Part shown: one piece after another, positions 1-64,000 of the stretch
How positions within the stretch are numbered: position 1 is the stretch's first letter
How the letters are laid out: the number at the start of each line of letters is the position of its first letter
Source: an uncultured bacterium
GTDB taxonomy: Bacteria; Deinococcota; Deinococci; Deinococcales; Trueperaceae
Direction of reading: 5' to 3'
Length of the DNA: 64,000 bases
Assembly (NCBI GenBank): GCA_964616005.1
Contig: CAZTTB010000001.1
Span: 56,330-120,329, forward strand
Translations under genes and position numbers: made by a program
Notes under the pieces: model-generated
The model's database searches: none
What the model was told of the DNA's origin: nothing
The model's input: only the letters and a program-made list of their open reading frames with translations

Positions 1-5
1 GGCCG

Positions 6-725
6 TCAGCGGGTGGAGGTCGCCCGGCGGCCCGTCGGCGCGGGGGCCGCACGCGCGGCGGGGGCGGCCAGCACGCGAACGTTCCAGTGCCAGCCTGAGG
101 CCGTGCGACGGAACAGCGGCCAGACCACCAGCAACGCCCGTCCCTCGATCGAGGCGGACGGGACCGGGCCGAAACTGCGCGAGTCGAAGGACGCCGTCGG
201 GCGGCGGTTGTCTCCCATGACGTAGACGTGACCGGACGGTACGCGCGTCACCCGCACGCTGCCCAGGCCATGGAAGGCTCCCACCAGGTAGGGCTCGGGG
301 CGCGTCCGGCCGTCGACATAGAGCACGCCCGCGCGCATGCCGACGCGCTCACCGGGCCCCGCGACGATCCGCTTGATCAGCAGGTGCCGGCTCAGAAGCC
401 CCCACAGGCCCGTGGTCGCACGGGTTGGATCGGGGAAGAAGACGATGTCGCCGGAGGCGAACGGCTGCCCCCCGAGGCGCTGCAGCCAGGCGCCGGTTCG
501 TACCACCAGAACGCGCTCGTTGTTGTGGAGGGTGGGCTCCATGGAATGTCCGTGCACTACCACCACGCCCGCCACGAAGACGCTGAACAACAGTCCCAGC
601 AGGACCGCGGCCAGCCACAGCGTGAGCCAGCGCGAGGCCGCCGGGCGTGTCACGGCCTGCGGCGAACCAGAGGCCAGGGCTTCAGGAAGGGTGCCGGCTC
701 GCGGGTCGTTCTTCGCTCGACTCAC
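6..725 (-). CDS. lepB: Signal peptidase I (S26 family)
   Basis: 239-aa ORF with an N-terminal TM helix, the catalytic-Ser box GHSMEPTL and the C-terminal GDNRxxSxDSR box. GTG start. Confidence 0.85.
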   Translation of the reverse strand: MSRAKNDPRAGTLPEALASGSPQAVTRPAASRWLTLWLAAVLLGLLFSVFVAGVVVVHGHSMEPTLHNNERVLVVRTGAWLQRLGGQPFASGDIVFFPDPTRATTGLWGLLSRHLLIKRIVAGPGERVGMRAGVLYVDGRTRPEPYLVGAFHGLGSVRVTRVPSGHVYVMGDNRRPTASFDSRSFGPVPSASIEGRALLVVWPLFRRTASGWHWNVRVLAAPAARAAPAPTGRRATSTR

Positions 726-780
726 GGCGAGCAGTCTAACGCCGTGCTGGAGCCGGGTCTGCAGCCTGGGAGCCCTTCGG

Positions 781-1701
781 TCAGCGGCCTTCGCGCAGGC
801 CGGCGCGGCGCGGCGCGCTCACCGTGCGTGCCGGTGTGCCGGAACGGGTCGGCGTGAGCAGCGCATCCAGCCCTCCCGCCGCGTCGAGGGCACGCTCGGC
901 CGTCTCCTCGCCGTAGCGCACGATGGTGCGGAACTCGCGGAAGGACTCCACCCGCACCTCGGGCATGTCGAGCCGGATGCGCAGGTCGGCGGGGTGCAGG
1001 CTGTACTGGATGTCGACCAGGATGGACTGCGTGATGTCGCTGGTGCGGAACAGCATCTGCGCCATGGGCGTTCGGCGCTCGAGCCGCACGGTCTGCACCA
1101 TGCGTTCCCACCAGGTGCCGTCGGAGGAGGCCGAGGCGTAGACGGAGCGCCGTGGCGAGGTGGCGTCCGAGGCGATGCAGTGCGTGGCGCCGAGCACGAT
1201 GGCGGCCGCTACCGGCAAGTTGTTGACGATGCCGCCGTCGGCCAGCGTACGGCCCTCGAGCTGGATCGGCTCGAACGCGCCGGGGAAGCTGCTCGAGGCG
1301 CGCACGGCACGGACCAGGTTGCCTTCGGTGTGGACCACGCCCTCGCCCGTCTCGATGTCGGTGGTCGTGACGGCGAGCGGAACCTCGAGGTCCGCGAAGG
1401 TGGCGGGCAGGTGGTCGGAGAGGAACGCCTCGAGCCGATCGCCCTTGAACAGGCCGGTCTGCAACGAGAGATCGACGACCTCGCGCCAGCTGGTGGTGTC
1501 GGCGAGCTCGAACAGATCGTCGGCACGCCGGCCGCTGGCGTAGAACGCGCCCAGGATGGCGCCCATCGAAGTCCCGGCGATGACGTCGAAGCGTGCGCCG
1601 GCGCGTTCGAGCACCCGGAGCACACCGATGTGCGCGAACCCGCGTGCTCCCCCACCCGAGAGCACCAGCCCCATCCGCCCGTGGTCCTTCGGCGTTTCCA
1701 T
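781..1701 (-). CDS. Patatin-like phospholipase
   Basis: Oxyanion box SGGGARG and nucleophile elbow GTSMG (GxSxG) near the N-terminus. 306 aa, ATG start. Confidence 0.85.
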   Translation of the reverse strand: METPKDHGRMGLVLSGGGARGFAHIGVLRVLERAGARFDVIAGTSMGAILGAFYASGRRADDLFELADTTSWREVVDLSLQTGLFKGDRLEAFLSDHLPATFADLEVPLAVTTTDIETGEGVVHTEGNLVRAVRASSSFPGAFEPIQLEGRTLADGGIVNNLPVAAAIVLGATHCIASDATSPRRSVYASASSDGTWWERMVQTVRLERRTPMAQMLFRTSDITQSILVDIQYSLHPADLRIRLDMPEVRVESFREFRTIVRYGEETAERALDAAGGLDALLTPTRSGTPARTVSAPRRAGLREGR

Positions 1702-1708
1702 GCTGGTG

Positions 1709-1714
1709 AGACTA
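1709..1714 (-). promoter_or_regulatory. -10 box TAGTCT (preceded by TGa), 7 nt upstream of the patatin ATG; candidate leaderless promoter
   Basis: Minus strand reads TGATAGTCT-caccagc-ATG. No Shine-Dalgarno (SD) sequence lies between the box and the start. Confidence 0.45.
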
Positions 1715-1871
1715 TCACGCGCCCATAGGAGCGTCTGTGCCGCCGTAGACGGTGTTCGTCGGTCTGGCCGGCGGTGGCGGTGGACTCCGGCATGAGCTCC
1801 ACCACGCGGACGGGACAGGTCCGCGCGACCCCGGACCGACCCCGCAACGGAGACGCGACCTCCTGTACCGC

Positions 1872-1910
1872 GAACGAGGGAGGGCGGCTCGAAGCCGCCC
1901 TCCCTCGTTC
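1872..1910 (-). terminator. Perfect 17-bp stem / 5-nt loop hairpin downstream of htrA
   Basis: GAACGAGGGAGGGCGGC-tcgaa-GCCGCCCTCCCTCGTTC, 30 nt past the htrA stop. No U-tract on either strand. Confidence 0.6.
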
Positions 1911-1939
1911 ATCGGACGTTCGTTCGGTGCCTCAGGCGG

Positions 1940-3265
1940 TCACTGGCCGCCGCCGTTGGAGCCGCCGTTGGAGCCGCCGGCGCCGTTCGAGTTGGGGGTC
2001 TGCTGAACCACCTCGAGCGTCACCGTGACGGTGCGCGTCTTGCCGTTGCGTTCGACTTGCAGCGAGAGCTTGTCGCCCGCCTTCTTGCTGAGCACGATGC
2101 GCTGCAGATCGGTGACGGTCTTGATGCTGGTGCCGTCGGCCGAGAGGATGATGTCGCCACCGGCGGGGTAGTTCTGGCCGTTGACGTTGGCCTGGTAGGC
2201 CGGGCCCTCCAGTCCGGCCTTGGCGGCGGGACCGCCGGTCGCCACCTGCATCACCACCGCGCCGTGGTCGGGCATGTTGAGCGTCTTGCGTACGTCGGTC
2301 GGGAAGTTGTCGACGCCGATGACCGACACACCGATGCGCGGCTTGTTCTGGATATCGAGAGCCTGGGCGTAGATGCCGATGAGCCCGCCCTTCTTGAGGT
2401 CGGGAAGCGCCTTCTGGATGAGGCTCGAAGGCACCGAGAAGCCGATGCCGATGTTGCCGGCCTGGCCGTTGGCGCTCATCCCGGGGATGATCATCGTGTT
2501 GATCCCCATGACCTGGCCGGCAGAGTCGAGCAGCGGCCCGCCGGAGTTGCCGGGATTGATGGCGGCGTCGGTCTGGATCATCGGGATCTTGACCTGGCCG
2601 ATCGAAGGCAGCTCGCGGCCCATGGCGGAGATGATGCCTTCGGTCACCGTCGACTGCAGGCCGAAGGGGTTGCCGATGGCGATCGCCTTCTGGCCGACCT
2701 TGACGTTGGCGACGTTGGCCAGCGGGATGGGCTTCGCGCCCGTCGGCAGATCACCGGGGTTGTCGAGCTGCAGCAGCGCCAGGTCGTAGTCGGGGTCGGC
2801 GCCCACCACATGCACCGGAAGCTCCTTCTGGCTACCCGGGAACGTGACCGTCACCTTGGCGCCGCTCAGGAGGTTGACCGATCCTTGCTGCAGAGCGTCC
2901 TTCACCACGTGGTAGTTGGTGATGATCTGGCCCCGGGCGTCGATCACGAAGCCCGAGCCGGCCGCCTGGAAGACCTGCGGCTGCTGCGGGAAGAGCTGCT
3001 GGAACTGCGGTGGAACGTTCTGCTGCTGGAAGGGGTTGACCCGTTGCCCTCTGACGGTGACGTTGATCGCCACCACGCTGGGGCCATAGGTGTCGACGAT
3101 GTTGACCGTGTTCTGCTCGTTCTGAAGGAGCGCCGATGGCTGACTCCCGGTCGTCGTGGAGCTCGATTGAGCACTCACCACCGGGAACAGGTTGGCGCCG
3201 GCCAGCACCAGACCCACAGCGACGATCAGCGTGCCCATGCCGAAGGCGATACGCTTGCGAAACAA
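1940..3265 (-). CDS. htrA: HtrA/DegP-family serine protease with C-terminal PDZ domain
   Basis: Trypsin-like core with the GNSGGPL active-site box, an N-terminal TM anchor and a PDZ-like C-terminus. I placed the start at TTG 3265, 6 nt after GGAGG. The ORF-track start at 3409 adds an implausible Arg/Pro-rich leader. Confidence 0.85.
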   Translation of the reverse strand: MFRKRIAFGMGTLIVAVGLVLAGANLFPVVSAQSSSTTTGSQPSALLQNEQNTVNIVDTYGPSVVAINVTVRGQRVNPFQQQNVPPQFQQLFPQQPQVFQAAGSGFVIDARGQIITNYHVVKDALQQGSVNLLSGAKVTVTFPGSQKELPVHVVGADPDYDLALLQLDNPGDLPTGAKPIPLANVANVKVGQKAIAIGNPFGLQSTVTEGIISAMGRELPSIGQVKIPMIQTDAAINPGNSGGPLLDSAGQVMGINTMIIPGMSANGQAGNIGIGFSVPSSLIQKALPDLKKGGLIGIYAQALDIQNKPRIGVSVIGVDNFPTDVRKTLNMPDHGAVVMQVATGGPAAKAGLEGPAYQANVNGQNYPAGGDIILSADGTSIKTVTDLQRIVLSKKAGDKLSLQVERNGKTRTVTVTLEVVQQTPNSNGAGGSNGGSNGGGQ

Positions 3266-3436
3266 AGTAGTCCTCCTTCCGAATAGCCGTCCCCCGGCTT
3301 CCGGTCGCGGTGTCTGTCGGACGCGGGATGCGCCTTGGGGAGCGGGCCCGCACAACCCGCCCAACCATCGCCACTGTACGGGCGCAGGGTTAACGTGAGC
3401 GGAGACCACAATGAACTTCCTGAGGGGTGGCTCGGT

Positions 3437-4348
3437 TCAGGTCTCGCGCCCGGTGCCGGCCCGCTCCAGCCAGGCGACGAGCACTGCGCCGGCCACCAAC
3501 AACAGCACGAGCGACAGGGCGCCGGCGCTGAGCCAGGGCCAGGTGACGTGACCGTTCGCGGTCACGAAGGGCCAGACCTTGCGCAGGCTGCCGAGCATGA
3601 AGCCCGCGAGGATGGCCAGGGTGACGTCGTGGGCGCGGCGTAGCAGCCAGGCCAGCAGACGCGCGAAGGTGAGCAGCCCCACCACCGCGCCGATCGCCAG
3701 CGGTGCCAGCACCGCCAGGTCCACGTGCGTCACCGCCGCCAGGGCCGCATCGTACTTGCCGAGTAGCACCAGCACGAAGGCGCCGGAGATCCCCGGCAGC
3801 ATCAGCGCGCACACTGCCAGCGCTCCGCTGAACAGCAGGAAGGCGGGGGCCCCGGGCGTGACGGCCGGCGTCAGCCCGACCAGCCAGAACGCTCCGACGG
3901 CCGCCAACGCGGCACCCACGATGCCGCCGACGGTCCAGTGGCCGACGCGGCGCGCCACCAGTCCGGTCGACGCCAGGATCAGCCCGAAGAACAGGGCATG
4001 TACACCGCTCGGGTGGTGGGTCAGCAGCCAGTGCATCACCCTGGAGAGCGCCGCCACCGCCGTGGCGATCCCCAGCAGCACCGCCAGCAGGAAGCTACCG
4101 TTGGCCAGCCGGAAGGCCCGCCGCACGTGCAGCCGGGCGAGTGCGGTCAGGAACGCCGTCGACGTCAGCGATCCCAGGCTGCTGATCAGCTCCTGGTAGA
4201 TGCCCAGGATCAGGGCCATCGTTCCCCCCGACACGCCGGGGATCAGGTCGGAAGTGCCCATCGCGATGCCGCGCAGGTAGAGCCCCAGAGAACGGGCGGC
4301 AGGGGAGCGACCGGGCTTCGCCGGGGCGGGCGACGAGGGGCTGGACAC
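3437..4348 (-). CDS. DUF368-family polytopic membrane protein (family linked to undecaprenyl-phosphate translocation)
   Basis: IPGVSGGTMALILGIY motif and multiple TM helices. 303 aa, GTG start. Confidence 0.8.
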   Translation of the reverse strand: MSSPSSPAPAKPGRSPAARSLGLYLRGIAMGTSDLIPGVSGGTMALILGIYQELISSLGSLTSTAFLTALARLHVRRAFRLANGSFLLAVLLGIATAVAALSRVMHWLLTHHPSGVHALFFGLILASTGLVARRVGHWTVGGIVGAALAAVGAFWLVGLTPAVTPGAPAFLLFSGALAVCALMLPGISGAFVLVLLGKYDAALAAVTHVDLAVLAPLAIGAVVGLLTFARLLAWLLRRAHDVTLAILAGFMLGSLRKVWPFVTANGHVTWPWLSAGALSLVLLLVAGAVLVAWLERAGTGRET

Positions 4349-4354
4349 CCGGGT

Positions 4355-4360
4355 AAGCTA
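4355..4360 (-). promoter_or_regulatory. -10 box TAGCTT, 6 nt upstream of the DUF368 GTG; candidate leaderless promoter
   Basis: Minus strand reads TAGCTT-acccgg-GTG. Confidence 0.4.
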
Positions 4361-4460
4361 CCACGGGCATCTGCGCCCGAATGGAACGGGACGGGGGTCC
4401 GGTGCGGGCCAGCGAACGCCCGGCGAATGCGGTAGGCTGAGCTCAGGAAGGGGCCGTGCG

Positions 4461-4748
4461 GTGAGCGAAGGCGAGGTCCAGGAGCGCATGAGCGAGTTGC
4501 TGTCGGGGACGGGCGTGAGCCTGCCGCAACTCGACGACCTGGCCGGCCAGCTGTTGTGGCGCATCGGGCGCGTGAACGACGACGGTCCAGTCACGGTACG
4601 CGTGGGCCTGGCGTCGAGCGCCGGCCTGTTCCACGAGTTGCCTCGACTCCGGACGGCCAGCGACAGCGAGATCGAGGCCGCGGTGCAGGAGAGCACGTTG
4701 CGCGTGGAGTGGGTGGGCGCGCGGCCGCGCGGCCAGGCTGAAAGGTGA
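4461..4748 (+). CDS. Small hypothetical protein (I recall it as DUF3248-like; unverified)
   Basis: 95-aa ORF with GC-rich third codon positions (judged by eye) and GGAAGGGG 7 nt upstream of the GTG. Family assignment is from memory only. Confidence 0.5.
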   Translation: MSEGEVQERMSELLSGTGVSLPQLDDLAGQLLWRIGRVNDDGPVTVRVGLASSAGLFHELPRLRTASDSEIEAAVQESTLRVEWVGARPRGQAER

Positions 4749-4752
4749 ACGT

Positions 4753-5262
4753 GTGGACCTGACGCACGAGGTGAGCTTCGTCTTGGACCTGGACCTCCCC
4801 CGCGAGGCCGCCCGCGACTTCGTGCGCGATGTGCCCCGTTCGTTGTCCCAGGCGACGTTCCTGGCCGATCTCCAGGTGGTGGAGGGCAAGCCCAAGGTGG
4901 TGACCGCCGCGCTGCCGGTCAACGCCGCCTTGTTCGGCCAGCGCGAGCTACCGTTCCGATCCGAACTCACGTATACGGCCGACGGCGCGTCTCTGAGCGG
5001 TCTGCCGCTCGCGCCAGAGGGTCCGGGCTGGGCTGAGGTGTCGGGCGATGCCCACGTGTTGGAGGCGGAGCGGGGCTGCCGCGTAGAGTACAGCTTCCGC
5101 ATCACCATCCACCTGGCGCTGCCGGCACCCGAGAAGTGGGGCGGCCGGGCGTTGTTGAGCATGATCGAGTTCACGACCCAGAGCGTGCTCAGGGGTGTGA
5201 TGGGCAGCTTCCCGGCCGCCGTGCGGGCCGCCGCACGCGAGGTCGAGGCCGCTTGGGCCTGA
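4753..5262 (+). CDS. Hypothetical protein (I recall it as DUF3809-like; unverified)
   Basis: 169-aa ORF starting 5 nt after the previous stop. GTG start. No catalytic motif recognised. Confidence 0.5.
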   Translation: MDLTHEVSFVLDLDLPREAARDFVRDVPRSLSQATFLADLQVVEGKPKVVTAALPVNAALFGQRELPFRSELTYTADGASLSGLPLAPEGPGWAEVSGDAHVLEAERGCRVEYSFRITIHLALPAPEKWGGRALLSMIEFTTQSVLRGVMGSFPAAVRAAAREVEAAWA

Positions 5263-5280
5263 GGGGAGCCGGCTCCCCTC
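5261..5280. terminator. Bidirectional GC hairpin between convergent genes
   Basis: Perfect inverted repeat GAGGGGAGCC/GGCTCCCCTC that overlaps both stop codons (TGA 5260-5262 and tca 5279-5281). Confidence 0.55.
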
Positions 5281-6640
5281 ACTTCCCGACGCAGAAGGTC
5301 TCGAAGATCGCCGCGAGCGTCTCCTCGGCGACGTCGACACGACCGGTGATCCGGCCGAGCGCATCGAGCGCATCCTGCAACTCGAGCGAAGCGATGTCGG
5401 CCGTGCTGCCACGGGCGCCTGTCAGGTTGACGCGCACCGCCTCGAGGGCCTGCACGTGCCGCTCGTTGGAGATCCACAGCTCGGCACCCGCGGCGTCCCC
5501 CAGCAAGCGCTCGCGTAGGCGCAGTTTGAGGGACTCGAGCCCCGCACCCGAGCGTGCCGAGACGGCCAATGCCGGCGTCGGCAGGGCGTCGTCACCCCAG
5601 GCGGGGGGCAGGTCGGCCTTGCTGGCGAGGACCAGCGTCCGCTCCGCCGGCAGCTCGCTCAACAGGGTCAGGTCATCGGGTCGCAGGGGCGCGGAGCGGT
5701 CGAACAGGAGCAGGCACAGATCGGACGCGTCGGCGATGCTCTTGGCGATCCTCACCCCCGACGCCTCGACGGCGTCCTCGGTGGAGCGGATGCCGGCCGT
5801 GTCGATGGCGGTCAGCGGGATGCCGCCCAGCGACAGTGGTGCCTCGAGGTAGTCGCGGGTGGTCCCCGGCGCTTCACTGACGATGGACCGTTCGAAGCCC
5901 AGCAGCGCGTTGAGCAGACTCGACTTCCCGGCGTTGGGCCGTCCCAGCAGCGCCAGGCGAGCGCCGTGGCGGCTGATCCGGCCGGCCTCGGCGGTGGCCA
6001 GGAGGGCCTCGACCTGCTCCAGTGCGCGGCTCAGGGGCGCGTCCAGTTCCGCCTCGGGGACGCCCTCCTCGGGGTAGTCGAGACTCGCCTGCAGGGCCGC
6101 GTAGGCCCGGGTGATGTCGGTCTGGATGCGGTCGAGGCGAGTCCCGAGCGCGCGCGACAGACCCAGCGCGGCGTTGCGACGGGCGCTCTCGGTCTGGGCC
6201 TCGACCAGCTCCATCACGCTCTCGGCCTGGGCGAGGTCGAGGCGGCCGGCCAGGAAGGCGCGCAACGTGAACTCTCCGGGCCCCGCCAGACGGGCGCCGG
6301 CCGCCACACACAGATCGAGCACCGCACGGAGCACCGCCGGACCCCCGTGCGTCTGGAATTCGACCACGTCCTGGGCGGTGTAGGAGTGCGGGGCGCGGAA
6401 GCTCAGCAGCAGGGCCTCGTCCACCAGTTCCTCTTGAGCGGGGTGCCGTGCGTCCACGATCCGCCCACGGACCACCCGCCCCGCCGGGCGCCGGCTCGGG
6501 GGTGGGCCGCGCATGGGCCGGAAGAGCCGATCAGCCACCGCGTGGGCCGCCGGCCCCGAGATCCGCACGATGCCGATGGCCGCCGCACCCGGCGCGGTGG
6601 CGATGGCGGCGATGGTGTCGCCGGTGGGCGGCAGCGGCAT
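5279..6640 (-). CDS. mnmE: tRNA modification GTPase MnmE
   Basis: G-domain P-loop GRPNAGKSSL and the diagnostic C-terminal CxGK tail (FCVGK). 453 aa. Confidence 0.9.
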   Translation of the reverse strand: MPLPPTGDTIAAIATAPGAAAIGIVRISGPAAHAVADRLFRPMRGPPPSRRPAGRVVRGRIVDARHPAQEELVDEALLLSFRAPHSYTAQDVVEFQTHGGPAVLRAVLDLCVAAGARLAGPGEFTLRAFLAGRLDLAQAESVMELVEAQTESARRNAALGLSRALGTRLDRIQTDITRAYAALQASLDYPEEGVPEAELDAPLSRALEQVEALLATAEAGRISRHGARLALLGRPNAGKSSLLNALLGFERSIVSEAPGTTRDYLEAPLSLGGIPLTAIDTAGIRSTEDAVEASGVRIAKSIADASDLCLLLFDRSAPLRPDDLTLLSELPAERTLVLASKADLPPAWGDDALPTPALAVSARSGAGLESLKLRLRERLLGDAAGAELWISNERHVQALEAVRVNLTGARGSTADIASLELQDALDALGRITGRVDVAEETLAAIFETFCVGK

Positions 6641-6641
6641 C

Positions 6642-7940
6642 TCAGGCGCCCGTCGAGAGGTCCCCGAACGCCGCGGCGGCGGCCTCCACGACCGCCGCGA
6701 CGTCGTCCGGACCGTGCGCGTAGGAAAGGAACGCCGACTCGAAGGGGCTGGCGGGCCAGTACACGCCGCGGCGCAGCAGGCCGTGGAACCAGCGCGCGAA
6801 GCGCTCTCGATCGCACGCGGTGGCGGTGGCGTAGTCGGTCACCTCCGAGCCCGTGAAGAATACGGTGATCATCGATCCGACCCGCTGGATGCGCACGTCC
6901 ACGCCGGCCGCGAGCGCCCCCTGCGCGAGCCCCTCCTGCAGCTGCCGGCCGCGCGCCTCCAGCACCTCGTAGACGTCACCGGCCTCGTCGATGGCGCTCA
7001 GCGTGGCGAGCCCGGCGGCCATGGCCAGCGGGTTGCCGGAGAGGGTGCCGGCCTGGTAGACGGGGCCGAGCGGCGAGACGCGCTCCATGAAGCGCGCCTT
7101 GCCACCGTAGGCGCCCACCGGCAGCCCGCCGCCGATGATCTTGCCCCAGGCGATCAGGTCGGGGTCGAGTCCGTAACGCTCGACGGCGCCCCCGCGTGCG
7201 ACGCGGAAGCCCGTCATCACCTCGTCGACGATCATGGCCGCGCCGTGGGCGCGCGTGATCTCTCGAATGCCTTCCAGGAAGCCAGGTGCGGGTGGAACGA
7301 CCCCCATGTTTCCCGCCACGGCCTCCACGATCACCGCGGCGATCGAATCGGAATGGGCGTCGAACAGGGTGCGCACACTGTCCAGGTCGTTGAAGCCGGC
7401 GACCAATGTGTCGGCCGCGGTGCCCGCGGGCACGCCGGCGCTGGAGGGCACGCCGGTGGTGAGGGCACCGGAGCCGGCGGCCACCAGCAGGCTGTCGGCG
7501 TGGCCATGATAGTTGCCCGCGAACTTCACGAGCCGGTCGCGGCCGGTGACGCCTCGAGCCACGCGGATCGCACTCATCGTCGCCTCGGTTCCGGAGTTGA
7601 CGAAGCGCACCCGGTCGGCGACCGGCACGCGTCGCAGGACGGCCTCGGCCAGGATCACCTCGTCCTCGACAGGCGCCCCGAAGGAGGTGCCGAGCGCCAG
7701 CGAGCGCCGCAGAGCCGCGACCACGGCGGGATGCGCGTGCCCCATCAGCAGCGGACCCCACGACCCCACCATGTCGATGTAGCGATTGCCGTCGACGTCC
7801 TCGATACGGCAGCCGGTGCCCGCCCGGATGAAGCGTGGCGAGCCGCCCACCGAACCGAAGGCGCGGACCGGGGAGTTGACGCCGCCGGGGGTGACCCCGC
7901 GTGCGCGTTCGAAGAGGCCGTCCGATCGAGCCGTGTCCAT
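6642..7940 (-). CDS. hemL: Glutamate-1-semialdehyde 2,1-aminomutase
   Basis: N-terminal GGVNSPVRAF motif and class-III aminotransferase body. Start moved to ATG 7940 (MDTARSDGLFERA...). The ORF-track start adds 67 low-complexity residues. Confidence 0.9.
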   Translation of the reverse strand: MDTARSDGLFERARGVTPGGVNSPVRAFGSVGGSPRFIRAGTGCRIEDVDGNRYIDMVGSWGPLLMGHAHPAVVAALRRSLALGTSFGAPVEDEVILAEAVLRRVPVADRVRFVNSGTEATMSAIRVARGVTGRDRLVKFAGNYHGHADSLLVAAGSGALTTGVPSSAGVPAGTAADTLVAGFNDLDSVRTLFDAHSDSIAAVIVEAVAGNMGVVPPAPGFLEGIREITRAHGAAMIVDEVMTGFRVARGGAVERYGLDPDLIAWGKIIGGGLPVGAYGGKARFMERVSPLGPVYQAGTLSGNPLAMAAGLATLSAIDEAGDVYEVLEARGRQLQEGLAQGALAAGVDVRIQRVGSMITVFFTGSEVTDYATATACDRERFARWFHGLLRRGVYWPASPFESAFLSYAHGPDDVAAVVEAAAAAFGDLSTGA

Positions 7941-8073
7941 GCGCGTAGAATCGCACGCGGTCCCGAGGGAGGCAACGGGCCCGGGCGACGTGGCCGCCGC
8001 TCGCAAGGGGCTGCTACAATCCCGGGAGGCCCTGGGGGGCGGCGTTGCGCCGTGCTCAGGCCGGGAGGAGCGT

Positions 8074-8934
8074 ATGGAGGTCATCCACGTCCTGCAGTCC
8101 GTCGCCAGCCCCGCGCTCGACCGGCTGATGCTGCTGCTCACCGAGCTCGGCTCGGAGCAGGCCTACATCGTGCTGCTACTGATCGCCTACATCGGGGTGG
8201 ACGCCGGGTCCGGACGGCGCCTGGCGGTCTACTTCCTGGCGGGCTTCTACCTCAACGAGCAACTCAAGGCGCTGTTCCACACTCCCCGTCCCTTCACGAT
8301 CGAGCCCGGCATCGTCCGTTCGCCGGCCGCGCTGGCCACCGCGCAGGGCAACGGCTTCCCCTCCGGCCATGCACAGTCGAGCACGACGTTCTGGGGCCTG
8401 AGCGCGATCTACGGGAGGCGCGCCTGGCTCACCGTCGTCGCCGTAGGGCTGGTGACACTGGTATCGATCTCCCGTCTGTACCTCGGCGTTCACCTGCCCG
8501 TGGACATCGTCGGCGGCATCCTGGTGGGGCTGGCGGTGGTGAGCGCCGCGGCGGCGGTCGACCGGCTGCGCCTCCGGCCGCGCCGAAGCAGCGTGCTGCT
8601 CGTTGGGCTGGGCCTCCCGCTCGCCGTCCACCTGCTGCTCCCGACGCCGGACTCGGGGGTGATGATGGGCGCCCTGGCCGCCTTCGTGATCGGTCCTGAG
8701 CTGTTCCCGCACTGCACCCGCGGACCCTGGCCGGGGCGCCTGGTTCTGACCGCCCTGGGTGTCGTACTGGTGTTCGCTGTGCAGCTAGGCAGCGGTGTGC
8801 TGCTCGATGAACCGGCGCGTCACGCGCCCCTGGTGGCGTACGTCCGCTACCTTGCGGTCGGGCTCACGGGCACGGTGCTGGTGCCCGCGCTGGGGCGCGG
8901 CCTGCGGCTGACCCCCGCGGCCGCCGGCGGCTGA
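8074..8934 (+). CDS. PAP2-family phosphatase with extra C-terminal TM region
   Basis: All three PAP2 motifs are present: KALFHTPRP (Kx6RP), PSGH and SRLYLGVHLPVD (SRx5Hx3D). ATG 8074 follows GGGAGGAG. Confidence 0.75.
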   Translation: MEVIHVLQSVASPALDRLMLLLTELGSEQAYIVLLLIAYIGVDAGSGRRLAVYFLAGFYLNEQLKALFHTPRPFTIEPGIVRSPAALATAQGNGFPSGHAQSSTTFWGLSAIYGRRAWLTVVAVGLVTLVSISRLYLGVHLPVDIVGGILVGLAVVSAAAAVDRLRLRPRRSSVLLVGLGLPLAVHLLLPTPDSGVMMGALAAFVIGPELFPHCTRGPWPGRLVLTALGVVLVFAVQLGSGVLLDEPARHAPLVAYVRYLAVGLTGTVLVPALGRGLRLTPAAAGG

Positions 8935-8938
8935 GCCC

Positions 8939-9730
8939 GTGCGCCGCGTCCGGCTCACACTCGAGTTCGATGGAACGGACTTCTACGGCTGGCAGCGCCA
9001 GCTCGCCGGCGAGCGGACGGTCCAGGGCGTCGTCGAGGAGGCGCTAGCCCGGCTGCCGGGCGAGCACGGCAGCGTGATCGCGGCCGGCCGGACCGATGCG
9101 GGCGTGCACGCGCTGGCCATGGTCGCGCACGTCGATACCGGATCGTCGATCCCCGACGAGAAGTTGCGGCTCGCCGTGAACGCGCACCTTCCCAAGGACG
9201 TGGCGGTGCTGCGCCTGGAGACGGCGGCGGACGACTTCCATGCCCAGTACGATTGCCGATACCGCCGTTACCTCTACCGCCTGCGCGTGCTGCGCGACGA
9301 TCGACGCGGCCTGGCGCTGCAGCGCCGGCGCGTGCTGGCGGTCTTCCGCCACCTCGACGTGGCCGCCATGCAGGCGGCGTGCGAGAGGATGCTGGGCACG
9401 CATGATTTCAGCACCTTCGCGACCCGCGAGACCCGCACCCGGGAGCGCACCCTCTACCTGTGCGAGCTGCGTGAGGAAGCCGGCGAGCTACGCCTGCACG
9501 TCGCCGGCGACGGCTTCCTGCGCGGCATGGTGCGGACCATCGTCGGAACGCTGCTGTGGGTGGGGAAGGGGAAGCTCCGCCCCGACGACATCCCGGCTTT
9601 GCTGGCCGCCAGGGACCGCACCCTCGCCGGGCACAACGTGGCCCCGCACGGCCTGTACTTCGTCGAGGCCGGCTACCGCACGTGGCGCCCGGAGGCGTCC
9701 GAGTCCGCTCTGGAAGGGCTCGTACTGTAG
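8939..9730 (+). CDS. truA: tRNA pseudouridine(38-40) synthase
   Basis: GRTDAGVHA catalytic-Asp box. 263 aa. Confidence 0.9.
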   Translation: MRRVRLTLEFDGTDFYGWQRQLAGERTVQGVVEEALARLPGEHGSVIAAGRTDAGVHALAMVAHVDTGSSIPDEKLRLAVNAHLPKDVAVLRLETAADDFHAQYDCRYRRYLYRLRVLRDDRRGLALQRRRVLAVFRHLDVAAMQAACERMLGTHDFSTFATRETRTRERTLYLCELREEAGELRLHVAGDGFLRGMVRTIVGTLLWVGKGKLRPDDIPALLAARDRTLAGHNVAPHGLYFVEAGYRTWRPEASESALEGLVL

Positions 9731-9740
9731 CGTCCGGCCG

Positions 9741-9746
9741 TACAAT
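9741..9746 (+). promoter_or_regulatory. -10 box TACAAT, 6 nt upstream of the moaC ATG; candidate leaderless promoter
   Basis: TACAAT-gggccc-ATG, in the 22-nt gap after truA. No SD. Confidence 0.5.
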
Positions 9747-9752
9747 GGGCCC

Positions 9753-10223
9753 ATGCCGTCGAACCACTTCGAGGACGGACACCCGACCATGGTGGACGTG
9801 GGCGCCAAGGCTCCGACCGTGCGCCGCGCGGTGGCCGAGGCTTTCGTGACGCTGCCCCCGCCGGCCGCGAAGTGGTTGGACGAGGGCGCGCCCAAGGGCG
9901 ACGCGCTGCAGGTCGCGGAGCTCGCGGGCATCATGGCGGCGAAGCGCACGCCCGATCTCGTACCGCTGGCCCATCCGCTGCCGCTGACGTCGGTGAGCGT
10001 TCGGTCCGAGCGCCTCGGCGCGCGCGTTCGCTTCGAGGCGGCATGCGGCACCACGGCGTCCACGGGCGTCGAGATGGAGGCCCTGACGGCCGCTGCGGTG
10101 GCGGCGCTCACCCTCTACGATATGCTCAAGGGAGCCAGCAAGGACATCGTGATCGAGACCGTGAGGCTGCTTCACAAGGAGGGGGGCCGTTCCGGCTCAT
10201 GGACACGCACGCTAGACCGCTAG
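9753..10223 (+). CDS. moaC: Cyclic pyranopterin monophosphate synthase MoaC
   Basis: MVDVGAK...TVRRAVA start and the TGVEMEALTAAAVAALTLYDM core. The 327-aa track ORF upstream of 9753 is an out-of-frame overlap with truA. Confidence 0.9.
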   Translation: MPSNHFEDGHPTMVDVGAKAPTVRRAVAEAFVTLPPPAAKWLDEGAPKGDALQVAELAGIMAAKRTPDLVPLAHPLPLTSVSVRSERLGARVRFEAACGTTASTGVEMEALTAAAVAALTLYDMLKGASKDIVIETVRLLHKEGGRSGSWTRTLDR

Positions 10224-10702
10224 AGCCGGACGACGCGCCGACCCTCCGCGCCATCGACGCGGCCTACGCGCAGGCCTTCGGGCTCGAGCCACGGGCCGGC
10301 GAAGCCAGCCTTCGCTTCTTCGCCCGCACCGGCCACGCCTTCGTGGCGGAGGGGGAGGGCGGCGTGCTGGGGTTCGCGTTGGCGCAGGCCGTGTTCGACG
10401 GCGAGCGTCCTACGCTCTTCGTGAGCCGCCTCGCCAGCCCGCCTCCGGGCGACGACGATGCCGTGCGGGCCCTGCTCCGCGCCGTCACCAAGAGCGCCTA
10501 CGACGCCGGCGTGTACGACGTGCAGGTGGACCTGCCGGCCGAGGACGCGGTGGCCGCCGCCGCCCTCGCCGCGGAGGACTACCGCCCGGCGGCGCGGTCG
10601 GTCTTCATGCGTCACCTCGGCTCGCGCGCCGACGCGGTGGCGGCCGCCGCTACCCCGCCGCGCGCCGGTGGGAGCGCCCCGCGCAGGAGCGATCGTGGCT
10701 GA
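10199..10702 (+). CDS. Hypothetical protein, possibly GNAT-fold (I recall it as DUF1999-like; unverified)
   Basis: 167-aa ORF. ATG 10199 follows AAGGAGGGGGG. It overlaps moaC by 25 nt. No intact acetyl-CoA motif. Confidence 0.5.
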   Translation: MDTHARPLEPDDAPTLRAIDAAYAQAFGLEPRAGEASLRFFARTGHAFVAEGEGGVLGFALAQAVFDGERPTLFVSRLASPPPGDDDAVRALLRAVTKSAYDAGVYDVQVDLPAEDAVAAAALAAEDYRPAARSVFMRHLGSRADAVAAAATPPRAGGSAPRRSDRG

Positions 10703-10919
10703 AGCGAGCGGCGCTCGGGTGCTGCTGGGGGTGCGCGGCATGGACACCGCGGCCAGCCGACAGCGTGTCGAGGAGGCCCTGAAGTCCGTGCGCGGCGTGA
10801 CCACGGTGGAAGCCAGCAGCGACCTGCAGGTGGCGGTGGAGTACGACGCCGGCGAGGTGACGGTCATGGACCTGATCCGCGCGCTGCGCCGGATCGGCTT
10901 CCTCGCCGGTATGGAGTAG
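10695..10919 (+). CDS. HMA-like (ferredoxin-fold) small protein lacking the CxxC metal site
   Basis: Layout matches heavy-metal-associated domains, but GMTCxxC reads GMDTAAS. The GTG start overlaps the previous stop by 8 nt. Confidence 0.5.
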   Translation: MAEASGARVLLGVRGMDTAASRQRVEEALKSVRGVTTVEASSDLQVAVEYDAGEVTVMDLIRALRRIGFLAGME

Positions 10920-10924
10920 CCCCG

Positions 10925-11233
10925 ATGGCCGGCCGCCCGGTGTACGTGGGGGTGCTGCTCATCACCCTGGAGATGCCGGGCGTGCGCAGTCTCAAGCAGA
11001 AGCGCTCGCTGATCCTCCCCGTCACGGAGCGCCTCAAGGCGCGCTTCCCGGTTTCGGTCGCCCGCCTGGAGGGGTTGGACGCCCATGGCTGGGAGCGGAT
11101 CGGCATCAGCGCCATCAGCGCCGATGCGGCGTGGCTCGACAGGACCCTGGGCTCGGCCCTCGCGTTCGTCGAGGGTCGCGGCCTGGGCGTGCGTGCGTCG
11201 TCGATCGAGGTCGAGGTCTGGGACGAGGGGTGA
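10925..11233 (+). CDS. DUF503 (YlxP-like) protein
   Basis: 102 aa. The SLKQKRS motif after the first beta-strand is typical of DUF503. Confidence 0.75.
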   Translation: MAGRPVYVGVLLITLEMPGVRSLKQKRSLILPVTERLKARFPVSVARLEGLDAHGWERIGISAISADAAWLDRTLGSALAFVEGRGLGVRASSIEVEVWDEG

Positions 11234-11293
11234 GCGGGCCGGTGCCGGCGGCGGAGGTGCGGTGAAGGCCACGAGGAGCCGCCGCGGCACGGG

Positions 11294-11299
11294 CTAGAA
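11294..11299 (+). promoter_or_regulatory. -10 box TAGAAT upstream of asp23-yloV
   Basis: A good TAnnnT hexamer in the 159-nt gap, about 94 nt upstream of the asp23 GTG. No convincing -35. Confidence 0.35.
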
Positions 11300-11392
11300 T
11301 GCGTTGACGACGTTACGGAGCCCGAACGGCCCGAGCTCGACCAGCTGGCGGCCGACGGTGCCGCGGCGGCGAGTGAACGGGAGGAACCTGGA

Positions 11393-11794
11393 GTGGAGGA
11401 AGGCAAGGCAGGGCAGAACGCGCCCCGCCCCACCAAGCGCAAGGCCAAGGAGCGGGAGATCGATCGGATCCACGTGTCCGACGACGCGCTGGCGTCGATC
11501 CTGGGTCTGGCCGCGCACGAGGTCCCGGGCGTGGTCGGCATGGCGCCCGCCAACATCGGCGAAGGCCTGCGCCGCGTGCTCGGCCTCTCCCAGGTCGACG
11601 AGGGCGTCGTGATCGAGCACCCCAAGGGCGAAACGCGGGCCGACGTGGACATCCACGTGGTGGTGGCGTACGGCGTCAACATCCCGGTGGTGGCGGGGTC
11701 GGTCCGCGAGCGCGCCCGCTACGCCGCCAAGCGCTTCGCCGGCATCGCCCTGGACGACGTGCGTGTTCATGTGGACGGGGTCAGCCGTGGCTGA
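11393..11794 (+). CDS. Asp23/Gls24-family envelope stress protein
   Basis: IHVSDDALASILGLAAHEVPGVVGM core. GTG 11393 lies 6 nt after GGAGGAA. Paired with yloV as in Firmicutes. Confidence 0.8.
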   Translation: MEEGKAGQNAPRPTKRKAKEREIDRIHVSDDALASILGLAAHEVPGVVGMAPANIGEGLRRVLGLSQVDEGVVIEHPKGETRADVDIHVVVAYGVNIPVVAGSVRERARYAAKRFAGIALDDVRVHVDGVSRG

Positions 11795-13391
11795 TGTCGC
11801 GACCCGGGAGCCGGAGACGCTGGGGGCGCGTCAGCTCAGCCGCGCCTTCAGCTACGCCACCGAGTGGCTCGGCGTGTACGTCGACGAGGTCAACGCCCTC
11901 AACGTCTACCCGGTCCCCGACGGCGACACCGGGACCAACATGCACCTCACCATGCAGTCGGTCCGGCGCCAGCTCGGAGACGAGAACCCGGGCACCATGG
12001 AGGCCTTCGCGCACGCCCTGTCCTACGGTTCTCTGCTCGGCGCCCGCGGCAACTCCGGGGTGATCCTGTCGCAGGTGCTCAAGGGCTTCGGGGACGCGGC
12101 GCGGCTTCACGATCGCCTCGGCGGCCGCGAGATCGCAGCGGCCCTGGCGGCCGGCACCAAGAGCGCGTACCACGCGGTCATGAAGCCGGTGGAGGGGACC
12201 ATCCTGAGCGTGGTGAAGGCCGCTGCGGAGTCGGCCCGCAAGGTCGGCTCGCGGCCGCCGTTGGAGGTCCTGCGCGTGTCGTTCCAGGCCGCCTCGGAGG
12301 CGCTCGAGCGCACGCCCGACCAGCTCGCCATCCTCAAGCAGGCGGGCGTGGTGGACGCCGGGGGCAAGGGCCTCGTGCGGGTGTTGGAGGGGTTGCTCGC
12401 CTACTTCGACGGCCTCGACCTGCCGGCGCCGCCGGAGGTGACGGAGCGGGCGCAAACGCAGTTCGGCGAGGAAGAGTTCGGTTTCTGCACGGAATTCCTG
12501 CTGTCGGATGTGACGGTGACGACCCGCGAGATCCAGAAGCTGGTCGCGCCGTACGGCGATTCGCTGCTGGTGGTGGGGGCCGAGGGCTACGTCAAGGGCC
12601 ACATCCATACCGAGGAGCCTGAGAAGCTGCTCGCGGACGTGGCACACTTCGGCACCATGGTGCGCTCCAAGGTGGAAGACATGAGCGAGCAACACCATGA
12701 GATCCTGGCCGACGTGGAGCCGGAGGAGGCGGAACCGGCGCGCACGGGGCTGGTGGCGGTGTCGAGTGGCTACGGCGTGACGCGCGTGTTCCGCAGCCTG
12801 GGCGTACGCGTGGTCGGCGGCGGGCAGAGCGACAACCCGAGCGTGGAGGACATCGCCGACGCCGTACGCTCGGTGGGGGCACCGGACGTCATCGTGATGC
12901 CGAACAACAAGAACATCGTGATGGCCGCCGAGCGCGTTCGCGAGGTGGTCAAGGGCAAGCACGTCGAGGTGCTGCCGACGCGAACGCTGGGCCAGGGGCT
13001 GGCGGCGGCCGTGCTTTTCCAGGAGAGCGAGGACGTCGCCACGCTCCTCGAGGCCATGCAGGAGGCGGCGGACGCCTCGCTGACGCTCGAAGTCACGACC
13101 GCGAGCCGCAGCGCCACGATCGAGGGCGTCGAGGTCGCGCAGGGGGACTTCATCGGGCTCGCCGACGGCCAGCTCAAGGTCGCCGACGAGGAGGCCGACG
13201 CCTGCATCCTGGCGCTGCTGGAGGACCGTGCGGCCGACTACGAGATCGCTACGCTGTTCTACAGCGCTTCCTTGGGCCGGGAGCGCGCCGAAGCGCTGGC
13301 CGAGACGGTCCGACAGCGCTTCCCCGAGCTCGAGCTGGACCTGCTGGCCGGCGCTCCCGACCTCTACCCCTACCTGATGTCGCTGGAGTGA
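11787..13391 (+). CDS. yloV: DAK2 domain-containing protein YloV
   Basis: YPVPDGDTGTNM DAK2 motif. The start is probably GTG 11787, overlapping the asp23 stop by 8 nt. GTG 11763 is an alternative. Confidence 0.85.
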   Translation: MADVATREPETLGARQLSRAFSYATEWLGVYVDEVNALNVYPVPDGDTGTNMHLTMQSVRRQLGDENPGTMEAFAHALSYGSLLGARGNSGVILSQVLKGFGDAARLHDRLGGREIAAALAAGTKSAYHAVMKPVEGTILSVVKAAAESARKVGSRPPLEVLRVSFQAASEALERTPDQLAILKQAGVVDAGGKGLVRVLEGLLAYFDGLDLPAPPEVTERAQTQFGEEEFGFCTEFLLSDVTVTTREIQKLVAPYGDSLLVVGAEGYVKGHIHTEEPEKLLADVAHFGTMVRSKVEDMSEQHHEILADVEPEEAEPARTGLVAVSSGYGVTRVFRSLGVRVVGGGQSDNPSVEDIADAVRSVGAPDVIVMPNNKNIVMAAERVREVVKGKHVEVLPTRTLGQGLAAAVLFQESEDVATLLEAMQEAADASLTLEVTTASRSATIEGVEVAQGDFIGLADGQLKVADEEADACILALLEDRAADYEIATLFYSASLGRERAEALAETVRQRFPELELDLLAGAPDLYPYLMSLE

Positions 13392-13499
13392 GCGTTCGCG
13401 GGCCCGCGCGGGGCGCCGCGGAGCGGATAAGTGAAGTATGAAGGGGACCGCAACCATGCCTCGCGCGCGGCCGCTACACTGCGAGAAGGAGGCTTCAAC

Positions 13500-14330
13500 A
13501 TGAGACGATTCGCATGGATCGCGGCGACGGTCTTGCTGGCGGGTGTGTTGTCGGCATGCAGCATCACCGTCACCTACAATCCTCCTCCCAATGCCACGCC
13601 CGTCACGGCGAACACAGACAACAATACGCCGGTGGACTCGAGCGTGACCGTCCCGGGCAATTCGACGGTCTACTTCGACGTTGCGCTGCCCAGCTCCGTC
13701 CAGGCCTACCCGCTGGTCTACTTCGAGCTCACGGCCGACCTGAACCTGAGCCTGATCAACTACAGCGGCGCCTACCAGACGCTCGCCTCGAGCAGCAGCG
13801 CGAGCTACTTCGCGTCGGGATCCGTGGGTCTGGCGTCGCTCGCCGGCGGTGGCGGGCCGATCGCCCAGTCGATCGGGGTGTCCTACGCCTGTCATGGCTC
13901 ATGCATCATCTGGCCGACGGGCGGCGCCACCCACTACTACCTGGGGGTGGAGAACACCAGCAGCTCGACGGCGACGTTCGACCTCTACGTGTACGGCTAC
14001 GACTACCAGGACTCGAATGAGCCGGGGAACAACGTGCAGGCCGGAGCGGTCCCGCTCAGCTCGGGATCGGCGGACTCCGGCGCGATCGAGACGCTCGGCG
14101 ACGTCGACTGGTGGTACATGACGGCTACGGGCAACGTGAGCTTCACCAAGGTGGTGAGCCCGGTATCGTTGCAGGCCAAGCTGTACGACAGCGGTGGCGG
14201 CTATATCGGTACCTTCAGCCCGTCGGCGGGCGCCACCATCCCGGTCGTGGCGGGCGATTCGTTGAAGATCGAGTCCGCCAACGGCTACGCCGGCTCCTCG
14301 GCCGTGAGCCGCTACGACCTGACGTACTGA
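13500..14330 (+). CDS. Lipoprotein with a C-terminal pre-peptidase (PPC)-like beta-sandwich domain
   Basis: ATG 13500 follows GAAGGAGG. Lipobox LAGVLSAC. C-terminal EPGNN...GDVDWWY pattern as in PPC domains. Confidence 0.65.
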   Translation: MRRFAWIAATVLLAGVLSACSITVTYNPPPNATPVTANTDNNTPVDSSVTVPGNSTVYFDVALPSSVQAYPLVYFELTADLNLSLINYSGAYQTLASSSSASYFASGSVGLASLAGGGGPIAQSIGVSYACHGSCIIWPTGGATHYYLGVENTSSSTATFDLYVYGYDYQDSNEPGNNVQAGAVPLSSGSADSGAIETLGDVDWWYMTATGNVSFTKVVSPVSLQAKLYDSGGGYIGTFSPSAGATIPVVAGDSLKIESANGYAGSSAVSRYDLTY

Positions 14331-14372
14331 GCGACCCGGGCGTCAAGCCGGTCGACGCCTCACATGAACCAC

Positions 14373-14405
14373 GCCGCATGGCCCGATAGACTCGGGCCAT
14401 GCGGC
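14373..14405 (+). terminator. 12-bp hairpin whose 3' arm contains the next gene's start codon
   Basis: GCCGCATGGCCC-gatagactc-GGGCCATGCGGC followed by GTTTCCT. The ATG at 14399 sits in the right arm. Confidence 0.45.
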
Positions 14406-15313
14406 GTTTCCTGCTCGTTCTCATCGTCCTTGTCGTGGGATCGGCGGCCTCCGCCCAGATCTGCGTCAGCGAGCTCCGTGCCGCTCTCACGGACCTGAGC
14501 ACCGATCGCCCGGCGACCGGGGTGGACGCGGCGCTGGTTGTGGAGCGGGCGGTGCAGCTGGTGGAGCCGGCGCTCCCGCGCATGGTGGTGGTCGACAAGC
14601 TACCCATCGCCAAGACCGATCCGCACTACGGTGACGTGCTCTACCTGGCCGAGCGAAGGCTGCTCCCCGGGAGCTGGAAGCCGGGTTCCATCGACGCCGG
14701 GACCTGGCAGGCCATGCTCGATCGCTTCCAGAGCTGGTACAAGGTGAAGCCGTTCACGGTCCATGCCCCGAAGCGCGTCAGCGACCTGTTGCTCGACGGT
14801 GGTACGGCGCTCGAACACATCTCGCGGGCGATCCGTCCGGCTGCGCTGCTCGCCTCCGACCCGACCGATCCGAGGCGCATCGCGTTCTGGGCCATCATCT
14901 GGAACTGGACGGTGTACCCACGTCTCATCGTGCTGCATCCCCGCAGCGACGTATCGTTGGCGAACGGCCCGACGGCGGTCCTGCAGCACATGGGCGACTG
15001 TGCCGTGCACATCAACAGCTACGTGATGGCGCCGGCCCGGGACGCCGCGCAGCTCTTCCTGGCGACCAACCAGTCGCGCATGTACGTCGTGGGCGGCGTT
15101 CCGGCCGGTACCACGACGTGGCCGAAGCCGGTCGCCGCCGGGCAAGAGCTCGACACCTTCGCGTTCCGCACGCCCCTGGTGAAGGACCTCGACCGCTTCG
15201 CCGCAGTGTTCGACGGCCCCGGGGTCGGCTTCCGGACCGTCTTCGAATTGCTACCCAAGCTGCGCACGAACATGTCGCCCACGCGCTTCCTCAGCTACAT
15301 GAAGACGCCCTGA
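14399..15313 (+). CDS. Secreted hypothetical protein
   Basis: Signal peptide MRRFLLVLIVLVVGSAASA|Q. 304 aa, GC-rich third codon positions (judged by eye). No family recognised. Confidence 0.55.
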   Translation: MRRFLLVLIVLVVGSAASAQICVSELRAALTDLSTDRPATGVDAALVVERAVQLVEPALPRMVVVDKLPIAKTDPHYGDVLYLAERRLLPGSWKPGSIDAGTWQAMLDRFQSWYKVKPFTVHAPKRVSDLLLDGGTALEHISRAIRPAALLASDPTDPRRIAFWAIIWNWTVYPRLIVLHPRSDVSLANGPTAVLQHMGDCAVHINSYVMAPARDAAQLFLATNQSRMYVVGGVPAGTTTWPKPVAAGQELDTFAFRTPLVKDLDRFAAVFDGPGVGFRTVFELLPKLRTNMSPTRFLSYMKTP

Positions 15314-15337
15314 CGACGGAGGCGGGTGCGGCCGAGC

Positions 15338-16228
15338 TCAGTGGCGCGCGTCGAGCGCGCGGTTGACGGCGTCGCGCATGTCACGGGCAGCGGCCGCCGC
15401 AGCGGCCGCCAGGTCGTGGACGTTCGTCGCGGGCAGGTAGGTGAGCGAGCGGCTGGCGCTCACCACGGCCCCGAGACCGTCGGCATCGAACGCGGCGGCG
15501 ACGTCTTCGGCCGTGCCGCCCTGGGCGCCGTACCCGGGAACCAGCAGCACGCCGGCCGGCACGCGCTTGCGCAGGGCCGCCAGGGCCGCAGGGTAGGTCG
15601 CTCCGACCACGACGCCGAGCGCGGTATAGCCGTTGGCGTCGCGGGGGAGGTCCCTCGCTCGGTCCGCCAACCGATCGGCCAGCACCTGGTGGAGCATGCG
15701 GCCGTCGGCGAGGGTGAGGTCCTGGAGGTCGGCGCTGCCCGGATTCGACGTTTTGAGCACCACGAACAGCCCACGGCCGTGGGTCAGGGCCGCGTCGAGG
15801 AAGGGCTCGAGCGTGTCGAGGCCGAGGTAGGCGTTGACGGTGAGGGCGTCCGCAGCGAAGCCCCCGTCCGCCAGGTACGCCCGCGCGTACGCCTCGGCGG
15901 TGCTGCCGATATCACCGCGCTTGCCGTCGAGGATGGCCGGGATGCCCAGCTCACGGGCGGCGCCCAGCAGACCCGAGAGGGCCCGCAGGCCCGGGACCCC
16001 CATGGCCTCGAAGAACGCGGCCTGCAACTTGCAGCAGGCGATGGTGTCGGCGCTGGCGCGCAGGATCGCTGCGAAACTCGCCTCGACGGCGTCGGCGACC
16101 CGCTCGGCATCGTCGCCCAGGTTCGCCGGATCGGTCAGTGGGCTGAGGGCCGGGCGCGGGTCGATGCCGAGGCAGACGCGCGAATCGATCGCGACGATGC
16201 GCTCGTGCAGACGTCCGACGAAGTCCAT
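15338..16228 (-). CDS. pyrF: Orotidine 5'-phosphate decarboxylase, type 2
   Basis: CLGIDPRP and LDGKRGDIGSTAEAYA motifs. 296 aa. TATGCT box 9 nt upstream of the ATG. Confidence 0.9.
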   Translation of the reverse strand: MDFVGRLHERIVAIDSRVCLGIDPRPALSPLTDPANLGDDAERVADAVEASFAAILRASADTIACCKLQAAFFEAMGVPGLRALSGLLGAARELGIPAILDGKRGDIGSTAEAYARAYLADGGFAADALTVNAYLGLDTLEPFLDAALTHGRGLFVVLKTSNPGSADLQDLTLADGRMLHQVLADRLADRARDLPRDANGYTALGVVVGATYPAALAALRKRVPAGVLLVPGYGAQGGTAEDVAAAFDADGLGAVVSASRSLTYLPATNVHDLAAAAAAAARDMRDAVNRALDARH

Positions 16229-16262
16229 GCCGGGCTCAGCATAGCAGGCGGACCACGGCAGG

Positions 16263-16342
16263 CCCGGTGTTGGCGGCTAGGCTGCCGCCTTCCCGTGGCA
16301 ATGGGCATTGCCGGGTGGAGTTGTGGCCCCCGGTGTTGGCGG

Positions 16343-16369
<27 letters not shown>
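16263..16369. repeat. 41-nt direct repeat (16263-16303 and 16329-16369) duplicating the secA 3' end
   Basis: The two copies of CCCGGTGTTGGCGGCTAGGCTGCCGCCTTCCCGTGGCAATG are identical. Copy B encodes the last secA codons (HCHGKAAA*) plus downstream bases. Copy A is intergenic. Confidence 0.9.
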
Positions 16370-19132
<2,763 letters not shown>

Positions 19133-19281
19133 TCAAGACCTTCCAGCGCGCGCGGGCGGGATCATGGTCGCCTCTTCCGGGCTCCGGGCGCGGCGGTAAC
19201 ATGCTACTTTAGCACGCCCTCACGGGCCTGCCGGTAGGCGGAGACAGGCTTCCGGCGCCTTCGGCGGGGGCCGGCCGGCCC

Positions 19282-19821
19282 TCAGTCCGAGCGCCGAAGC
19301 AGGGTCAGGGCGTTGGTCCCGTAGCGCTTCTCGCGCGGCGCCTCCAGGTTCGGCGGGAGGTCGAGCGTCGGGGGTTCGCGGCTGGGGTGCTGGAACACGT
19401 AGAGCCCACCGGCACGGGCGCTGCCGGCGGCGAGGATCGCCTGGAAGATGGGTGTCAACGCCAGATCGTACGGCGGTGCCGCGAACACCACGCCGAACGC
19501 TTCCGGATGCTCGCGCGCGAAGTCCAGCGCGTCGCCGCGTACCACCTCGACCCGCAGTGCGGCGCGTGTGGCGTTGCCCCGGATGATCCCGGTCGCTTCG
19601 CGCGAGAGATCGACGCAGGTGGCGCGCCAGCCGCGGCTGGCGGCCTCCAGGCCGATCGCACCCGAGCCGCTGAAGAGATCCAGGAAGGTGTCGCCCTGCT
19701 CGAAAGCCAGGATGTCGAACAGCGCCTCGCGCAGCCTCGACGGGCTGGGGCGCGTTCCGCGGCGCGGCGTGTCCAACTCGCGGCCCTTGGCGCTCCCGCC
19801 CAGGATGCGGGGGTGACTCAC
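19282..19821 (-). CDS. rsmD: 16S rRNA (guanine966-N2)-methyltransferase RsmD
   Basis: SAM box LDLFSGSGAIGLEA and an APPY (DPPY-type) motif. 179 aa. GAGGA SD upstream of the GTG. Confidence 0.85.
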   Translation of the reverse strand: MSHPRILGGSAKGRELDTPRRGTRPSPSRLREALFDILAFEQGDTFLDLFSGSGAIGLEAASRGWRATCVDLSREATGIIRGNATRAALRVEVVRGDALDFAREHPEAFGVVFAAPPYDLALTPIFQAILAAGSARAGGLYVFQHPSREPPTLDLPPNLEAPREKRYGTNALTLLRRSD

Positions 19822-19880
19822 GGGCGGTCCTCGGCGGCGATCACGACCGACATGCTACCAGCGCTGGGTGCGGCGGCGGG

Positions 19881-20588
19881 TCACAGCCCGAGATACGCCT
19901 CCTTGACGCGCGGGTCGTGCAGCAGGTCGTCGGCGCTGCCGGTCAGGGCCACCTGGCCGCGCTCGAGCACGTAGCCGCGGTGGGCGACCGACAGCGCGCT
20001 GTTGACGTCCTGCTCGACCAGCAACACGGTGACCCCTTGCTCGTGGATGTCGGCGAGCACCTCGAGCAGCCGCTCCACGATGACCGGCGCCAACCCCAGG
20101 CTCATCTCGTCGACCATCAGCAACCGCGGCGCCGCCATCAGGCCGCGCGCCATGGCGCACATCTGCTGCTCGCCGCCCGACATGCTCCCGGCGAGCTGGC
20201 GGCGCCGTTCGCCCAGAACGGGGAAGAGCTCGTACATCCGGTCGAAGTCGTGCCGGACCGCAGCGGCGTCCCGGCGCCGGAACGCGCCCATGCGCAGGTT
20301 GTCCTCGACCGTCATGCGATCGAACAGTTGGCGTCCCTCGGGCACTTGCACCAGGCCGCGCCCGAAGGCCTCGTCGGGGCTGATCGACGCCGCCGCCTGG
20401 CCGGCGAATCGGACCTCGCCACGGCTGCGGATCACCCCGGACAGGGCGCGCAGCAAGGTCGTCTTGCCGGCGCCGTTGCTGCCGACGACGGCGACGATCT
20501 CGCCCTCGTCCACGCTCAGGTCCACATCGTTCAGGACCACGGCGTCGCCATACCCGGCGCTCAGGCCGGAGACCTCCAACAGTGCCAT
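19881..20588 (-). CDS. livF: Branched-chain amino acid ABC transporter ATPase LivF
   Basis: Walker A GSNGAGKTT, signature MSGGEQQM, Walker B LLMVDE. Confidence 0.9.
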   Translation of the reverse strand: MALLEVSGLSAGYGDAVVLNDVDLSVDEGEIVAVVGSNGAGKTTLLRALSGVIRSRGEVRFAGQAAASISPDEAFGRGLVQVPEGRQLFDRMTVEDNLRMGAFRRRDAAAVRHDFDRMYELFPVLGERRRQLAGSMSGGEQQMCAMARGLMAAPRLLMVDEMSLGLAPVIVERLLEVLADIHEQGVTVLLVEQDVNSALSVAHRGYVLERGQVALTGSADDLLHDPRVKEAYLGL

Positions 20589-21341
20589 CTAGTGCCGCCT
20601 CCTGCCCAGGTACGCTTCGATGACCTTGGGGTCGTCGAGCACGTCCTCGGCCGTGCCTTCGGCGATGAGCTGGCCGTACTGCAACACCAGCAGTCGGTCG
20701 GAGAGTTGCCGGATGGCCTTGACCACGTGCTCGATCACCAGGATGGTGGTGCCGCCGTCGCGGATGCGGCGGATGAGGTCGACCACTTCGTCGATCTCCA
20801 CGGCGTTGAGTCCGGCCATGACCTCGTCGAGCAGCAGCAGCCGAGGCTTCAGCGCCAGGGCCTTGGCCAGCTCCAAGCGCTTGCGGTCGGGTCCGCCGAG
20901 GGCGTCGGCGGGCTGGTCGAGCTTGTCGCCCAGACCGGTGAACTCGAGCCAGTGCGCCGCCGCTTCCCGGGCCGCCGGCATCGCGCGTTCGGGCTGACGA
21001 CCGAACAGCGCGCCGGCCGTGACGTTGTCGAGGACGCTCAGGCCGGGGAACGGCTTCATGATCTGGAAGGTACGGCCGATGCCCAGATGGGCGCGGCGGT
21101 AGGGGGGTAGGCCCCGAAGGGGTCTCCCGTCGAACAGGAGCGCGCCGCTGGTCGGCTCCTGGGTGCCGCTGATCAGGTTGATCAGCGTCGTCTTGCCCGC
21201 GCCGTTGGGGCCGATGAGACCCAGGATCTCGCCCTCGGCGTGGCGGAAGGAGACGTCGGACACGGCTACCAGACCGCCGTACCGCTTGGTGACGCGGCGC
21301 GCCTCGAACAGGACGCCGCCGCTCCCGGCAGGCGCCGTCAC
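20589..21341 (-). CDS. livG: Branched-chain amino acid ABC transporter ATPase LivG
   Basis: Walker A GPNGAGKTT, Walker B LLLLDE. GTG 21341 overlaps the livM stop (GTGA). The track ORF extends upstream in an alternate frame of livM. Confidence 0.9.
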   Translation of the reverse strand: MTAPAGSGGVLFEARRVTKRYGGLVAVSDVSFRHAEGEILGLIGPNGAGKTTLINLISGTQEPTSGALLFDGRPLRGLPPYRRAHLGIGRTFQIMKPFPGLSVLDNVTAGALFGRQPERAMPAAREAAAHWLEFTGLGDKLDQPADALGGPDRKRLELAKALALKPRLLLLDEVMAGLNAVEIDEVVDLIRRIRDGGTTILVIEHVVKAIRQLSDRLLVLQYGQLIAEGTAEDVLDDPKVIEAYLGRRRH

Positions 21342-22285
21342 AGCCGTGTCTCCCGGACCGTGTCGAGGAAGTAGGCCAGCCCTCGACGGGGGAGCTTGCG
21401 CACGGCGTCGATGACACCGCGCGGCGTGAACACCACTGCGGCGATGATCACCAGGCCGAAGAAGAGACTGGCCACGCCGGTGACGTAGGACGCCAGTACC
21501 TCCGCCACGCCCGACAACAGGAAGGCGCCGATGACGGGCCCGATGACGGTGCCGGCTCCGCCGAACACCGCCATGATGATCATGCGCACGTTGAGCGAGA
21601 TGTCGAAGGCGCTGGCCGGATCGATGAAGGTGATCCAATAGGCATGGATGCCCCCGGCCAGGGCGCTGAACAGGGCGGCCAGACCGAACGCCAGCGTCTT
21701 GTAGAGGGTGGTCGGGATGCCCATCACCTCGGCGGCGTCCTCGCGTTCGCGGATAGCGATGAGGCCGAAGCCGAAGCGGCTCCGCGACAGCCACAGCACC
21801 GTCAGCGTGGCGAGCACCACCAGGCCCAGGCTGAGCTCGTAGAACATGGTGTCGCCGCGGATGAGCGGCAGGATGAGACCGGTGTTGCGACCGGCGATAT
21901 CGAGGTTGGCGACGATGGCGGCGACGGCCTCGGAGAGGGCGAGCGTGGTGATGGCGAAGTAGTGGCCCCGCAAGCGCAACACGGGCAGGCCGAGCACCAG
22001 CGCGAACCCCACCGCCACGCCGGCACCGATGACCAGTCCCAGCCAGAACGGCAGCTTGAACTGCACCATCGCCACCGCCGTACCGTAGGTGCCGAGGCCG
22101 TAGAACACCGAGTTCCCGAACGAGGCATATCCGGTGAAGCCGCCGATGATGTTCCAACCCTGGGCCAGCACCGCCAGCAGGAGCGTGCTGATGCCGAATT
22201 GGACGATCACCGGCGACAGCGTGAACGGAACCAGCGCCAGCGCGGCCACCGCCGCCAGCGCCAGGACCCAGACCAGGGCCCTCAC
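21338..22285 (-). CDS. livM: Branched-chain amino acid ABC permease LivM
   Basis: 315-aa polytopic membrane protein of the LivM type. 4-nt overlap with livH. Confidence 0.9.
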   Translation of the reverse strand: MRALVWVLALAAVAALALVPFTLSPVIVQFGISTLLLAVLAQGWNIIGGFTGYASFGNSVFYGLGTYGTAVAMVQFKLPFWLGLVIGAGVAVGFALVLGLPVLRLRGHYFAITTLALSEAVAAIVANLDIAGRNTGLILPLIRGDTMFYELSLGLVVLATLTVLWLSRSRFGFGLIAIREREDAAEVMGIPTTLYKTLAFGLAALFSALAGGIHAYWITFIDPASAFDISLNVRMIIMAVFGGAGTVIGPVIGAFLLSGVAEVLASYVTGVASLFFGLVIIAAVVFTPRGVIDAVRKLPRRGLAYFLDTVRETRL

Positions 22286-23142
22286 GTGGTCCTCCCCAGG
22301 ATGCCGGTGGGGCGAACGATCAGTACCAGCACCAGCAGGCCCAGGCTCACCGCGTCACGGTAGGTCGGCCCCAGCCACAGACTGCCGAACGCCTCGGCCA
22401 GCCCCAGCACCAGGCCGCCGACGATGACGCCGAGCGGGTTGTCCAGGCCGCCGATGATGGCGATCGCGAAGGACTTGGCGGTCAGCGGGACGCCCACGTA
22501 TGGGGTGAGCTGGGCGACGACGCCGTAGAGCGTGCCGGCGCCGCCTGCCAGCGCCGCGCCGATCCCGAACGTAAGCGCGTAGGCGAATCGCGGCGGCACT
22601 CCGTGCAAGCGCGCCGCGTCGAGGTTCTGGGCGGTCGCGCGGATAGCGCGCCCCCAGCGTTGGCGCTTCAGGAACAGCGCGAGCAGGCCGGTGAGCAGCA
22701 TCGCCACCACGAAGGCCATCAGGTTGGCCCAGGGGATGGTGACGCCCAGGAACTGGAAGTTGCTCCCGGCGTACGCGGGGCGGATGGTCCTGAGGTCGGC
22801 CGAGAACAGGAGCTGTGCGAGATAGGTCAACACCACGTCGATGCCGAACGTGACGAGCAGCATATTGAACATGGGGGCGCGGACCAGGAAGTTCAGGAGT
22901 CCCCACTGGATCAGATAGCCGACCACGAACATCGCTGCCATCACCAGCGGCAAGCTCGCGAAGGGGTCGAGGCCCAGGCCCGTGAATAGGTAGTAGGCGA
23001 GGTAGCCGCCCAGCATGATGAAGGCCCCGTGGGCGAGGTTGATGATGTCGAGCACGCCCCACACCAGGGCCAGCCCGAGCGCGACGACGGCGTACAGGCC
23101 GCCCAGCAGGATGCCGTTGGTGAGGACCTGGAGGACTAGCAC
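22282..23142 (-). CDS. livH: Branched-chain amino acid ABC permease LivH
   Basis: 286-aa polytopic membrane protein of the LivH type. Confidence 0.9.
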   Translation of the reverse strand: MLVLQVLTNGILLGGLYAVVALGLALVWGVLDIINLAHGAFIMLGGYLAYYLFTGLGLDPFASLPLVMAAMFVVGYLIQWGLLNFLVRAPMFNMLLVTFGIDVVLTYLAQLLFSADLRTIRPAYAGSNFQFLGVTIPWANLMAFVVAMLLTGLLALFLKRQRWGRAIRATAQNLDAARLHGVPPRFAYALTFGIGAALAGGAGTLYGVVAQLTPYVGVPLTAKSFAIAIIGGLDNPLGVIVGGLVLGLAEAFGSLWLGPTYRDAVSLGLLVLVLIVRPTGILGRTT

Positions 23143-23269
23143 GGTCGACCCCTACGCAGGGGGCGCGTGCAGCCGCGCCGCGACCGACCCGGAGGTCGAT
23201 CGCGGCGCGCGTCGGCGGCGGCCCGCCCGTCCAGGACGGGCCGCGCGCGGACTCCGGGTTCGCAGGGTG

Positions 23270-24472
23270 CTAGCGTGCGCTCCATGCCGGCATCGGATAC
23301 TGGGGTTGCGTCTCGAAGCTCGTGCCGCTGTAGACGGTGGCCAGCTTGCCGTTCTGAACCTGGATGACGGTCTGCGGCAGGTCGATCTGGCCGGTGGCCC
23401 CGAACTGGACGTGGCCGTAGAGGCTGTCGAACGAGACGTTGGCGATGGCGTCGCGCACGGCCTTCGGGTCCAGGCTGCCGGCCGTCTCGAACGCCTTCAC
23501 GAAGGCTTCGACATCGGCCACGCCGGAGGCGGCGTGGTAGTCCGGCTCGTAGCCGAAGCGCTTGTTGTAGGCCTGCTCGAACTGCGCGGCGTCCCCGAAG
23601 TAGGGGTCCTTGAGGCTCGCCAGCGGCAGCCAGGGCGTCATGCCGAAAGCGTAGTTGGCGTCGGCGGCGAGCGCTTGACGGAAGTCGGCGGTCGGCACGC
23701 CTACCGTGAAGGAGTACATCTTGGGGCTGAAGTTGAGGCTCTTGGCCTGACGGATGAAGTTGAGCGACTCGGTCTCGTGGCCGGCGACCAGCACGGCGTC
23801 AGGGTTCTTGCTCTTGAGCTGCGAGATCAGGGTGCTGAAGTCCGACGCGTTGGTGCTGTAGCGCTGGTCCAGGACCACGTCGATGCCGGCGGCCTGCGCC
23901 AGCTTCTTGGTGCCTTCGGCGACGCTGACGTCGAACGAGTCGTCGGCGTAGAGCAGGCCGATCGTCTTGACGGGGGGGTTCAGCTTGCCCATCATCTCGA
24001 TGGTGCTCTTGAAGTACGAGCCGGCGGCCGGCAGGGTGCCGAAGATGTACTTGTAACCGCGGCTGAAGATCTGGCCGGAGGACCCGCCGCCTTCGATCAT
24101 CGGGACCTGGTACTTCTCGGCCACCGCCGAGGTCACCAGCACGAAGTCGCTCGCGTAGGGCCCGAGCAGGAAGTCGACCTTGTCCTGCGTCAACAACTGG
24201 GTGTACTGACGCACGGCAAGGTTGTTGTCCGATTGGTTGTCGAGCACCTTGAGGGCGAGCTGATAGGTCTTGCCGCCTACCGTCACGCCGCCCTGCTGAT
24301 TGATGGTGTCGATCGCCATCTGGAAGGCGTCCCGATAGTAGCGACCGGTGTTGGCGAGGCTGCCGGTGAGCTGCAGCGAGGCGCCGAACGTGATGGTCTG
24401 AGCCGAGGCCGTGACGCCGAACCCCACGAGGGCCAGCACCAGACCAACGACGACGAACTTGACGGTTCGCAT
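23270..24472 (-). CDS. livK: Leu/Ile/Val-type periplasmic substrate-binding protein
   Basis: Signal peptide followed by a type-I periplasmic binding fold. A hairpin-rich 127-nt gap precedes livH. Confidence 0.88.
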
Positions 24473-24643
24473 CCGACCTTCCCCCTTTCGGCGCGGTGCT
24501 CCGCGCCCAAGAAGCGTGAACTCATGTCACCATACCGCGCTGCTCTCGTGGCCGTGCATCGTGGTGCCGGGTACACCGCCCGCGAACAAGAGGTGGCGCC
24601 GGCCCGGGGTCGGTCCGGCGCCCGCCAGGCGCAGGGCATCGGG

Positions 24644-24649
24644 TAGACT
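24644..24649 (+). promoter_or_regulatory. -10 box TAGACT, 8 nt upstream of GTG 24658; candidate leaderless promoter
   Basis: TAGACT-ggtcgatc-GTG. No SD. Confidence 0.4.
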
Positions 24650-24657
24650 GGTCGATC

Positions 24658-25545
24658 GTGATCCGAAGCCTCACGCCCGACGAGGTCGCCTGGTTCGTGA
24701 GCCGGGCCGTCGGCTACCTCGGCCACTCCGATCCGCGCGGTCTCGCGCAGCGGCTCGCCCCGCGCCTGCGCGACCCCGCCACCGACGCCGCGCGTTGCTT
24801 CGTGCACAGTGTCGAGGGGGAGCCGTCGGCGGGCGTGTACGTGCGGGCGCCGGTGCCCGAGGACGACGATCAGACGTTGACGCTGGTGAGTCCGTGGCAC
24901 GTCGACGACCCACAGGGTCTACGGGCCCTGGTCGCGGCCATGCTCGAGCGGTTCCCCCACGAGGCGGCGGCGGCTCCGCTCCACGCAGTGCCGGAACGCG
25001 TCTCGGCCGAGCTGGCAACGGTGCTCGCACCGTTGGGCTTCCGGCGTGACGAGATCCGGCGGGTGCGGTTCGAGCTGGCCGACGTCCCCCCGCTGGGGTT
25101 GCCGCTGGTCCTGGAGTCCTGGTCACTGCCGTTGGATCGAGCGTTCCGGGACCTGTACGAGCGCGCCGAGGCGCGTAGCGTGAGCGATCGCTTCTGGGCT
25201 TACCTGAAGCGTCGCCACGGCTCGTTCCGCCCCGACCTGTGGTTCGTGGCGAGAGAGACACTGGATCAGGATCCGGTCGGATACGCCCTGTGCGGAGCGG
25301 AGCGGCTGGGTTTGGACGCCGGCTACGTCATGAACGGCGTCGGCGTGTTGCAAGAGCATCGGGAGTCGAGCGAGATGCTACGGCGACTGGTCGTCTCCAC
25401 GCTGAACGAGCTGGCAGGCGTGAGCCCCTTCGGCACGGTGTTCGCCGAGCTCAGCACCTCGGACCCCAAGCTGATCGACATCCTGATGTCGCTGGGGTTC
25501 ACCACCGAGGAGCGCTTCGCGCTGCTGGTCCGGATGCCGGCCTGA
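24658..25545 (+). CDS. GNAT-like protein with a degenerate acetyl-CoA motif
   Basis: 295 aa. The C-terminal half has a GNAT-like beta-alpha pattern (GVGVLQEHRESSEMLRRLV) but lacks a clean Q/RxxGxG/A box. Confidence 0.5.
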   Translation: MIRSLTPDEVAWFVSRAVGYLGHSDPRGLAQRLAPRLRDPATDAARCFVHSVEGEPSAGVYVRAPVPEDDDQTLTLVSPWHVDDPQGLRALVAAMLERFPHEAAAAPLHAVPERVSAELATVLAPLGFRRDEIRRVRFELADVPPLGLPLVLESWSLPLDRAFRDLYERAEARSVSDRFWAYLKRRHGSFRPDLWFVARETLDQDPVGYALCGAERLGLDAGYVMNGVGVLQEHRESSEMLRRLVVSTLNELAGVSPFGTVFAELSTSDPKLIDILMSLGFTTEERFALLVRMPA

Positions 25546-25585
25546 GGCCGACGGCGTCCGTCGACGGCGCCCGGGCCCTCGCCGC

Positions 25586-25591
25586 TATACT
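25586..25591 (+). promoter_or_regulatory. -10 box TATACT, 6 nt upstream of ATG 25598; candidate leaderless promoter
   Basis: TATACT-cgcgcc-ATG. No SD. Confidence 0.5.
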
Positions 25592-25597
25592 CGCGCC

Positions 25598-25960
25598 ATG
25601 AATCTCCTTCTGCGTTGGGCCCTCAACGCGCTGGCCCTATGGCTGACCGTCGCGCTCCATGTCGGGTTGTCGATCGTGCCCCCCACGGTGGGGGCCTACC
25701 TCGTGGCCGCGCTCGTCCTGGGCCTCGTCAACGCCGTGGTCCGTCCGCTGATGGTGCTGCTCACGCTGCCCCTGACGATCCTCAGCTTCGGGCTGTTCCT
25801 GCTGGTCGTCAACGGGATCGCCATCGCCGTCGTCGCCGCCCTGACGCCGTTGACGGTGAGCGGTTTCGGAGGCGCGGTGGTGGGTGCACTGGTGCTCACC
25901 GTCATCAGCGCGGTGCTGTCGCGGCTGCTCGGCGACAGGCGCGGCACCCGCCGCCTCTAG
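25598..25960 (+). CDS. Phage_holin_4_2 / YvlD-family 4-TM membrane protein
   Basis: LVNAVVRPLMVLLTLPLTILSFGLFLLVVNG matches the conserved core I recall from Bacillus YvlD. 120 aa. Confidence 0.75.
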   Translation: MNLLLRWALNALALWLTVALHVGLSIVPPTVGAYLVAALVLGLVNAVVRPLMVLLTLPLTILSFGLFLLVVNGIAIAVVAALTPLTVSGFGGAVVGALVLTVISAVLSRLLGDRRGTRRL

Positions 25961-26008
25961 GCCGCGGCCTCTAGCCCGTGTCCTCTGGCCCGCCGCCTGT
26001 GGCCCGTC
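25953..26008. repeat. Degenerate tandem repeat, 4 x 14 nt
   Basis: The units are gcctctaggccgcg, gcctctagcccgtg, tcctctggcccgcc and gcctgtggcccgtc. Unit 1 overlaps the TAG stop at 25958-25960. Confidence 0.7.
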
Positions 26009-26038
26009 CGGCGGCTGCTTCGTCGCCGCCGCATCCCG

Positions 26039-26614
26039 TCAGGGGAGGTACTTCTCCCAGATCGGGTCGATGTCCGGAAGGACGCCATAGGCGCTGGAGA
26101 AGATGAATCGTGGAGCGTAGGGCCGGCGCTGCAGCGCCATCCCCGCCTCGTCGGGCGTGCGGTCGCGCTTGCGCGCGTTGCACCGCTTGCAGCAGGCCAC
26201 CACGTTGTCCCAGTTGGTGGGGCCGCCACGGCTGCGCGGCAGGACGTGGTCGAGGGTCAGGTCGTTGCTGCGGGTCCCGCAGTACTGGCAGGTGTGGTCG
26301 TCACGCTTGAAGAGGTTGCGCCGGTTGAACGCGACTCGCTGTCGGAAGGGGCGTTTCACGAAGCGCTTGAGCCGGATCACGCTGGGAACAGGGAAGTCCC
26401 GGTTGACCGAGCGGAGCACCTTGTCGCCGTCCTCGACGCGCTCGGCCACCTCGTGCATGAGCAGCGCCACCGCCCGCTTGAGCGAGCAGACGTGGAGGGG
26501 CTCGAAGCTGGCGTTGAGGATGAGGACGCGTGCGCTGTTGACGTTGAGCAGCGGCGCCCGGTACGCCCAACGCTCGCCTCCGGGGACGGCGCGCTCGGCC
26601 CCGGTCCCGGCCAC
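26039..26614 (-). CDS. HNH endonuclease (McrA-like, stand-alone)
   Basis: CQYCG...DHVLPRSRGG...NWDNVVACCKRCNARK HNH/zinc motif. The exact start is uncertain (GTG 26614 has no SD). Confidence 0.85.
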   Translation of the reverse strand: MAGTGAERAVPGGERWAYRAPLLNVNSARVLILNASFEPLHVCSLKRAVALLMHEVAERVEDGDKVLRSVNRDFPVPSVIRLKRFVKRPFRQRVAFNRRNLFKRDDHTCQYCGTRSNDLTLDHVLPRSRGGPTNWDNVVACCKRCNARKRDRTPDEAGMALQRRPYAPRFIFSSAYGVLPDIDPIWEKYLP

Positions 26615-26695
26615 GCCGGTACCATCATCGGACGGATCGTGCGGAACTCGGGCGGCGGCCGTTACCTCCAGAGTGGACTTGGGCGGAGTATAGCA

Positions 26696-26716
26696 GAGCG
26701 CCCGGCGCGGGCGCTC
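26696..26716 (-). terminator. 9-bp GC hairpin that begins at the ddl stop codon
   Basis: The minus strand after TGA reads GAGCGCCCG-cgc-CGGGCGCTC, followed by a TATACT box (26687-26692) that may drive the HNH gene. Confidence 0.4.
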
Positions 26717-27752
26717 ACCGCGCCTGCACGGCGAGCGCGATCAGGGTGCTGATCAGCTCGGGGTAGGGGACGCCGGCGGCCTCCCACAGCTTCGGGTACA
26801 TGCTGTGGCGGGTGAAGCCGGGGATGGTGTTGACCTCGTTGAGCAGCAGGGCGCCGTCGTCGGGCCGGTAGAGGAAGTCGACGCGCGCCAGGCCGGCTCC
26901 GTCGACGGCGCCGAACGCCCGCAGGGCGAGATCGCGCGCCTGCTCGGCCACCGCCGCAGGTACGGGCGCCGGGATCAGGAGCTCGGCGCGGCCGTCGGTG
27001 TACTTGGCCTCGTAGTCGTAGAAGTCCGCACGGTAGCGGATCTCGCCCACCGGGCTCGCGGACGGAGCGTCGTTGCCCAGGACCGCCACTTCGAGCTCCC
27101 GCACGGGGTGGACGCCCTCCTCTACGATGACTCGGCGGTCGAAGCCGAAGGCGTCTTCGATGGCGTCGCCGAGCGTGGCGACGGTGTCGACCCGGCGCAC
27201 GCCGATGCTCGAGCCCAGGTTGGCGGGCTTGACGAAGCGGGGCCAGGGCAGGTCCGCCAGGGCCTGCAGGCTCGATGCCCGATCGCGCTTCCAGGCCTCG
27301 CGGCTCACGCCCGCGTAGGCCACCTGTGGGAACCCGTGAGCTGCGAACACCGCCTTCATCACGAGTTTGTCCATCGCCACCGCGCTGGCGAGGACGTCGG
27401 AGCCAACGAAGGGGATGCCAAGCAAGCGCAACAACCCCTGCACGCTGCCGTCCTCGCCGTAGGGACCGTGGAGCAAGGGGAACACCACGTCGATGCCGTC
27501 GCGGGCGAGGCGGGCCAGCGCGCCGGCGAGCTCATCGCCGCCCGCACCCGGCGCGGCTCCGTCGTGCAGCACGCGGCGCGAAGCGTCGTCCGCGAGCAGA
27601 CGCCCGTGGCGGTCGATGACTCGCGGCGTGACATCGGCTGCGTCGCCCAACGCTTCGAGCACCGAACGCGCGGACGCCAGCGACACGTCGTGCTCCTCCG
27701 AGCGTCCGCCGCAGAGGAGCAGAACGCGGGGCGCACCCGGGTCCGGCGTCAC
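26715..27752 (-). CDS. ddl: D-alanine--D-alanine ligase
   Basis: 345-aa ATP-grasp protein with a Ddl-type N-terminus (LLCGGRSEEHDVSL) and a C-terminal LNEVNTIPGFT motif. Confidence 0.92.
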   Translation of the reverse strand: MTPDPGAPRVLLLCGGRSEEHDVSLASARSVLEALGDAADVTPRVIDRHGRLLADDASRRVLHDGAAPGAGGDELAGALARLARDGIDVVFPLLHGPYGEDGSVQGLLRLLGIPFVGSDVLASAVAMDKLVMKAVFAAHGFPQVAYAGVSREAWKRDRASSLQALADLPWPRFVKPANLGSSIGVRRVDTVATLGDAIEDAFGFDRRVIVEEGVHPVRELEVAVLGNDAPSASPVGEIRYRADFYDYEAKYTDGRAELLIPAPVPAAVAEQARDLALRAFGAVDGAGLARVDFLYRPDDGALLLNEVNTIPGFTRHSMYPKLWEAAGVPYPELISTLIALAVQAR

Positions 27753-27768
27753 CCGAACTCCGACGTGG

Positions 27769-27783
27769 TGTGTAAGTTACACA
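27769..27783. promoter_or_regulatory. Perfect 15-bp palindrome TGTGTAAgTTACACA (candidate operator)
   Basis: It starts 8 nt downstream of the ddl -10 box, so it covers the predicted transcription start. It is AT-rich in a roughly 70% GC background. Confidence 0.45.
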
Positions 27784-27791
27784 TTGACACT

Positions 27792-27820
27792 ATCGTAGGC
27801 CGGTGTGTCCCGCGGGTCAA
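27792..27820 (-). promoter_or_regulatory. Sigma-70-type promoter TTGACC-N17-TACGAT upstream of ddl
   Basis: -35 at 27815-27820 and -10 at 27792-27797 (minus strand) with a 17-nt spacer. GGAG SD 5 nt upstream of the GTG at 27752. Confidence 0.55.
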
Positions 27821-27825
27821 GCGTG

Positions 27826-28602
27826 CTAGCTACGCCAGCGGGGCTCGCGCTTCTCCAGGAAGGCGCGCACGCCCTCGCGTAGTTCGTCGCGCTCGCGCGC
27901 CTCGGCGTTCACCTCGGCGGCGTAACGCAGACCGTCCTGCAGGCTCAGCGAGGGCACCGCGGCCAGAAGGGCCTTGCTGATCGCCAGGGAGCCGGGGGCG
28001 TTCCGGGCCAGACCGCGGGCCCGGTCGATGGCGGCCGCCAGCACCTGCCCTGGGGCGGCCACCTCGTTGACCAAGCCGATGGCCGCCGCTTCGGCCGCCG
28101 TGATGAGGCGCGCGCTCAACAGCAGATCGCGGGCGTGCTTGTCGCCCACCTGTCGCACCAGGAAGACCGCCACCAGCGCCGGCACGAAGCCGATGCGCGC
28201 TTCGGTATAGCCGATGCGGGCATCGCGATCCATCACGGCCAGGTCACAGGCGGTGACGAGTCCCGCACCGCCTGCCACCGCCGGTCCGTTGACCGCGGCG
28301 ACGACCGGCTTGGGGAGGGTCGCGAGTTGCAGCAGCAGCTCGGCCAGGTCACGCGAGTCGGCGAGGTTCTCTTCGGAGCTGCGTTCGTTCATCCCCTCCA
28401 GCTCGCGCAGGTCGAGTCCGGCGCAGAAGGCGTCGCCGGCCCCGGTGAGCACCACCGCGCGTGTGTCCCGGTCGTCGGCCGCCACGCGAAGCGCATCTCG
28501 CAGGGCCGCCCGTAGTTCCACGCTTAGCGCGTTCCGGACGGCCGGTCGATTCAGGGTGAGGATACGGACCGGACCTTGCTGGTCCGTTACGATGGGCTGC
28601 AT
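27826..28602 (-). CDS. Enoyl-CoA hydratase/isomerase (crotonase family)
   Basis: Crotonase oxyanion region GAGDAFCAGLDL and AAVNGPAVAGG. 258 aa. Confidence 0.9.
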   Translation of the reverse strand: MQPIVTDQQGPVRILTLNRPAVRNALSVELRAALRDALRVAADDRDTRAVVLTGAGDAFCAGLDLRELEGMNERSSEENLADSRDLAELLLQLATLPKPVVAAVNGPAVAGGAGLVTACDLAVMDRDARIGYTEARIGFVPALVAVFLVRQVGDKHARDLLLSARLITAAEAAAIGLVNEVAAPGQVLAAAIDRARGLARNAPGSLAISKALLAAVPSLSLQDGLRYAAEVNAEARERDELREGVRAFLEKREPRWRS

Positions 28603-28614
28603 GGAAACATTCTA
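28588..28614. promoter_or_regulatory. Face-to-back pair of -10 boxes around overlapping divergent start codons
   Basis: TACGAT-gggctg-CATG-gaaac-ATTCTA. The plus-strand ATG is 28601-28603, 7 nt after TACGAT. The minus-strand ATG is 28602-28600, 6 nt after TAGAAT. Confidence 0.5.
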
Positions 28615-29314
28615 CGGGCCGGCCGCGCGGAGCCGGCCCGTGGTTGGCTCACGACGGGGAGGCCACATCCTGGACGCCACCGCTGACGCTCTGCAGCTCG
28701 TCGACTTCCGTCGCCGGGTGGCCGCCATGTACGAGGTCGCGCGCGCCGGGGCCGGTCCGGCAGAGGCCCGTTGGCGGCGCTTCCGGGAGCTTCGGGACGA
28801 GCTGTTCGCGGACCATCCGTGCTCACCCCTCGGCGCCGCCGACCGGCGGGCGATGACGGGCATCCCCTACTACCCGTACGAGCCCTCCGCCAGGGTGCTG
28901 GCCACCGCTGAGGACGCCCCGGACGAGCCCTTCGAGGTCGTCCTGCATGACGACGGCGTGCTGGCTCTGGAACGCCTTTCCTGGCTTTCGTTCGAGCTCT
29001 TCGGCCAGCCCTGCAGGCTGGCGCTCTACCGCCTTTCGGGCTACGGGGCCGGGCTGTTCCTGCCCTTCCGCGACGGCACCGCCGGCGAGCGCACGTACGG
29101 TGGCGGGCGTTACCTGATCGACACGCGCAAGCTCGCCGATCTCGGCGTCGAGGGTGGTCGACTGGTCCTCGACTTCAACTTCGCCTACCACCCGAGCTGC
29201 GCCTACAGCCCGCGGTGGGATTGCCCGCTGGCACCTCCGGAGAACCGCCTCGAGCTGGCGATCGAAGCGGGGGAGTGCCTGCCCGCGAATGGCTGGGCAG
29301 CGTTGCGTGCGTGA
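28601..29314 (+). CDS. DUF1684-family protein
   Basis: C-terminal YGGGRY...DFNFAYHPSCAY...WDCPLAPPENRL pattern typical of DUF1684. I chose ATG 28601 because of the -10 box 7 nt upstream. GTG 28640 is an alternative. Confidence 0.7.
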   Translation: METFYGPAARSRPVVGSRRGGHILDATADALQLVDFRRRVAAMYEVARAGAGPAEARWRRFRELRDELFADHPCSPLGAADRRAMTGIPYYPYEPSARVLATAEDAPDEPFEVVLHDDGVLALERLSWLSFELFGQPCRLALYRLSGYGAGLFLPFRDGTAGERTYGGGRYLIDTRKLADLGVEGGRLVLDFNFAYHPSCAYSPRWDCPLAPPENRLELAIEAGECLPANGWAALRA

Positions 29315-29383
29315 GCTGCGCGCCGCTGGCCACCGTCAAGTCGGCTGCGCATGCTGCGTAGCACGGGAACCTGGGAGGGAACC

Positions 29384-30913
29384 ATGGTCACGCACATCCT
29401 TCGGAACGTTCGTCTGACCCGTCTGCGCCTGGGGCTGGTCGCCCTGCTGGGCCTGTTCGTGCTGGGAGGCGCGACGGCGCAGTCGGTCCCTGCGGGCACC
29501 CTGCGGGTGGGGATGGAATCCCCCTCCAAGCTCGACCCCGCCTACGCCTCCAGCGACGCCGAGGTCGCGATCCTCAACGCCGTCTACGACTACCTGGTCG
29601 ATGTCGACGCGGAGAACAACATCCAACCGCGGCTGGCGAGCTCCTGGAAGGTCTCGCAGGACGGGCTGACCTACACCTTCCAGCTCGCTCCGAACGCCAC
29701 CTGGCACGACGGCAGTCCGGTCACGGCACAGGACGTGGTCTTCACCTTCGATCGCCTCCGCAACCCGGACCTCAAGCTGCCGACGTCCGACCTGTACTCC
29801 GACATCGACACCATCAAGGCCACCGGCGCCCACGAGGTCACCTTCACCCTCAAGCAGACCAATCCGTTCTTCCTGTACGACCTCAGCGACAACCACGCCG
29901 TCATCGTCAAGAAGGGAACCACCGACTTCGGCTCGACCTTCGACGGCAGCGGCCCCTTCGTCGTGCAGAGCTACCATCCCGACGACCGCATGGTGCTCAA
30001 GGCCAACCCGAACTACTTCATGGCCGGCAAGCCCGGGGTCGGCACGCTGCAACTCATCTTCTTCAGCGATCAGGCGGCCGAGGTGTCGGCGCTTCGGGGC
30101 GGGCAGATCGACCTCGCGATGCGGCTTCCGAGCTCGCTCTACGAGTCCCTCAAGGGCGTGAAAGGGATCACCCGGGTCGACGTGCCCACCAACGGTTTCA
30201 ACGTCGTGCGGCTCCGCAGCGACCACAAGCCGGGTAGCGACCCCAGGGTCGTCCAGGCCTTGAAGCTGGCGGTCGATCGCAAGGCCATCACCGAGGCCGT
30301 GACCCAGGGGCTGGGCGTCGTCGGCAACGACACCCCCATCGGCCCGCTGTACAAGAAGTACTTCGACGCCGGTGCCACGCCGCCCGCCACCGATCCCGCC
30401 AAGGCCAAGGAGCTGCTCAAGGAAGCCGGCTACGCAGGCGGCCTCAAGCTCGACCTCTACACCCCCAACACCGGCGACAGGCCCGACCTGGCGGTCGTGT
30501 TGAAGCAGCAGCTCGCCAAGGCCGGGTTCGACATCAACGTCGTGGTCGAGCCCGAGAGCGTCTATTACGGGGACAACAAGTGGCTGCAGGTCGACTTCGG
30601 CATCACCGGCTGGGGCTCACGCCCTTACCCGCAGTTCTACCTGAACGTGATGCTCGAGTGCGGGGCCAAGTGGAACGAGAGCCACTTCTGCAACCAGGAG
30701 TTCGACAAGCTGGCCAAGGAGGCCGGCAACACCCTGGACGCGCAGAAACGCATCGACGACTACCACAAGATCCAGCAGTTGCTGGCGAGCAGCGGTCCCA
30801 TCGTGATCCCGTACTTCTTCCCGCAGCTCGGCGCCATCCGAGATGGCTTCACCGGCTTCCAGATGAAGGCGTTCGCCGGTCGCACCGACCTGGCGGCCGT
30901 CCACGCCAAGTAG
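29384..30913 (+). CDS. ABC transporter substrate-binding protein, family 5 (peptide/nickel type)
   Basis: ATG 29384 follows GGGAGGGAACC. Signal peptide present. SBP_bac_5-like length and pattern. Confidence 0.85.
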   Translation: MVTHILRNVRLTRLRLGLVALLGLFVLGGATAQSVPAGTLRVGMESPSKLDPAYASSDAEVAILNAVYDYLVDVDAENNIQPRLASSWKVSQDGLTYTFQLAPNATWHDGSPVTAQDVVFTFDRLRNPDLKLPTSDLYSDIDTIKATGAHEVTFTLKQTNPFFLYDLSDNHAVIVKKGTTDFGSTFDGSGPFVVQSYHPDDRMVLKANPNYFMAGKPGVGTLQLIFFSDQAAEVSALRGGQIDLAMRLPSSLYESLKGVKGITRVDVPTNGFNVVRLRSDHKPGSDPRVVQALKLAVDRKAITEAVTQGLGVVGNDTPIGPLYKKYFDAGATPPATDPAKAKELLKEAGYAGGLKLDLYTPNTGDRPDLAVVLKQQLAKAGFDINVVVEPESVYYGDNKWLQVDFGITGWGSRPYPQFYLNVMLECGAKWNESHFCNQEFDKLAKEAGNTLDAQKRIDDYHKIQQLLASSGPIVIPYFFPQLGAIRDGFTGFQMKAFAGRTDLAAVHAK

Positions 30914-30920
30914 GCCCGTG

Positions 30921-30954
30921 GCTCTTGGGCACGCGCGAAGGCGTGCCCAAGAGC
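30921..30954 (+). terminator. Perfect 14-bp hairpin after the SBP gene (attenuator/terminator)
   Basis: GCTCTTGGGCACGC-gcgaag-GCGTGCCCAAGAGC followed by TTCC. It lies between the SBP and permease genes. Confidence 0.55.
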
Positions 30955-30999
30955 TTCCGATGCTCCCCACCGTGACCCTCCAGCAGGCGGGCGCCGGCC

Positions 31000-31869
31000 A
31001 TGGCTAGCTCCGTGCGGGCGATCGTGCGCCGTAGCGGCTGGCTCCGTGGCCTGCTCGAGCTCTTCGGCACGCCGTCATCCGCCCTCGGGACCAGCCTGGT
31101 TGTGCTCTTCCTGGTCCTGGCCGCGCTCGGACCGCTGGCGACGCCCTACGGGGCCACCGAGCAGGTCTTCACCGACCGCAGCCAGCCGCCGTCCTTGCGG
31201 CACCTCTTCGGCACCGATCACCTCGGCCGCGATGTGTTCAGCCGGGTGGTGGCCGGCGATCGCGACATCTTCCTGCTCGCCGGCAGCGGCACGCTCGTGG
31301 CGGTGGTGGTGGGCACGCTGGTGGGACTCCTGGCCAGCTACCGGGGGGGTTGGGCGGAGGAGATCACCTACCGCTTCTTCGACAGCCTGCTGGCGGTGCC
31401 GGCGCTGTTGTTGGCCCTGTTGCTGCTGGGGTCCCTGGGCCCGTCGCGCAGCAGCGTGCTGGCCGTCATCGCGGTCGCGTACACCCCCATCGTGGCGCGG
31501 GTGGTGCGGAGCGTGGTGCTCGATACCAGGACCAAGGAGTACGTGCTCGCCGCTCGCATGCAGGGGGAGAGCATGGCCTACATCCTGGGCCGGGAGGTCC
31601 TCCCCAGCGTGCTCCCCGCGCTGGCGGTCGAATCGGCGCTGCGCTTCTCCTACGCCATCTTCCTGGTCGCCTCGTTGGGTTTCCTGGGGGTCGGGGTGCA
31701 GCCCCCCAACCCCGATTGGGGCCTGATGGTCAGTGAGGCCCGTGACTTCGTCTACATCACGCCCTGGACGCTGACCTTTCCAGCGCTGGCGATCTCGCTG
31801 CTGGTGATCGGCGTCAACCTCCTGGCCGACGGGCTCAAGCGCGTCCTACAGGTCGGAGCCGGGCCGTGA
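31000..31869 (+). CDS. Peptide ABC transporter permease (DppC/OppC type)
   Basis: N-terminal HLFGTDHLGRDVFSRV motif and a BPD_transp_1 core. Confidence 0.85.
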   Translation: MASSVRAIVRRSGWLRGLLELFGTPSSALGTSLVVLFLVLAALGPLATPYGATEQVFTDRSQPPSLRHLFGTDHLGRDVFSRVVAGDRDIFLLAGSGTLVAVVVGTLVGLLASYRGGWAEEITYRFFDSLLAVPALLLALLLLGSLGPSRSSVLAVIAVAYTPIVARVVRSVVLDTRTKEYVLAARMQGESMAYILGREVLPSVLPALAVESALRFSYAIFLVASLGFLGVGVQPPNPDWGLMVSEARDFVYITPWTLTFPALAISLLVIGVNLLADGLKRVLQVGAGP

Positions 31870-34010
31870 GCGGCGCCGTCGACGCGCCCCTGGTCGAATA
31901 CGAGGGCGTCACCGTCGCCTACCGGCGCGGTCGGTACTGGTCGCGCGCCGTGCGCGGCGTCGACCTCCGCATCCGCGCCGGCGTGACCTACGGGTTGGTG
32001 GGGGAGAGCGGCAGCGGGAAGAGCACGCTGGCGCTGGCGTTGCTCCAGGTCTTGCCCCCCAACGGCAGGGTCGTCGAGGGGTCCATCCGCTACCGCGGTC
32101 GGGTGCTGGCCGACCTCACATCCGACGAGCTCCGCGCCTTCTACCGAAGCGTGGCACTGGTTCCCCAGGATCCGTTGCCGTCGCTGAACCCGGCCCGGCG
32201 GATCGGGCGTCAGATCGAGGAGGTGGTCGACCCCACCGGTAGGTCCGGCCCGCGGACGCGCTCACGCTCGTTGGAGATGCTGCGGTCCGTGGGGATGGCC
32301 GATCCCGAGCGGGTGGCCCGCGCCTTCCCCCACCAGCTCTCGGGCGGGATGCAGCAGCGCGTGCTCATCGCCATGGCACTCGCCGGCGAACCCGACCTGC
32401 TGGTGCTGGACGAGCCCACCACCAATCTCGACGTCACGACCGAAGCCACGATCCTCGACCTGGTCCGGGACCTGGTGCGCGACCGCGACACCGCGGTGCT
32501 CTACGTCTCGCACAGCCTGGGCGTCGTCGCAGAGCTGTGCGACCGGGTCGCGGTGCTCTACGCCGGCGAGCTCGTCGAGGACGCGCCGACCCGGGAGCTG
32601 TACGATCGGCCGCGTCACCCGTACACCCAGGGTCTGTTCGACAGCGTGCCGAGGCTGGGGACCAACCGTCGGTCGGTCGCGCTGCGACCCATCCCGGGAC
32701 GCATCCCCTCACCGTCGGCGCTGCCGCCCGGATGCGTGTTCGCGCCGCGCTGCCCGATCGCGATCGCTGCCTGCCGTGCCGATCAGCCTCCGCTCGAGCC
32801 CGTCGGGGAGGGCTCGGTGCGGTGCATCCGATGGCGTGACATCGAGGCCGGGAGCGTGGACCCGCATCAGAGTGCGCCCCCCGCGCGCGTCTCGACGCCC
32901 GCCGCTGAGGTCGACGCCGTGCTCGACGTCGCCGGCCTGCGCAAGCACTTCCCGCTGCGGCGGTCGCTGAGCGAGTTGCTCTCGGGCGGGCCACAGCGCG
33001 CGGTGCGTGCCGTGGAGGACATCAGCGTGACCGTGAGGCGCGGCCACACGCTGGGGCTGGTGGGGGAGAGTGGTTCGGGCAAGAGCACCACCGCGCGTGC
33101 CATCGTCGGTCTCGACCCCGCCTCCGCGGGCACCATCGAACTCGCCGGGAGGAGGCTGGACCGGACGCTCGAGCGCCGCTCGCAGGCCGATATCCGTCGC
33201 CTGCAGATGGTGTTCCAGAGCTCCGACGAGGCGCTCAACCCCTACCGCACGGTGGGCGCCACCCTGCGGCGCCCCTTCCGCCGGCTGGCCGGGATGTCCC
33301 GCGCCGAGGCGGCCGAACGCGTGAGGAGGTTGTTGCAGGACGTCCAGCTCACCGCCGATTACGCCGCCCGGCGCCCGTCGGAGCTCTCCGGCGGCGAGAA
33401 GCAGCGTGTTGCCATCGCCCGCGCGTTCGCCTCCGAGCCGGAGGTGCTGGTCTTCGACGAGTCGGTGTCGGGGCTCGACGTCTCGGTCCAGGCGGCCATC
33501 CTCAACTTGCTCGGCGCGTTGCAGGAGGAGCGTGACACCGGGTACCTGTTCATCTCGCACGATCTTGCCGTGGTCAGCTTCCTGGCCGACTACGTGGCGG
33601 TCGTGTACCTGGGCCGGGTGATGGAATCCGGCCCTGCCGGGCGCGTGCTGCTCCCCCCCTTCCACCCGTACACGGAGGCGCTGTTGTCGGCGATCCCGTT
33701 GCTCGACCCGAGTGCCGAGCGTTCCCACGTGCGGCTCGAGGGGGAGGTGCCGAGCCCGGTGGACACGCCTTCAGGCTGCGTCTTCCACACCCGCTGCCCG
33801 CGCTACCTCGGCGACGTGTGCCGGGACGAGCCGCCGCCCTGGCGAGAGGCGGGCGACGACCACGGCATCTATTGCCACATCCCGTTGGACGTGCTCGGTG
33901 CTTCCCAGGAGCCTGCCTTCCGCTTCGCGACGCACGTCGACGCCGCCGACCGTCCCACGGCCGCAGAGGCCCCAGGCGCGTCCGGGCCGGAGGGCGACGA
34001 CCGTGGGTAG
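31866..34010 (+). CDS. Fused double ABC ATPase (DppD-DppF type)
   Basis: Two Walker A boxes (both GESGSGKST), two signatures (LSGGMQQR, LSGGEKQR) and two oligopeptide C-terminal Cys/His tails. GTGA overlap with the upstream permease. Confidence 0.9.
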   Translation: MSGAVDAPLVEYEGVTVAYRRGRYWSRAVRGVDLRIRAGVTYGLVGESGSGKSTLALALLQVLPPNGRVVEGSIRYRGRVLADLTSDELRAFYRSVALVPQDPLPSLNPARRIGRQIEEVVDPTGRSGPRTRSRSLEMLRSVGMADPERVARAFPHQLSGGMQQRVLIAMALAGEPDLLVLDEPTTNLDVTTEATILDLVRDLVRDRDTAVLYVSHSLGVVAELCDRVAVLYAGELVEDAPTRELYDRPRHPYTQGLFDSVPRLGTNRRSVALRPIPGRIPSPSALPPGCVFAPRCPIAIAACRADQPPLEPVGEGSVRCIRWRDIEAGSVDPHQSAPPARVSTPAAEVDAVLDVAGLRKHFPLRRSLSELLSGGPQRAVRAVEDISVTVRRGHTLGLVGESGSGKSTTARAIVGLDPASAGTIELAGRRLDRTLERRSQADIRRLQMVFQSSDEALNPYRTVGATLRRPFRRLAGMSRAEAAERVRRLLQDVQLTADYAARRPSELSGGEKQRVAIARAFASEPEVLVFDESVSGLDVSVQAAILNLLGALQEERDTGYLFISHDLAVVSFLADYVAVVYLGRVMESGPAGRVLLPPFHPYTEALLSAIPLLDPSAERSHVRLEGEVPSPVDTPSGCVFHTRCPRYLGDVCRDEPPPWREAGDDHGIYCHIPLDVLGASQEPAFRFATHVDAADRPTAAEAPGASGPEGDDRG

Positions 34011-34947
34011 GTTCTTGTTGCGGCGTCTGGGCTTCCTGCTCCTGACGCTGCTCTTCACGTCGCTGCTCATCTTCCTGATCACGCAGGCGCTCCCCGGCGA
34101 CGTGGCGCGCATCCTGCTGGGTCGGGAGGCGAGCCAGCAGGCGCTCGACCAGCTCCGCAGCCAGCTCGGGCTCGATCGGCCGTTGCCGGTGCAGTACCTG
34201 AGCTGGCTCGGTGACTTCGTCCGCGGCGACTGGGGCACGTCGTTCAGCACCGGCCAGAGCGTGCGCGCCCTGGTGCTGGCGCGGCTCGGGAACTCGCTCG
34301 AACTGGCCGGGCTCACGCTCGTCATCGCCGTGCCGACCGCCGTGACGCTGGGGGTCGTCGCCGCCCTGTACGAGGAGAGCTGGATCGATACCCTCATCAG
34401 CCTCGCCAGCCTGTCGGTGGTGGGTCTGCCCGAGTTCATCACCGGACTGGTGCTCATCCAGGTCTTCAGCTTCCGGCTCGGGTGGTTGCCGGCCAACTCC
34501 TCCATCGCGCCGGACACGGGGTTCATCGCCGCCCTGCCGTCGCTGGTGCTGCCCGCGCTCACGGCTACGCTGGTGCTGCTCGCCTACGTGGCCCGCTTGA
34601 CGCGGGCGAGCATGCTGGTGGAGCTCAATCGCCCCTACGTGCGCACGGCCGTCCTCAAGGGCGTGCGCTGGCGGCGCGTGGTGGTGTGGCACGTGCTGCG
34701 CAATGCCCTGCTGCCTACCATCACCGTGGTGGCCATCAGTTTCGGGTGGCTGATCAGCGGGCTCATCGTGGTCGAGAACGTCTTCAACTATCCGGGGCTC
34801 GGCAGGCTACTGACCTTCGCCATCGCGCGGCGCGACATCCCGCTGATCCAGGCAGTGGCGCTGGTGGCGGTGCTCGGCTTCGCACTGGCGAACCTGGTGG
34901 CGGATATCTTATACGCGGCCTTCAATCCCCGCATTACCCTGCGGTGA
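34003..34947 (+). CDS. Peptide ABC transporter permease (DppB/OppB type)
   Basis: Begins VGRFLLRRLGFLLLTLL..., typical of DppB. GTG 34003 overlaps the ATPase stop by 8 nt. Confidence 0.85.
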   Translation: MGRFLLRRLGFLLLTLLFTSLLIFLITQALPGDVARILLGREASQQALDQLRSQLGLDRPLPVQYLSWLGDFVRGDWGTSFSTGQSVRALVLARLGNSLELAGLTLVIAVPTAVTLGVVAALYEESWIDTLISLASLSVVGLPEFITGLVLIQVFSFRLGWLPANSSIAPDTGFIAALPSLVLPALTATLVLLAYVARLTRASMLVELNRPYVRTAVLKGVRWRRVVVWHVLRNALLPTITVVAISFGWLISGLIVVENVFNYPGLGRLLTFAIARRDIPLIQAVALVAVLGFALANLVADILYAAFNPRITLR

Positions 34948-34978
34948 CGGGCGCCCTCGGGCGCTGCGGAGGTGTGAT

Positions 34979-35878
34979 GTGCGACGGGCCTGGCTGTTCG
35001 CTCTGCTGGTGATCCCCCTGCTGGTGACGGCGTGTGCGCCGGGTACGGAGGCGGGCATCGCGGCGCCGACGTTCACGGTGCTGCAGAGCGGGACGGGCTT
35101 CCGCTCCGTCGACCCGCCCGGTGTCGGGGCGGGTGACGCCGTGTTCGACGTCCGTCTCCGGGCGACCAATCCCAATCCGATCGGCTTCACGCTGGCCAGC
35201 CTCGACGGGGACTTCTTCCTCGGCGGTCACCCGGCGGCAACGACGACGTTCCGCCGCGGGATCGAGTTGCCGGCCCACGGTAGCAGTGACCTGACCCTCG
35301 AGATCCGGGTGCCGCTGGCGCAGGCGCCCGCCCTCCTCCAGACGCTGGCCGGCCTGCTCACCGGCGCCTCCACGAGCTACCGCGTCGACGCCACGGTGGG
35401 CGTTCGGGTGTTCGGCGCGGTCCGGCGCTTCCCGCGCGCCACGCTGGCGCAGGGGAGCGTGCGGTGGTCGCCGGCCTGGGTCGCGCCGCGGATCCAGCTC
35501 GCCTCGTCCGGCCCCTCCTTGCACGTCGATTCCCTCACGCGTGTCACCGTGCAGATCGCGGCCACCCTGTACAACCCGGCTTCGCTGGGTTACGTGGTGC
35601 AGGCTCCGACGGTGCATCTGGCGTTCGCCGGTACCCCGGTCGCCACCGCGCAGCTCGGCCGCGTCGTGGCGCCTGCGGGCGCCACGGTTCCCGTCGACCT
35701 GACGTTCAGCTTCAACCCCTTGCAGGTCGGACCGGCACTGGCGGCCCAGATCTCGGCCGTCGCTTCGGGGGCCGGCAGCCTTGCCTTCGGCGTGTCGGGG
35801 CCCCTCGTGCTGGAGGCGCCGGGACTCGCCACCCACCATGTCGACGCAGCCGCGTTGTTGAGCGGCACCCTGCGCTGA
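34979..35878 (+). CDS. Lipoprotein with two LEA_2 (LEA14/WHy-like) domains
   Basis: Lipobox LLVTAC. Two repeats of the pattern (F)DV.L...NPNP.GF.L..L.G.F.L.G, as in LEA_2 domains. Confidence 0.55.
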   Translation: MRRAWLFALLVIPLLVTACAPGTEAGIAAPTFTVLQSGTGFRSVDPPGVGAGDAVFDVRLRATNPNPIGFTLASLDGDFFLGGHPAATTTFRRGIELPAHGSSDLTLEIRVPLAQAPALLQTLAGLLTGASTSYRVDATVGVRVFGAVRRFPRATLAQGSVRWSPAWVAPRIQLASSGPSLHVDSLTRVTVQIAATLYNPASLGYVVQAPTVHLAFAGTPVATAQLGRVVAPAGATVPVDLTFSFNPLQVGPALAAQISAVASGAGSLAFGVSGPLVLEAPGLATHHVDAAALLSGTLR

Positions 35879-35939
35879 GGGTCGCACGTGCCGCGTCGTT
35901 GGCGGTCCGACCGGGGTCGCGCGCGGACCACGTCCCGGG

Positions 35940-38180
35940 TCAATCGGGGCTGAGCTTGCTGCGCCGCGCCAGGCGTGCCAACGCCGCCGGCATCCACCAG
36001 TTCCAGCGGCCCGCCATCGTCATCACTGCAGGCACAAGCGCGAGGCGAACCAGGGTGCTGTCGAGCAGCACGGCGACCGACAGGCCGAGGCCGAGGGTGC
36101 GCACCAGCACCACGTGGCTGAACAGGAACAGCGCGAACACCGTGATCATCACGGCCGCGGCGCTGGTGATGACGCCGCCCGTGGCCGACAGTGCGGTGGC
36201 GACCGCCTCCCGGTCACTCGCCCCGCGGTCGTGCTGCTCCTGGATCCGCGCGACCAGGAACACCTCATAGTCCATGCTCAGCCCGAACACGATCGCGAAG
36301 ATGAACAGCGGCGCGCTGGTGTCGATGTAGCCGAGGACCGGTCCGCCACCGAAGAGCGTGGTGAGCACACCCTGCTGGAACACCAGCGTGATGACGCCGT
36401 AGGCCGCGGCGACGGTCAGGGTGTTCAGCAAGATGGCCTTGATGGGGATGAGCACCGAGCGGAAGGCCAGTCCCAGCACGACCACCGTGGCGAGGTACAC
36501 CAGCAACACTGCCCAGGGGAAGCTGCGGTAGAGCACCGCAGCCCACTCGGACTCCTGCACGTAGCCTCCCCCCACCCGCGCGTCGAGTCCGAGCGCCCTG
36601 GCGCGACCTTCGATGGAGCGAAGCAAGGTGGCGCCCTCCGCCGGGGTGAGCGTGCCTTTGGGGAAGACCCGCACCAGCGCGTAGCGTCCGGTCGTGCTGA
36701 TGGTGGCCCTGGCGAGGGGCGCGATCTCGCTCTTCGACGCGATGTCTGGCGAGGCGTAGTACTGGTAGAGGAACAGCCGAGGTACGCTGCTCACCGCCAT
36801 CGGGCTGGTGATGGCCTCCACCCGGTCCAGCGCCGTCAGGCTGCGGTCGAACTCGGAGACCTTGCGGACGTTGTCCGGCCGGTAGAAGCCCTTGGGTCCG
36901 AAGTCCAACAGCACGTCGAAGGAACTGAGAAGGCCCTCCAGACCCAGGCTCTCCAGGGCGGTCACGGTGCGGTTGGCGTCGGTGGACTTGGAGAGCCCGC
37001 GGGGTCCGGGATCGGCCACCTGCATGCCGAGCGCCGGCAGCCCGGCCGCGATCAGCACGACGGCCCCGATCGCCGCCCACAGCACGGGCCGGCGCATGAT
37101 CTCGTGGGCGCGGGCGCGCCAGAAGCTGCGGCTTCGCAGCCCCGGCTCGCGGCGCGTGACCTTCAGCCAGTTCACACGATGGCCCAGCAGCGCCAGCGCG
37201 GCCGGGAGGGCCGTGACCGATACCGAGACGCTGATCAGCAACACGATGATGGTGCCCACGCCGATGGACCGGATGAACGCCAGCGGCGGCACCAGCAGCC
37301 CGCTCAGCGCCATCACCACGGTGAGCCCGCTGAAGGCGACGGCCTTGCCCGCCGTCTGCGCGGTGCGCTCGGCCGCCAGCCGCGGGTCGAAGGTGTGGCG
37401 CAGCTCCTCACGGAAGCGGTTCACCATCAGCAACGCGTAGTCGATGCCGGTCGCCAGCCCGAGCATGGTCACGATGGTCTGCGTGAACACGGCGAACTCG
37501 ACCACCTGCCCCATGGCGTACAGGGCAGCGAGGGACACGGTGATGGAGGCCAGCGCCACCAGCAGCGGCAAGGCCGAAGCGATGACGGCTCCGAAGGCGA
37601 TCACCAGGATCAGCAGCGAGATCGGCAGGCCGAACACCTCGGCACGTCGGGCGTCGCGCTCGCTCACGTGCTCCAGCTCCTGCACCGTGGCCGGCCCGCC
37701 GGCCATGGTGAAGCTCAGGCCCGCCTCCCCGGTGAGCGCCTGACGGATGTGGTTGGTGATGACCTTGGCCCTGCCCAGGTCGGGCGCCGCCATGCTGACC
37801 AGCGCCACCGTGAAGCGGTTGTCCGCGGCCACCAGGTTCAGGCCGGTGACGCTCCGGTGGTCGCGTACCGCGGTCACGCCCGGCACCGCCTTGATGCGGT
37901 CCACCACCCGGGCGAAGGCCTCATCGAAGGCGGGCTGGCCCACGCGATCGCCGACGCCGTGCGCCACCAGCACCACGTTGTAGTCGTCGGGGAGGGCGAA
38001 CTGCTGGCGCAACACGGCGCGCACCTGGCGCGCGACGCTGTGGGGTGCCATGCCGGGCTGCGCCGTCAGGACGGTGCCGACCCTGGCCGCGAACGGGAGC
38101 GAGATCCCCGCCAGCAGCAGCCACGCCGCCAGGACCCATCTCGGATAACGGGCCGTGATCCGTGCCATGCGTGTCAGCAT
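35940..38180 (-). CDS. MMPL-family (RND superfamily) transporter
   Basis: Two 6-TM bundles with large extracytoplasmic loops. The start is ATG 38180 or 38168. The track ORF's extra N-terminus overlaps the upstream gene. Confidence 0.85.
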   Translation of the reverse strand: MLTRMARITARYPRWVLAAWLLLAGISLPFAARVGTVLTAQPGMAPHSVARQVRAVLRQQFALPDDYNVVLVAHGVGDRVGQPAFDEAFARVVDRIKAVPGVTAVRDHRSVTGLNLVAADNRFTVALVSMAAPDLGRAKVITNHIRQALTGEAGLSFTMAGGPATVQELEHVSERDARRAEVFGLPISLLILVIAFGAVIASALPLLVALASITVSLAALYAMGQVVEFAVFTQTIVTMLGLATGIDYALLMVNRFREELRHTFDPRLAAERTAQTAGKAVAFSGLTVVMALSGLLVPPLAFIRSIGVGTIIVLLISVSVSVTALPAALALLGHRVNWLKVTRREPGLRSRSFWRARAHEIMRRPVLWAAIGAVVLIAAGLPALGMQVADPGPRGLSKSTDANRTVTALESLGLEGLLSSFDVLLDFGPKGFYRPDNVRKVSEFDRSLTALDRVEAITSPMAVSSVPRLFLYQYYASPDIASKSEIAPLARATISTTGRYALVRVFPKGTLTPAEGATLLRSIEGRARALGLDARVGGGYVQESEWAAVLYRSFPWAVLLVYLATVVVLGLAFRSVLIPIKAILLNTLTVAAAYGVITLVFQQGVLTTLFGGGPVLGYIDTSAPLFIFAIVFGLSMDYEVFLVARIQEQHDRGASDREAVATALSATGGVITSAAAVMITVFALFLFSHVVLVRTLGLGLSVAVLLDSTLVRLALVPAVMTMAGRWNWWMPAALARLARRSKLSPD

Positions 38181-38208
38181 GCTGCCTGCCGGGGCCGCGC
38201 GGACCCGC

Positions 38209-38955
38209 TCATACCCCCACGAAGTGTTCGATGATGTCGCGGGCGTCGCTCTCGCGCGTGGCGGTCTCGCCGGACACCTGGCCGTCACGGAGGAACACGA
38301 TGCGGTCGGCGTGCATGGCGGCGTTGGGATCGTGGGTGACCATCACCACGGTCCAGCCGGAAGTGTCGACGCCGTGCCTTAGGAGTTCCAGGACCTCGGA
38401 GCCGGTGTGCGTGTCGAGATTGCCGGTGGGCTCGTCGGCCAGCACGACCGCGGGGTCGTTGATGAGGGCGCGCGCGAGCGCCACACGCTGACGTTGCCCC
38501 CCCGAGAGCTGGCGGGGACGGTGGTTGAGCCGGTCGGCGATGGCCAGCTGGTCCGCCAGGTCGAGGAGCCGTTGGGCCGCCTGGGCTCCGCGCCCTGCGA
38601 TCTCGGCCGGCAGCAGGATGTTCTCGCGCGCCGTCAGGTTGGGGATCAGTTCGAAGCTCTGGAACAGGAAGCCCAGCTTGGTGCGTCGCAGTGCCGTCAG
38701 TGCGTCGTCGTCCAGATCCCCGGTCGCCTGACCGACGACCTCCACGCTGCCGCGGTCCGGCACGTCGAGCAGCCCCAACAGGTGCAGCAGGGTGCTCTTG
38801 CCGCTTCCGCTGGGTCCCATCACCGCCAGGAACTCACCCGCCCTGACGGCCAGGTCGATGCCCTTCAGAGCGTCGATGGTGAGGTCGCCGAGGCGGTAGC
38901 TCTTGCTCAGCTCGCTGGCGCGTAGGACTGGAACGTCGTTCGTTGCCATCGTCAC
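38209..38955 (-). CDS. ABC transporter ATPase (MacB/LolD/FtsE type)
   Basis: Walker A GPSGSGKST, signature LSGGQRQR, Walker B VLADEPTGNLD. Confidence 0.9.
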   Translation of the reverse strand: MTMATNDVPVLRASELSKSYRLGDLTIDALKGIDLAVRAGEFLAVMGPSGSGKSTLLHLLGLLDVPDRGSVEVVGQATGDLDDDALTALRRTKLGFLFQSFELIPNLTARENILLPAEIAGRGAQAAQRLLDLADQLAIADRLNHRPRQLSGGQRQRVALARALINDPAVVLADEPTGNLDTHTGSEVLELLRHGVDTSGWTVVMVTHDPNAAMHADRIVFLRDGQVSGETATRESDARDIIEHFVGV

Positions 38956-41519
38956 TCCACGAATCCCAACGCTCGGGTGGGGGAGAGTTGAGCCGCACGT
39001 CGCGCCGGCAGGAGCGAGGCGAGCAGGCCCACCAGGGGGGATGCCACCAGCGCCAGACCCACCAGGGTCCAGTCGATCGCCGGCGTCAGCAGGAAGCCGG
39101 TCAGGGCGCTCGCGCCAGCGCTGATGACCCGGGAGAGGAGCAACCCGAAGGCCACGCCGAGCACGGCGCCCACGGAAGTGACCACCATACCCTCAGAGGC
39201 GATGAGACGCCTCACGCCGCCGCGGGTCATCCCGACGGTGCGCAGCACGGCGATCTCATGGCTGCGGCTCACGAGGTTCATGCCAAGCGTGTTGGCCACG
39301 CCCAGGGCGGCGACCAGCACCGCGATCAACAGTAGCGTGTTGGTGGTCTGGAAGGATCGTTGCGTCAGCCGCAGGATGGCGCTCCGGTAGTCGGCGTTGA
39401 GGGTGGCGTCCAGATGGAGCCCGGGGAAGGCGGACAACAGTTCCCGGCGCACCTGATGTGGATCGGCGCCCGGCTTGTCGGCGATGACGAAGAGATCGGG
39501 CGCCCCGCCCCCGAACTCGGGCAGGTCGTGGATGCTGCCCACCACCGTCTCGCCGCCTCCGGTGAAGTCGACCACCACGCCGGCGACCGGGAACTCCTTG
39601 AAGCCGTCGACCGTCCGCAGGCGGATGGTGTCGCCCTTCTTGATGCCGTACCTGTCGCGCATGGTGTTGGCCACCAGGACCTGGCCGCCCTTGGACAGGG
39701 CGCGGAAGCCCTCGAGGTTGTTCCCCTGGCCCTGGATGTACTGGAAGCGGCCGAAGCCGCCGTTGGGATCGAAGCGCTGCGGGTCGACCAGGATCATGGC
39801 GATGGAGCGCCCGCGCCCACCTCCCTGCGGCTCGAAGCGGACCACCCGGATCCCCACACCGCTGGCCACTTTCACACCCGGAAGCTGTTGGGCCCGCTGC
39901 TCGAAGTCGTCGGGGAAGCTCACCGGCGAGGTCACGAAGACATCGCCCACGATGGTGGTGTCGACCCAGGAGGCGATGGCTCGGTTGATGCCGGCGACCA
40001 TCGAGCCGACGCCGATGATCAGGCCGGTGCCCACGGCCACGGTTCCGATGGCCACCCCGTTGCGGGCGGCGTTGCGCAGGGCGAAGTTGCTTCCCAGACG
40101 GCCCGATGTGCCGAACAGGCGCACCAGCAGGGGCGTGAACAGCGCCAGAGCAGGGCGCAACAGGCTGGGCGTGGCCATCGCGACCCCGACGAAGAACACG
40201 GCCATGGCGGTGCCGCTGGCGGCGAGGGCCAGGTACCCCGACCATGGCAGCACGCTCAGGGCCACGCCCAGCGCCAGAAGGCTCCAACCGAGCACCGCCT
40301 GGCGCAGCGGGGGCGCTTCCTCCGCATTCCGACCGGCTGCGATGGGCGGCGTGCGCGAGGCGCTCCGGGCCGGAAGGACGCCCGCGGCGAGCGAGACCAG
40401 GACGCCGACGCCGGAGGCCAGGGCCACGCTCCGGACCGGGATCACCAGGGTGCGGAACTCGAACCCCAGACTGACGGCGTTCATGCGGGTGATGACGTAG
40501 GCCAGGCCCACCCCGAGCAGCAGGCCCATCAGCACGCCCACGAGGCTCAGCGCCGCCGCTTCGTACAGCGCCAGTCGCTGAACGTCGCCACGCGTCATGC
40601 AGATGGTGCGCAGCAGGGCGTACTCACGAGTCCGTTCCACGACCGAGGCCATGAACGTGTTGTAGGCCATGAAGCCGCCCAACGCGAGCAGCGTCACGGC
40701 CAACACGGACAGTCCGGACTGCAAGGTATCGACGATGCCCGATGCCACGTTGCCGGACACGGCGGGGTAGGTCACGGTCAGGTCCTGCGACAGCGAGGGC
40801 AGGCGCGCCTCGATCCGGGCCCGCACGTCCTCCACGGGAACCGACGGATCGACCAGGACCTCGATGTGCGACGCCCGCCCCTGCATGTGCAGGATGGCCC
40901 GAAGGTCCTGGATGGCGATGATGCCCACGCGTCCGCCGTTGGTACTGGCGAGGCCGTAGCGATCGTCGAGGAGACCGGTCACGGTGAGCGGAACGTCCCC
41001 GAAGCTGGTCGCGAAGCGGACGGTGTCACCCACCGCGATGCCGCGCTCCTGGGCGAACCCCTGGGCGATAGCGACGCCGTCCGAGCCGGGTTGGGGCAGC
41101 GCGCCCTGGGCCAGCTTCGCCGGCAGGTCGCTCGGGACGGTGGTGACGCGGCCACTGAGCTGGAAGCCGGTGTCGACGCCCGGGATGATCGACTTCTGGA
41201 AGTCCTGGATGGCGCGAACGGGTTCGGCGCGGGTGTTCAGGACGGGGTACGCGGCCTTCACTCCGGACATCTTGCGGACCAGGTCGAGCGCGGGACCGTC
41301 CTCGAACACGGCCCGCCCTCCCGCGCCGGGCGTCACCAGCAGGTCGGCCTTCCCCGCAGCCGCCTGCAGCGCGCCGCGCACGTTGGCCTCGACGTTGGCG
41401 CCGACCGAGAGCGTGGTCAGCACGGCCGCGATACCGATACCCACGCCGAGGACCGTGGCTAGGCTGCGCCAGGGGTGCCGGAGCAGGTTCAGGAGGGCCA
41501 ATCGACGCAGCGCGGTCAC
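38952..41519 (-). CDS. Double FtsX-domain ABC permease (MacB/YbbP type)
   Basis: 855 aa. Two repeats of TM, large periplasmic domain and 3-TM FtsX module. 4-nt overlap with the ATPase gene. Confidence 0.85.
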   Translation of the reverse strand: MTALRRLALLNLLRHPWRSLATVLGVGIGIAAVLTTLSVGANVEANVRGALQAAAGKADLLVTPGAGGRAVFEDGPALDLVRKMSGVKAAYPVLNTRAEPVRAIQDFQKSIIPGVDTGFQLSGRVTTVPSDLPAKLAQGALPQPGSDGVAIAQGFAQERGIAVGDTVRFATSFGDVPLTVTGLLDDRYGLASTNGGRVGIIAIQDLRAILHMQGRASHIEVLVDPSVPVEDVRARIEARLPSLSQDLTVTYPAVSGNVASGIVDTLQSGLSVLAVTLLALGGFMAYNTFMASVVERTREYALLRTICMTRGDVQRLALYEAAALSLVGVLMGLLLGVGLAYVITRMNAVSLGFEFRTLVIPVRSVALASGVGVLVSLAAGVLPARSASRTPPIAAGRNAEEAPPLRQAVLGWSLLALGVALSVLPWSGYLALAASGTAMAVFFVGVAMATPSLLRPALALFTPLLVRLFGTSGRLGSNFALRNAARNGVAIGTVAVGTGLIIGVGSMVAGINRAIASWVDTTIVGDVFVTSPVSFPDDFEQRAQQLPGVKVASGVGIRVVRFEPQGGGRGRSIAMILVDPQRFDPNGGFGRFQYIQGQGNNLEGFRALSKGGQVLVANTMRDRYGIKKGDTIRLRTVDGFKEFPVAGVVVDFTGGGETVVGSIHDLPEFGGGAPDLFVIADKPGADPHQVRRELLSAFPGLHLDATLNADYRSAILRLTQRSFQTTNTLLLIAVLVAALGVANTLGMNLVSRSHEIAVLRTVGMTRGGVRRLIASEGMVVTSVGAVLGVAFGLLLSRVISAGASALTGFLLTPAIDWTLVGLALVASPLVGLLASLLPARRAAQLSPTRALGFVE

Positions 41520-41526
41520 GTCCCCC

Positions 41527-41609
41527 AGTGTACCGTCGCCGCGCCGTTTCCGCAGGCCCCGGGAACCGTCACCCAGCCGAAGCGCTTCTCACGGCGCCGG
41601 CGGTAGAAT
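41527..41609. promoter_or_regulatory. Back-to-back -10 boxes for the divergent permease and GT4 genes (both candidate leaderless)
   Basis: Minus strand: TACACT (41527-41532) 7 nt upstream of GTG 41519. Plus strand: TAGAAT (41604-41609) 8 nt upstream of ATG 41618. Confidence 0.45.
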
Positions 41610-41617
41610 CGGCCGAA

Positions 41618-42847
41618 ATGCGTATCGCGTACGTCACCGATGAGGCGTATCCCGGATTCGGCGGGCAGGCCACCGCCACGGAGGCGCACGTCCGGGCCCT
41701 GGCGGACCTCGGCCACGAGCTCCACGTGGTGGTCGGACGCCAGCGCGCTCAGTCCGAGCCCCCCGCGGGCGTGAGGCTGTCGACGTTGCCGGTGTTCCCG
41801 TTGGGATCGCTGTCGCACATCGCGCTGCCCCGGAAGAGCGTGCTGGTCCCGGTGCTGGACTGGGCCGACATCGTGCACATCAATCTTCCCGGTCCGTTGG
41901 CTGCGACCACCATGCGTCTGGCTCGCAGGCGCGGTCTCCCGGTGGTGATGGGGCTGCACATCCAGGAGCAGAACACGTCGATGCACCTTCTCGGGCCGCT
42001 GCGCCCCATCTTGGAGGGCATCCTTCACCGCTTCTACCGGAGGCTCTTCGGCGAGGCCGACTGTGTCACGGCTCCAACGGCGTTCGCCGGGCGGCTCGCG
42101 GGGAGCTACGCGCCGCCCCGCATCGAAGTGGTGTCCAACGGCCTCGATCCGTTCACCGAGGATCCCGGCTTCGACGAAGAGGTCGATACCCTGCGACGCG
42201 AGTTGCTCGCAGGCGGCGACGACGTGGTGCTGACGTACGTGGGCCGGCTCTACCCCGAGAAGCATCCCGAGGAGCTCGTCGCGTTGCTGGCCGCTGCCCG
42301 TGAGCGCGGCTCGAAGTCGGTGCTGGCGGTGGCGGGACGCGGCCCGCTGAGCGAGCGCATGCTCGAGCTGGCGCGCCGCGCCGGGGTCGCCGACCACGTG
42401 CGACTCCTGGGCTTCGTCCAGGAACGTCGCAAGCGTGCGTTGTTGCGCGCCACGGACGTGTTCCTGATGCCCTCCGAGGTGGAGCTGCAGAGCATCGCGA
42501 CCATGGAGGCCATGAGCGCCGGATGCCCCATCCTCACCGCCGACTACCCGACGAGCGCCGTACCGGAGCTGGTGAAGGAGTGCGGAGCCGGCGTCGCCTA
42601 CCCGGCGGGACGACCCGATCGAGGAGCGCAGATCCTGATGGAGATGCTGGCCGACGAGGGGGGGATGACGCGTTACCGGCGCGCGGCCCGTGTGTCGGCC
42701 GGCTCGTTCGAACTGCCGGCCATCGGGCGTCGTCTCGCGGCGATCTACGAGGAGCTCATCGCCGGGCGCGGTACGCCGGGCGCGGCACGTCGCCCGCGGG
42801 ATCGACGGTTCACTCGCGACGAGGCGCCGTTGCCGGGACGCTCCTGA
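41618..42847 (+). CDS. GT4-family glycosyltransferase
   Basis: MRIAYVTDEAYPGFGG N-terminus and a C-terminal E-x7-E motif (EVELQSIATMEAM). Confidence 0.85.
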   Translation: MRIAYVTDEAYPGFGGQATATEAHVRALADLGHELHVVVGRQRAQSEPPAGVRLSTLPVFPLGSLSHIALPRKSVLVPVLDWADIVHINLPGPLAATTMRLARRRGLPVVMGLHIQEQNTSMHLLGPLRPILEGILHRFYRRLFGEADCVTAPTAFAGRLAGSYAPPRIEVVSNGLDPFTEDPGFDEEVDTLRRELLAGGDDVVLTYVGRLYPEKHPEELVALLAAARERGSKSVLAVAGRGPLSERMLELARRAGVADHVRLLGFVQERRKRALLRATDVFLMPSEVELQSIATMEAMSAGCPILTADYPTSAVPELVKECGAGVAYPAGRPDRGAQILMEMLADEGGMTRYRRAARVSAGSFELPAIGRRLAAIYEELIAGRGTPGAARRPRDRRFTRDEAPLPGRS

Positions 42848-42851
42848 GCGC

Positions 42852-42870
42852 GGCCCGGGGGCGTCGGGCC
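42852..42870. terminator. Short GC hairpin between the convergent GT4 and flippase-like genes
   Basis: GGCCCG-ggggcgt-CGGGCC. The stem is only 6 bp. Confidence 0.3.
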
Positions 42871-42871
42871 T

Positions 42872-43861
42872 TCATCCGGCTTCCTGTGCGCGTCGCGTCA
42901 CCAGGTAGCCGCCGAGCAGCGGGCCGAGCAGGAAGATCGAGTAGAAGGTCACCAACCGCCACAGCAGCACCACACCGGGGACCGACGTGCCGCCTCCCCG
43001 GGCGATCAGCACGTAGGAGATGCCCAGTTCGAAGAAGCCGCTGCCTCCCGGCGTGGGGACGAAGGTCGACATCACCACGACCACCATCTGGGCCGCTTCG
43101 ATGACGGGGAGCGACACCATCACCCCGAGCCCTCGTGCGAGGAAGAACAGGATCGAGAAGAAGCTGATCCAGGAGGCGGCCGTGACGGCCTGCAGTGTGA
43201 GGTAGAAGCCGAGTGGCGCGTTCTTGAACAGCCGGTTCGACTCCAACATCGTCTCGACGAACCGCAGCCCCTGCCTCCGCCACCGGATCAGAGGGCCGCG
43301 CAAGATCCAGCGTGCGATCGGTTCCAGCCAGGCCAGGCGGAACTGCACCAGGTAGGCGACCGCCGCCGACAGAACCACGGTGAGCGCTCCCAACGCCAGC
43401 CAGGCGGCTCCCTGCGGGTACAGTCCGAGCGCGTAGAGCATCCCCAGCGCGATGGGCAGGCCCCAGGTGTGGAACAGCGCGTCGGCGCCGAACACGGCCA
43501 CGCCCACCGCCCACGCCACCCCCGGGGGCAGCTTCTGGCCCTGCAGGGCGAGAGCCAGGGCGGGCGTCGAGCCGCTGCCGCCGGGCGTCACGGTGGCGCT
43601 GAACATGCCGAGGATGTGGGCGCGCAGGGCGTGGAACAGCGGCAACCGGTAGCCGAGCCGCCGACACATGTAGATGAGGCGCAAGGCGGCCAGGGTGAAC
43701 GCGCCCAGCAGACCGCCGAGCGCCGCCAGCGCGTACGTCCACGGGAGCTGCCGGATGATGGTCAGGTCCTGGACCTTGCCGACGCGGAAGACGACCCAGG
43801 CGAGCCCCAACGCGCTGAGCACCATCGACACGATGAGCGAACGCAGGACGGTCCTGTTCAA
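42872..43861 (-). CDS. UPF0104 / LPG_synthase_TM flippase-like membrane protein
   Basis: Polytopic protein with the conserved TPGGSG loops seen twice (VTPGGSGSTP, PTPGGSGFFE). TTG 43861 follows GGAGG and overlaps the upstream stop (TTGA). Confidence 0.7.
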   Translation of the reverse strand: MNRTVLRSLIVSMVLSALGLAWVVFRVGKVQDLTIIRQLPWTYALAALGGLLGAFTLAALRLIYMCRRLGYRLPLFHALRAHILGMFSATVTPGGSGSTPALALALQGQKLPPGVAWAVGVAVFGADALFHTWGLPIALGMLYALGLYPQGAAWLALGALTVVLSAAVAYLVQFRLAWLEPIARWILRGPLIRWRRQGLRFVETMLESNRLFKNAPLGFYLTLQAVTAASWISFFSILFFLARGLGVMVSLPVIEAAQMVVVVMSTFVPTPGGSGFFELGISYVLIARGGGTSVPGVVLLWRLVTFYSIFLLGPLLGGYLVTRRAQEAG

Positions 43862-45033
43862 GGAGCCTCCGTCAAGTCCGCCAGGTGCGCGGCGATGGCG
43901 AGCGTCCCGGGTCGGAACCCCAGGGCTGCGACGCGCTCCTGCCAGGCGCGAAGCGGCGCGCGGTCCTCGCACAGGGGTGCCAGCAGCGCCACGACGTCGC
44001 GCGGCCGGGGCACGTAGCCGCCGATGCCGTGCTGCATGCAGTAGTCGAGGTTTCGCTTCTCGTTCGGAGCCACGTAGCTGGTGTGGAAGATGGGCCGACC
44101 CAGGGCCAACGCCTCGAAGGTGGAGGCTGCGCCCGCTTTGCCGATCACCAGATCACTGGCCGCGATCCACTCGGGCATGTTGGTGGCGAAGCCCACGACC
44201 TGCAGCCGGGTCCGGCCGCCGGCCGCGGCGTGGGCGTCGGCCAGGTGCTGCAGGCGTGCTCGGAGCTGCTCGTTGCGGCCCGTCACGACCACGTACTGCA
44301 GGTCGAGGTCGGCCTCCAACACGGCACCGGCGATGCCTTCGACGTTGCCTCCGATGCCCTCGCCGCCCGGCGTGTGGAGCACGGTGAGACGGTCGGCGTC
44401 GAGGCCGAGGCCACGGCGCGCGGCCGCGAGGGTGGGGACCTCGTCCACGAACGCGAGGCTGAGCGGGTAGCCGAAGATCCGCAGGCGCTCCGCGGGCACG
44501 CCCTTGGCGCTCAGCAGCGCGCGCGCCTCATCGCTGGCCACCACGATCTCGTCGACGCCCCTGACCGCCCACAGGGCGTGGCCGTCGAACGGATCGGTGT
44601 CGATGCCCACCAGCGTGGCATCGAGCTCACCCCGACGCCGCGCCATGGCGGCCGCGAGGAGCGGCATGAAGTGCACGCCCACCACCAGATCGTAGCCCTG
44701 AGCGCGCACGAAGGCGGCCAGCCGCCGGCTGAAGCCCTGCAGCATCCATGCCTGGACCGCCTGCGTCCAGGACACCGGGATCACGCGGTCGATCAAGTTC
44801 TGGAGCACGAAGGTGACACGCGGATGGGCGAGCATCCACTTCCAGCTCCGCTTGTGGCGACGATCCAACGCATCCTCGCCGAGGTGGTGCATGATGTCGA
44901 GCACGTCGATGTCGAAGCGGTCCGGCCAGCTCCGTTGGAGGGCCGCCTGCAGGGCCATGGCCGGGGCGCGGTGTCCGCCGCCGGCTTCGATCATGGCGAT
45001 GAGGATGTGCGGGCGCCCGCCGCCGGGGGTCAT
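43858..45033 (-). CDS. MGDG-synthase-like / GT28-family glycosyltransferase
   Basis: N-terminal ILIAMIEAGGGHRAPAMAL motif (MGDG_synth type) and a GT28 C-terminal domain (GKAGAASTFEALALGRP). Confidence 0.8.
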   Translation of the reverse strand: MTPGGGRPHILIAMIEAGGGHRAPAMALQAALQRSWPDRFDIDVLDIMHHLGEDALDRRHKRSWKWMLAHPRVTFVLQNLIDRVIPVSWTQAVQAWMLQGFSRRLAAFVRAQGYDLVVGVHFMPLLAAAMARRRGELDATLVGIDTDPFDGHALWAVRGVDEIVVASDEARALLSAKGVPAERLRIFGYPLSLAFVDEVPTLAAARRGLGLDADRLTVLHTPGGEGIGGNVEGIAGAVLEADLDLQYVVVTGRNEQLRARLQHLADAHAAAGGRTRLQVVGFATNMPEWIAASDLVIGKAGAASTFEALALGRPIFHTSYVAPNEKRNLDYCMQHGIGGYVPRPRDVVALLAPLCEDRAPLRAWQERVAALGFRPGTLAIAAHLADLTEAP

Positions 45034-45058
45034 GGCGTCGTCTCCGGTCTCTTGCCCG

Positions 45059-46177
45059 TCACACGTCCGGCAGCGTCTCGAAGGTCTTGAGCGCCTGAGC
45101 GACCACCTGGTCCATGTTGTAGTAGCGGTACGTGCCGAGGCGGCCGGCGAAGGTGACGTGCTCGAGCTCGGCGGCCATGGCGCGGTACGCCTCGTAGAGC
45201 GCCCGGTTCTCGGGTCTGGGGACGGGATAGTAGGGGTCGCCTTCGGCCCGCGGATGCTCGTACACGAGCACCGACTTGGTGTGGCGCTGGCCGGTCAGGT
45301 GCTTCATCTCGGTGCGCCGCGTGTAGGCGTAGTCGTTCGGGTAGTTGGTGGTGCCGGTCTCCTGCACCTGCTCCTGGTCATGGGTGACGAACTCGAACTC
45401 GAGCGAGCGGTAGGGCAGGGCACCGAGCTCGTGCTGGAAGTAGCCGTCGATGGGGCCGGTGTAGATCAGGTGCTTGTGAGGGACGAGGTCGGCCACCTCG
45501 CGGTAGTCGGTATTGAGCATGACCTTGATGTTGGGATGCCGCAGCATGCGGCGGAACATCGCGGTGTAGCCGTGCAGCGGCATCGCCTGGTAGGTGTCCG
45601 TGAAGTAGCGATCGTCGCGGTTGGCACGTACCGGCACCCGGGCGGTCACGGAGGCGTCGAGCTCCCTGGGCTCGAGCCCCCACTGCTTCTTGGTGTAGCC
45701 ACGGAAGAACTTCTCGAACAGCTCCTGGCCGACCCGGGCCACCACCACGTCCTCGGACGTCTCGATGCGCTCGCGCTTGATCGCGCGGGCCGCGAAGAAC
45801 GCCTCCACCTCGGAGGCCGACAGGTCGAGGTTGTACAGCGTATTGATGGTGTCGAGGTTGATGGGGATGGGCACCAACCGGCCGTCGACCAGGGCTCGTA
45901 CGCGGTGCTGATAGGGGCGCCAGGCGGTGAAGGCGGACAGGTAATCGAAGACGTACTTGGCGTTGGTATGGAAGATGTGCGGCCCGTAGCGGTGGACCAG
46001 CACGCCATCTTCGTCGTACTCGTCGTAGGCGTTGCCCGCGATGTGATCTCGGCGGTCCACCACCAGCACGCGGCCGCCACGCTGGGTGGCGATCCGTTCG
46101 GCGAGGACGGCTCCCGAGAAGCCAGCGCCCACGATGAGGAAGTCGAATCCCTCGCTCATGTCGCGCCACCATACCAC
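45059..46177 (-). CDS. glf: UDP-galactopyranose mutase
   Basis: FDFLIVGAGFSGAVLAE FAD box, RDHIAGNAYD and YGPHIFHTN motifs. The true start may be ATG 46159 (MSEGFDF...). Confidence 0.9.
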   Translation of the reverse strand: MVWWRDMSEGFDFLIVGAGFSGAVLAERIATQRGGRVLVVDRRDHIAGNAYDEYDEDGVLVHRYGPHIFHTNAKYVFDYLSAFTAWRPYQHRVRALVDGRLVPIPINLDTINTLYNLDLSASEVEAFFAARAIKRERIETSEDVVVARVGQELFEKFFRGYTKKQWGLEPRELDASVTARVPVRANRDDRYFTDTYQAMPLHGYTAMFRRMLRHPNIKVMLNTDYREVADLVPHKHLIYTGPIDGYFQHELGALPYRSLEFEFVTHDQEQVQETGTTNYPNDYAYTRRTEMKHLTGQRHTKSVLVYEHPRAEGDPYYPVPRPENRALYEAYRAMAAELEHVTFAGRLGTYRYYNMDQVVAQALKTFETLPDV

Positions 46178-46213
46178 CGCTGCCGACGCGTCCGCGGCGT
46201 GTGGCGGCGGCGG

Positions 46214-47200
46214 CTAGGTGGGGGTCAGCGCGCCCACCGAGCGTCGCAACCCCTCGCGCCAGGACACCATCGGGCGGTAGCCGAGCTCCTCCGCCGCATG
46301 CCGGATGCTGAAGTGCACGTCCCGCGTCATCAGGCCGGCGCGGTAGCGGGTCATGGGAGGCTCGTTGCGTGGGAAGAGGGCGCCCCAGGTCGCCTCGACA
46401 CCGCGCGCCAGAGCCTTGGTGGGGGTGCCCGGGAGGCGCAGGCGCGGCGGTCGCTCGCCCAACAGCCGCGCCAGCTCGGAGAGCAACTCGCGCCAGCTCG
46501 GCATGCCGTCGTCTGCGATGACGTAGGTCCGGTGGGCGGCCTCGGGCCGTTCCAACGCCAGCCGTACCCCGAGAGCGAAGTTCTCGGCATAGGCGGTGTT
46601 GATGACACTGTCGCCGCTCCCCACCATCGGCAGCAGTCCCTGCTCGAGGGCGCGCACGACACGGCGGAGGTTCGGGTCGCGGGAGCCGAACGGCCACAGC
46701 CCGGGACGCACGATCACGCCCTCGATCCCACCGACCTGCCGGACCAGGTCCTCGGCCATGATCTTGGAGTGCGCGTACGGCTCGCGGACGTTGTCGCGAG
46801 GGACCTCGCGCGGGTCGGCATCGCGGAAGCCGCTGTAGCGATGGACGGCGACGCTCGAGATGAGCACGAACCGGCCCACGCCGACGTGTACGGCTTCCTT
46901 CAGAAGCTGCTCCGTGCCCACCACGTTGGTCCGGTAGAAGGCGTCCCACGGTCCCCAGTCGGCGACGCGCGCAGCCGCGTGCACCACGGCATCGATGCCA
47001 TCGCAGGTACCGACGAGGGCGCCCTCTCGACTGAGGTCGGCGCGTTCGATCTGCAGGCCCGGCTCGTCGAGCACGGCGCCAAGGTTGGCGATCGTCCCCC
47101 AGGGGGACACCAGGGCCCGCACCTGATGGCCGGCGGCCAGCAGGTGTTCGCTGATGTGGCTCCCCAGGAAGCCATGGGCACCGGTAACCAGAACGTTCAT
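46214..47200 (-). CDS. Extended-SDR NAD(P)-dependent reductase/epimerase (3-beta-HSD-like)
   Basis: TGAHGFLGS Rossmann box and YAHSK catalytic pair. 328 aa. Confidence 0.85.
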   Translation of the reverse strand: MNVLVTGAHGFLGSHISEHLLAAGHQVRALVSPWGTIANLGAVLDEPGLQIERADLSREGALVGTCDGIDAVVHAAARVADWGPWDAFYRTNVVGTEQLLKEAVHVGVGRFVLISSVAVHRYSGFRDADPREVPRDNVREPYAHSKIMAEDLVRQVGGIEGVIVRPGLWPFGSRDPNLRRVVRALEQGLLPMVGSGDSVINTAYAENFALGVRLALERPEAAHRTYVIADDGMPSWRELLSELARLLGERPPRLRLPGTPTKALARGVEATWGALFPRNEPPMTRYRAGLMTRDVHFSIRHAAEELGYRPMVSWREGLRRSVGALTPT

Positions 47201-47275
47201 GTCAGCCGCCGCAGCCCAAGCCTACCAGGAAGGGGGTCCGGACGGTCCTTCCGGACGCGCCTGCCGGCCACGACG

Positions 47276-48010
47276 TCAACCGTGGAACAGCAGGCCCTGG
47301 TGGTAGAGAACGAACACATCGGTGGACAGGCCGATGACCAGGTGGATGATCGTGGAGTACAGGACCGACCGGCTCCGCAACGCGAGCGCACCGAACAGCA
47401 GACTGGCGGGCAGGGCGGCCAGCAGCTCGGTCATGGGCTTGCCGAGATGGATGAGGGTGGCCGCCAGCGACTGCACCCAGATGGCTTGCGGTGCGCCCCA
47501 GGCGTCGGCGACGATGCTTTGCAGGAAGCCGCGGTAGAAGAACTCGAAGGCCACGTAGTACAGGCCGTAGATCACGGCCCACAGCCCGATGGTGGCGAGG
47601 CTGCGGCCGACCCACGCGCCCGCCCACGGGTAGGTCGCTTCGAGACCCTTGTCGAAGCTGCCTAGGTACATCAGCGGGATGACGATGACGGAGCCGCCGA
47701 GCGCCGCCGAGAGACCGAAGCGCACGTCGCCCAGGCGGAGCCCCACGTGCTTCAGGTCGATCCCCACCACGGCCAGCAGCAACGCTGGCAGCGCCATCAG
47801 CAACACCAGCGACCACGCCACCGTGGTCACGCCCGTCAGCAGGTTGCGCGGCTGGAACTGCATCAGCGCGGGCCCGGGACTGGCGACGTACCAGAAGCCC
47901 GCCTGCAGGAGCACGGCGGCCGTCAACAGGAACCACAGCCGCGCATGCTTCCGGTCGAAGAGCTGCGCCAGGTCGGCGAACACCACACCGACCGAACGCA
48001 GCGGGTTCAC
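47276..48010 (-). CDS. CPBP-family intramembrane metalloprotease
   Basis: Polytopic protein with FEFFYRGF (ExxxR), LIHLGK and IIHLVIG motifs. GTG 48010 overlaps the upstream stop (GTGA). Confidence 0.75.
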   Translation of the reverse strand: MNPLRSVGVVFADLAQLFDRKHARLWFLLTAAVLLQAGFWYVASPGPALMQFQPRNLLTGVTTVAWSLVLLMALPALLLAVVGIDLKHVGLRLGDVRFGLSAALGGSVIVIPLMYLGSFDKGLEATYPWAGAWVGRSLATIGLWAVIYGLYYVAFEFFYRGFLQSIVADAWGAPQAIWVQSLAATLIHLGKPMTELLAALPASLLFGALALRSRSVLYSTIIHLVIGLSTDVFVLYHQGLLFHG

Positions 48011-49116
48011 AGCGCCTTCTGGTACATGCGGTAGGTCTTGTAGAGCTCGGCGCCCGCTGCCTCGATCCCGCGGTTCATGGCGTCGTTGTCTTCCAGCACC
48101 CAGCTGCACTCGCCGCCGGTGTAGCCGATGGCGCGACCGCGCCTGGCCGTCTCGGCGATCATCAGCAGCTCGAAGCCCTTGTGGCGGTATTCGGGCAGCA
48201 CCCCCAGGATGGCCAAGCGTCCCTGAGTGATGATCTTCTTGCGGTTGAGGAGGTGGAAGATCCCGAAGGGGATGAGCCGGCCATTGAACTTGGCGAGGAC
48301 CTGGTTGAGGTCGGGGATGGTGATCGACAGCCCGACGGTCTCGCCCTTGTACTCCAGGAACAGCGCCAGCTCGGGCTCCATGATCATCTTGAGGTCGTTG
48401 GCCAGATAGTCGAACTCGGCGTCGGTGCCGCGCACCTGCCCCCAGTTCTCCTCCCACGCCACGGTGTAGAGGTGCTTGAGCAGGCCGACCTCGCGCTTGA
48501 ACTGCTTCATGTCGGCGGGTCGCACGGTGACGTCGTAGCGTTTGCGGACGCGGTCCGCCATCCGCTCCAGGCGCTCGGTGGCGCCGTGGCGGATGTCGAT
48601 CTTCCAGGCGTAGAGGTCCTTGACCTTGTGGTAACCGGCGGCTTCCGCGTAACCCAGGTAGTCCGCCGGATTCTGCAGCATCATGATGAACGGCTTGGTG
48701 TCGAACGCGTCGATCTGGAATCCGGCGCCGTCGTCCATGGTGGGGTTCGCGGGCCCGCGAACGATGGCCCTGCCAAGGGCCCGCGCCTCGGCCTCGACGG
48801 CTCCGTAGAGTGCCGAGGCGACCTCGGCGTCCTCGGCCTCGAAGAAGCCGAAGAACACCAGGTTGTCGCCGAACTGTTCGTTGTGGGCGTCGTTGTCGAT
48901 GCAGGCGATACGGCCGACGATGCGTCCGTCGCGTTCGGCTAGGTAGGGGGTGATCCGACCGTGCTGGAAGAAGGGGTTCTTCTTCGGATTCAGCTTGTCG
49001 AACTCCCCCATGCGGAGCGGGGGAACGAAGGTAGGATCACCCCGGTACTTGTCGTAGACGTAATCAATGAAGCGACCCAGGTCGCGTTTCGTCGCGACCT
49101 TCTTGATCTCGACCAT
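48007..49116 (-). CDS. Two-domain GNAT-type acyl-CoA N-acyltransferase-like protein
   Basis: 369 aa. The C-terminal domain has GNAT motif A (ILGVLPEYRHKGFELLMI). The N-terminal FIDYVYDKYRGDPTFVPPL pattern recurs in an uncharacterised family, as I recall it. Confidence 0.55.
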   Translation of the reverse strand: MVEIKKVATKRDLGRFIDYVYDKYRGDPTFVPPLRMGEFDKLNPKKNPFFQHGRITPYLAERDGRIVGRIACIDNDAHNEQFGDNLVFFGFFEAEDAEVASALYGAVEAEARALGRAIVRGPANPTMDDGAGFQIDAFDTKPFIMMLQNPADYLGYAEAAGYHKVKDLYAWKIDIRHGATERLERMADRVRKRYDVTVRPADMKQFKREVGLLKHLYTVAWEENWGQVRGTDAEFDYLANDLKMIMEPELALFLEYKGETVGLSITIPDLNQVLAKFNGRLIPFGIFHLLNRKKIITQGRLAILGVLPEYRHKGFELLMIAETARRGRAIGYTGGECSWVLEDNDAMNRGIEAAGAELYKTYRMYQKAL

Positions 49117-49140
49117 GGCTGATCACCCCTTGTTCGGCTG

Positions 49141-50409
49141 TCAGATTACACCAAGCCCCTTGCCCACCGTCTCGAATGCGGTGAGCAGGAGGTCGAGCTC
49201 CTCGTCGCTGTGGTTCGCATTGACGCTCGTGCGGATGATCGAGTGCCCCGGAGCGACGCCCGGCGGAAGCGCAGGCGTCGTGAACACGCCCGCGTCCCAC
49301 AGCCCCTTCCAGAAGGCCAGAGCACGATCGTCCTCACCCACCAGCACCGGCACGATCGGCGTCTCGGAGCCGAGCGTGTCGAAACCCAGGCGCTGCATGC
49401 CGGTGCGGAAACGCTTTACGTTCTTCCACAGTCGCACGCGGTGCTCGGGCTCGGTCTCCATGATGTCGAGCGCGGCCAGAGCGGCGGCCATCTGCATGGC
49501 GGGCAGGGCGGCGGTGAAGATGAACGGGCGCGCGTGGTGCTTGACGAACTGCACCACCTTGCGGTCGCCGGCCATGAAGCCACCCACGCTGGCGAACGAC
49601 TTCGAGAAGGTTCCGATGATGACGTCGACGTCGTCCTCGAGGCCGAAATGCTCGCCGGTGCCGCGCCCGCCGTCGCCCAGAACACCGCTGGCGTGGGCGT
49701 CGTCGATCATGAGACGCGCGCCGTAGCGGCGTTTCACGTCGACCAGGCCCGGCAGATCCACGATGTGGCCGCTCATCGAGAACACGCCGTCGGACACGAT
49801 GATGCGTCCGCCCGGCTTGTCCGCGTCCGCCGCGAGCAGGCGCTCGAGGTGCTCGAGGTCGTTGTGGTCGTACTTCCGCAACGTCGCGTACGAGAGCCGC
49901 GCGGCGTCGTACAGCGACGCGTGGTTCTCGCGGTCGTAGTACAGGATGTCGTGCCGCCCCGCGAGGGCGCTCACCACCGACAGGCAGCCCAGGTAGCCGG
50001 CGCTGAAGGTGAGGGCCGACTCCTTGTTCAGGAAGGTCGCGAGGCGCTGCTCGAGCGTCTCATGGAGCGTCAGGGTGCCGGTCAGGAAACGCGAGCCGGT
50101 GCAGCTCGTGCCGAAATCGTCGAGGGCGTCGCGGGCGGCGCTCTTGAGCCGTTCGTCCTGGGTGAGGCCCAGGTAGTCGTTGGAACCGGTGATCACCATC
50201 TCCCGGCCGTTGGCGCGGACGGTGCCGCCATGCTGGGCGGCGATGGGCTTGAAGTAGGGGTGCAGGCCCGCCGATTCGGCCTGTTCGGCTCGATTGAACG
50301 CGAAGGCCTTGGTGAAGGCGTCTCGAGCACGCGCCGAGCGCTGCTCGGCGTCCTCCTCGATGACCGGGTTCTGGCGGGTGTCAACGACCTCAGACAAGAC
50401 TTCCTCCAA
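49141..50409 (-). CDS. PLP-dependent alpha-oxoamine synthase, serine-palmitoyltransferase-like
   Basis: PLP-Lys box GTFSKSFASVGGF, ENHAS His and DDAHASG. 422 aa. The start is TTG 50409 or TTG 50397. Substrate cannot be read from the sequence. Confidence 0.85.
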   Translation of the reverse strand: MEEVLSEVVDTRQNPVIEEDAEQRSARARDAFTKAFAFNRAEQAESAGLHPYFKPIAAQHGGTVRANGREMVITGSNDYLGLTQDERLKSAARDALDDFGTSCTGSRFLTGTLTLHETLEQRLATFLNKESALTFSAGYLGCLSVVSALAGRHDILYYDRENHASLYDAARLSYATLRKYDHNDLEHLERLLAADADKPGGRIIVSDGVFSMSGHIVDLPGLVDVKRRYGARLMIDDAHASGVLGDGGRGTGEHFGLEDDVDVIIGTFSKSFASVGGFMAGDRKVVQFVKHHARPFIFTAALPAMQMAAALAALDIMETEPEHRVRLWKNVKRFRTGMQRLGFDTLGSETPIVPVLVGEDDRALAFWKGLWDAGVFTTPALPPGVAPGHSIIRTSVNANHSDEELDLLLTAFETVGKGLGVI

Positions 50410-50432
50410 CGCGGCTACAAGCCAATTAGGGC

Positions 50433-50438
50433 ACTATA
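50433..50438 (-). promoter_or_regulatory. -10 box TATAGT upstream of the AOS operon
   Basis: Minus strand reads TATAGT, 23 nt upstream of TTG 50409. No clear -35. Confidence 0.35.
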
Positions 50439-50635
50439 GCACGCACCCGTCGGAGTCCAGCACGGGCGCGGCGGGTCGTCACACCCTACGCAAAAGGGAT
50501 CGGATGCGCAAGCGGGACCCGCGGCGTGGCCCCGGCTCGGGTCCCGGGCGGGGGACCTCCGGAGGGCGCCCGGGTCCGCGCCCCGGCTGTGTGGGCTTGT
50601 GACCCAGTCGTCGGCGGGCGTCGCGACGGGCGCGT

Positions 50636-50641
50636 TATACT
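50636..50641 (+). promoter_or_regulatory. -10 box TATACT, 6 nt upstream of GTG 50648
   Basis: TATACT-tgcgcc-GTG, the same architecture as at 25586. Confidence 0.4.
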
Positions 50642-50647
50642 TGCGCC

Positions 50648-50698
50648 GTGGCCGTCACAACCTACGTGCCGTGCATGCTTGGAGTGCCGGAAGGATGA
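50648..50698 (+). CDS. Candidate leaderless 16-codon uORF (MAVTTYVPCMLGVPEG)
   Basis: The GTG lies 6 nt after the -10 box. Its TGA stop overlaps the ATG of the downstream GNAT gene (ATGA). Purely positional evidence. Confidence 0.25.
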   Translation: MAVTTYVPCMLGVPEG

Positions 50699-51231
50699 GC
50701 GCATTGAATCTGACGTCGCCCGGTGCCCTGACGCGTCCCGCTGATGCCTCGGACGCCACCCTGGTCCACCGTCTCTACGAGAAGACCCCCGGCTATTTCG
50801 ACGTCATCTCGATCCCCGTCCCGACCCTGGCCGAGGTCAAGACCGACCTCGAGACCGCGGTCCGGGACGCCCGCAGGCACACCGAGCTGGTGCTCCTGCC
50901 GCCCGACGGGCGGGCGCCGCACGATGCGGAGCTGAGGGACCCGGTGAGCGGTCGTCAGGTCGTCGGCTACCTCGACTACAAGCTCGACTACCCGGACACC
51001 GGGGACGCTACGGTCAACCTGCTGCTGATCGAGGGCGATATGCAGGGGCGCGGCCTCGGCGGCCACTGCGTGCGCGATCTCGAGGGGCGCCTTCGCGGTC
51101 GCGTGCGCCGCGTGCTCGCCAGCATCTACGCGCAGAACCCACGTGCCCGCCGCTTCTGGGAGCGGCTGGGGTACGCCTTCGCGATCGATGCGAAGCCCGT
51201 GCTCGACTGGTACGCCAAGCAGCTCGTCTGA
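50695..51231 (+). CDS. GNAT-family N-acetyltransferase
   Basis: Motif A LLLIEGDMQGRGLGGHCV and a C-terminal NPRARRFWERLGY. ATG 50695 chosen. The in-frame GTG 50599 would place the -10 box inside the gene. Confidence 0.6.
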   Translation: MSALNLTSPGALTRPADASDATLVHRLYEKTPGYFDVISIPVPTLAEVKTDLETAVRDARRHTELVLLPPDGRAPHDAELRDPVSGRQVVGYLDYKLDYPDTGDATVNLLLIEGDMQGRGLGGHCVRDLEGRLRGRVRRVLASIYAQNPRARRFWERLGYAFAIDAKPVLDWYAKQLV

Positions 51232-51296
51232 CCCCGGCCCGGTCACGCCGGATCGCTCTCGAGACCGGCCGGGTATGCCGGGCGCGGGGACCGGTG

Positions 51297-51302
51297 TATC
51301 CT
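51297..51302 (+). promoter_or_regulatory. -10 box TATCCT, 7 nt upstream of ATG 51310; candidate leaderless promoter
   Basis: TATCCT-ttccgtc-ATG. No SD. Confidence 0.4.
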
Positions 51303-51309
51303 TTCCGTC

Positions 51310-52212
51310 ATGAAGCATGTCGTGAGCGTCTCGCTCGGTTCCGCCAAGCGTGACACCGACCAGACCGTGACCATCCTCGGGGAGCAGGTCCACCTGGAGC
51401 GGCGGGGGACGCAGGGGGATTTCGACGCCGCCCGCGCTCTCATCGCTGAGCTCGACGGCCGGGTCGATGCCATCGGGCTCGGCGGCATCGACCTGTTCCT
51501 GCCGGTGGGCGCCAGGCGGTACTACTTCCGCGACGCCCGCAGCCTGGCGGCAGCCGCCAAGCGGACGCCCGTGGTGTGCGGCGCCGGGCTGAAGAACAGC
51601 CTGGAGCGGGCGATGGTGCGGGCGCTCGCCGGCCGGTTGTCGTGGCAGGGCCGGAAGGTGTTGATGGTCTCGGCGCTCGACCGCTTCGGCATGGCCGAGG
51701 AGCTGGTAGCGCACGGTGCCCACGTGCTGTTCGGCGACTTCATCTTCTCGCTGGGGTTGCCCATCCCGCTCTACCGCCTGGGCACGCTGCACGCCCTGGC
51801 CACGGTGCTGTTGCCGGTGTTCGTCCGGTTGCCGTTCAAGTGGCTCTACCCGGTGGGCGCGAGCCAGGAGACCGAGGCGACCACCGAGCGTTTCGAACGC
51901 TACTACCGCTGGGCCGACGTGGTGGCGGGCGATTGGCACTACATCCGGCGCTACGCCCCCGCCGACCTTCATGGCAAGACGGTGCTCACCAACACCACGA
52001 CCGAGGCCGACGTGGCCTTCTTGAAGGCGCGCGGCGTGCGCACGTTGATCACCACCACGCCGCGCTTCGACGGCCGCAGCGTAGGGACGAACCTTCTCGA
52101 GGCCGCGTTCGTCGCCATCGACGGGGGCACGGGCGAGCTCTCCGCCGAACGCTACCGTGCGATGATCGAGGACGCTGAGCTCGAGCCGTCCGTGCTCGAG
52201 CTCGCGTCCTGA
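51310..52212 (+). CDS. Conserved hypothetical protein (I recall homologs auto-annotated as quinate 5-dehydrogenase; unverified)
   Basis: 300 aa with an N-terminal VVSVSLGSAKRD...GLGGIDLFL pattern. Function unknown. Confidence 0.5.
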   Translation: MKHVVSVSLGSAKRDTDQTVTILGEQVHLERRGTQGDFDAARALIAELDGRVDAIGLGGIDLFLPVGARRYYFRDARSLAAAAKRTPVVCGAGLKNSLERAMVRALAGRLSWQGRKVLMVSALDRFGMAEELVAHGAHVLFGDFIFSLGLPIPLYRLGTLHALATVLLPVFVRLPFKWLYPVGASQETEATTERFERYYRWADVVAGDWHYIRRYAPADLHGKTVLTNTTTEADVAFLKARGVRTLITTTPRFDGRSVGTNLLEAAFVAIDGGTGELSAERYRAMIEDAELEPSVLELAS

Positions 52213-52358
52213 AGGCGCCCAGCGCATGGTGTGGGCGGCGCGGCACGGCGGTGGCGTTGCGTGCCCGGGTGCTACACTGTGCTGCGTCTTGAACTTCCGC
52301 GAGCGCGTGCCGCCCCATTGCGGTCGGTTCCGTGCCGTGATGCGTCGGAGGCTAGTGG

Positions 52359-52915
52359 ATGATCAGTGTGACGGACCTGCGCAACGGGACGAAGGTCGAG
52401 ATGGACGGCGGCCTGTGGGAGTGCTTGGACTACCAGCACCAGAAGATCGGCAGGGGCGGCGCCAAGGTGGTCGGCAAGTTCCGCAGCCTGGAGAGCGGTT
52501 CGATCGTCGAGCGAACGTTCAACGCCACGGAGAAGCTGCAGGACATCTTCATCGACTATCGCCAGATGCAGTACCTGTTCGCCGACGGCGACCTGTATAC
52601 CTTCATGGACATGGAGACGTTCGAGCAGCCCGTGTTGAGCCGGGACCAGATCGGCGACACGGCCCGCTTCCTCAAGCCCAACCTGGAGGTGACGGTGGAC
52701 TACTACCAGGGTAGGCCCCTCAAGGTCACGTTGCCCAACGTGGTCGAGCTCGAGATCACGCAGACCGATCCCGGCGTGCGCGGCGACACCGTGTCCGGCG
52801 GCAGCAAGCCTGCGCTGCTCGAGTCGGGGGCGAGCGTGAACGTACCCCTGTTCATCGAGCAGGGCGAGGTGATCCGCGTCGACACGCGCAGCGGCGAGTA
52901 CCTGGGACGGGCCTG

Positions 52916-52916
<1 letters not shown>
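52359..52916 (+). CDS. efp: Elongation factor P
   Basis: 185 aa with the KPGKG-region equivalent and three OB/KOW-like domains. GGAGG SD upstream of the ATG. Confidence 0.95.
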
Positions 52917-53410
<494 letters not shown>

Positions 53411-53428
53411 GGTTCGGGGACAGGCGCC

Positions 53429-54766
53429 GTGTTCCGGAAGATCCTGATCGCCAACCGAGGCGAGATCGCCCTGCGCGTGCTTCGCGCCGCGCGCGAGCTC
53501 GGCATCCAGACGGTCGTGGTGTACTCGCAGGCCGACGAGAACTCGCTGCCCGTGTTGCTCGCCGACGAGGCGATCTGCATCGGGCCCGCGCCGGCTGCCG
53601 TGAGCTACCTCAACGTTCGCAACCTTCTCTCAGCGGCGCTGGTGACGGGTGCGGAAGCCATCCATCCCGGATACGGTTTCCTGGCCGAGAACGCCGAGTT
53701 CGCCGAGAAGTGCGAGGAGCACAACCTCGTCTTCATCGGCCCCCGCGCCGAGACCATCCAGCGCATCGGCGACAAGGCCGCGGCCCGGCGGCTGGCCGAG
53801 GAGGCCGGGGTCCCGATCACTCCCGGCTCGGAGCCGCTCAAGGACCTCGAGGCGGCGCGCGCGTTCGCCCGGACCATCGGCTTCCCGCTCATCCTGAAGG
53901 CCTCGGCGGGCGGTGGCGGGCGCGGCATGCGCGTCGTCCACAGCTTCAACGACTTGGAGCGCCAGTTCGTCAACGCTCAGGAGGAGGCGCGCGCCGCGTT
54001 CGGCAACCCCGAGCTCTACGTGGAGAAGTACCTGGAGGAGCCCAAGCACATCGAGGTTCAGGTGTTCGGGGACGGCCAGGGCAACGTCATCCACTTCTTC
54101 GAGCGCGACTGCTCGATCCAGCGGCGTTACCAGAAGATGCTCGAGGAGGCGCCGAGCATCGTCGATGACGATCTGCGAGCGCGCATCATCGAGTCTGCGG
54201 TGGCGCTGGCACGGCATATCGAGTACCGGGGTGCCGGCACCTGCGAGTTCCTCGTCGATCGCGACGGCAACTTCTACTTCAGCGAGATGAACACCCGCAT
54301 CCAGGTGGAGCACCCGGCGACCGAGATGGTCACCCGCTTCGACCTGGTCCAGGAGCAGTTCCGGGTAGCGGCCGGCATGGGGCTCTCGCTGGCCCAGGAG
54401 GACGTGCGCCTGGAGGGACACGCCATCGAGGTGCGCGTCACCGCCGAGGACCCCGACCACGACTTCCGTCCTTCGGCGGGCATCATAAGCGACGTCCACT
54501 GGCCCGGCGGCCCCGGTATCCGCGTGGACTCGCACGTCTACGCGGGCTACCGGATCCCGCCGAACTACGACAGCCTGATCGCCAAGATCATCGCCTGGGC
54601 GCCCACGCGGCAGGAGGCGATCGCCCGCATGGAGCGCGCTCTGCGCGAGACCGTCATCGAGGGGGTCAAGACCACCGTGCCGTTCCACCTCAAGGTGCTC
54701 GACAACGCCTTCTTCCGGCGCGGCGCGGTCTACACGAACTTCATCGCTCGGAGGATGTCCACGTGA
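53429..54766 (+). CDS. accC: Biotin carboxylase
   Basis: 445-aa ATP-grasp protein with KILIANRGEIA, GGGGRGMR and EMNTRIQVEHP motifs. Confidence 0.95.
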   Translation: MFRKILIANRGEIALRVLRAARELGIQTVVVYSQADENSLPVLLADEAICIGPAPAAVSYLNVRNLLSAALVTGAEAIHPGYGFLAENAEFAEKCEEHNLVFIGPRAETIQRIGDKAAARRLAEEAGVPITPGSEPLKDLEAARAFARTIGFPLILKASAGGGGRGMRVVHSFNDLERQFVNAQEEARAAFGNPELYVEKYLEEPKHIEVQVFGDGQGNVIHFFERDCSIQRRYQKMLEEAPSIVDDDLRARIIESAVALARHIEYRGAGTCEFLVDRDGNFYFSEMNTRIQVEHPATEMVTRFDLVQEQFRVAAGMGLSLAQEDVRLEGHAIEVRVTAEDPDHDFRPSAGIISDVHWPGGPGIRVDSHVYAGYRIPPNYDSLIAKIIAWAPTRQEAIARMERALRETVIEGVKTTVPFHLKVLDNAFFRRGAVYTNFIARRMST

Positions 54767-55116
54767 CCGAAGGCCCCGAAGGTCCCGACCTCGAGATCGC
54801 TGCCGACGTGCTCTACGGCATCGCCCAACTGGCACTCGACGAGATCGAGGGACTGCGTCCCATCGTTCCGCCCGCCCGCGTCGGCGAATTCCTGAGCGGT
54901 CGGCGGGCCAAGGGGATCCAGATCGAGCGTGAAGGCCCGGACGTCTACGTCGACCTTCGTGTGGCGGTGGGCTACGGAGTGGAGATCCCCAGTGTGGCGG
55001 CGCGGGCGCAGACGGCGGTGCGGGAGGCGGTCGCTTCGATGACCGGCCTCCAGGTCCGCAGCGTCAACGTCAACGTCGAGATCGTCGATCCGCCGGAGGA
55101 ACTACTCGGTGGCTAG
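54763..55116 (+). CDS. Asp23/Gls24-family protein (YqhY-like)
   Basis: 117 aa. GTGA overlap with accC. Same position as yqhY in the Bacillus accBC-yqhY-nusB-folD block. Confidence 0.75.
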   Translation: MTEGPEGPDLEIAADVLYGIAQLALDEIEGLRPIVPPARVGEFLSGRRAKGIQIEREGPDVYVDLRVAVGYGVEIPSVAARAQTAVREAVASMTGLQVRSVNVNVEIVDPPEELLGG

Positions 55117-55564
55117 GCGGAAGGCGCGCGAGCTGGCATTCCGTACTTTGTTCCAGTCCGAGCGCGGAGGTTCTCCGGTCCTGGAGGTCTGGCACCAGGT
55201 CCGTGAGGAGGCGCTCGAGGATCCCGAGCCGGAGGCCGATGCGGCCTACGGAGAGGGCCTCGACACGCCGTCCCTCGACTTCGCGCAGACCCTGGTGACG
55301 GCCTACGCCGAGCATCGGGACGCGATCGACGGCGAGCTCGCCGAGCTGATCAGCGGTTGGAGCTTCGGCCAGATGGCGCAGACCGACCTCAACGTTCTAC
55401 GCCTGGCCGTCACCGAGATGAGGTACGGGCCCCCCGGGGCCCCTGAGGTTGCGATCGAGATGGCGGTCCGGCTGGCCAAGAAGTTCGGCGGTGAGGAGTC
55501 CGGCCGGTTCGTCAACGGTGTGCTGGCCAAGGTGTTCCGGCGCTTGGCCGGCGAACGAGCATGA
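55109..55564 (+). CDS. nusB: Transcription antitermination factor NusB
   Basis: RRKARELAFRTLFQ N-terminus and a C-terminal FVNGVLAKV motif. Confidence 0.9.
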   Translation: MARRKARELAFRTLFQSERGGSPVLEVWHQVREEALEDPEPEADAAYGEGLDTPSLDFAQTLVTAYAEHRDAIDGELAELISGWSFGQMAQTDLNVLRLAVTEMRYGPPGAPEVAIEMAVRLAKKFGGEESGRFVNGVLAKVFRRLAGERA

Positions 55565-55578
55565 GATGAGGTAGCCAG

Positions 55579-56421
55579 GTGGCGGCGATCAGACTCGACG
55601 GCAAGGTGGTCTCGGCGAAGGTGGTCGAGCGCCTCCAGGAAACGGTGGCGGCGCTCTCCTTCACGCCCAAGCTGGTGTTCGTGCGGGTAGGCGAGGATCC
55701 CGCCAGCGCCTACTACGTGCGCTCCAAGACCCGCATGGCGAAGCGTGTCGGGGTCGAGTCCGAGACTCACGTGCTGGCTGCGGACGCCGGTCAGGCCGAA
55801 CTCGAGGCCCTGATCCGCAGCCTGAACCAGGACGCCGGGGTCGACGGCATCCTGTTGCAGTTGCCCCTGCCGGACGGTCTGGCGGCACAGCCGGTCCTCG
55901 ACCTCATCGATCCCGACAAGGATGTCGACGGGCTCCACCCGGTGAACGTGGGACGGCTGTGGACGGGCCGCCCGGCGCTGGCACCGGCCACACCGCGTGG
56001 TCTGCTCGCGTTGCTCGACCACTACGAGGTCGCGATCGAGGGGCGTCACGTAGTCATCGTGGGCCGTTCGAACCTGGTCGGCCGGCCGGCAGCGGCGCTC
56101 TTCCAGCACCGTAACGCCACCGTCACCATGGCGCACTCGCGCACGCGCGACCTCGCCGGGGTGGTCCGTCAGGGCGACATCGTGGTGGCGGCTGCGGGCC
56201 GTGCCCGCATGATCACCGCGGCCATGGTGAAGCCGGGTGCGGCGGTGCTGGACGTGGGCATGACGCGGGAGGACGAGGGCATCGTGGGGGACGTCGCGTC
56301 GGATGTCGCCGGGGTCGCCGGCCACCTGACCCCGATGCCGGGGGGCACGGGCCTGATGACGGTGGCGATGGTCATCGATACCACCGTGGAGGCAGCCCGG
56401 CGCAGGCGTTCGGGCGGATGA
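55579..56421 (+). CDS. folD: Bifunctional methylenetetrahydrofolate dehydrogenase/cyclohydrolase
   Basis: YVRSK, VDGLHPVN, VVIVGRSNLVGRP and PMPGGTGLMTVAM motifs. Confidence 0.92.
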   Translation: MAAIRLDGKVVSAKVVERLQETVAALSFTPKLVFVRVGEDPASAYYVRSKTRMAKRVGVESETHVLAADAGQAELEALIRSLNQDAGVDGILLQLPLPDGLAAQPVLDLIDPDKDVDGLHPVNVGRLWTGRPALAPATPRGLLALLDHYEVAIEGRHVVIVGRSNLVGRPAAALFQHRNATVTMAHSRTRDLAGVVRQGDIVVAAAGRARMITAAMVKPGAAVLDVGMTREDEGIVGDVASDVAGVAGHLTPMPGGTGLMTVAMVIDTTVEAARRRRSGG

Positions 56422-56861
56422 ACTCGGTCCTTGCGAACAGCGGGCTGTTGACCGCACTGATCGCGACGGTGTCCGCGCAGGTCCTGAAGGTGCTGCTCGT
56501 CATGGTGACGGAACGGCGCCTGGCGCTCGGCCGATTGTTGGAGACGGGCGGCATGCCCTCGTCGCACACGGCGGCCGTGACCGCGCTGGCAACCTCGCTC
56601 GGCCTCCACTTCGGTTGGGCGAGCGCGCAGTTCGCCATCGCGGCGGTCTTCGGCTCGATCGTGATGTACGACGCCACCGGAATCCGCAGGGCGGCCGGCG
56701 TGCAGGCGGAGTTGATCAACGACCTCGTGCAGGAGCTCGCCCACCTGTTCGACGAGGGATTCCAACCCCAGGCGCTCAAGACGCTGCTCGGGCACACCTA
56801 CCCGCAGGTGATCGTGGGGGCGGCGGTGGGCATCACTACCGCCCTGCTCGTCGCCCTCTGA
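56418..56861 (+). CDS. Divergent PAP2 / DUF212 (YuiD-like) membrane protein
   Basis: GGMPSSHTAAVTALA motif. ATGA overlap with folD. Confidence 0.8.
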   Translation: MNSVLANSGLLTALIATVSAQVLKVLLVMVTERRLALGRLLETGGMPSSHTAAVTALATSLGLHFGWASAQFAIAAVFGSIVMYDATGIRRAAGVQAELINDLVQELAHLFDEGFQPQALKTLLGHTYPQVIVGAAVGITTALLVAL

Positions 56862-57552
56862 GCTTGGGTGCGTGCGCCCCGGACGGGGGCGGGCCGTGCC
56901 GCGCCGGAGGTACGGGCACGGACGAGCGTTCGGAGCGCGCGATGACGGCCACGCGGACCTCGAGGGCGCCGGCGGCAAGCAGCGCGTCGCGGCAGGCGGC
57001 GGTGGTGGCGCCGGTGGTGAGCACGTCGTCCACCAGCAGGACGACGGCGCCGGGTACCGGTGCGGCGACGAAAGCGCCGGTTACGTTGCTCATGCGAGCG
57101 GCCCGGCTCAGCCGGGCCTGAGGCCGCGTGGGCCGGACGCGCGCCAGCAGGGAGCGGCATGGGACGCCGAGCGCGGCGGCCGCTCCGCGAGCGAGCAGCA
57201 GCGCCTGGTCGTAGCCGCGCTCCCGGTGACGGGCCGGGTGCAGGGGGACCGCGCACACGACGGTGGGATGCCAGGAGGCCGCGGCGACCTCGCGGGCGAG
57301 CGCCGTGGCCAGCCAGCCTGCCAGGCGGGTGGCGCCGCGGTACTTGAGGGCGCGCACCGCCCTGCCCAGCGGCCCGGCGTACGGCCCCAGCCACAGTGTG
57401 GGGCCGAGGCGGCCCGGGCGGACGGCGAGGCGCCGGCACGGAGCGCAGCAACCCCGGGCGCCGGCCGGCCGCACGCCGCAGGCGGGGCAGGGCAGGAGCG
57501 CCCCCAGCAGCGTGTCGCGTGCGGCCCGGAAGGCCCGCAGGAGGACGGCCAT
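56836..57552 (-). CDS. comF: ComF-family phosphoribosyltransferase-domain protein
   Basis: N-terminal CPACG...CxxC pairs and the PRTase box LLVDDVLTTGAT. The 3' end overlaps the convergent DUF212 gene by 26 nt, probably as a non-conserved tail. Confidence 0.75.
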   Translation of the reverse strand: MAVLLRAFRAARDTLLGALLPCPACGVRPAGARGCCAPCRRLAVRPGRLGPTLWLGPYAGPLGRAVRALKYRGATRLAGWLATALAREVAAASWHPTVVCAVPLHPARHRERGYDQALLLARGAAAALGVPCRSLLARVRPTRPQARLSRAARMSNVTGAFVAAPVPGAVVLLVDDVLTTGATTAACRDALLAAGALEVRVAVIARSERSSVPVPPARHGPPPSGAHAPKLRGRRAGR

Positions 57553-57635
57553 GGCCCGACGCTAGCCCGCGCGCGGGGCGGTGGGGAACGGCGACCGGGC
57601 AGGCGCCGGGAGGGTCTCGGCGGGCGCCGGTCGCT

Positions 57636-58652
57636 TCAGGTGGAGCGGAGCGCGAGGGAGCGAAGGAGGCCCTCCAGCTCACGTGTGGCCGCACGTCCGG
57701 GGAGAGCCCTCAAGGCTTCGGCGAGTCGCTCGAGGCCGCGGCGTGCGCGCCGCTCCGCGACCGCTTGGGCGTAGGCGAGCGAACCGTGCCGCTCGATCGC
57801 GGCGAGCACGTCGCGCACCCCCTCCGGTCGCCTGGCGTCGCGCGGCCGGTTCAGCGCTTCGCGGATCGCCTCACCCTCGTCGTGCGAGGCGTGCGCCAGC
57901 AGGTGCGCGAGGATCAGCGTGCGCTTGCCTTCGTACAGGTCGCCGGCGAACTCCTTGCCGTAGGCGACCCCCGGCGTGAGGTTGAGGACATCGTCGCGGA
58001 TCTGGAACGCGATCCCCAGGTCGATGCCGGCCGTCTCGAAATCGGGAGAGGGGTCGACGCCGGCGCAGGCGGCGCCCAGCCGCAGCGGACAGACGACCGT
58101 GTAGTAGGCCGTCTTGAGCGTCACCATGGTGAGGTAGTCCTCCTCGGTGACGTCGAACCGGCCGGCGGCGACCCAGCTCAGGTCGAGGTGTTGTCCCTCG
58201 GCGGTCCGTTCGATCATCCACAGGAACTCGTGCAGGACAGCCTCGCGGTCGAGGCCCTCGGGCGAGGTCGCGGGCAGCGTCATCAACAGACGCCACATCG
58301 CCACGTGAAGGGCGTCGCCGACGTTGATGGCGATCGGCGACCCGACGAGGCGGTGCAACGCCGGACGGCCCCGGCGCTCCTCCGAGTCGTCTTCGATATC
58401 GTCGTGGATCAGCACCCAGTTCTGGAAGAGTTCCACGCCCGCGGCGGCGGTCAGTGCCGCACGCTCGTCGCCGCCGTGGGCCTGTGCCGAGAACATCACG
58501 ATCTGGCCGCGCAGCGTCTTGCCGGCCCGGCCCGGGTAGTCGCGCAGGAGTGCGACGAAGCGTCGGAGCTCGGGATGGCCGTTGCCTTCGGGCAACGCCG
58601 ACAGCACGGTCTGCCGGATGCGGGTGGAGAGGTCGTCGACGGCCTGGCTCAC
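57636..58652 (-). CDS. Polyprenyl diphosphate synthase (GGPP-synthase-like)
   Basis: First Asp-rich motif LIHDDIEDD and second motif FQIRDDVLN. 338 aa. Confidence 0.88.
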   Translation of the reverse strand: MSQAVDDLSTRIRQTVLSALPEGNGHPELRRFVALLRDYPGRAGKTLRGQIVMFSAQAHGGDERAALTAAAGVELFQNWVLIHDDIEDDSEERRGRPALHRLVGSPIAINVGDALHVAMWRLLMTLPATSPEGLDREAVLHEFLWMIERTAEGQHLDLSWVAAGRFDVTEEDYLTMVTLKTAYYTVVCPLRLGAACAGVDPSPDFETAGIDLGIAFQIRDDVLNLTPGVAYGKEFAGDLYEGKRTLILAHLLAHASHDEGEAIREALNRPRDARRPEGVRDVLAAIERHGSLAYAQAVAERRARRGLERLAEALRALPGRAATRELEGLLRSLALRST

Positions 58653-58701
58653 GCCGCGGCCTCGACGCTCGACGCCGACCGGACCATGACAGGCCGCACC
58701 C

Positions 58702-59715
58702 TCAGGGCCGGCGGATGCAGGCCTTGAAGTGCCCGGGGCTCACCTCTTCGAGCGGCGGCACCACGTGAGCGCAGTCGTCCACCGCGATCGGGCAACGCGT
58801 GCGGAACACGCAACCCGAAGGCGGGTTGATGGGGCTGGGGATATCGCCCTGGAGGATGACGCGCTCGCGCTTGATGGTGGGGTCCGGGATGGGCACGGCC
58901 GATAGCAAGGCCTCGGTGTACGGGTGCACCGGGTTCGCGTAGAGGTCCTTGGAGGGCGCGACCTCCATGACGCGACCCAGATACATCACCACCACGCGGT
59001 CGCTGATGTACTCGACCACGCCCAGGTCGTGGGCGATGAACAGCAGCGTCAGGCCCAGCTCCTCCTTGAGATCCTGGAGGAGGTTGACGACCTGCGCCTG
59101 GATGGACACGTCGAGGGCCGACACCGGCTCGTCGGCCACGATGAACTGTGGGTCGACGGCGAGCGCGCGGGCGATGCCGATACGCTGCCGCTGCCCGCCC
59201 GAGAACTCGTGGGGATAACGGCGCATGTGGTTCGGGGACATGCCGACCCGATCCAGCAGGTCCGCGACGCGCTGTTCCTTGGTCTTGCCGCGGGCGAGGT
59301 TGTGGATGGTCATGGCCTCACCGATGATGTCGCCCACCGACATGCGCGGGTTGAGGCTGGCGAAGGGGTCCTGGAAGATGATCTGCATCTCCTTGCGGTA
59401 CTCCCGCATCTTCCCCTTGGGCAGCTTGGCGATGTCGACGCCGTTGAACAGGATCTCGCCTGCGGTGGGCTCGATGAGCCGGAGGATGCTACGGCCGGCG
59501 GTGGTCTTGCCCGACCCGGACTCGCCCACGAGCCCCACGACCTCGCCCTTCTTGATCTCGAAGGACACGTCCTCCACGGCCTTCACGTTCGCCACCACAC
59601 GGGAGAAGATGCCGCCGCGGATGGGGAAGTACTTCCGCAGGTTGCGGACCTCGAGAAGGTTCTCCTTGGCGTCCCGGATCGCTTCGGATTGCACACGGGT
59701 CGTTGACGACGTCAT
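58702..59715 (-). CDS. oppF: Oligopeptide ABC transporter ATPase (OppF/DppF type)
   Basis: Walker [10 protein letters not shown], signature FSGGQRQR and an oligopeptide C-terminal tail. ATG 59715 overlaps the oppD stop (ATGA). Confidence 0.9.
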
Positions 59716-60725
59716 GCCACCATCTCCTGCTTGAGATCGAGGTCCTTCCAGCGGATGCAGCGCACCATGTGGCCGTTGCCGGTGTCCTCGAGTGCCGGGA
59801 TGGTCTGCTTGCACTCGTCGGTGGCGAAACGGCAACGGGGGTGGAAGGCGCAACCCTCCGGCAGGTAGAGCGGGTTGGGGACGTTCCCGGGGATGGCTTC
59901 GAGGCGGTCCTGGTGCTCGGCGGCGCGGTCGACGCGCGGGATGGAGTTCATCAGGCCCAGCGTGTAGGGCATCTGCGGACGGGCGAAGATGTCGTTGACG
60001 TCGCCTTCCTCGACGGCCCGCCCGGCGTACATCACCACCACGCGATCGGCCACCTCGGCGACCACCCCCAGGTCGTGGGTGATGAACAGGATGGACATGC
60101 CGATCTCGCGCTGGAGCTTGCGCATCAGGTCGAGGATCTGCGCCTGGATGGTGACGTCGAGGGCCGTGGTGGGCTCGTCGGCGATGAGGAGCTTGGGCCC
60201 GCAGGACAGCGCCATGGCGATCATCACGCGCTGTCGCATGCCGCCCGACATCTGGTGGGGGTAGTTCTTCACGCGCTTGGCGGGCTCGGGGATGCCGACC
60301 AGGTCCAGCATCTCGACCGACAGCTTCATGGCGTCCCGATAGCTCTTGCCCTGGTGCAGCACGATCGCTTCGGCGATCTGATCGCCCACCGTGTACACGG
60401 GATTGAGGCTGGTCATGGGCTCCTGGAAGATCATGGAGATCTCGTTGCCCCGGATGCGGCGCATGTCGCGCTCACTCTTGCGGACCAGGTCCTCACCCTC
60501 GAACAGCATCTGGCCCGAAGCGATCCGTCCCGGGGGGGTGGGGATGAGGCGCATGACCGAGAGGCTGGTCACGGACTTGCCTGAGCCGGACTCGCCCACC
60601 ACGGCCAGCGTCTCGCCGCGATCGAGGTGGAAGCTCACTCCGTCGACGGCCTTCACGACGCCTTCGTCGGTGTCGAAGTAGGTCTTGAGGTCCGTGACCT
60701 CGAGTAGCCGGTCGGTACTAGGCAT
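59712..60725 (-). CDS. oppD: Oligopeptide ABC transporter ATPase (OppD/DppD type)
   Basis: Walker [10 protein letters not shown], signature [16 protein letters not shown] upstream of the ATG. Confidence 0.9.
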
Positions 60726-61055
60726 CAGCGCTTACACTCCTCACAAGGTTCGATTCTACCCGAATACGTCGGGCTCGGACGGGAGCCAAACCCCTGTCCG
60801 GGACGCGGTGGATCCCACACGAGATGGTGAGACGCCGCTGCGTCCAGTGAGATACCCCCATTGCAAGGAAATACCGGTTCCCGCCAGCGGCCGCTCCCGG
60901 ATGCGGAAGCGCCGTGTCTACGGCGGCCCCGAACCCCGACCGGGCGACGCGCGCCTGCGATCGGGAGTGCCGGACTGGCCGACGTGTGGATCGAGTTCGG
61001 GGTGCGCTCCGCCGAGGAGCGGCCCGCTCGTGGTCGGCCTGCCGGTCCCAGCGAG

Positions 61056-61082
61056 AATATAGCGCGCGCGCGCGTAGGTCAA
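61056..61082 (-). promoter_or_regulatory. Promoter-like element TTGACC-N15-TATATT inside the oppC-oppD spacer
   Basis: -35 at 61077-61082 and -10 at 61056-61061 (minus strand). The 15-nt spacer is mostly alternating GC (gcgcgcgcgcgcg) and is shorter than optimal. Confidence 0.35.
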
Positions 61083-61133
61083 ATGCCGCGCCCAACCCGA
61101 CCACGGCGCGCTGGGGCGGCAGCGCGAAGCGCG

Positions 61134-62345
61134 TCAACGTCGGCTCTTCGGGTCGAAGGCATCGCGCAGCCCGTCGCCCAGCAGGTTCCAGGTGAGCACG
61201 GCGATGAAGATGGCGACGCCCGGGGTGAAGATCCACCAGCGGTCGCCGAGGCCCGTGACGCCGGCGAACGACTGGGCCGTTGACAGCATCAGCCCCCAAC
61301 TCGTCGAGGGAGGCTGGATCCCCAGCCCGAAGAAGCTGAGGACCGATTCGGCCAGGGTGTACTCGGGGATCTGGATCGACAGCGAGATGATGATGAAGCT
61401 GAGCGTCTGCGGAAGCAGGTGACGGATGATCACACGCATGTTGCTCGCCCCCAGCGCCTGGGCGGCCACGGTGAAATCGCGCTCGCGCAGGCTCAGGACC
61501 TGGCCCCGGACCGCGCGCGCGATCTGTCCCCAGCCGATGACCGAGAGCGCCACGATGATCACCATGAACTGGGTGGTGGAGGGGAGATGGAGTGGATAGA
61601 AGACCGCCGAGAGGGTGAGCAGCAGGAACAGGAAGGGGATGGCCGAGAGGGCCTCCACGAAACGGAGGATGACCTCGTCGAGCCAGCCTCCGTAGTAGCC
61701 GGCCAGCCCCCCCATGATCATGCCGATGACGATGGCCACCAGGCTCGCCAGGATGCCGATGGTGAGGCTGATGCGCGCACCGAACATGAGCTTGCCGAAG
61801 ACGTCGGCGCCCAGGTCGTCGGTGCCCAGCAGGTGGATCTTGGCCTGGTCGCCGGAGTCCGCCACCCCGAACAGGTGCAGCGTCGCCCAGGGCCGGATAC
61901 CCAGCACCTGGCGGAGCTGCACCGGGATGAGATTCACCGGGAAGGGGACGTAACGGTCGCGCAGACCGGTGCGCCGCACGAAGAAGCGGATGCGGTAGGC
62001 GTGCGTGGTGTCCGTCGTCCACACCGACGTGAAGGTCGTCATGTTGATCGACTTCTTCAGGCCGTAGACGTAAGGCCAGGTGAGGCGGCCGCGCGCGTCG
62101 AGGAAGTGGACGACCGTCGGCGGCTCGAAGGTGGCGTTGGGGTTGATGTCGTGCTCGGGGTAAGGGGCGAAGAAGTCCGCGAAGGCGGCCAGCAGGTACA
62201 TGATGCCCAGGATGACGAGTGCCGTGCGTGCCAGCGGGTGCTTCTTGAACTGCTGCCAGGCGATGGTGGTGAGGCTGGCGCCCTTCACGACCTGCCGGTC
62301 GGCGGTGTCGACGGCGCCTCCGGCGTCCGGGTTCACGGGCTCCAT
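61134..62345 (-). CDS. oppC: Oligopeptide ABC permease (OppC type) with a long N-terminal extracytoplasmic insert
   Basis: 403 aa. An LLGTDDLGADVFGKL motif precedes the BPD_transp_1 core. Confidence 0.85.
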   Translation of the reverse strand: MEPVNPDAGGAVDTADRQVVKGASLTTIAWQQFKKHPLARTALVILGIMYLLAAFADFFAPYPEHDINPNATFEPPTVVHFLDARGRLTWPYVYGLKKSINMTTFTSVWTTDTTHAYRIRFFVRRTGLRDRYVPFPVNLIPVQLRQVLGIRPWATLHLFGVADSGDQAKIHLLGTDDLGADVFGKLMFGARISLTIGILASLVAIVIGMIMGGLAGYYGGWLDEVILRFVEALSAIPFLFLLLTLSAVFYPLHLPSTTQFMVIIVALSVIGWGQIARAVRGQVLSLRERDFTVAAQALGASNMRVIIRHLLPQTLSFIIISLSIQIPEYTLAESVLSFFGLGIQPPSTSWGLMLSTAQSFAGVTGLGDRWWIFTPGVAIFIAVLTWNLLGDGLRDAFDPKSRR

Positions 62346-62346
62346 G

Positions 62347-63327
62347 TCAGTACCGGATCCTGGGGTCGATCATGGCCAGCGCCAGGTCGGACAGCAAGTT
62401 CCCCACCATCAGCAGCAGCGTCAGGATGGTGAGCAGCGCCATCACCACGTAGACGTCCTGCGCGAAGATGGAGCTGATGAACAGAGGCGTGATGCCGGGC
62501 CAACCGGTCACGTACTCCACCGACCCCGCGCCCGATACCAGGCCGGGCAGGGTCGAGCCGATGATCGCGACGATCACCAGGATGGCGTTGCGCAGTGCGT
62601 GCTTGACGTTCACGGTGCGCTCCGACAAACCCTTGGAGCGGGCGGTCCGGATGTAGTCCTGGCTCAGCACCTCGAGCATCTCGCCGCGCATGACGCGGCT
62701 GACGAACGCCAGCGACGACAGCGTCACCACGGTCACCGGTCCGATCAGGTGCCAGCCGACGTCCAGGACCTTCCGGAGCGGACCGAAGCTGCTGAAATCC
62801 GTGCTCGTCATACCGCCGGTCGGGATCAGGAACCAGTGATGGACGTGGAACCACTGCACGCTGAGGGCCAGGATGATCAGGGCGAGGAAGAAGTTGGGGA
62901 CGGCCAGACCGAGCAGGCTGAACACGGTGAGGATGCGGTCGGCCAGGGAGTACTTGTGCAGCGCCGAGTACACCCCGATGGGGATGGCGATGGCGAAGGC
63001 CAGCACGGTGGCCGGGATCAACAGCACCATGCTGTTGCGCATCAACGGCAGGATCAGCGCGGTCACGCTGGCCTTGCTCGTCATGCTGGTACCGAAGTTG
63101 AAGTGCAGCACGACGTTGCGAAGCCAGTACAGGTAGCGGATGTACCACGCCTGGTCGAGCCCCAGCAGCTGGCGGATGCGCTCGGCCTTGTTGGGGTCGA
63201 CCTGGTCGAAGGCGAACTGGGTGGCGAAATCCCCGGGTGCCGCCTGGATGATGCCCCACGCGAGGAATGTCGCGATGACGAAGGTGGGGACGAGGTTGAA
63301 CAGCCGGCGAACGATGAACGGCAGCAT
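62347..63327 (-). CDS. oppB: Oligopeptide ABC permease (OppB type)
   Basis: Begins MLPFIVRRLFNLVPTFV..., typical of OppB. Start moved to ATG 63327. Confidence 0.85.
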   Translation of the reverse strand: MLPFIVRRLFNLVPTFVIATFLAWGIIQAAPGDFATQFAFDQVDPNKAERIRQLLGLDQAWYIRYLYWLRNVVLHFNFGTSMTSKASVTALILPLMRNSMVLLIPATVLAFAIAIPIGVYSALHKYSLADRILTVFSLLGLAVPNFFLALIILALSVQWFHVHHWFLIPTGGMTSTDFSSFGPLRKVLDVGWHLIGPVTVVTLSSLAFVSRVMRGEMLEVLSQDYIRTARSKGLSERTVNVKHALRNAILVIVAIIGSTLPGLVSGAGSVEYVTGWPGITPLFISSIFAQDVYVVMALLTILTLLLMVGNLLSDLALAMIDPRIRY

Positions 63328-63516
63328 CGGGAACAGGGGCCTCCAGGGTCGGTTCTCGGGCGTGCCCCGACGACGGGGGCAGCTGCCCGGGGCTGCGATG
63401 GAGCATTCTATTCCACACCGACCGGCGACCCGGGGTGCGTAGGGCTCCACGGTCCGGGGGCCCCGGCCTCGCGGTCGGAGCCCCCGTCCCTCGTCAGGAA
63501 TTGCCTCCCGAACGGC

Positions 63517-64000
63517 TCAGCGGACGGTCAACAGCTCCCGGTAGCTGCCCGGGTTGTAGGGCGACTGGATGCTGTTGGCGTCGAGCGCGGACTTGGGCCA
63601 GGTGTTGCCCAGGTCGGTGTAGAAGCTGAAGGCCTGGCTGATGAGCGGCGTGATCGGCAGCCACTCGCGCATCAGGGCGGCGCGCTCGTCGTAGAGCTGC
63701 ACACGCTTCTGCAGGTCGAGCGCCGAGTTCATCTCGACCGTGTACTGGCCCATCAGGGTTTCCCAGGGCTTCAGATCGGTCTTGCTCTTGTTCCAGGCGT
63801 TGAGGTTGGTGCCCGGACGCAGGCCGTTGTCGAAGCTGGGGTTGTCGACGTCGCCGCCGGCGAGGCCCCAGATCTGGGCGTCGTAGTTGACCTTGCGGCC
63901 CTTGGCCGGATCGTAGTCGGCGCTGGTGCCGACGATCGAGTTGGCCCAGATCTCGGTGGAGACCTCACGCGGGTTGATCTTGACGCCGTAGGGCGCGACG
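63517..64000 (-). CDS. oppA: Peptide substrate-binding protein, C-terminal part (5' end runs off the window)
   Basis: My hand translation shows one open frame from 63999 down to the stop at 63517 (VAPYGVKINPREVSTEIWAN...LLTVR). The ORF track reports only the part after an internal Met. Confidence 0.7.
   Translation of the reverse strand, partial: VAPYGVKINPREVSTEIWANSIVGTSADYDPAKGRKVNYDAQIWGLAGGDVDNPSFDNGLRPGTNLNAWNKSKTDLKPWETLMGQYTVEMNSALDLQKRVQLYDERAALMREWLPITPLISQAFSFYTDLGNTWPKSALDANSIQSPYNPGSYRELLTVR

Follow-up and report, generated by a model that had tools for sequence, protein, structure and literature searches.

A seven-gene cluster predicted to make a ceramide-type glycolipid in Trueperaceae

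The host of this locus is a radiation-resistant relative of Deinococcus from the Trueperaceae, a lineage in which, to our knowledge, no ceramide-type lipid has been described. In Truepera radiovictrix, glycolipids and phospholipids make up a complex set of polar lipids described as uncharacterised (PMC3072082). Which lipid, then, does the seven-gene block in the window (the whole 64,000-nucleotide stretch analysed here) make? Comparisons of its proteins and gene neighbourhoods make a ceramide-type (sphingolipid) glycolipid, glycosylated and moved outward, the probable product. The Spt/bCerS/reductase pathway to ceramide is already known in other bacteria, with novelty confined to the lineage that hosts it and to the accessory genes; if true, the prediction extends this known pathway to Trueperaceae and Rubrobacteraceae. 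Over the window, identity to a Trueperaceae (Deinococcota) MAG is about 98%. The block and its neighbours are as follows.

50433-50438, minus strand: possible -10 box TGCTATAGT, read by eye, 23 nt 5′ of the AOS TTG start
49141-50409, minus strand: Spt-like alpha-oxoamine synthase (AOS), 422 aa; Pfam Aminotran_1_2, 194 bits
48007-49116, minus strand: tandem-GNAT N-acyltransferase, CerS/bCerS/YghO family by HMM and model comparisons, 369 aa
47276-48010, minus strand: CPBP / Rce1-like intramembrane protein, 244 aa; Pfam Rce1-like, 39.7 bits
46214-47200, minus strand: extended-SDR reductase, 328 aa; Pfam Epimerase (98.8 bits) and 3Beta_HSD
45059-46177, minus strand: UDP-galactopyranose mutase Glf, 372 aa; TIGR00031, 389 bits (cutoff 303.75)
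43858-45033, minus strand: GT28 / MGDG-synthase-type glycosyltransferase, 391 aa; Pfam MGDG_synth and Glyco_tran_28_C, above cutoffs
42872-43861, minus strand: LPG_synthase_TM (MprF-type) flippase-like membrane protein, 329 aa; Pfam, 97 bits
41528-42847, plus strand: GT4 glycosyltransferase, convergent with the putative operon; Pfam Glycos_transf_1 and Glyco_transf_4
38952-41519, minus strand: MacB-type permease; Pfam MacB_PCD and FtsX
38209-38955, minus strand: ABC ATPase; Pfam ABC_tran
35940-38288, minus strand: MMPL/RND transporter; Pfam MMPL

An earlier note on this DNA described seven packed minus-strand genes with 4-nt overlaps, and reading the ORFs reproduced its coordinates, overlaps and motifs. 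Seven tightly spaced ORFs span 42872-50409; GTGA, read directly at 48010 to 48007, joins the CPBP start to the GNAT gene stop, TTGA at 43861 to 43858 joins the flippase-like start to the GT28 stop, and the remaining intergenic gaps are 24, 75, 36 and 25 nt. A GGAGG lies four nt upstream of the TTG at 43861 with which the flippase-like gene starts. The motifs GTFSKSFASVGGF, TGAHGFLGS and YAHSK are all present in the translations, and the family calls for the seven genes and the convergent GT4 hold in Pfam and NCBIfam profile searches. Chance does not account for the packing: the same gene order recurs in dozens of species-level genomes. The note also suggested one transcription unit behind a TATAGT box. 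The hexamer is there (50438 to 50433, minus strand, with TGC just before it), but a sigma-70 consensus scan gives no full -35/-10 match at this site; scanning likewise found no internal terminator of note within the seven-gene block. A putative promoter serving a single transcription unit is plausible.

The AOS, which carries GTFSKSFASVGGF, had been read as resembling serine palmitoyltransferase (SPT) rather than Kbl or BioF, and its best HMM, its best PDB match and a tree all agree. The top NCBIfam match is the CFB-type SPT, with scores below all three curated SPT cutoffs (424.7 bits versus 640 for the CFB type, 378.6 versus 500 and 292.3 versus 670). The top PDB match is the Sphingobacterium multivorum SPT (3a2b/8guh, E 3e-104), at 43% identity versus 42% for the broad-specificity Thermus Kbl/BioF enzyme, ThAOS. 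The phylogeny that the note had suggested, a small bootstrapped neighbour-joining tree of only ten sequences, clusters the AOS with SPTs (83.5%) and away from Kbl, ThAOS and BioF (87%). Roughly 20 active-site and acyl-wall residues of SPT have been named (PMC10196870); aligned to the S. multivorum SPT, the AOS is identical at Y27, F28, N52, Y54, G80, S81, F83, L84, H138, S185, D210, A212, H213, T241, S243, K244, F272 and A274 and differs by four conservative changes (A79T, F114Y, M271I and S273T). These comparisons support a place for the AOS among SPTs, not with Kbl or BioF. Were it instead a housekeeping Kbl or BioF, with the GNAT an unrelated acetyltransferase adjoining by chance, its high bioF and Kbl HMM scores (379 and 350 bits) would be expected, but both lie under their cutoffs and under the SPT score. 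The tree, the Pfam annotation of the cluster, in which no tdh or bio genes appear (as the note had said), and the family, adjacency and fusions of the GNAT set out below also speak against this reading, which we regard as extremely improbable.

The same enzymes could also work by the same logic with alanine, glycine or another amino acid as the AOS substrate, giving a 1-deoxy- or nor-sphingoid N-acyl amino alcohol. Scores below the curated SPT cutoffs are consistent with such a substrate, as is the 42% identity to ThAOS, the nearest structure-solved Deinococcota AOS, which is annotated both as 8-amino-7-oxononanoate synthase and as 2-amino-3-ketobutyrate CoA ligase. SPT itself takes Ala and Gly, though poorly (PMC10196870), and 1-deoxyceramides have been discussed as bacterial lipids (PMC11334938). 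However, the residues with which the S. multivorum SPT contacts the side chain and carboxylate of serine are kept (N52, G80, S81, H138, S243, K244, plus the GSRFL loop), and a free hydroxyl would be needed by the head-group enzymes found after the AOS, GNAT and SDR triad in every lineage. The C1 hydroxyl comes from serine, not alanine, so these enzymes speak against alanine use. We consider a substrate other than serine unlikely.

The 369-aa protein would supply the N-acyl chain of a ceramide. Its AlphaFold2 model (pLDDT 84) has tandem GNATs as best Foldseek matches (TM about 0.6), and end to end the protein shares 33% of its residues with E. coli YghO; identity to the cerS-syntenic N-acetyltransferase of Sphingomonas parapaucimobilis is 31%. 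A comparison with bCerS, which the note had proposed, revealed end-to-end homology to the CC_1154/YghO family (hhalign probability 100%, E 5.6e-79, 373 columns). The yghO gene is listed as the counterpart of Caulobacter CC_1154 (cerS), which is genetically required (PMC9386255). Homology thus establishes that the 369-aa protein belongs to the bacterial ceramide synthase family typified by Caulobacter CC_1154 and E. coli YghO. Adjacency was counted over 73 informative species-level loci, and in 68 of them (93%) an AOS gene immediately precedes the GNAT gene; natural AOS::GNAT (AOS::G369) fusion proteins also occur (P0172 and P0194). Adjacency and fusions support a functional coupling of the two proteins. 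A further GNAT::AMP-binding fusion (P0145), with an AMP-binding part resembling fatty-acyl-AMP ligases, points to a fatty-acyl donor. In a few Trueperaceae genomes (L021, L022 and L038), no AOS gene adjoins that of the GNAT.

OleD and HpnA families act on lipids, and these are the best NCBIfam matches of the SDR (158 and 132 bits); the same neighbourhood is nearest for the CerR counterparts of E. coli and Sphingomonas. Of 57 loci, the base for this and the other gene-presence counts, 50 (88%) have an SDR gene 3′ of the GNAT gene, and one also adjoins an AOS::GNAT fusion protein and a distant triad (L086 and L094). The comparison with CerR came out differently from that with bCerS: the SDR is only 26-29% identical to CerR counterparts, its best E. 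coli match is YbjS, and orthology is not demonstrable. The note's idea of a sphingoid-like, N-acylated and then glycosylated lipid is supported by the AOS and GNAT families and by conservation, but not by a demonstrable CerR orthologue. The CPBP gene, present in 41 of the 57 loci, is confined to those of Trueperaceae-type gene order, with none in the Rubrobacteraceae loci; its product has the conserved motifs FEFFYRG, HLGKP and HLxIG..D.

Conservation of the block, a further check raised by the note, was found in Trueperaceae, with a shortened form in Rubrobacteraceae. GT28 and flippase genes follow the core in Trueperaceae and in MAGs of Rubrobacteraceae, an LTA-synthase-family gene follows the triad on a Rubrobacter radiotolerans plasmid, and a PAP2_3 gene (L086) or a sulfatase/LtaS-like gene (L094) follows it elsewhere. 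Each of these enzymes acts on a lipid hydroxyl. A core-plus-head-group layout fits because the genes after the triad vary between lineages. Glf, the enzyme that makes UDP-galactofuranose, is a lineage-specific insertion outside the conserved block. Its identity agrees with the note, which had placed galactofuranose possibly on the lipid, but only 6 of 57 loci carry it in the 6 kb downstream, and it varies together with the replacement of the GT28 and flippase genes. Two loci with equal AOS identity (85%) differ here: the Glf-positive L007 has 68% identity in GT28 and 85% in the flippase gene, versus 36% and 61% in the Glf-negative L011, so the change looks like a head-group cassette swap.

The best PDB match of the GT28 is Arabidopsis MGD1 (4wyi, E 3e-30), followed by processive diacylglycerol glucosyltransferase, which places it nearest to lipid glycosyltransferases of the MGD1/UgtP type. 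All characterised relatives found glycosylate diacylglycerol, not ceramide. Two modules could accordingly lie side by side, with AOS, GNAT and SDR making a ceramide-like lipid and Glf, GT28, the flippase-like protein and GT4 making diacylglycerol glycolipids of the ordinary Thermus and Deinococcus kind. Where the core is retained, the GT28 and flippase genes are in some loci missing or displaced (for example L001, L015, L024 and L034), as this would predict. Against it, 41 of the 57 loci, spread over two phyla, place a same-strand GT28 gene after the core, whereas Trueperaceae and Rubrobacteraceae have none of the other tested flanking genes in common. Gaps of at most 75 nt and the 4-nt GT28/flippase overlap also argue for one system, as do an MGDG_synth gene beside a GNAT::AMP-binding fusion (G369::AMP-binding) in an unrelated locus (L095) and the different lipid head-group enzymes at this position in other lineages. 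We judge two separate modules doubtful, though somewhat less so than a non-serine AOS. The flippase-like protein also matches TIGR00374 (84.5 bits, cutoff 43.2), and its gene is present in 33 of the 57 loci. The GT4 gene, which probably starts at an internal ATG near 41618 (MRIAYV...), is syntenic in many Trueperaceae and Rubrobacteraceae loci. The MacB, ABC and MMPL genes are co-directional after the lipid cluster in many Trueperaceae loci (for example L011, L017, L031, L047 and L085) and absent from the Rubrobacteraceae loci compared; 35940-41519 is a possible export module that may belong to the lipid system.

For the preferred ceramide-type glycolipid, we propose five steps. The Spt-like PLP enzyme would condense a long-chain acyl-CoA and an amino acid, L-serine being the likeliest, into a 3-keto long-chain base of the 3-ketosphinganine type, where the enzyme family follows from the comparisons above and we infer the substrates. 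The tandem GNAT, likewise assigned by family, would N-acylate this base, in the step order of the Caulobacter model, and the SDR would turn the N-acylated base into a dihydroceramide by reducing its 3-keto group. The GT28 would then place the first sugar, a hexose, on the free C1 hydroxyl with ceramide as acceptor; in the window's lineage this may be galactofuranose via the adjacent Glf, and GT4 possibly adds a second sugar that lengthens the head group. Finally, the MprF-type protein would carry the glycolipid to the outer leaflet, and the MacB-type ABC transporter and MMPL protein may take it to the outer membrane.

Several known systems share parts of this arrangement. The capnine/sulfonolipid pathway pairs an AOS-family condensing enzyme (cysteate-C-fatty acyltransferase) with a keto-reductase to make a sphingoid-like base, and the window likewise pairs an AOS with a reductase. 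Its AOS, however, scores 258.6 bits to cysteate acyltransferase versus 352 bits to SPT, and the cluster shows no gene for cysteate synthase. MGDG synthase and UgtP enzymes use a UDP-sugar to attach a hexose to a two-chain lipid at its primary hydroxyl. They share the two-domain architecture of the window GT28, whose closest solved structures come from this family; the matched members use diacylglycerol, whereas the window enzyme would accept ceramide, and, in this lineage, a neighbouring Glf suggests that the sugar donor is a furanose. The S. multivorum SPT is the closest characterised enzyme to the window AOS and has in common with it the GTFSKS PLP box, the GSRFL loop and the N-terminal acyl-wall residues. 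It is stand-alone, and a dedicated ACP gene is absent from the window cluster as well; compared with Bacteroidota-type SPTs, the AOS stays under the curated CFB-type cutoff. The three ceramide genes of Bacteroidota are not close together (PMC11334938), whereas those of the window form one putative operon. In E. coli B/ETEC, the neighbours of YghO are an SPT, an SDR, an ACP and a fatty acyl-AMP ligase; the annotation of the stretch examined includes neither a glycosyltransferase nor a flippase gene. The product of the E. coli B SPT is reported to be 3-oxo-sphinganine (PMC9386255), and this SPT is of the proteobacterial ACP-dependent type, unlike the window AOS.

Caulobacter crescentus Spt (CC_1162), CerS/bCerS (CC_1154) and CerR (CC_1164) are alike in combining a PLP-dependent AOS, a tandem GNAT of the same family and an NAD(P) extended SDR, the last not a demonstrable orthologue of the window SDR. 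The window cluster lacks the dedicated ACP (AcpR) and acyl-ACP synthetase (AasR) of Caulobacter, and its predicted head group is a sugar added by GT28 rather than phosphoglycerate. Caulobacter cerS lies apart from spt, beside lptF2/lptG2, whereas the window holds all three genes in one putative operon, with CPBP, the MprF-type flippase-like protein, MacB and MMPL standing in for the Lpt paralogues. The order of these three genes, AOS, GNAT and SDR, is the bacterial reaction order proposed in PMC11087976, in which acylation precedes reduction.

All seven minus-strand open reading frames of the lipid operon proposed in the earlier note were recovered by ORF calling at the coordinates claimed for them, and the gene families assigned there also held: an Aminotran_1_2 α-oxoamine synthase (AOS), a CPBP/Rce1-like protein, an extended SDR, Glf, a GT28 transferase, an LPG_synthase_TM protein and a convergent GT4. 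For the 369-aa protein encoded second, domain models gave only a weak GNAT signal. These genes and their neighbours are as follows.

Genes of the operon and its flanks in the window
50599-52212, plus strand: 210-aa GNAT and 300-aa protein (the latter unmatched in Pfam and NCBIfam), both divergent from the AOS gene
49141-50409, minus strand: AOS
48007-49116, minus strand: 369-aa GNAT
47276-48010, minus strand: CPBP
46214-47200, minus strand: SDR
45059-46177, minus strand: Glf
43858-45033, minus strand: GT28
42872-43861, minus strand: flippase-like protein
41528-42847, plus strand: convergent GT4
35940-41519, minus strand: MacB-type permease, ABC ATPase and MMPL/RND transporter, beyond the convergent GT4 and co-oriented with the lipid operon
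34979-35878, plus strand: LEA_2 (late embryogenesis abundant type) protein, adjoining the MMPL gene

Both 4-nt overlaps were read directly from the sequence (GTGA 48010->48007 and TTGA 43861->43858, the latter with GGAGG just upstream), and the other intergenic gaps in the operon measure 24-75 nt. The window has a G+C content of ~70%, and the TATAGT box proposed as a promoter is indeed present 23 nt before the AOS TTG start; since a consensus scan gave no full promoter there, a single transcription unit behind this box is plausible rather than established. Two starts may be miscalled. A second in-frame TTG at 50397 lies 5 nt after a GGAGG within the first codons of the AOS (50395-50409), and in the 5' part of the GT4 frame (41528-41620) an internal ATG near 41618 (MRIAYV...) is probably the true start, which would put ~100 bp, not 8 bp, between GT4 and the divergent MacB gene. 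A Trueperaceae metagenome-assembled genome (L064) shows synteny over the entire block and encodes a counterpart of the 369-aa protein with 98% identity; the Deinococcus-Thermus-like affiliation supposed in the earlier note is thus correct to the phylum.

The condensing enzyme falls among serine palmitoyltransferases (SPTs). Among NCBIfam models, the window AOS scores highest with the CFB-type SPT (424.7 bits), followed by bioF and the beta-proteobacterial SPT (379 each) and then Kbl (350), and its PDB matches are led by the Sphingobacterium multivorum SPT (352 bits), ahead of the Thermus enzyme ThAOS (293), the Sphingomonas wittichii SPT (274), cysteate acyltransferase (259), Kbl (~240) and BioF (~199). 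The curated SPT equivalog cutoffs, which Sphingomonas and E. coli SPTs pass as controls, are all missed (CFB 424.7 vs 640; BetaP 378.6 vs 500; AlphaP 292.3 vs 670), as are those of the bioF (379 bits vs 426) and Kbl (350 bits vs 460) models. A neighbour-joining tree of only ten sequences (200 bootstraps) places the AOS of the window and that of Rubrobacter in one group (83.5%) with a natural AOS::GNAT fusion and the S. multivorum SPT, and this group nests among the SPTs. As the earlier note had anticipated, the SPT side of the tree, window AOS included, is split from Kbl, ThAOS and BioF with 87% support. The PLP box GTFSKSFASVGGF likewise has the SPT form reported there (GTFSKS...GGF), which elsewhere reads GTLGKA (Kbl), VTFGKG (BioF) or ATLSKA (ThAOS). 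When the active-site residues of the S. multivorum SPT (PMC10196870) were mapped onto a pairwise alignment with the window enzyme, N52, Y54, G80, S81, F83, L84, H138, S185, D210, A212, H213, T241, S243, K244, F272 and A274 were found to be identical, together with the acyl-wall residues Y27 and F28, and four mapped residues were conservatively changed. The ranking among curated models and solved structures, the tree, the PLP box and the active-site residues thus mark the AOS, at the level of sequence, as an SPT-like enzyme, with serine as its predicted substrate. An exact-sequence look-up with the AOS matched no record. A housekeeping Kbl or BioF identity was rejected: both model cutoffs are missed, the tree separates the enzyme from these families, and domain searches of the operon and its flanks found no tdh or bio genes, in agreement with the earlier note.

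The AlphaFold2 model of the 369-aa protein (pLDDT 84) is a tandem GNAT, for which the best Foldseek matches include the tandem GNATs 2wpw, 7q3a, 5kf1 and MshD (TM ~0.6), and a PDB sequence search gave only marginal GNAT matches (E ~0.1). No NCBIfam model matches the protein, which is uninformative because E. coli YghO and the Sphingomonas CerS-like protein also lack one. A tblastn search against plasmid records found full-length similarity to YghO (33% identity, E 5e-56), to a Sphingomonas parapaucimobilis N-acetyltransferase (31%) and to Bacteroides and Prevotella GNATs (28-32%), and BLASTP gave 33% to YghO and 31% to a cerS-syntenic Sphingomonas protein. These last two stood in for the Caulobacter sequences in judging membership of the bacterial ceramide synthase (bCerS) family. 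The relationship to that family, suspected from the GNAT motif, was borne out by hhalign, in which a profile of the Trueperaceae/Rubrobacteraceae family aligned with one of the YghO, Sphingomonas and Bacteroides proteins over 373/381 columns (probability 100%, E 5.6e-79). yghO (ECD_02850) is listed with CC_1154 of Caulobacter as an acyl-CoA N-acyltransferase gene required for dihydroceramide synthesis (PMC9386255). In E. coli, its neighbours encode a fatty acyl-AMP ligase, an SDR, an ACP and an SPT scoring above the NCBIfam cutoff for that enzyme. The Sphingomonas homologue follows lptF-lptG and lies near cerR-like, acp and spt genes, a context that matches the Caulobacter arrangement, where cerS (CC_1154) adjoins lptG2 and lptF2 (PMC11324152). 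Full-length similarity, the joint listing of yghO and CC_1154 and the profile alignment therefore assign the 369-aa protein, as judged by homology, to the bacterial ceramide synthase family. Five Roseomonas plasmid matches (H10, H12, H14, H15 and H19) are YghO/ceramide-synthase-like members annotated as 'dATP pyrophosphohydrolase', a label that is probably a propagated misannotation.

For the reductase, the earlier note had looked to the ceramide reductase CerR as counterpart, and orthology could not be demonstrated: the CerR counterparts of Sphingomonas and E. coli are only 26-29% identical to it, and the reciprocal-best-hit comparison failed, returning YbjS as best match in yghO-cluster-bearing E. 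coli chromosomes. The SDRs of Rubrobacter and of two other comparison loci, L086 and L094, are closer to CerR than that of the window. The nearest curated families, HpnA and OleD, are common to the window SDR and the CerR counterparts, which makes them the same broad kind of enzyme. By analogy, we infer that the window SDR would work like CerR, without being a demonstrated orthologue.

The coupling of these genes was followed through 80 species-representative loci, 73 with enough upstream and 57 with enough downstream sequence. An AOS gene lies directly upstream of the GNAT gene on the same strand in 68/73, and an SDR gene follows it in 50/57. A HMMER search of the full library returned 1028 GNAT-family representatives (E < 1e-30), the top matches of which include the metagenomic AOS::GNAT fusions P0172 (L086 8001-10343) and P0194. 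Two further metagenomic variants are a fusion of the GNAT to a fatty-acyl-AMP-ligase-like AMP-binding domain (P0145; L095 7001-9823) and a tandem duplication of the GNAT (P0121). Three Trueperaceae genomes (L021, L022, which is the same as L096, and L038) carry a GNAT without a neighbouring AOS gene; these solo copies are ~57-60% identical to the window protein and have no AOS, SDR or GT28 within 9 kb. An aminotransferase near the solo copy in L096 was considered and is not an AOS.

The triad also occurs in a cultured strain, on plasmid 1 of Rubrobacter radiotolerans RSPS-4 (L088, 14230-19822). A type I-D CRISPR-Cas locus lies ~2.3 kb upstream of it there, separated from the triad by a single FAD-dehydrogenase gene. 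Rubrobacteraceae and Trueperaceae share 65-70% identity in the AOS and 54-59% in the GNAT, as high as among Trueperaceae subclades, which suggests horizontal transfer of the core between the two families.

What follows the triad varies with lineage. A GT28 and a flippase-like gene occupy this position in Trueperaceae and Rubrobacteraceae metagenome-assembled genomes, an LTA-synthase-family gene on the R. radiotolerans plasmid, a PAP2_3 gene in L086 and a sulfatase/LtaS-like gene in L094; in L095, an MGDG_synth gene adjoins the GNAT::AMP-binding fusion. Such variation would be expected if exchangeable head-group enzymes act on a conserved lipid core. Enzymes of this kind require a free hydroxyl, which would speak for serine as the amino-acid substrate. 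The window GT28 contains an N-terminal MGDG_synth domain (PF06925, 36.9 bits vs 25) and a C-terminal PF04101 domain (36.2 bits vs 22) and is closest to Arabidopsis MGD1 (4wyi, E 3e-30), then to UgtP-type enzymes; gene context argues for ceramide, rather than the diacylglycerol typical of this family, as its putative acceptor.

Glf was correctly named, passing the curated equivalog TIGR00031 (389.4 bits vs 303.75), and is present within 6 kb downstream in only 6/57 loci. Its presence tracks the sequence of the genes beside it. In the Glf-bearing clusters L006-L009 and L064, the GT28 is 68-96% and the flippase gene 85-98% identical to the window, whereas in the equally related, Glf-less L010-L013 these values fall to 36-49% and 61-63% while the AOS, GNAT and SDR stay at ~75-85%. 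At equal AOS identity (85%), the GT28 and flippase gene are 68% and 85% identical in Glf-positive L007 and 36% and 61% in Glf-negative L011. Because the two drop jointly without Glf, the three genes look like one swapped head-group cassette, and a galactofuranose head group in the lineage of the window would fit this pattern.

The flippase-like protein matches PF03706 (97 bits vs 33.4) and TIGR00374 (84.5 bits vs 43.2) and covers the flippase-like domain model in full. In many Trueperaceae loci the cluster is followed, in the same orientation, by the MacB/ABC/MMPL trio, which Rubrobacteraceae loci lack and which may represent a lipid export module. A LEA_2 homologue also follows the MMPL gene in another locus, L047; LEA-type proteins are associated with desiccation tolerance. 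CPBP is conserved only in loci with the Trueperaceae gene order, and we know of no role for such proteins in sphingolipid clusters. CPBP proteases have an EExxxR motif. The window protein and its homologues in 54 loci conserve FEFFYRG in its place, with Phe for the first Glu, alongside HLGKP and HLxIG..D, so the cluster-linked CPBP may not be a conventional protease. On the other flank, the genes for the 210-aa GNAT and the 300-aa protein separate the lipid cluster from efp-accB-accC. Where the Trueperaceae gene order holds, most loci have this GNAT and many have the 300-aa protein, and Rubrobacteraceae loci have neither; the two probably reflect inherited synteny outside the pathway.

Taken together, these observations support the earlier reading of the block as a sphingolipid-like lipid operon, the predicted product being a (dihydro)ceramide that combines L-serine with two fatty acyl chains. 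Deinococcus and Thermus have N-glyceroyl-alkylamine or long-chain 1,2-diol lipids. Such products were considered for the cluster and rejected, because an AOS, a CerS and a keto-reductase yield neither a plain alkylamine nor a nitrogen-free diol. On the claim that a sphingolipid pathway would be new to Deinococcota, literature searches linking Deinococcus, Deinococcota or Rubrobacter to SPT or sphingolipids returned nothing relevant; Deinococcota might already figure in the ISME J 2024 survey as encoding Spt-like proteins. This kind of pathway is itself known in other bacteria. Spt-like genes have been reported in metagenome-assembled genomes of 38 phyla, with 40 potential producer phyla in total (PMC11334938), so wide distribution is itself not new.

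A bolder reading, which we put forward as a tentative and rather unlikely one, is that Trueperaceae and Rubrobacteraceae share, probably by horizontal transfer, a self-contained glycosphingolipid operon that departs from all studied bacterial systems in four ways. An MGDG-synthase-type GT28 would glycosylate the ceramide, and the sugar it attaches would, in the window's lineage, be galactofuranose; an MprF-type flippase would be encoded in the operon itself; the conserved CPBP membrane protein would take part; and in Trueperaceae, which are diderm, the Lpt paralogues would give way to a MacB-type ABC transporter and an MMPL exporter. If so, the flippase would be the first candidate for bacterial sphingolipids, since no flippase or transporter for these lipids has yet been identified experimentally (PMC11087976). 

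The compact colinear operon, with its flippase-like and exporter genes, offers concrete candidates for the flipping and transport steps of bacterial sphingolipids, and the head-group genes swapped in nature (GT28 with or without Glf, LTA-synthase-like, PAP2) give an easy handle for testing head-group chemistry. Both families, Trueperaceae in Deinococcota and Rubrobacteraceae in Actinomycetota, tolerate desiccation and radiation. Should a ceramide glycolipid be confirmed, the known bacterial sphingolipid producers would gain two extremophile lineages, and the lipid would be a candidate envelope component relevant to both tolerances. Truepera radiovictrix and R. radiotolerans RSPS-4 are culturable, making direct tests feasible. 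The polar lipids of T. radiovictrix are reported as uncharacterised glycolipids and phospholipids in a complex mixture (PMC3072082).

The closest known counterpart is the Spt/bCerS/CerR ceramide pathway of Caulobacter, Sphingomonas, E. coli B and Bacteroidota. The window system appears to work like this pathway and belongs there by two of its three core enzymes. Domain searches found no ACP or AMP-binding gene in or beside the cluster; the AcpR/AasR hallmark of the proteobacterial subtype is thus missing, and the cluster agrees with the Bacteroidota-like type, whose SPT likewise lacks such neighbours. Compared with the known systems, the window holds all genes in one colinear operon, lacks AcpR and AasR, has a divergent SDR, uses a GT28-type head-group enzyme and links flippase-like, CPBP and exporter genes to the core.
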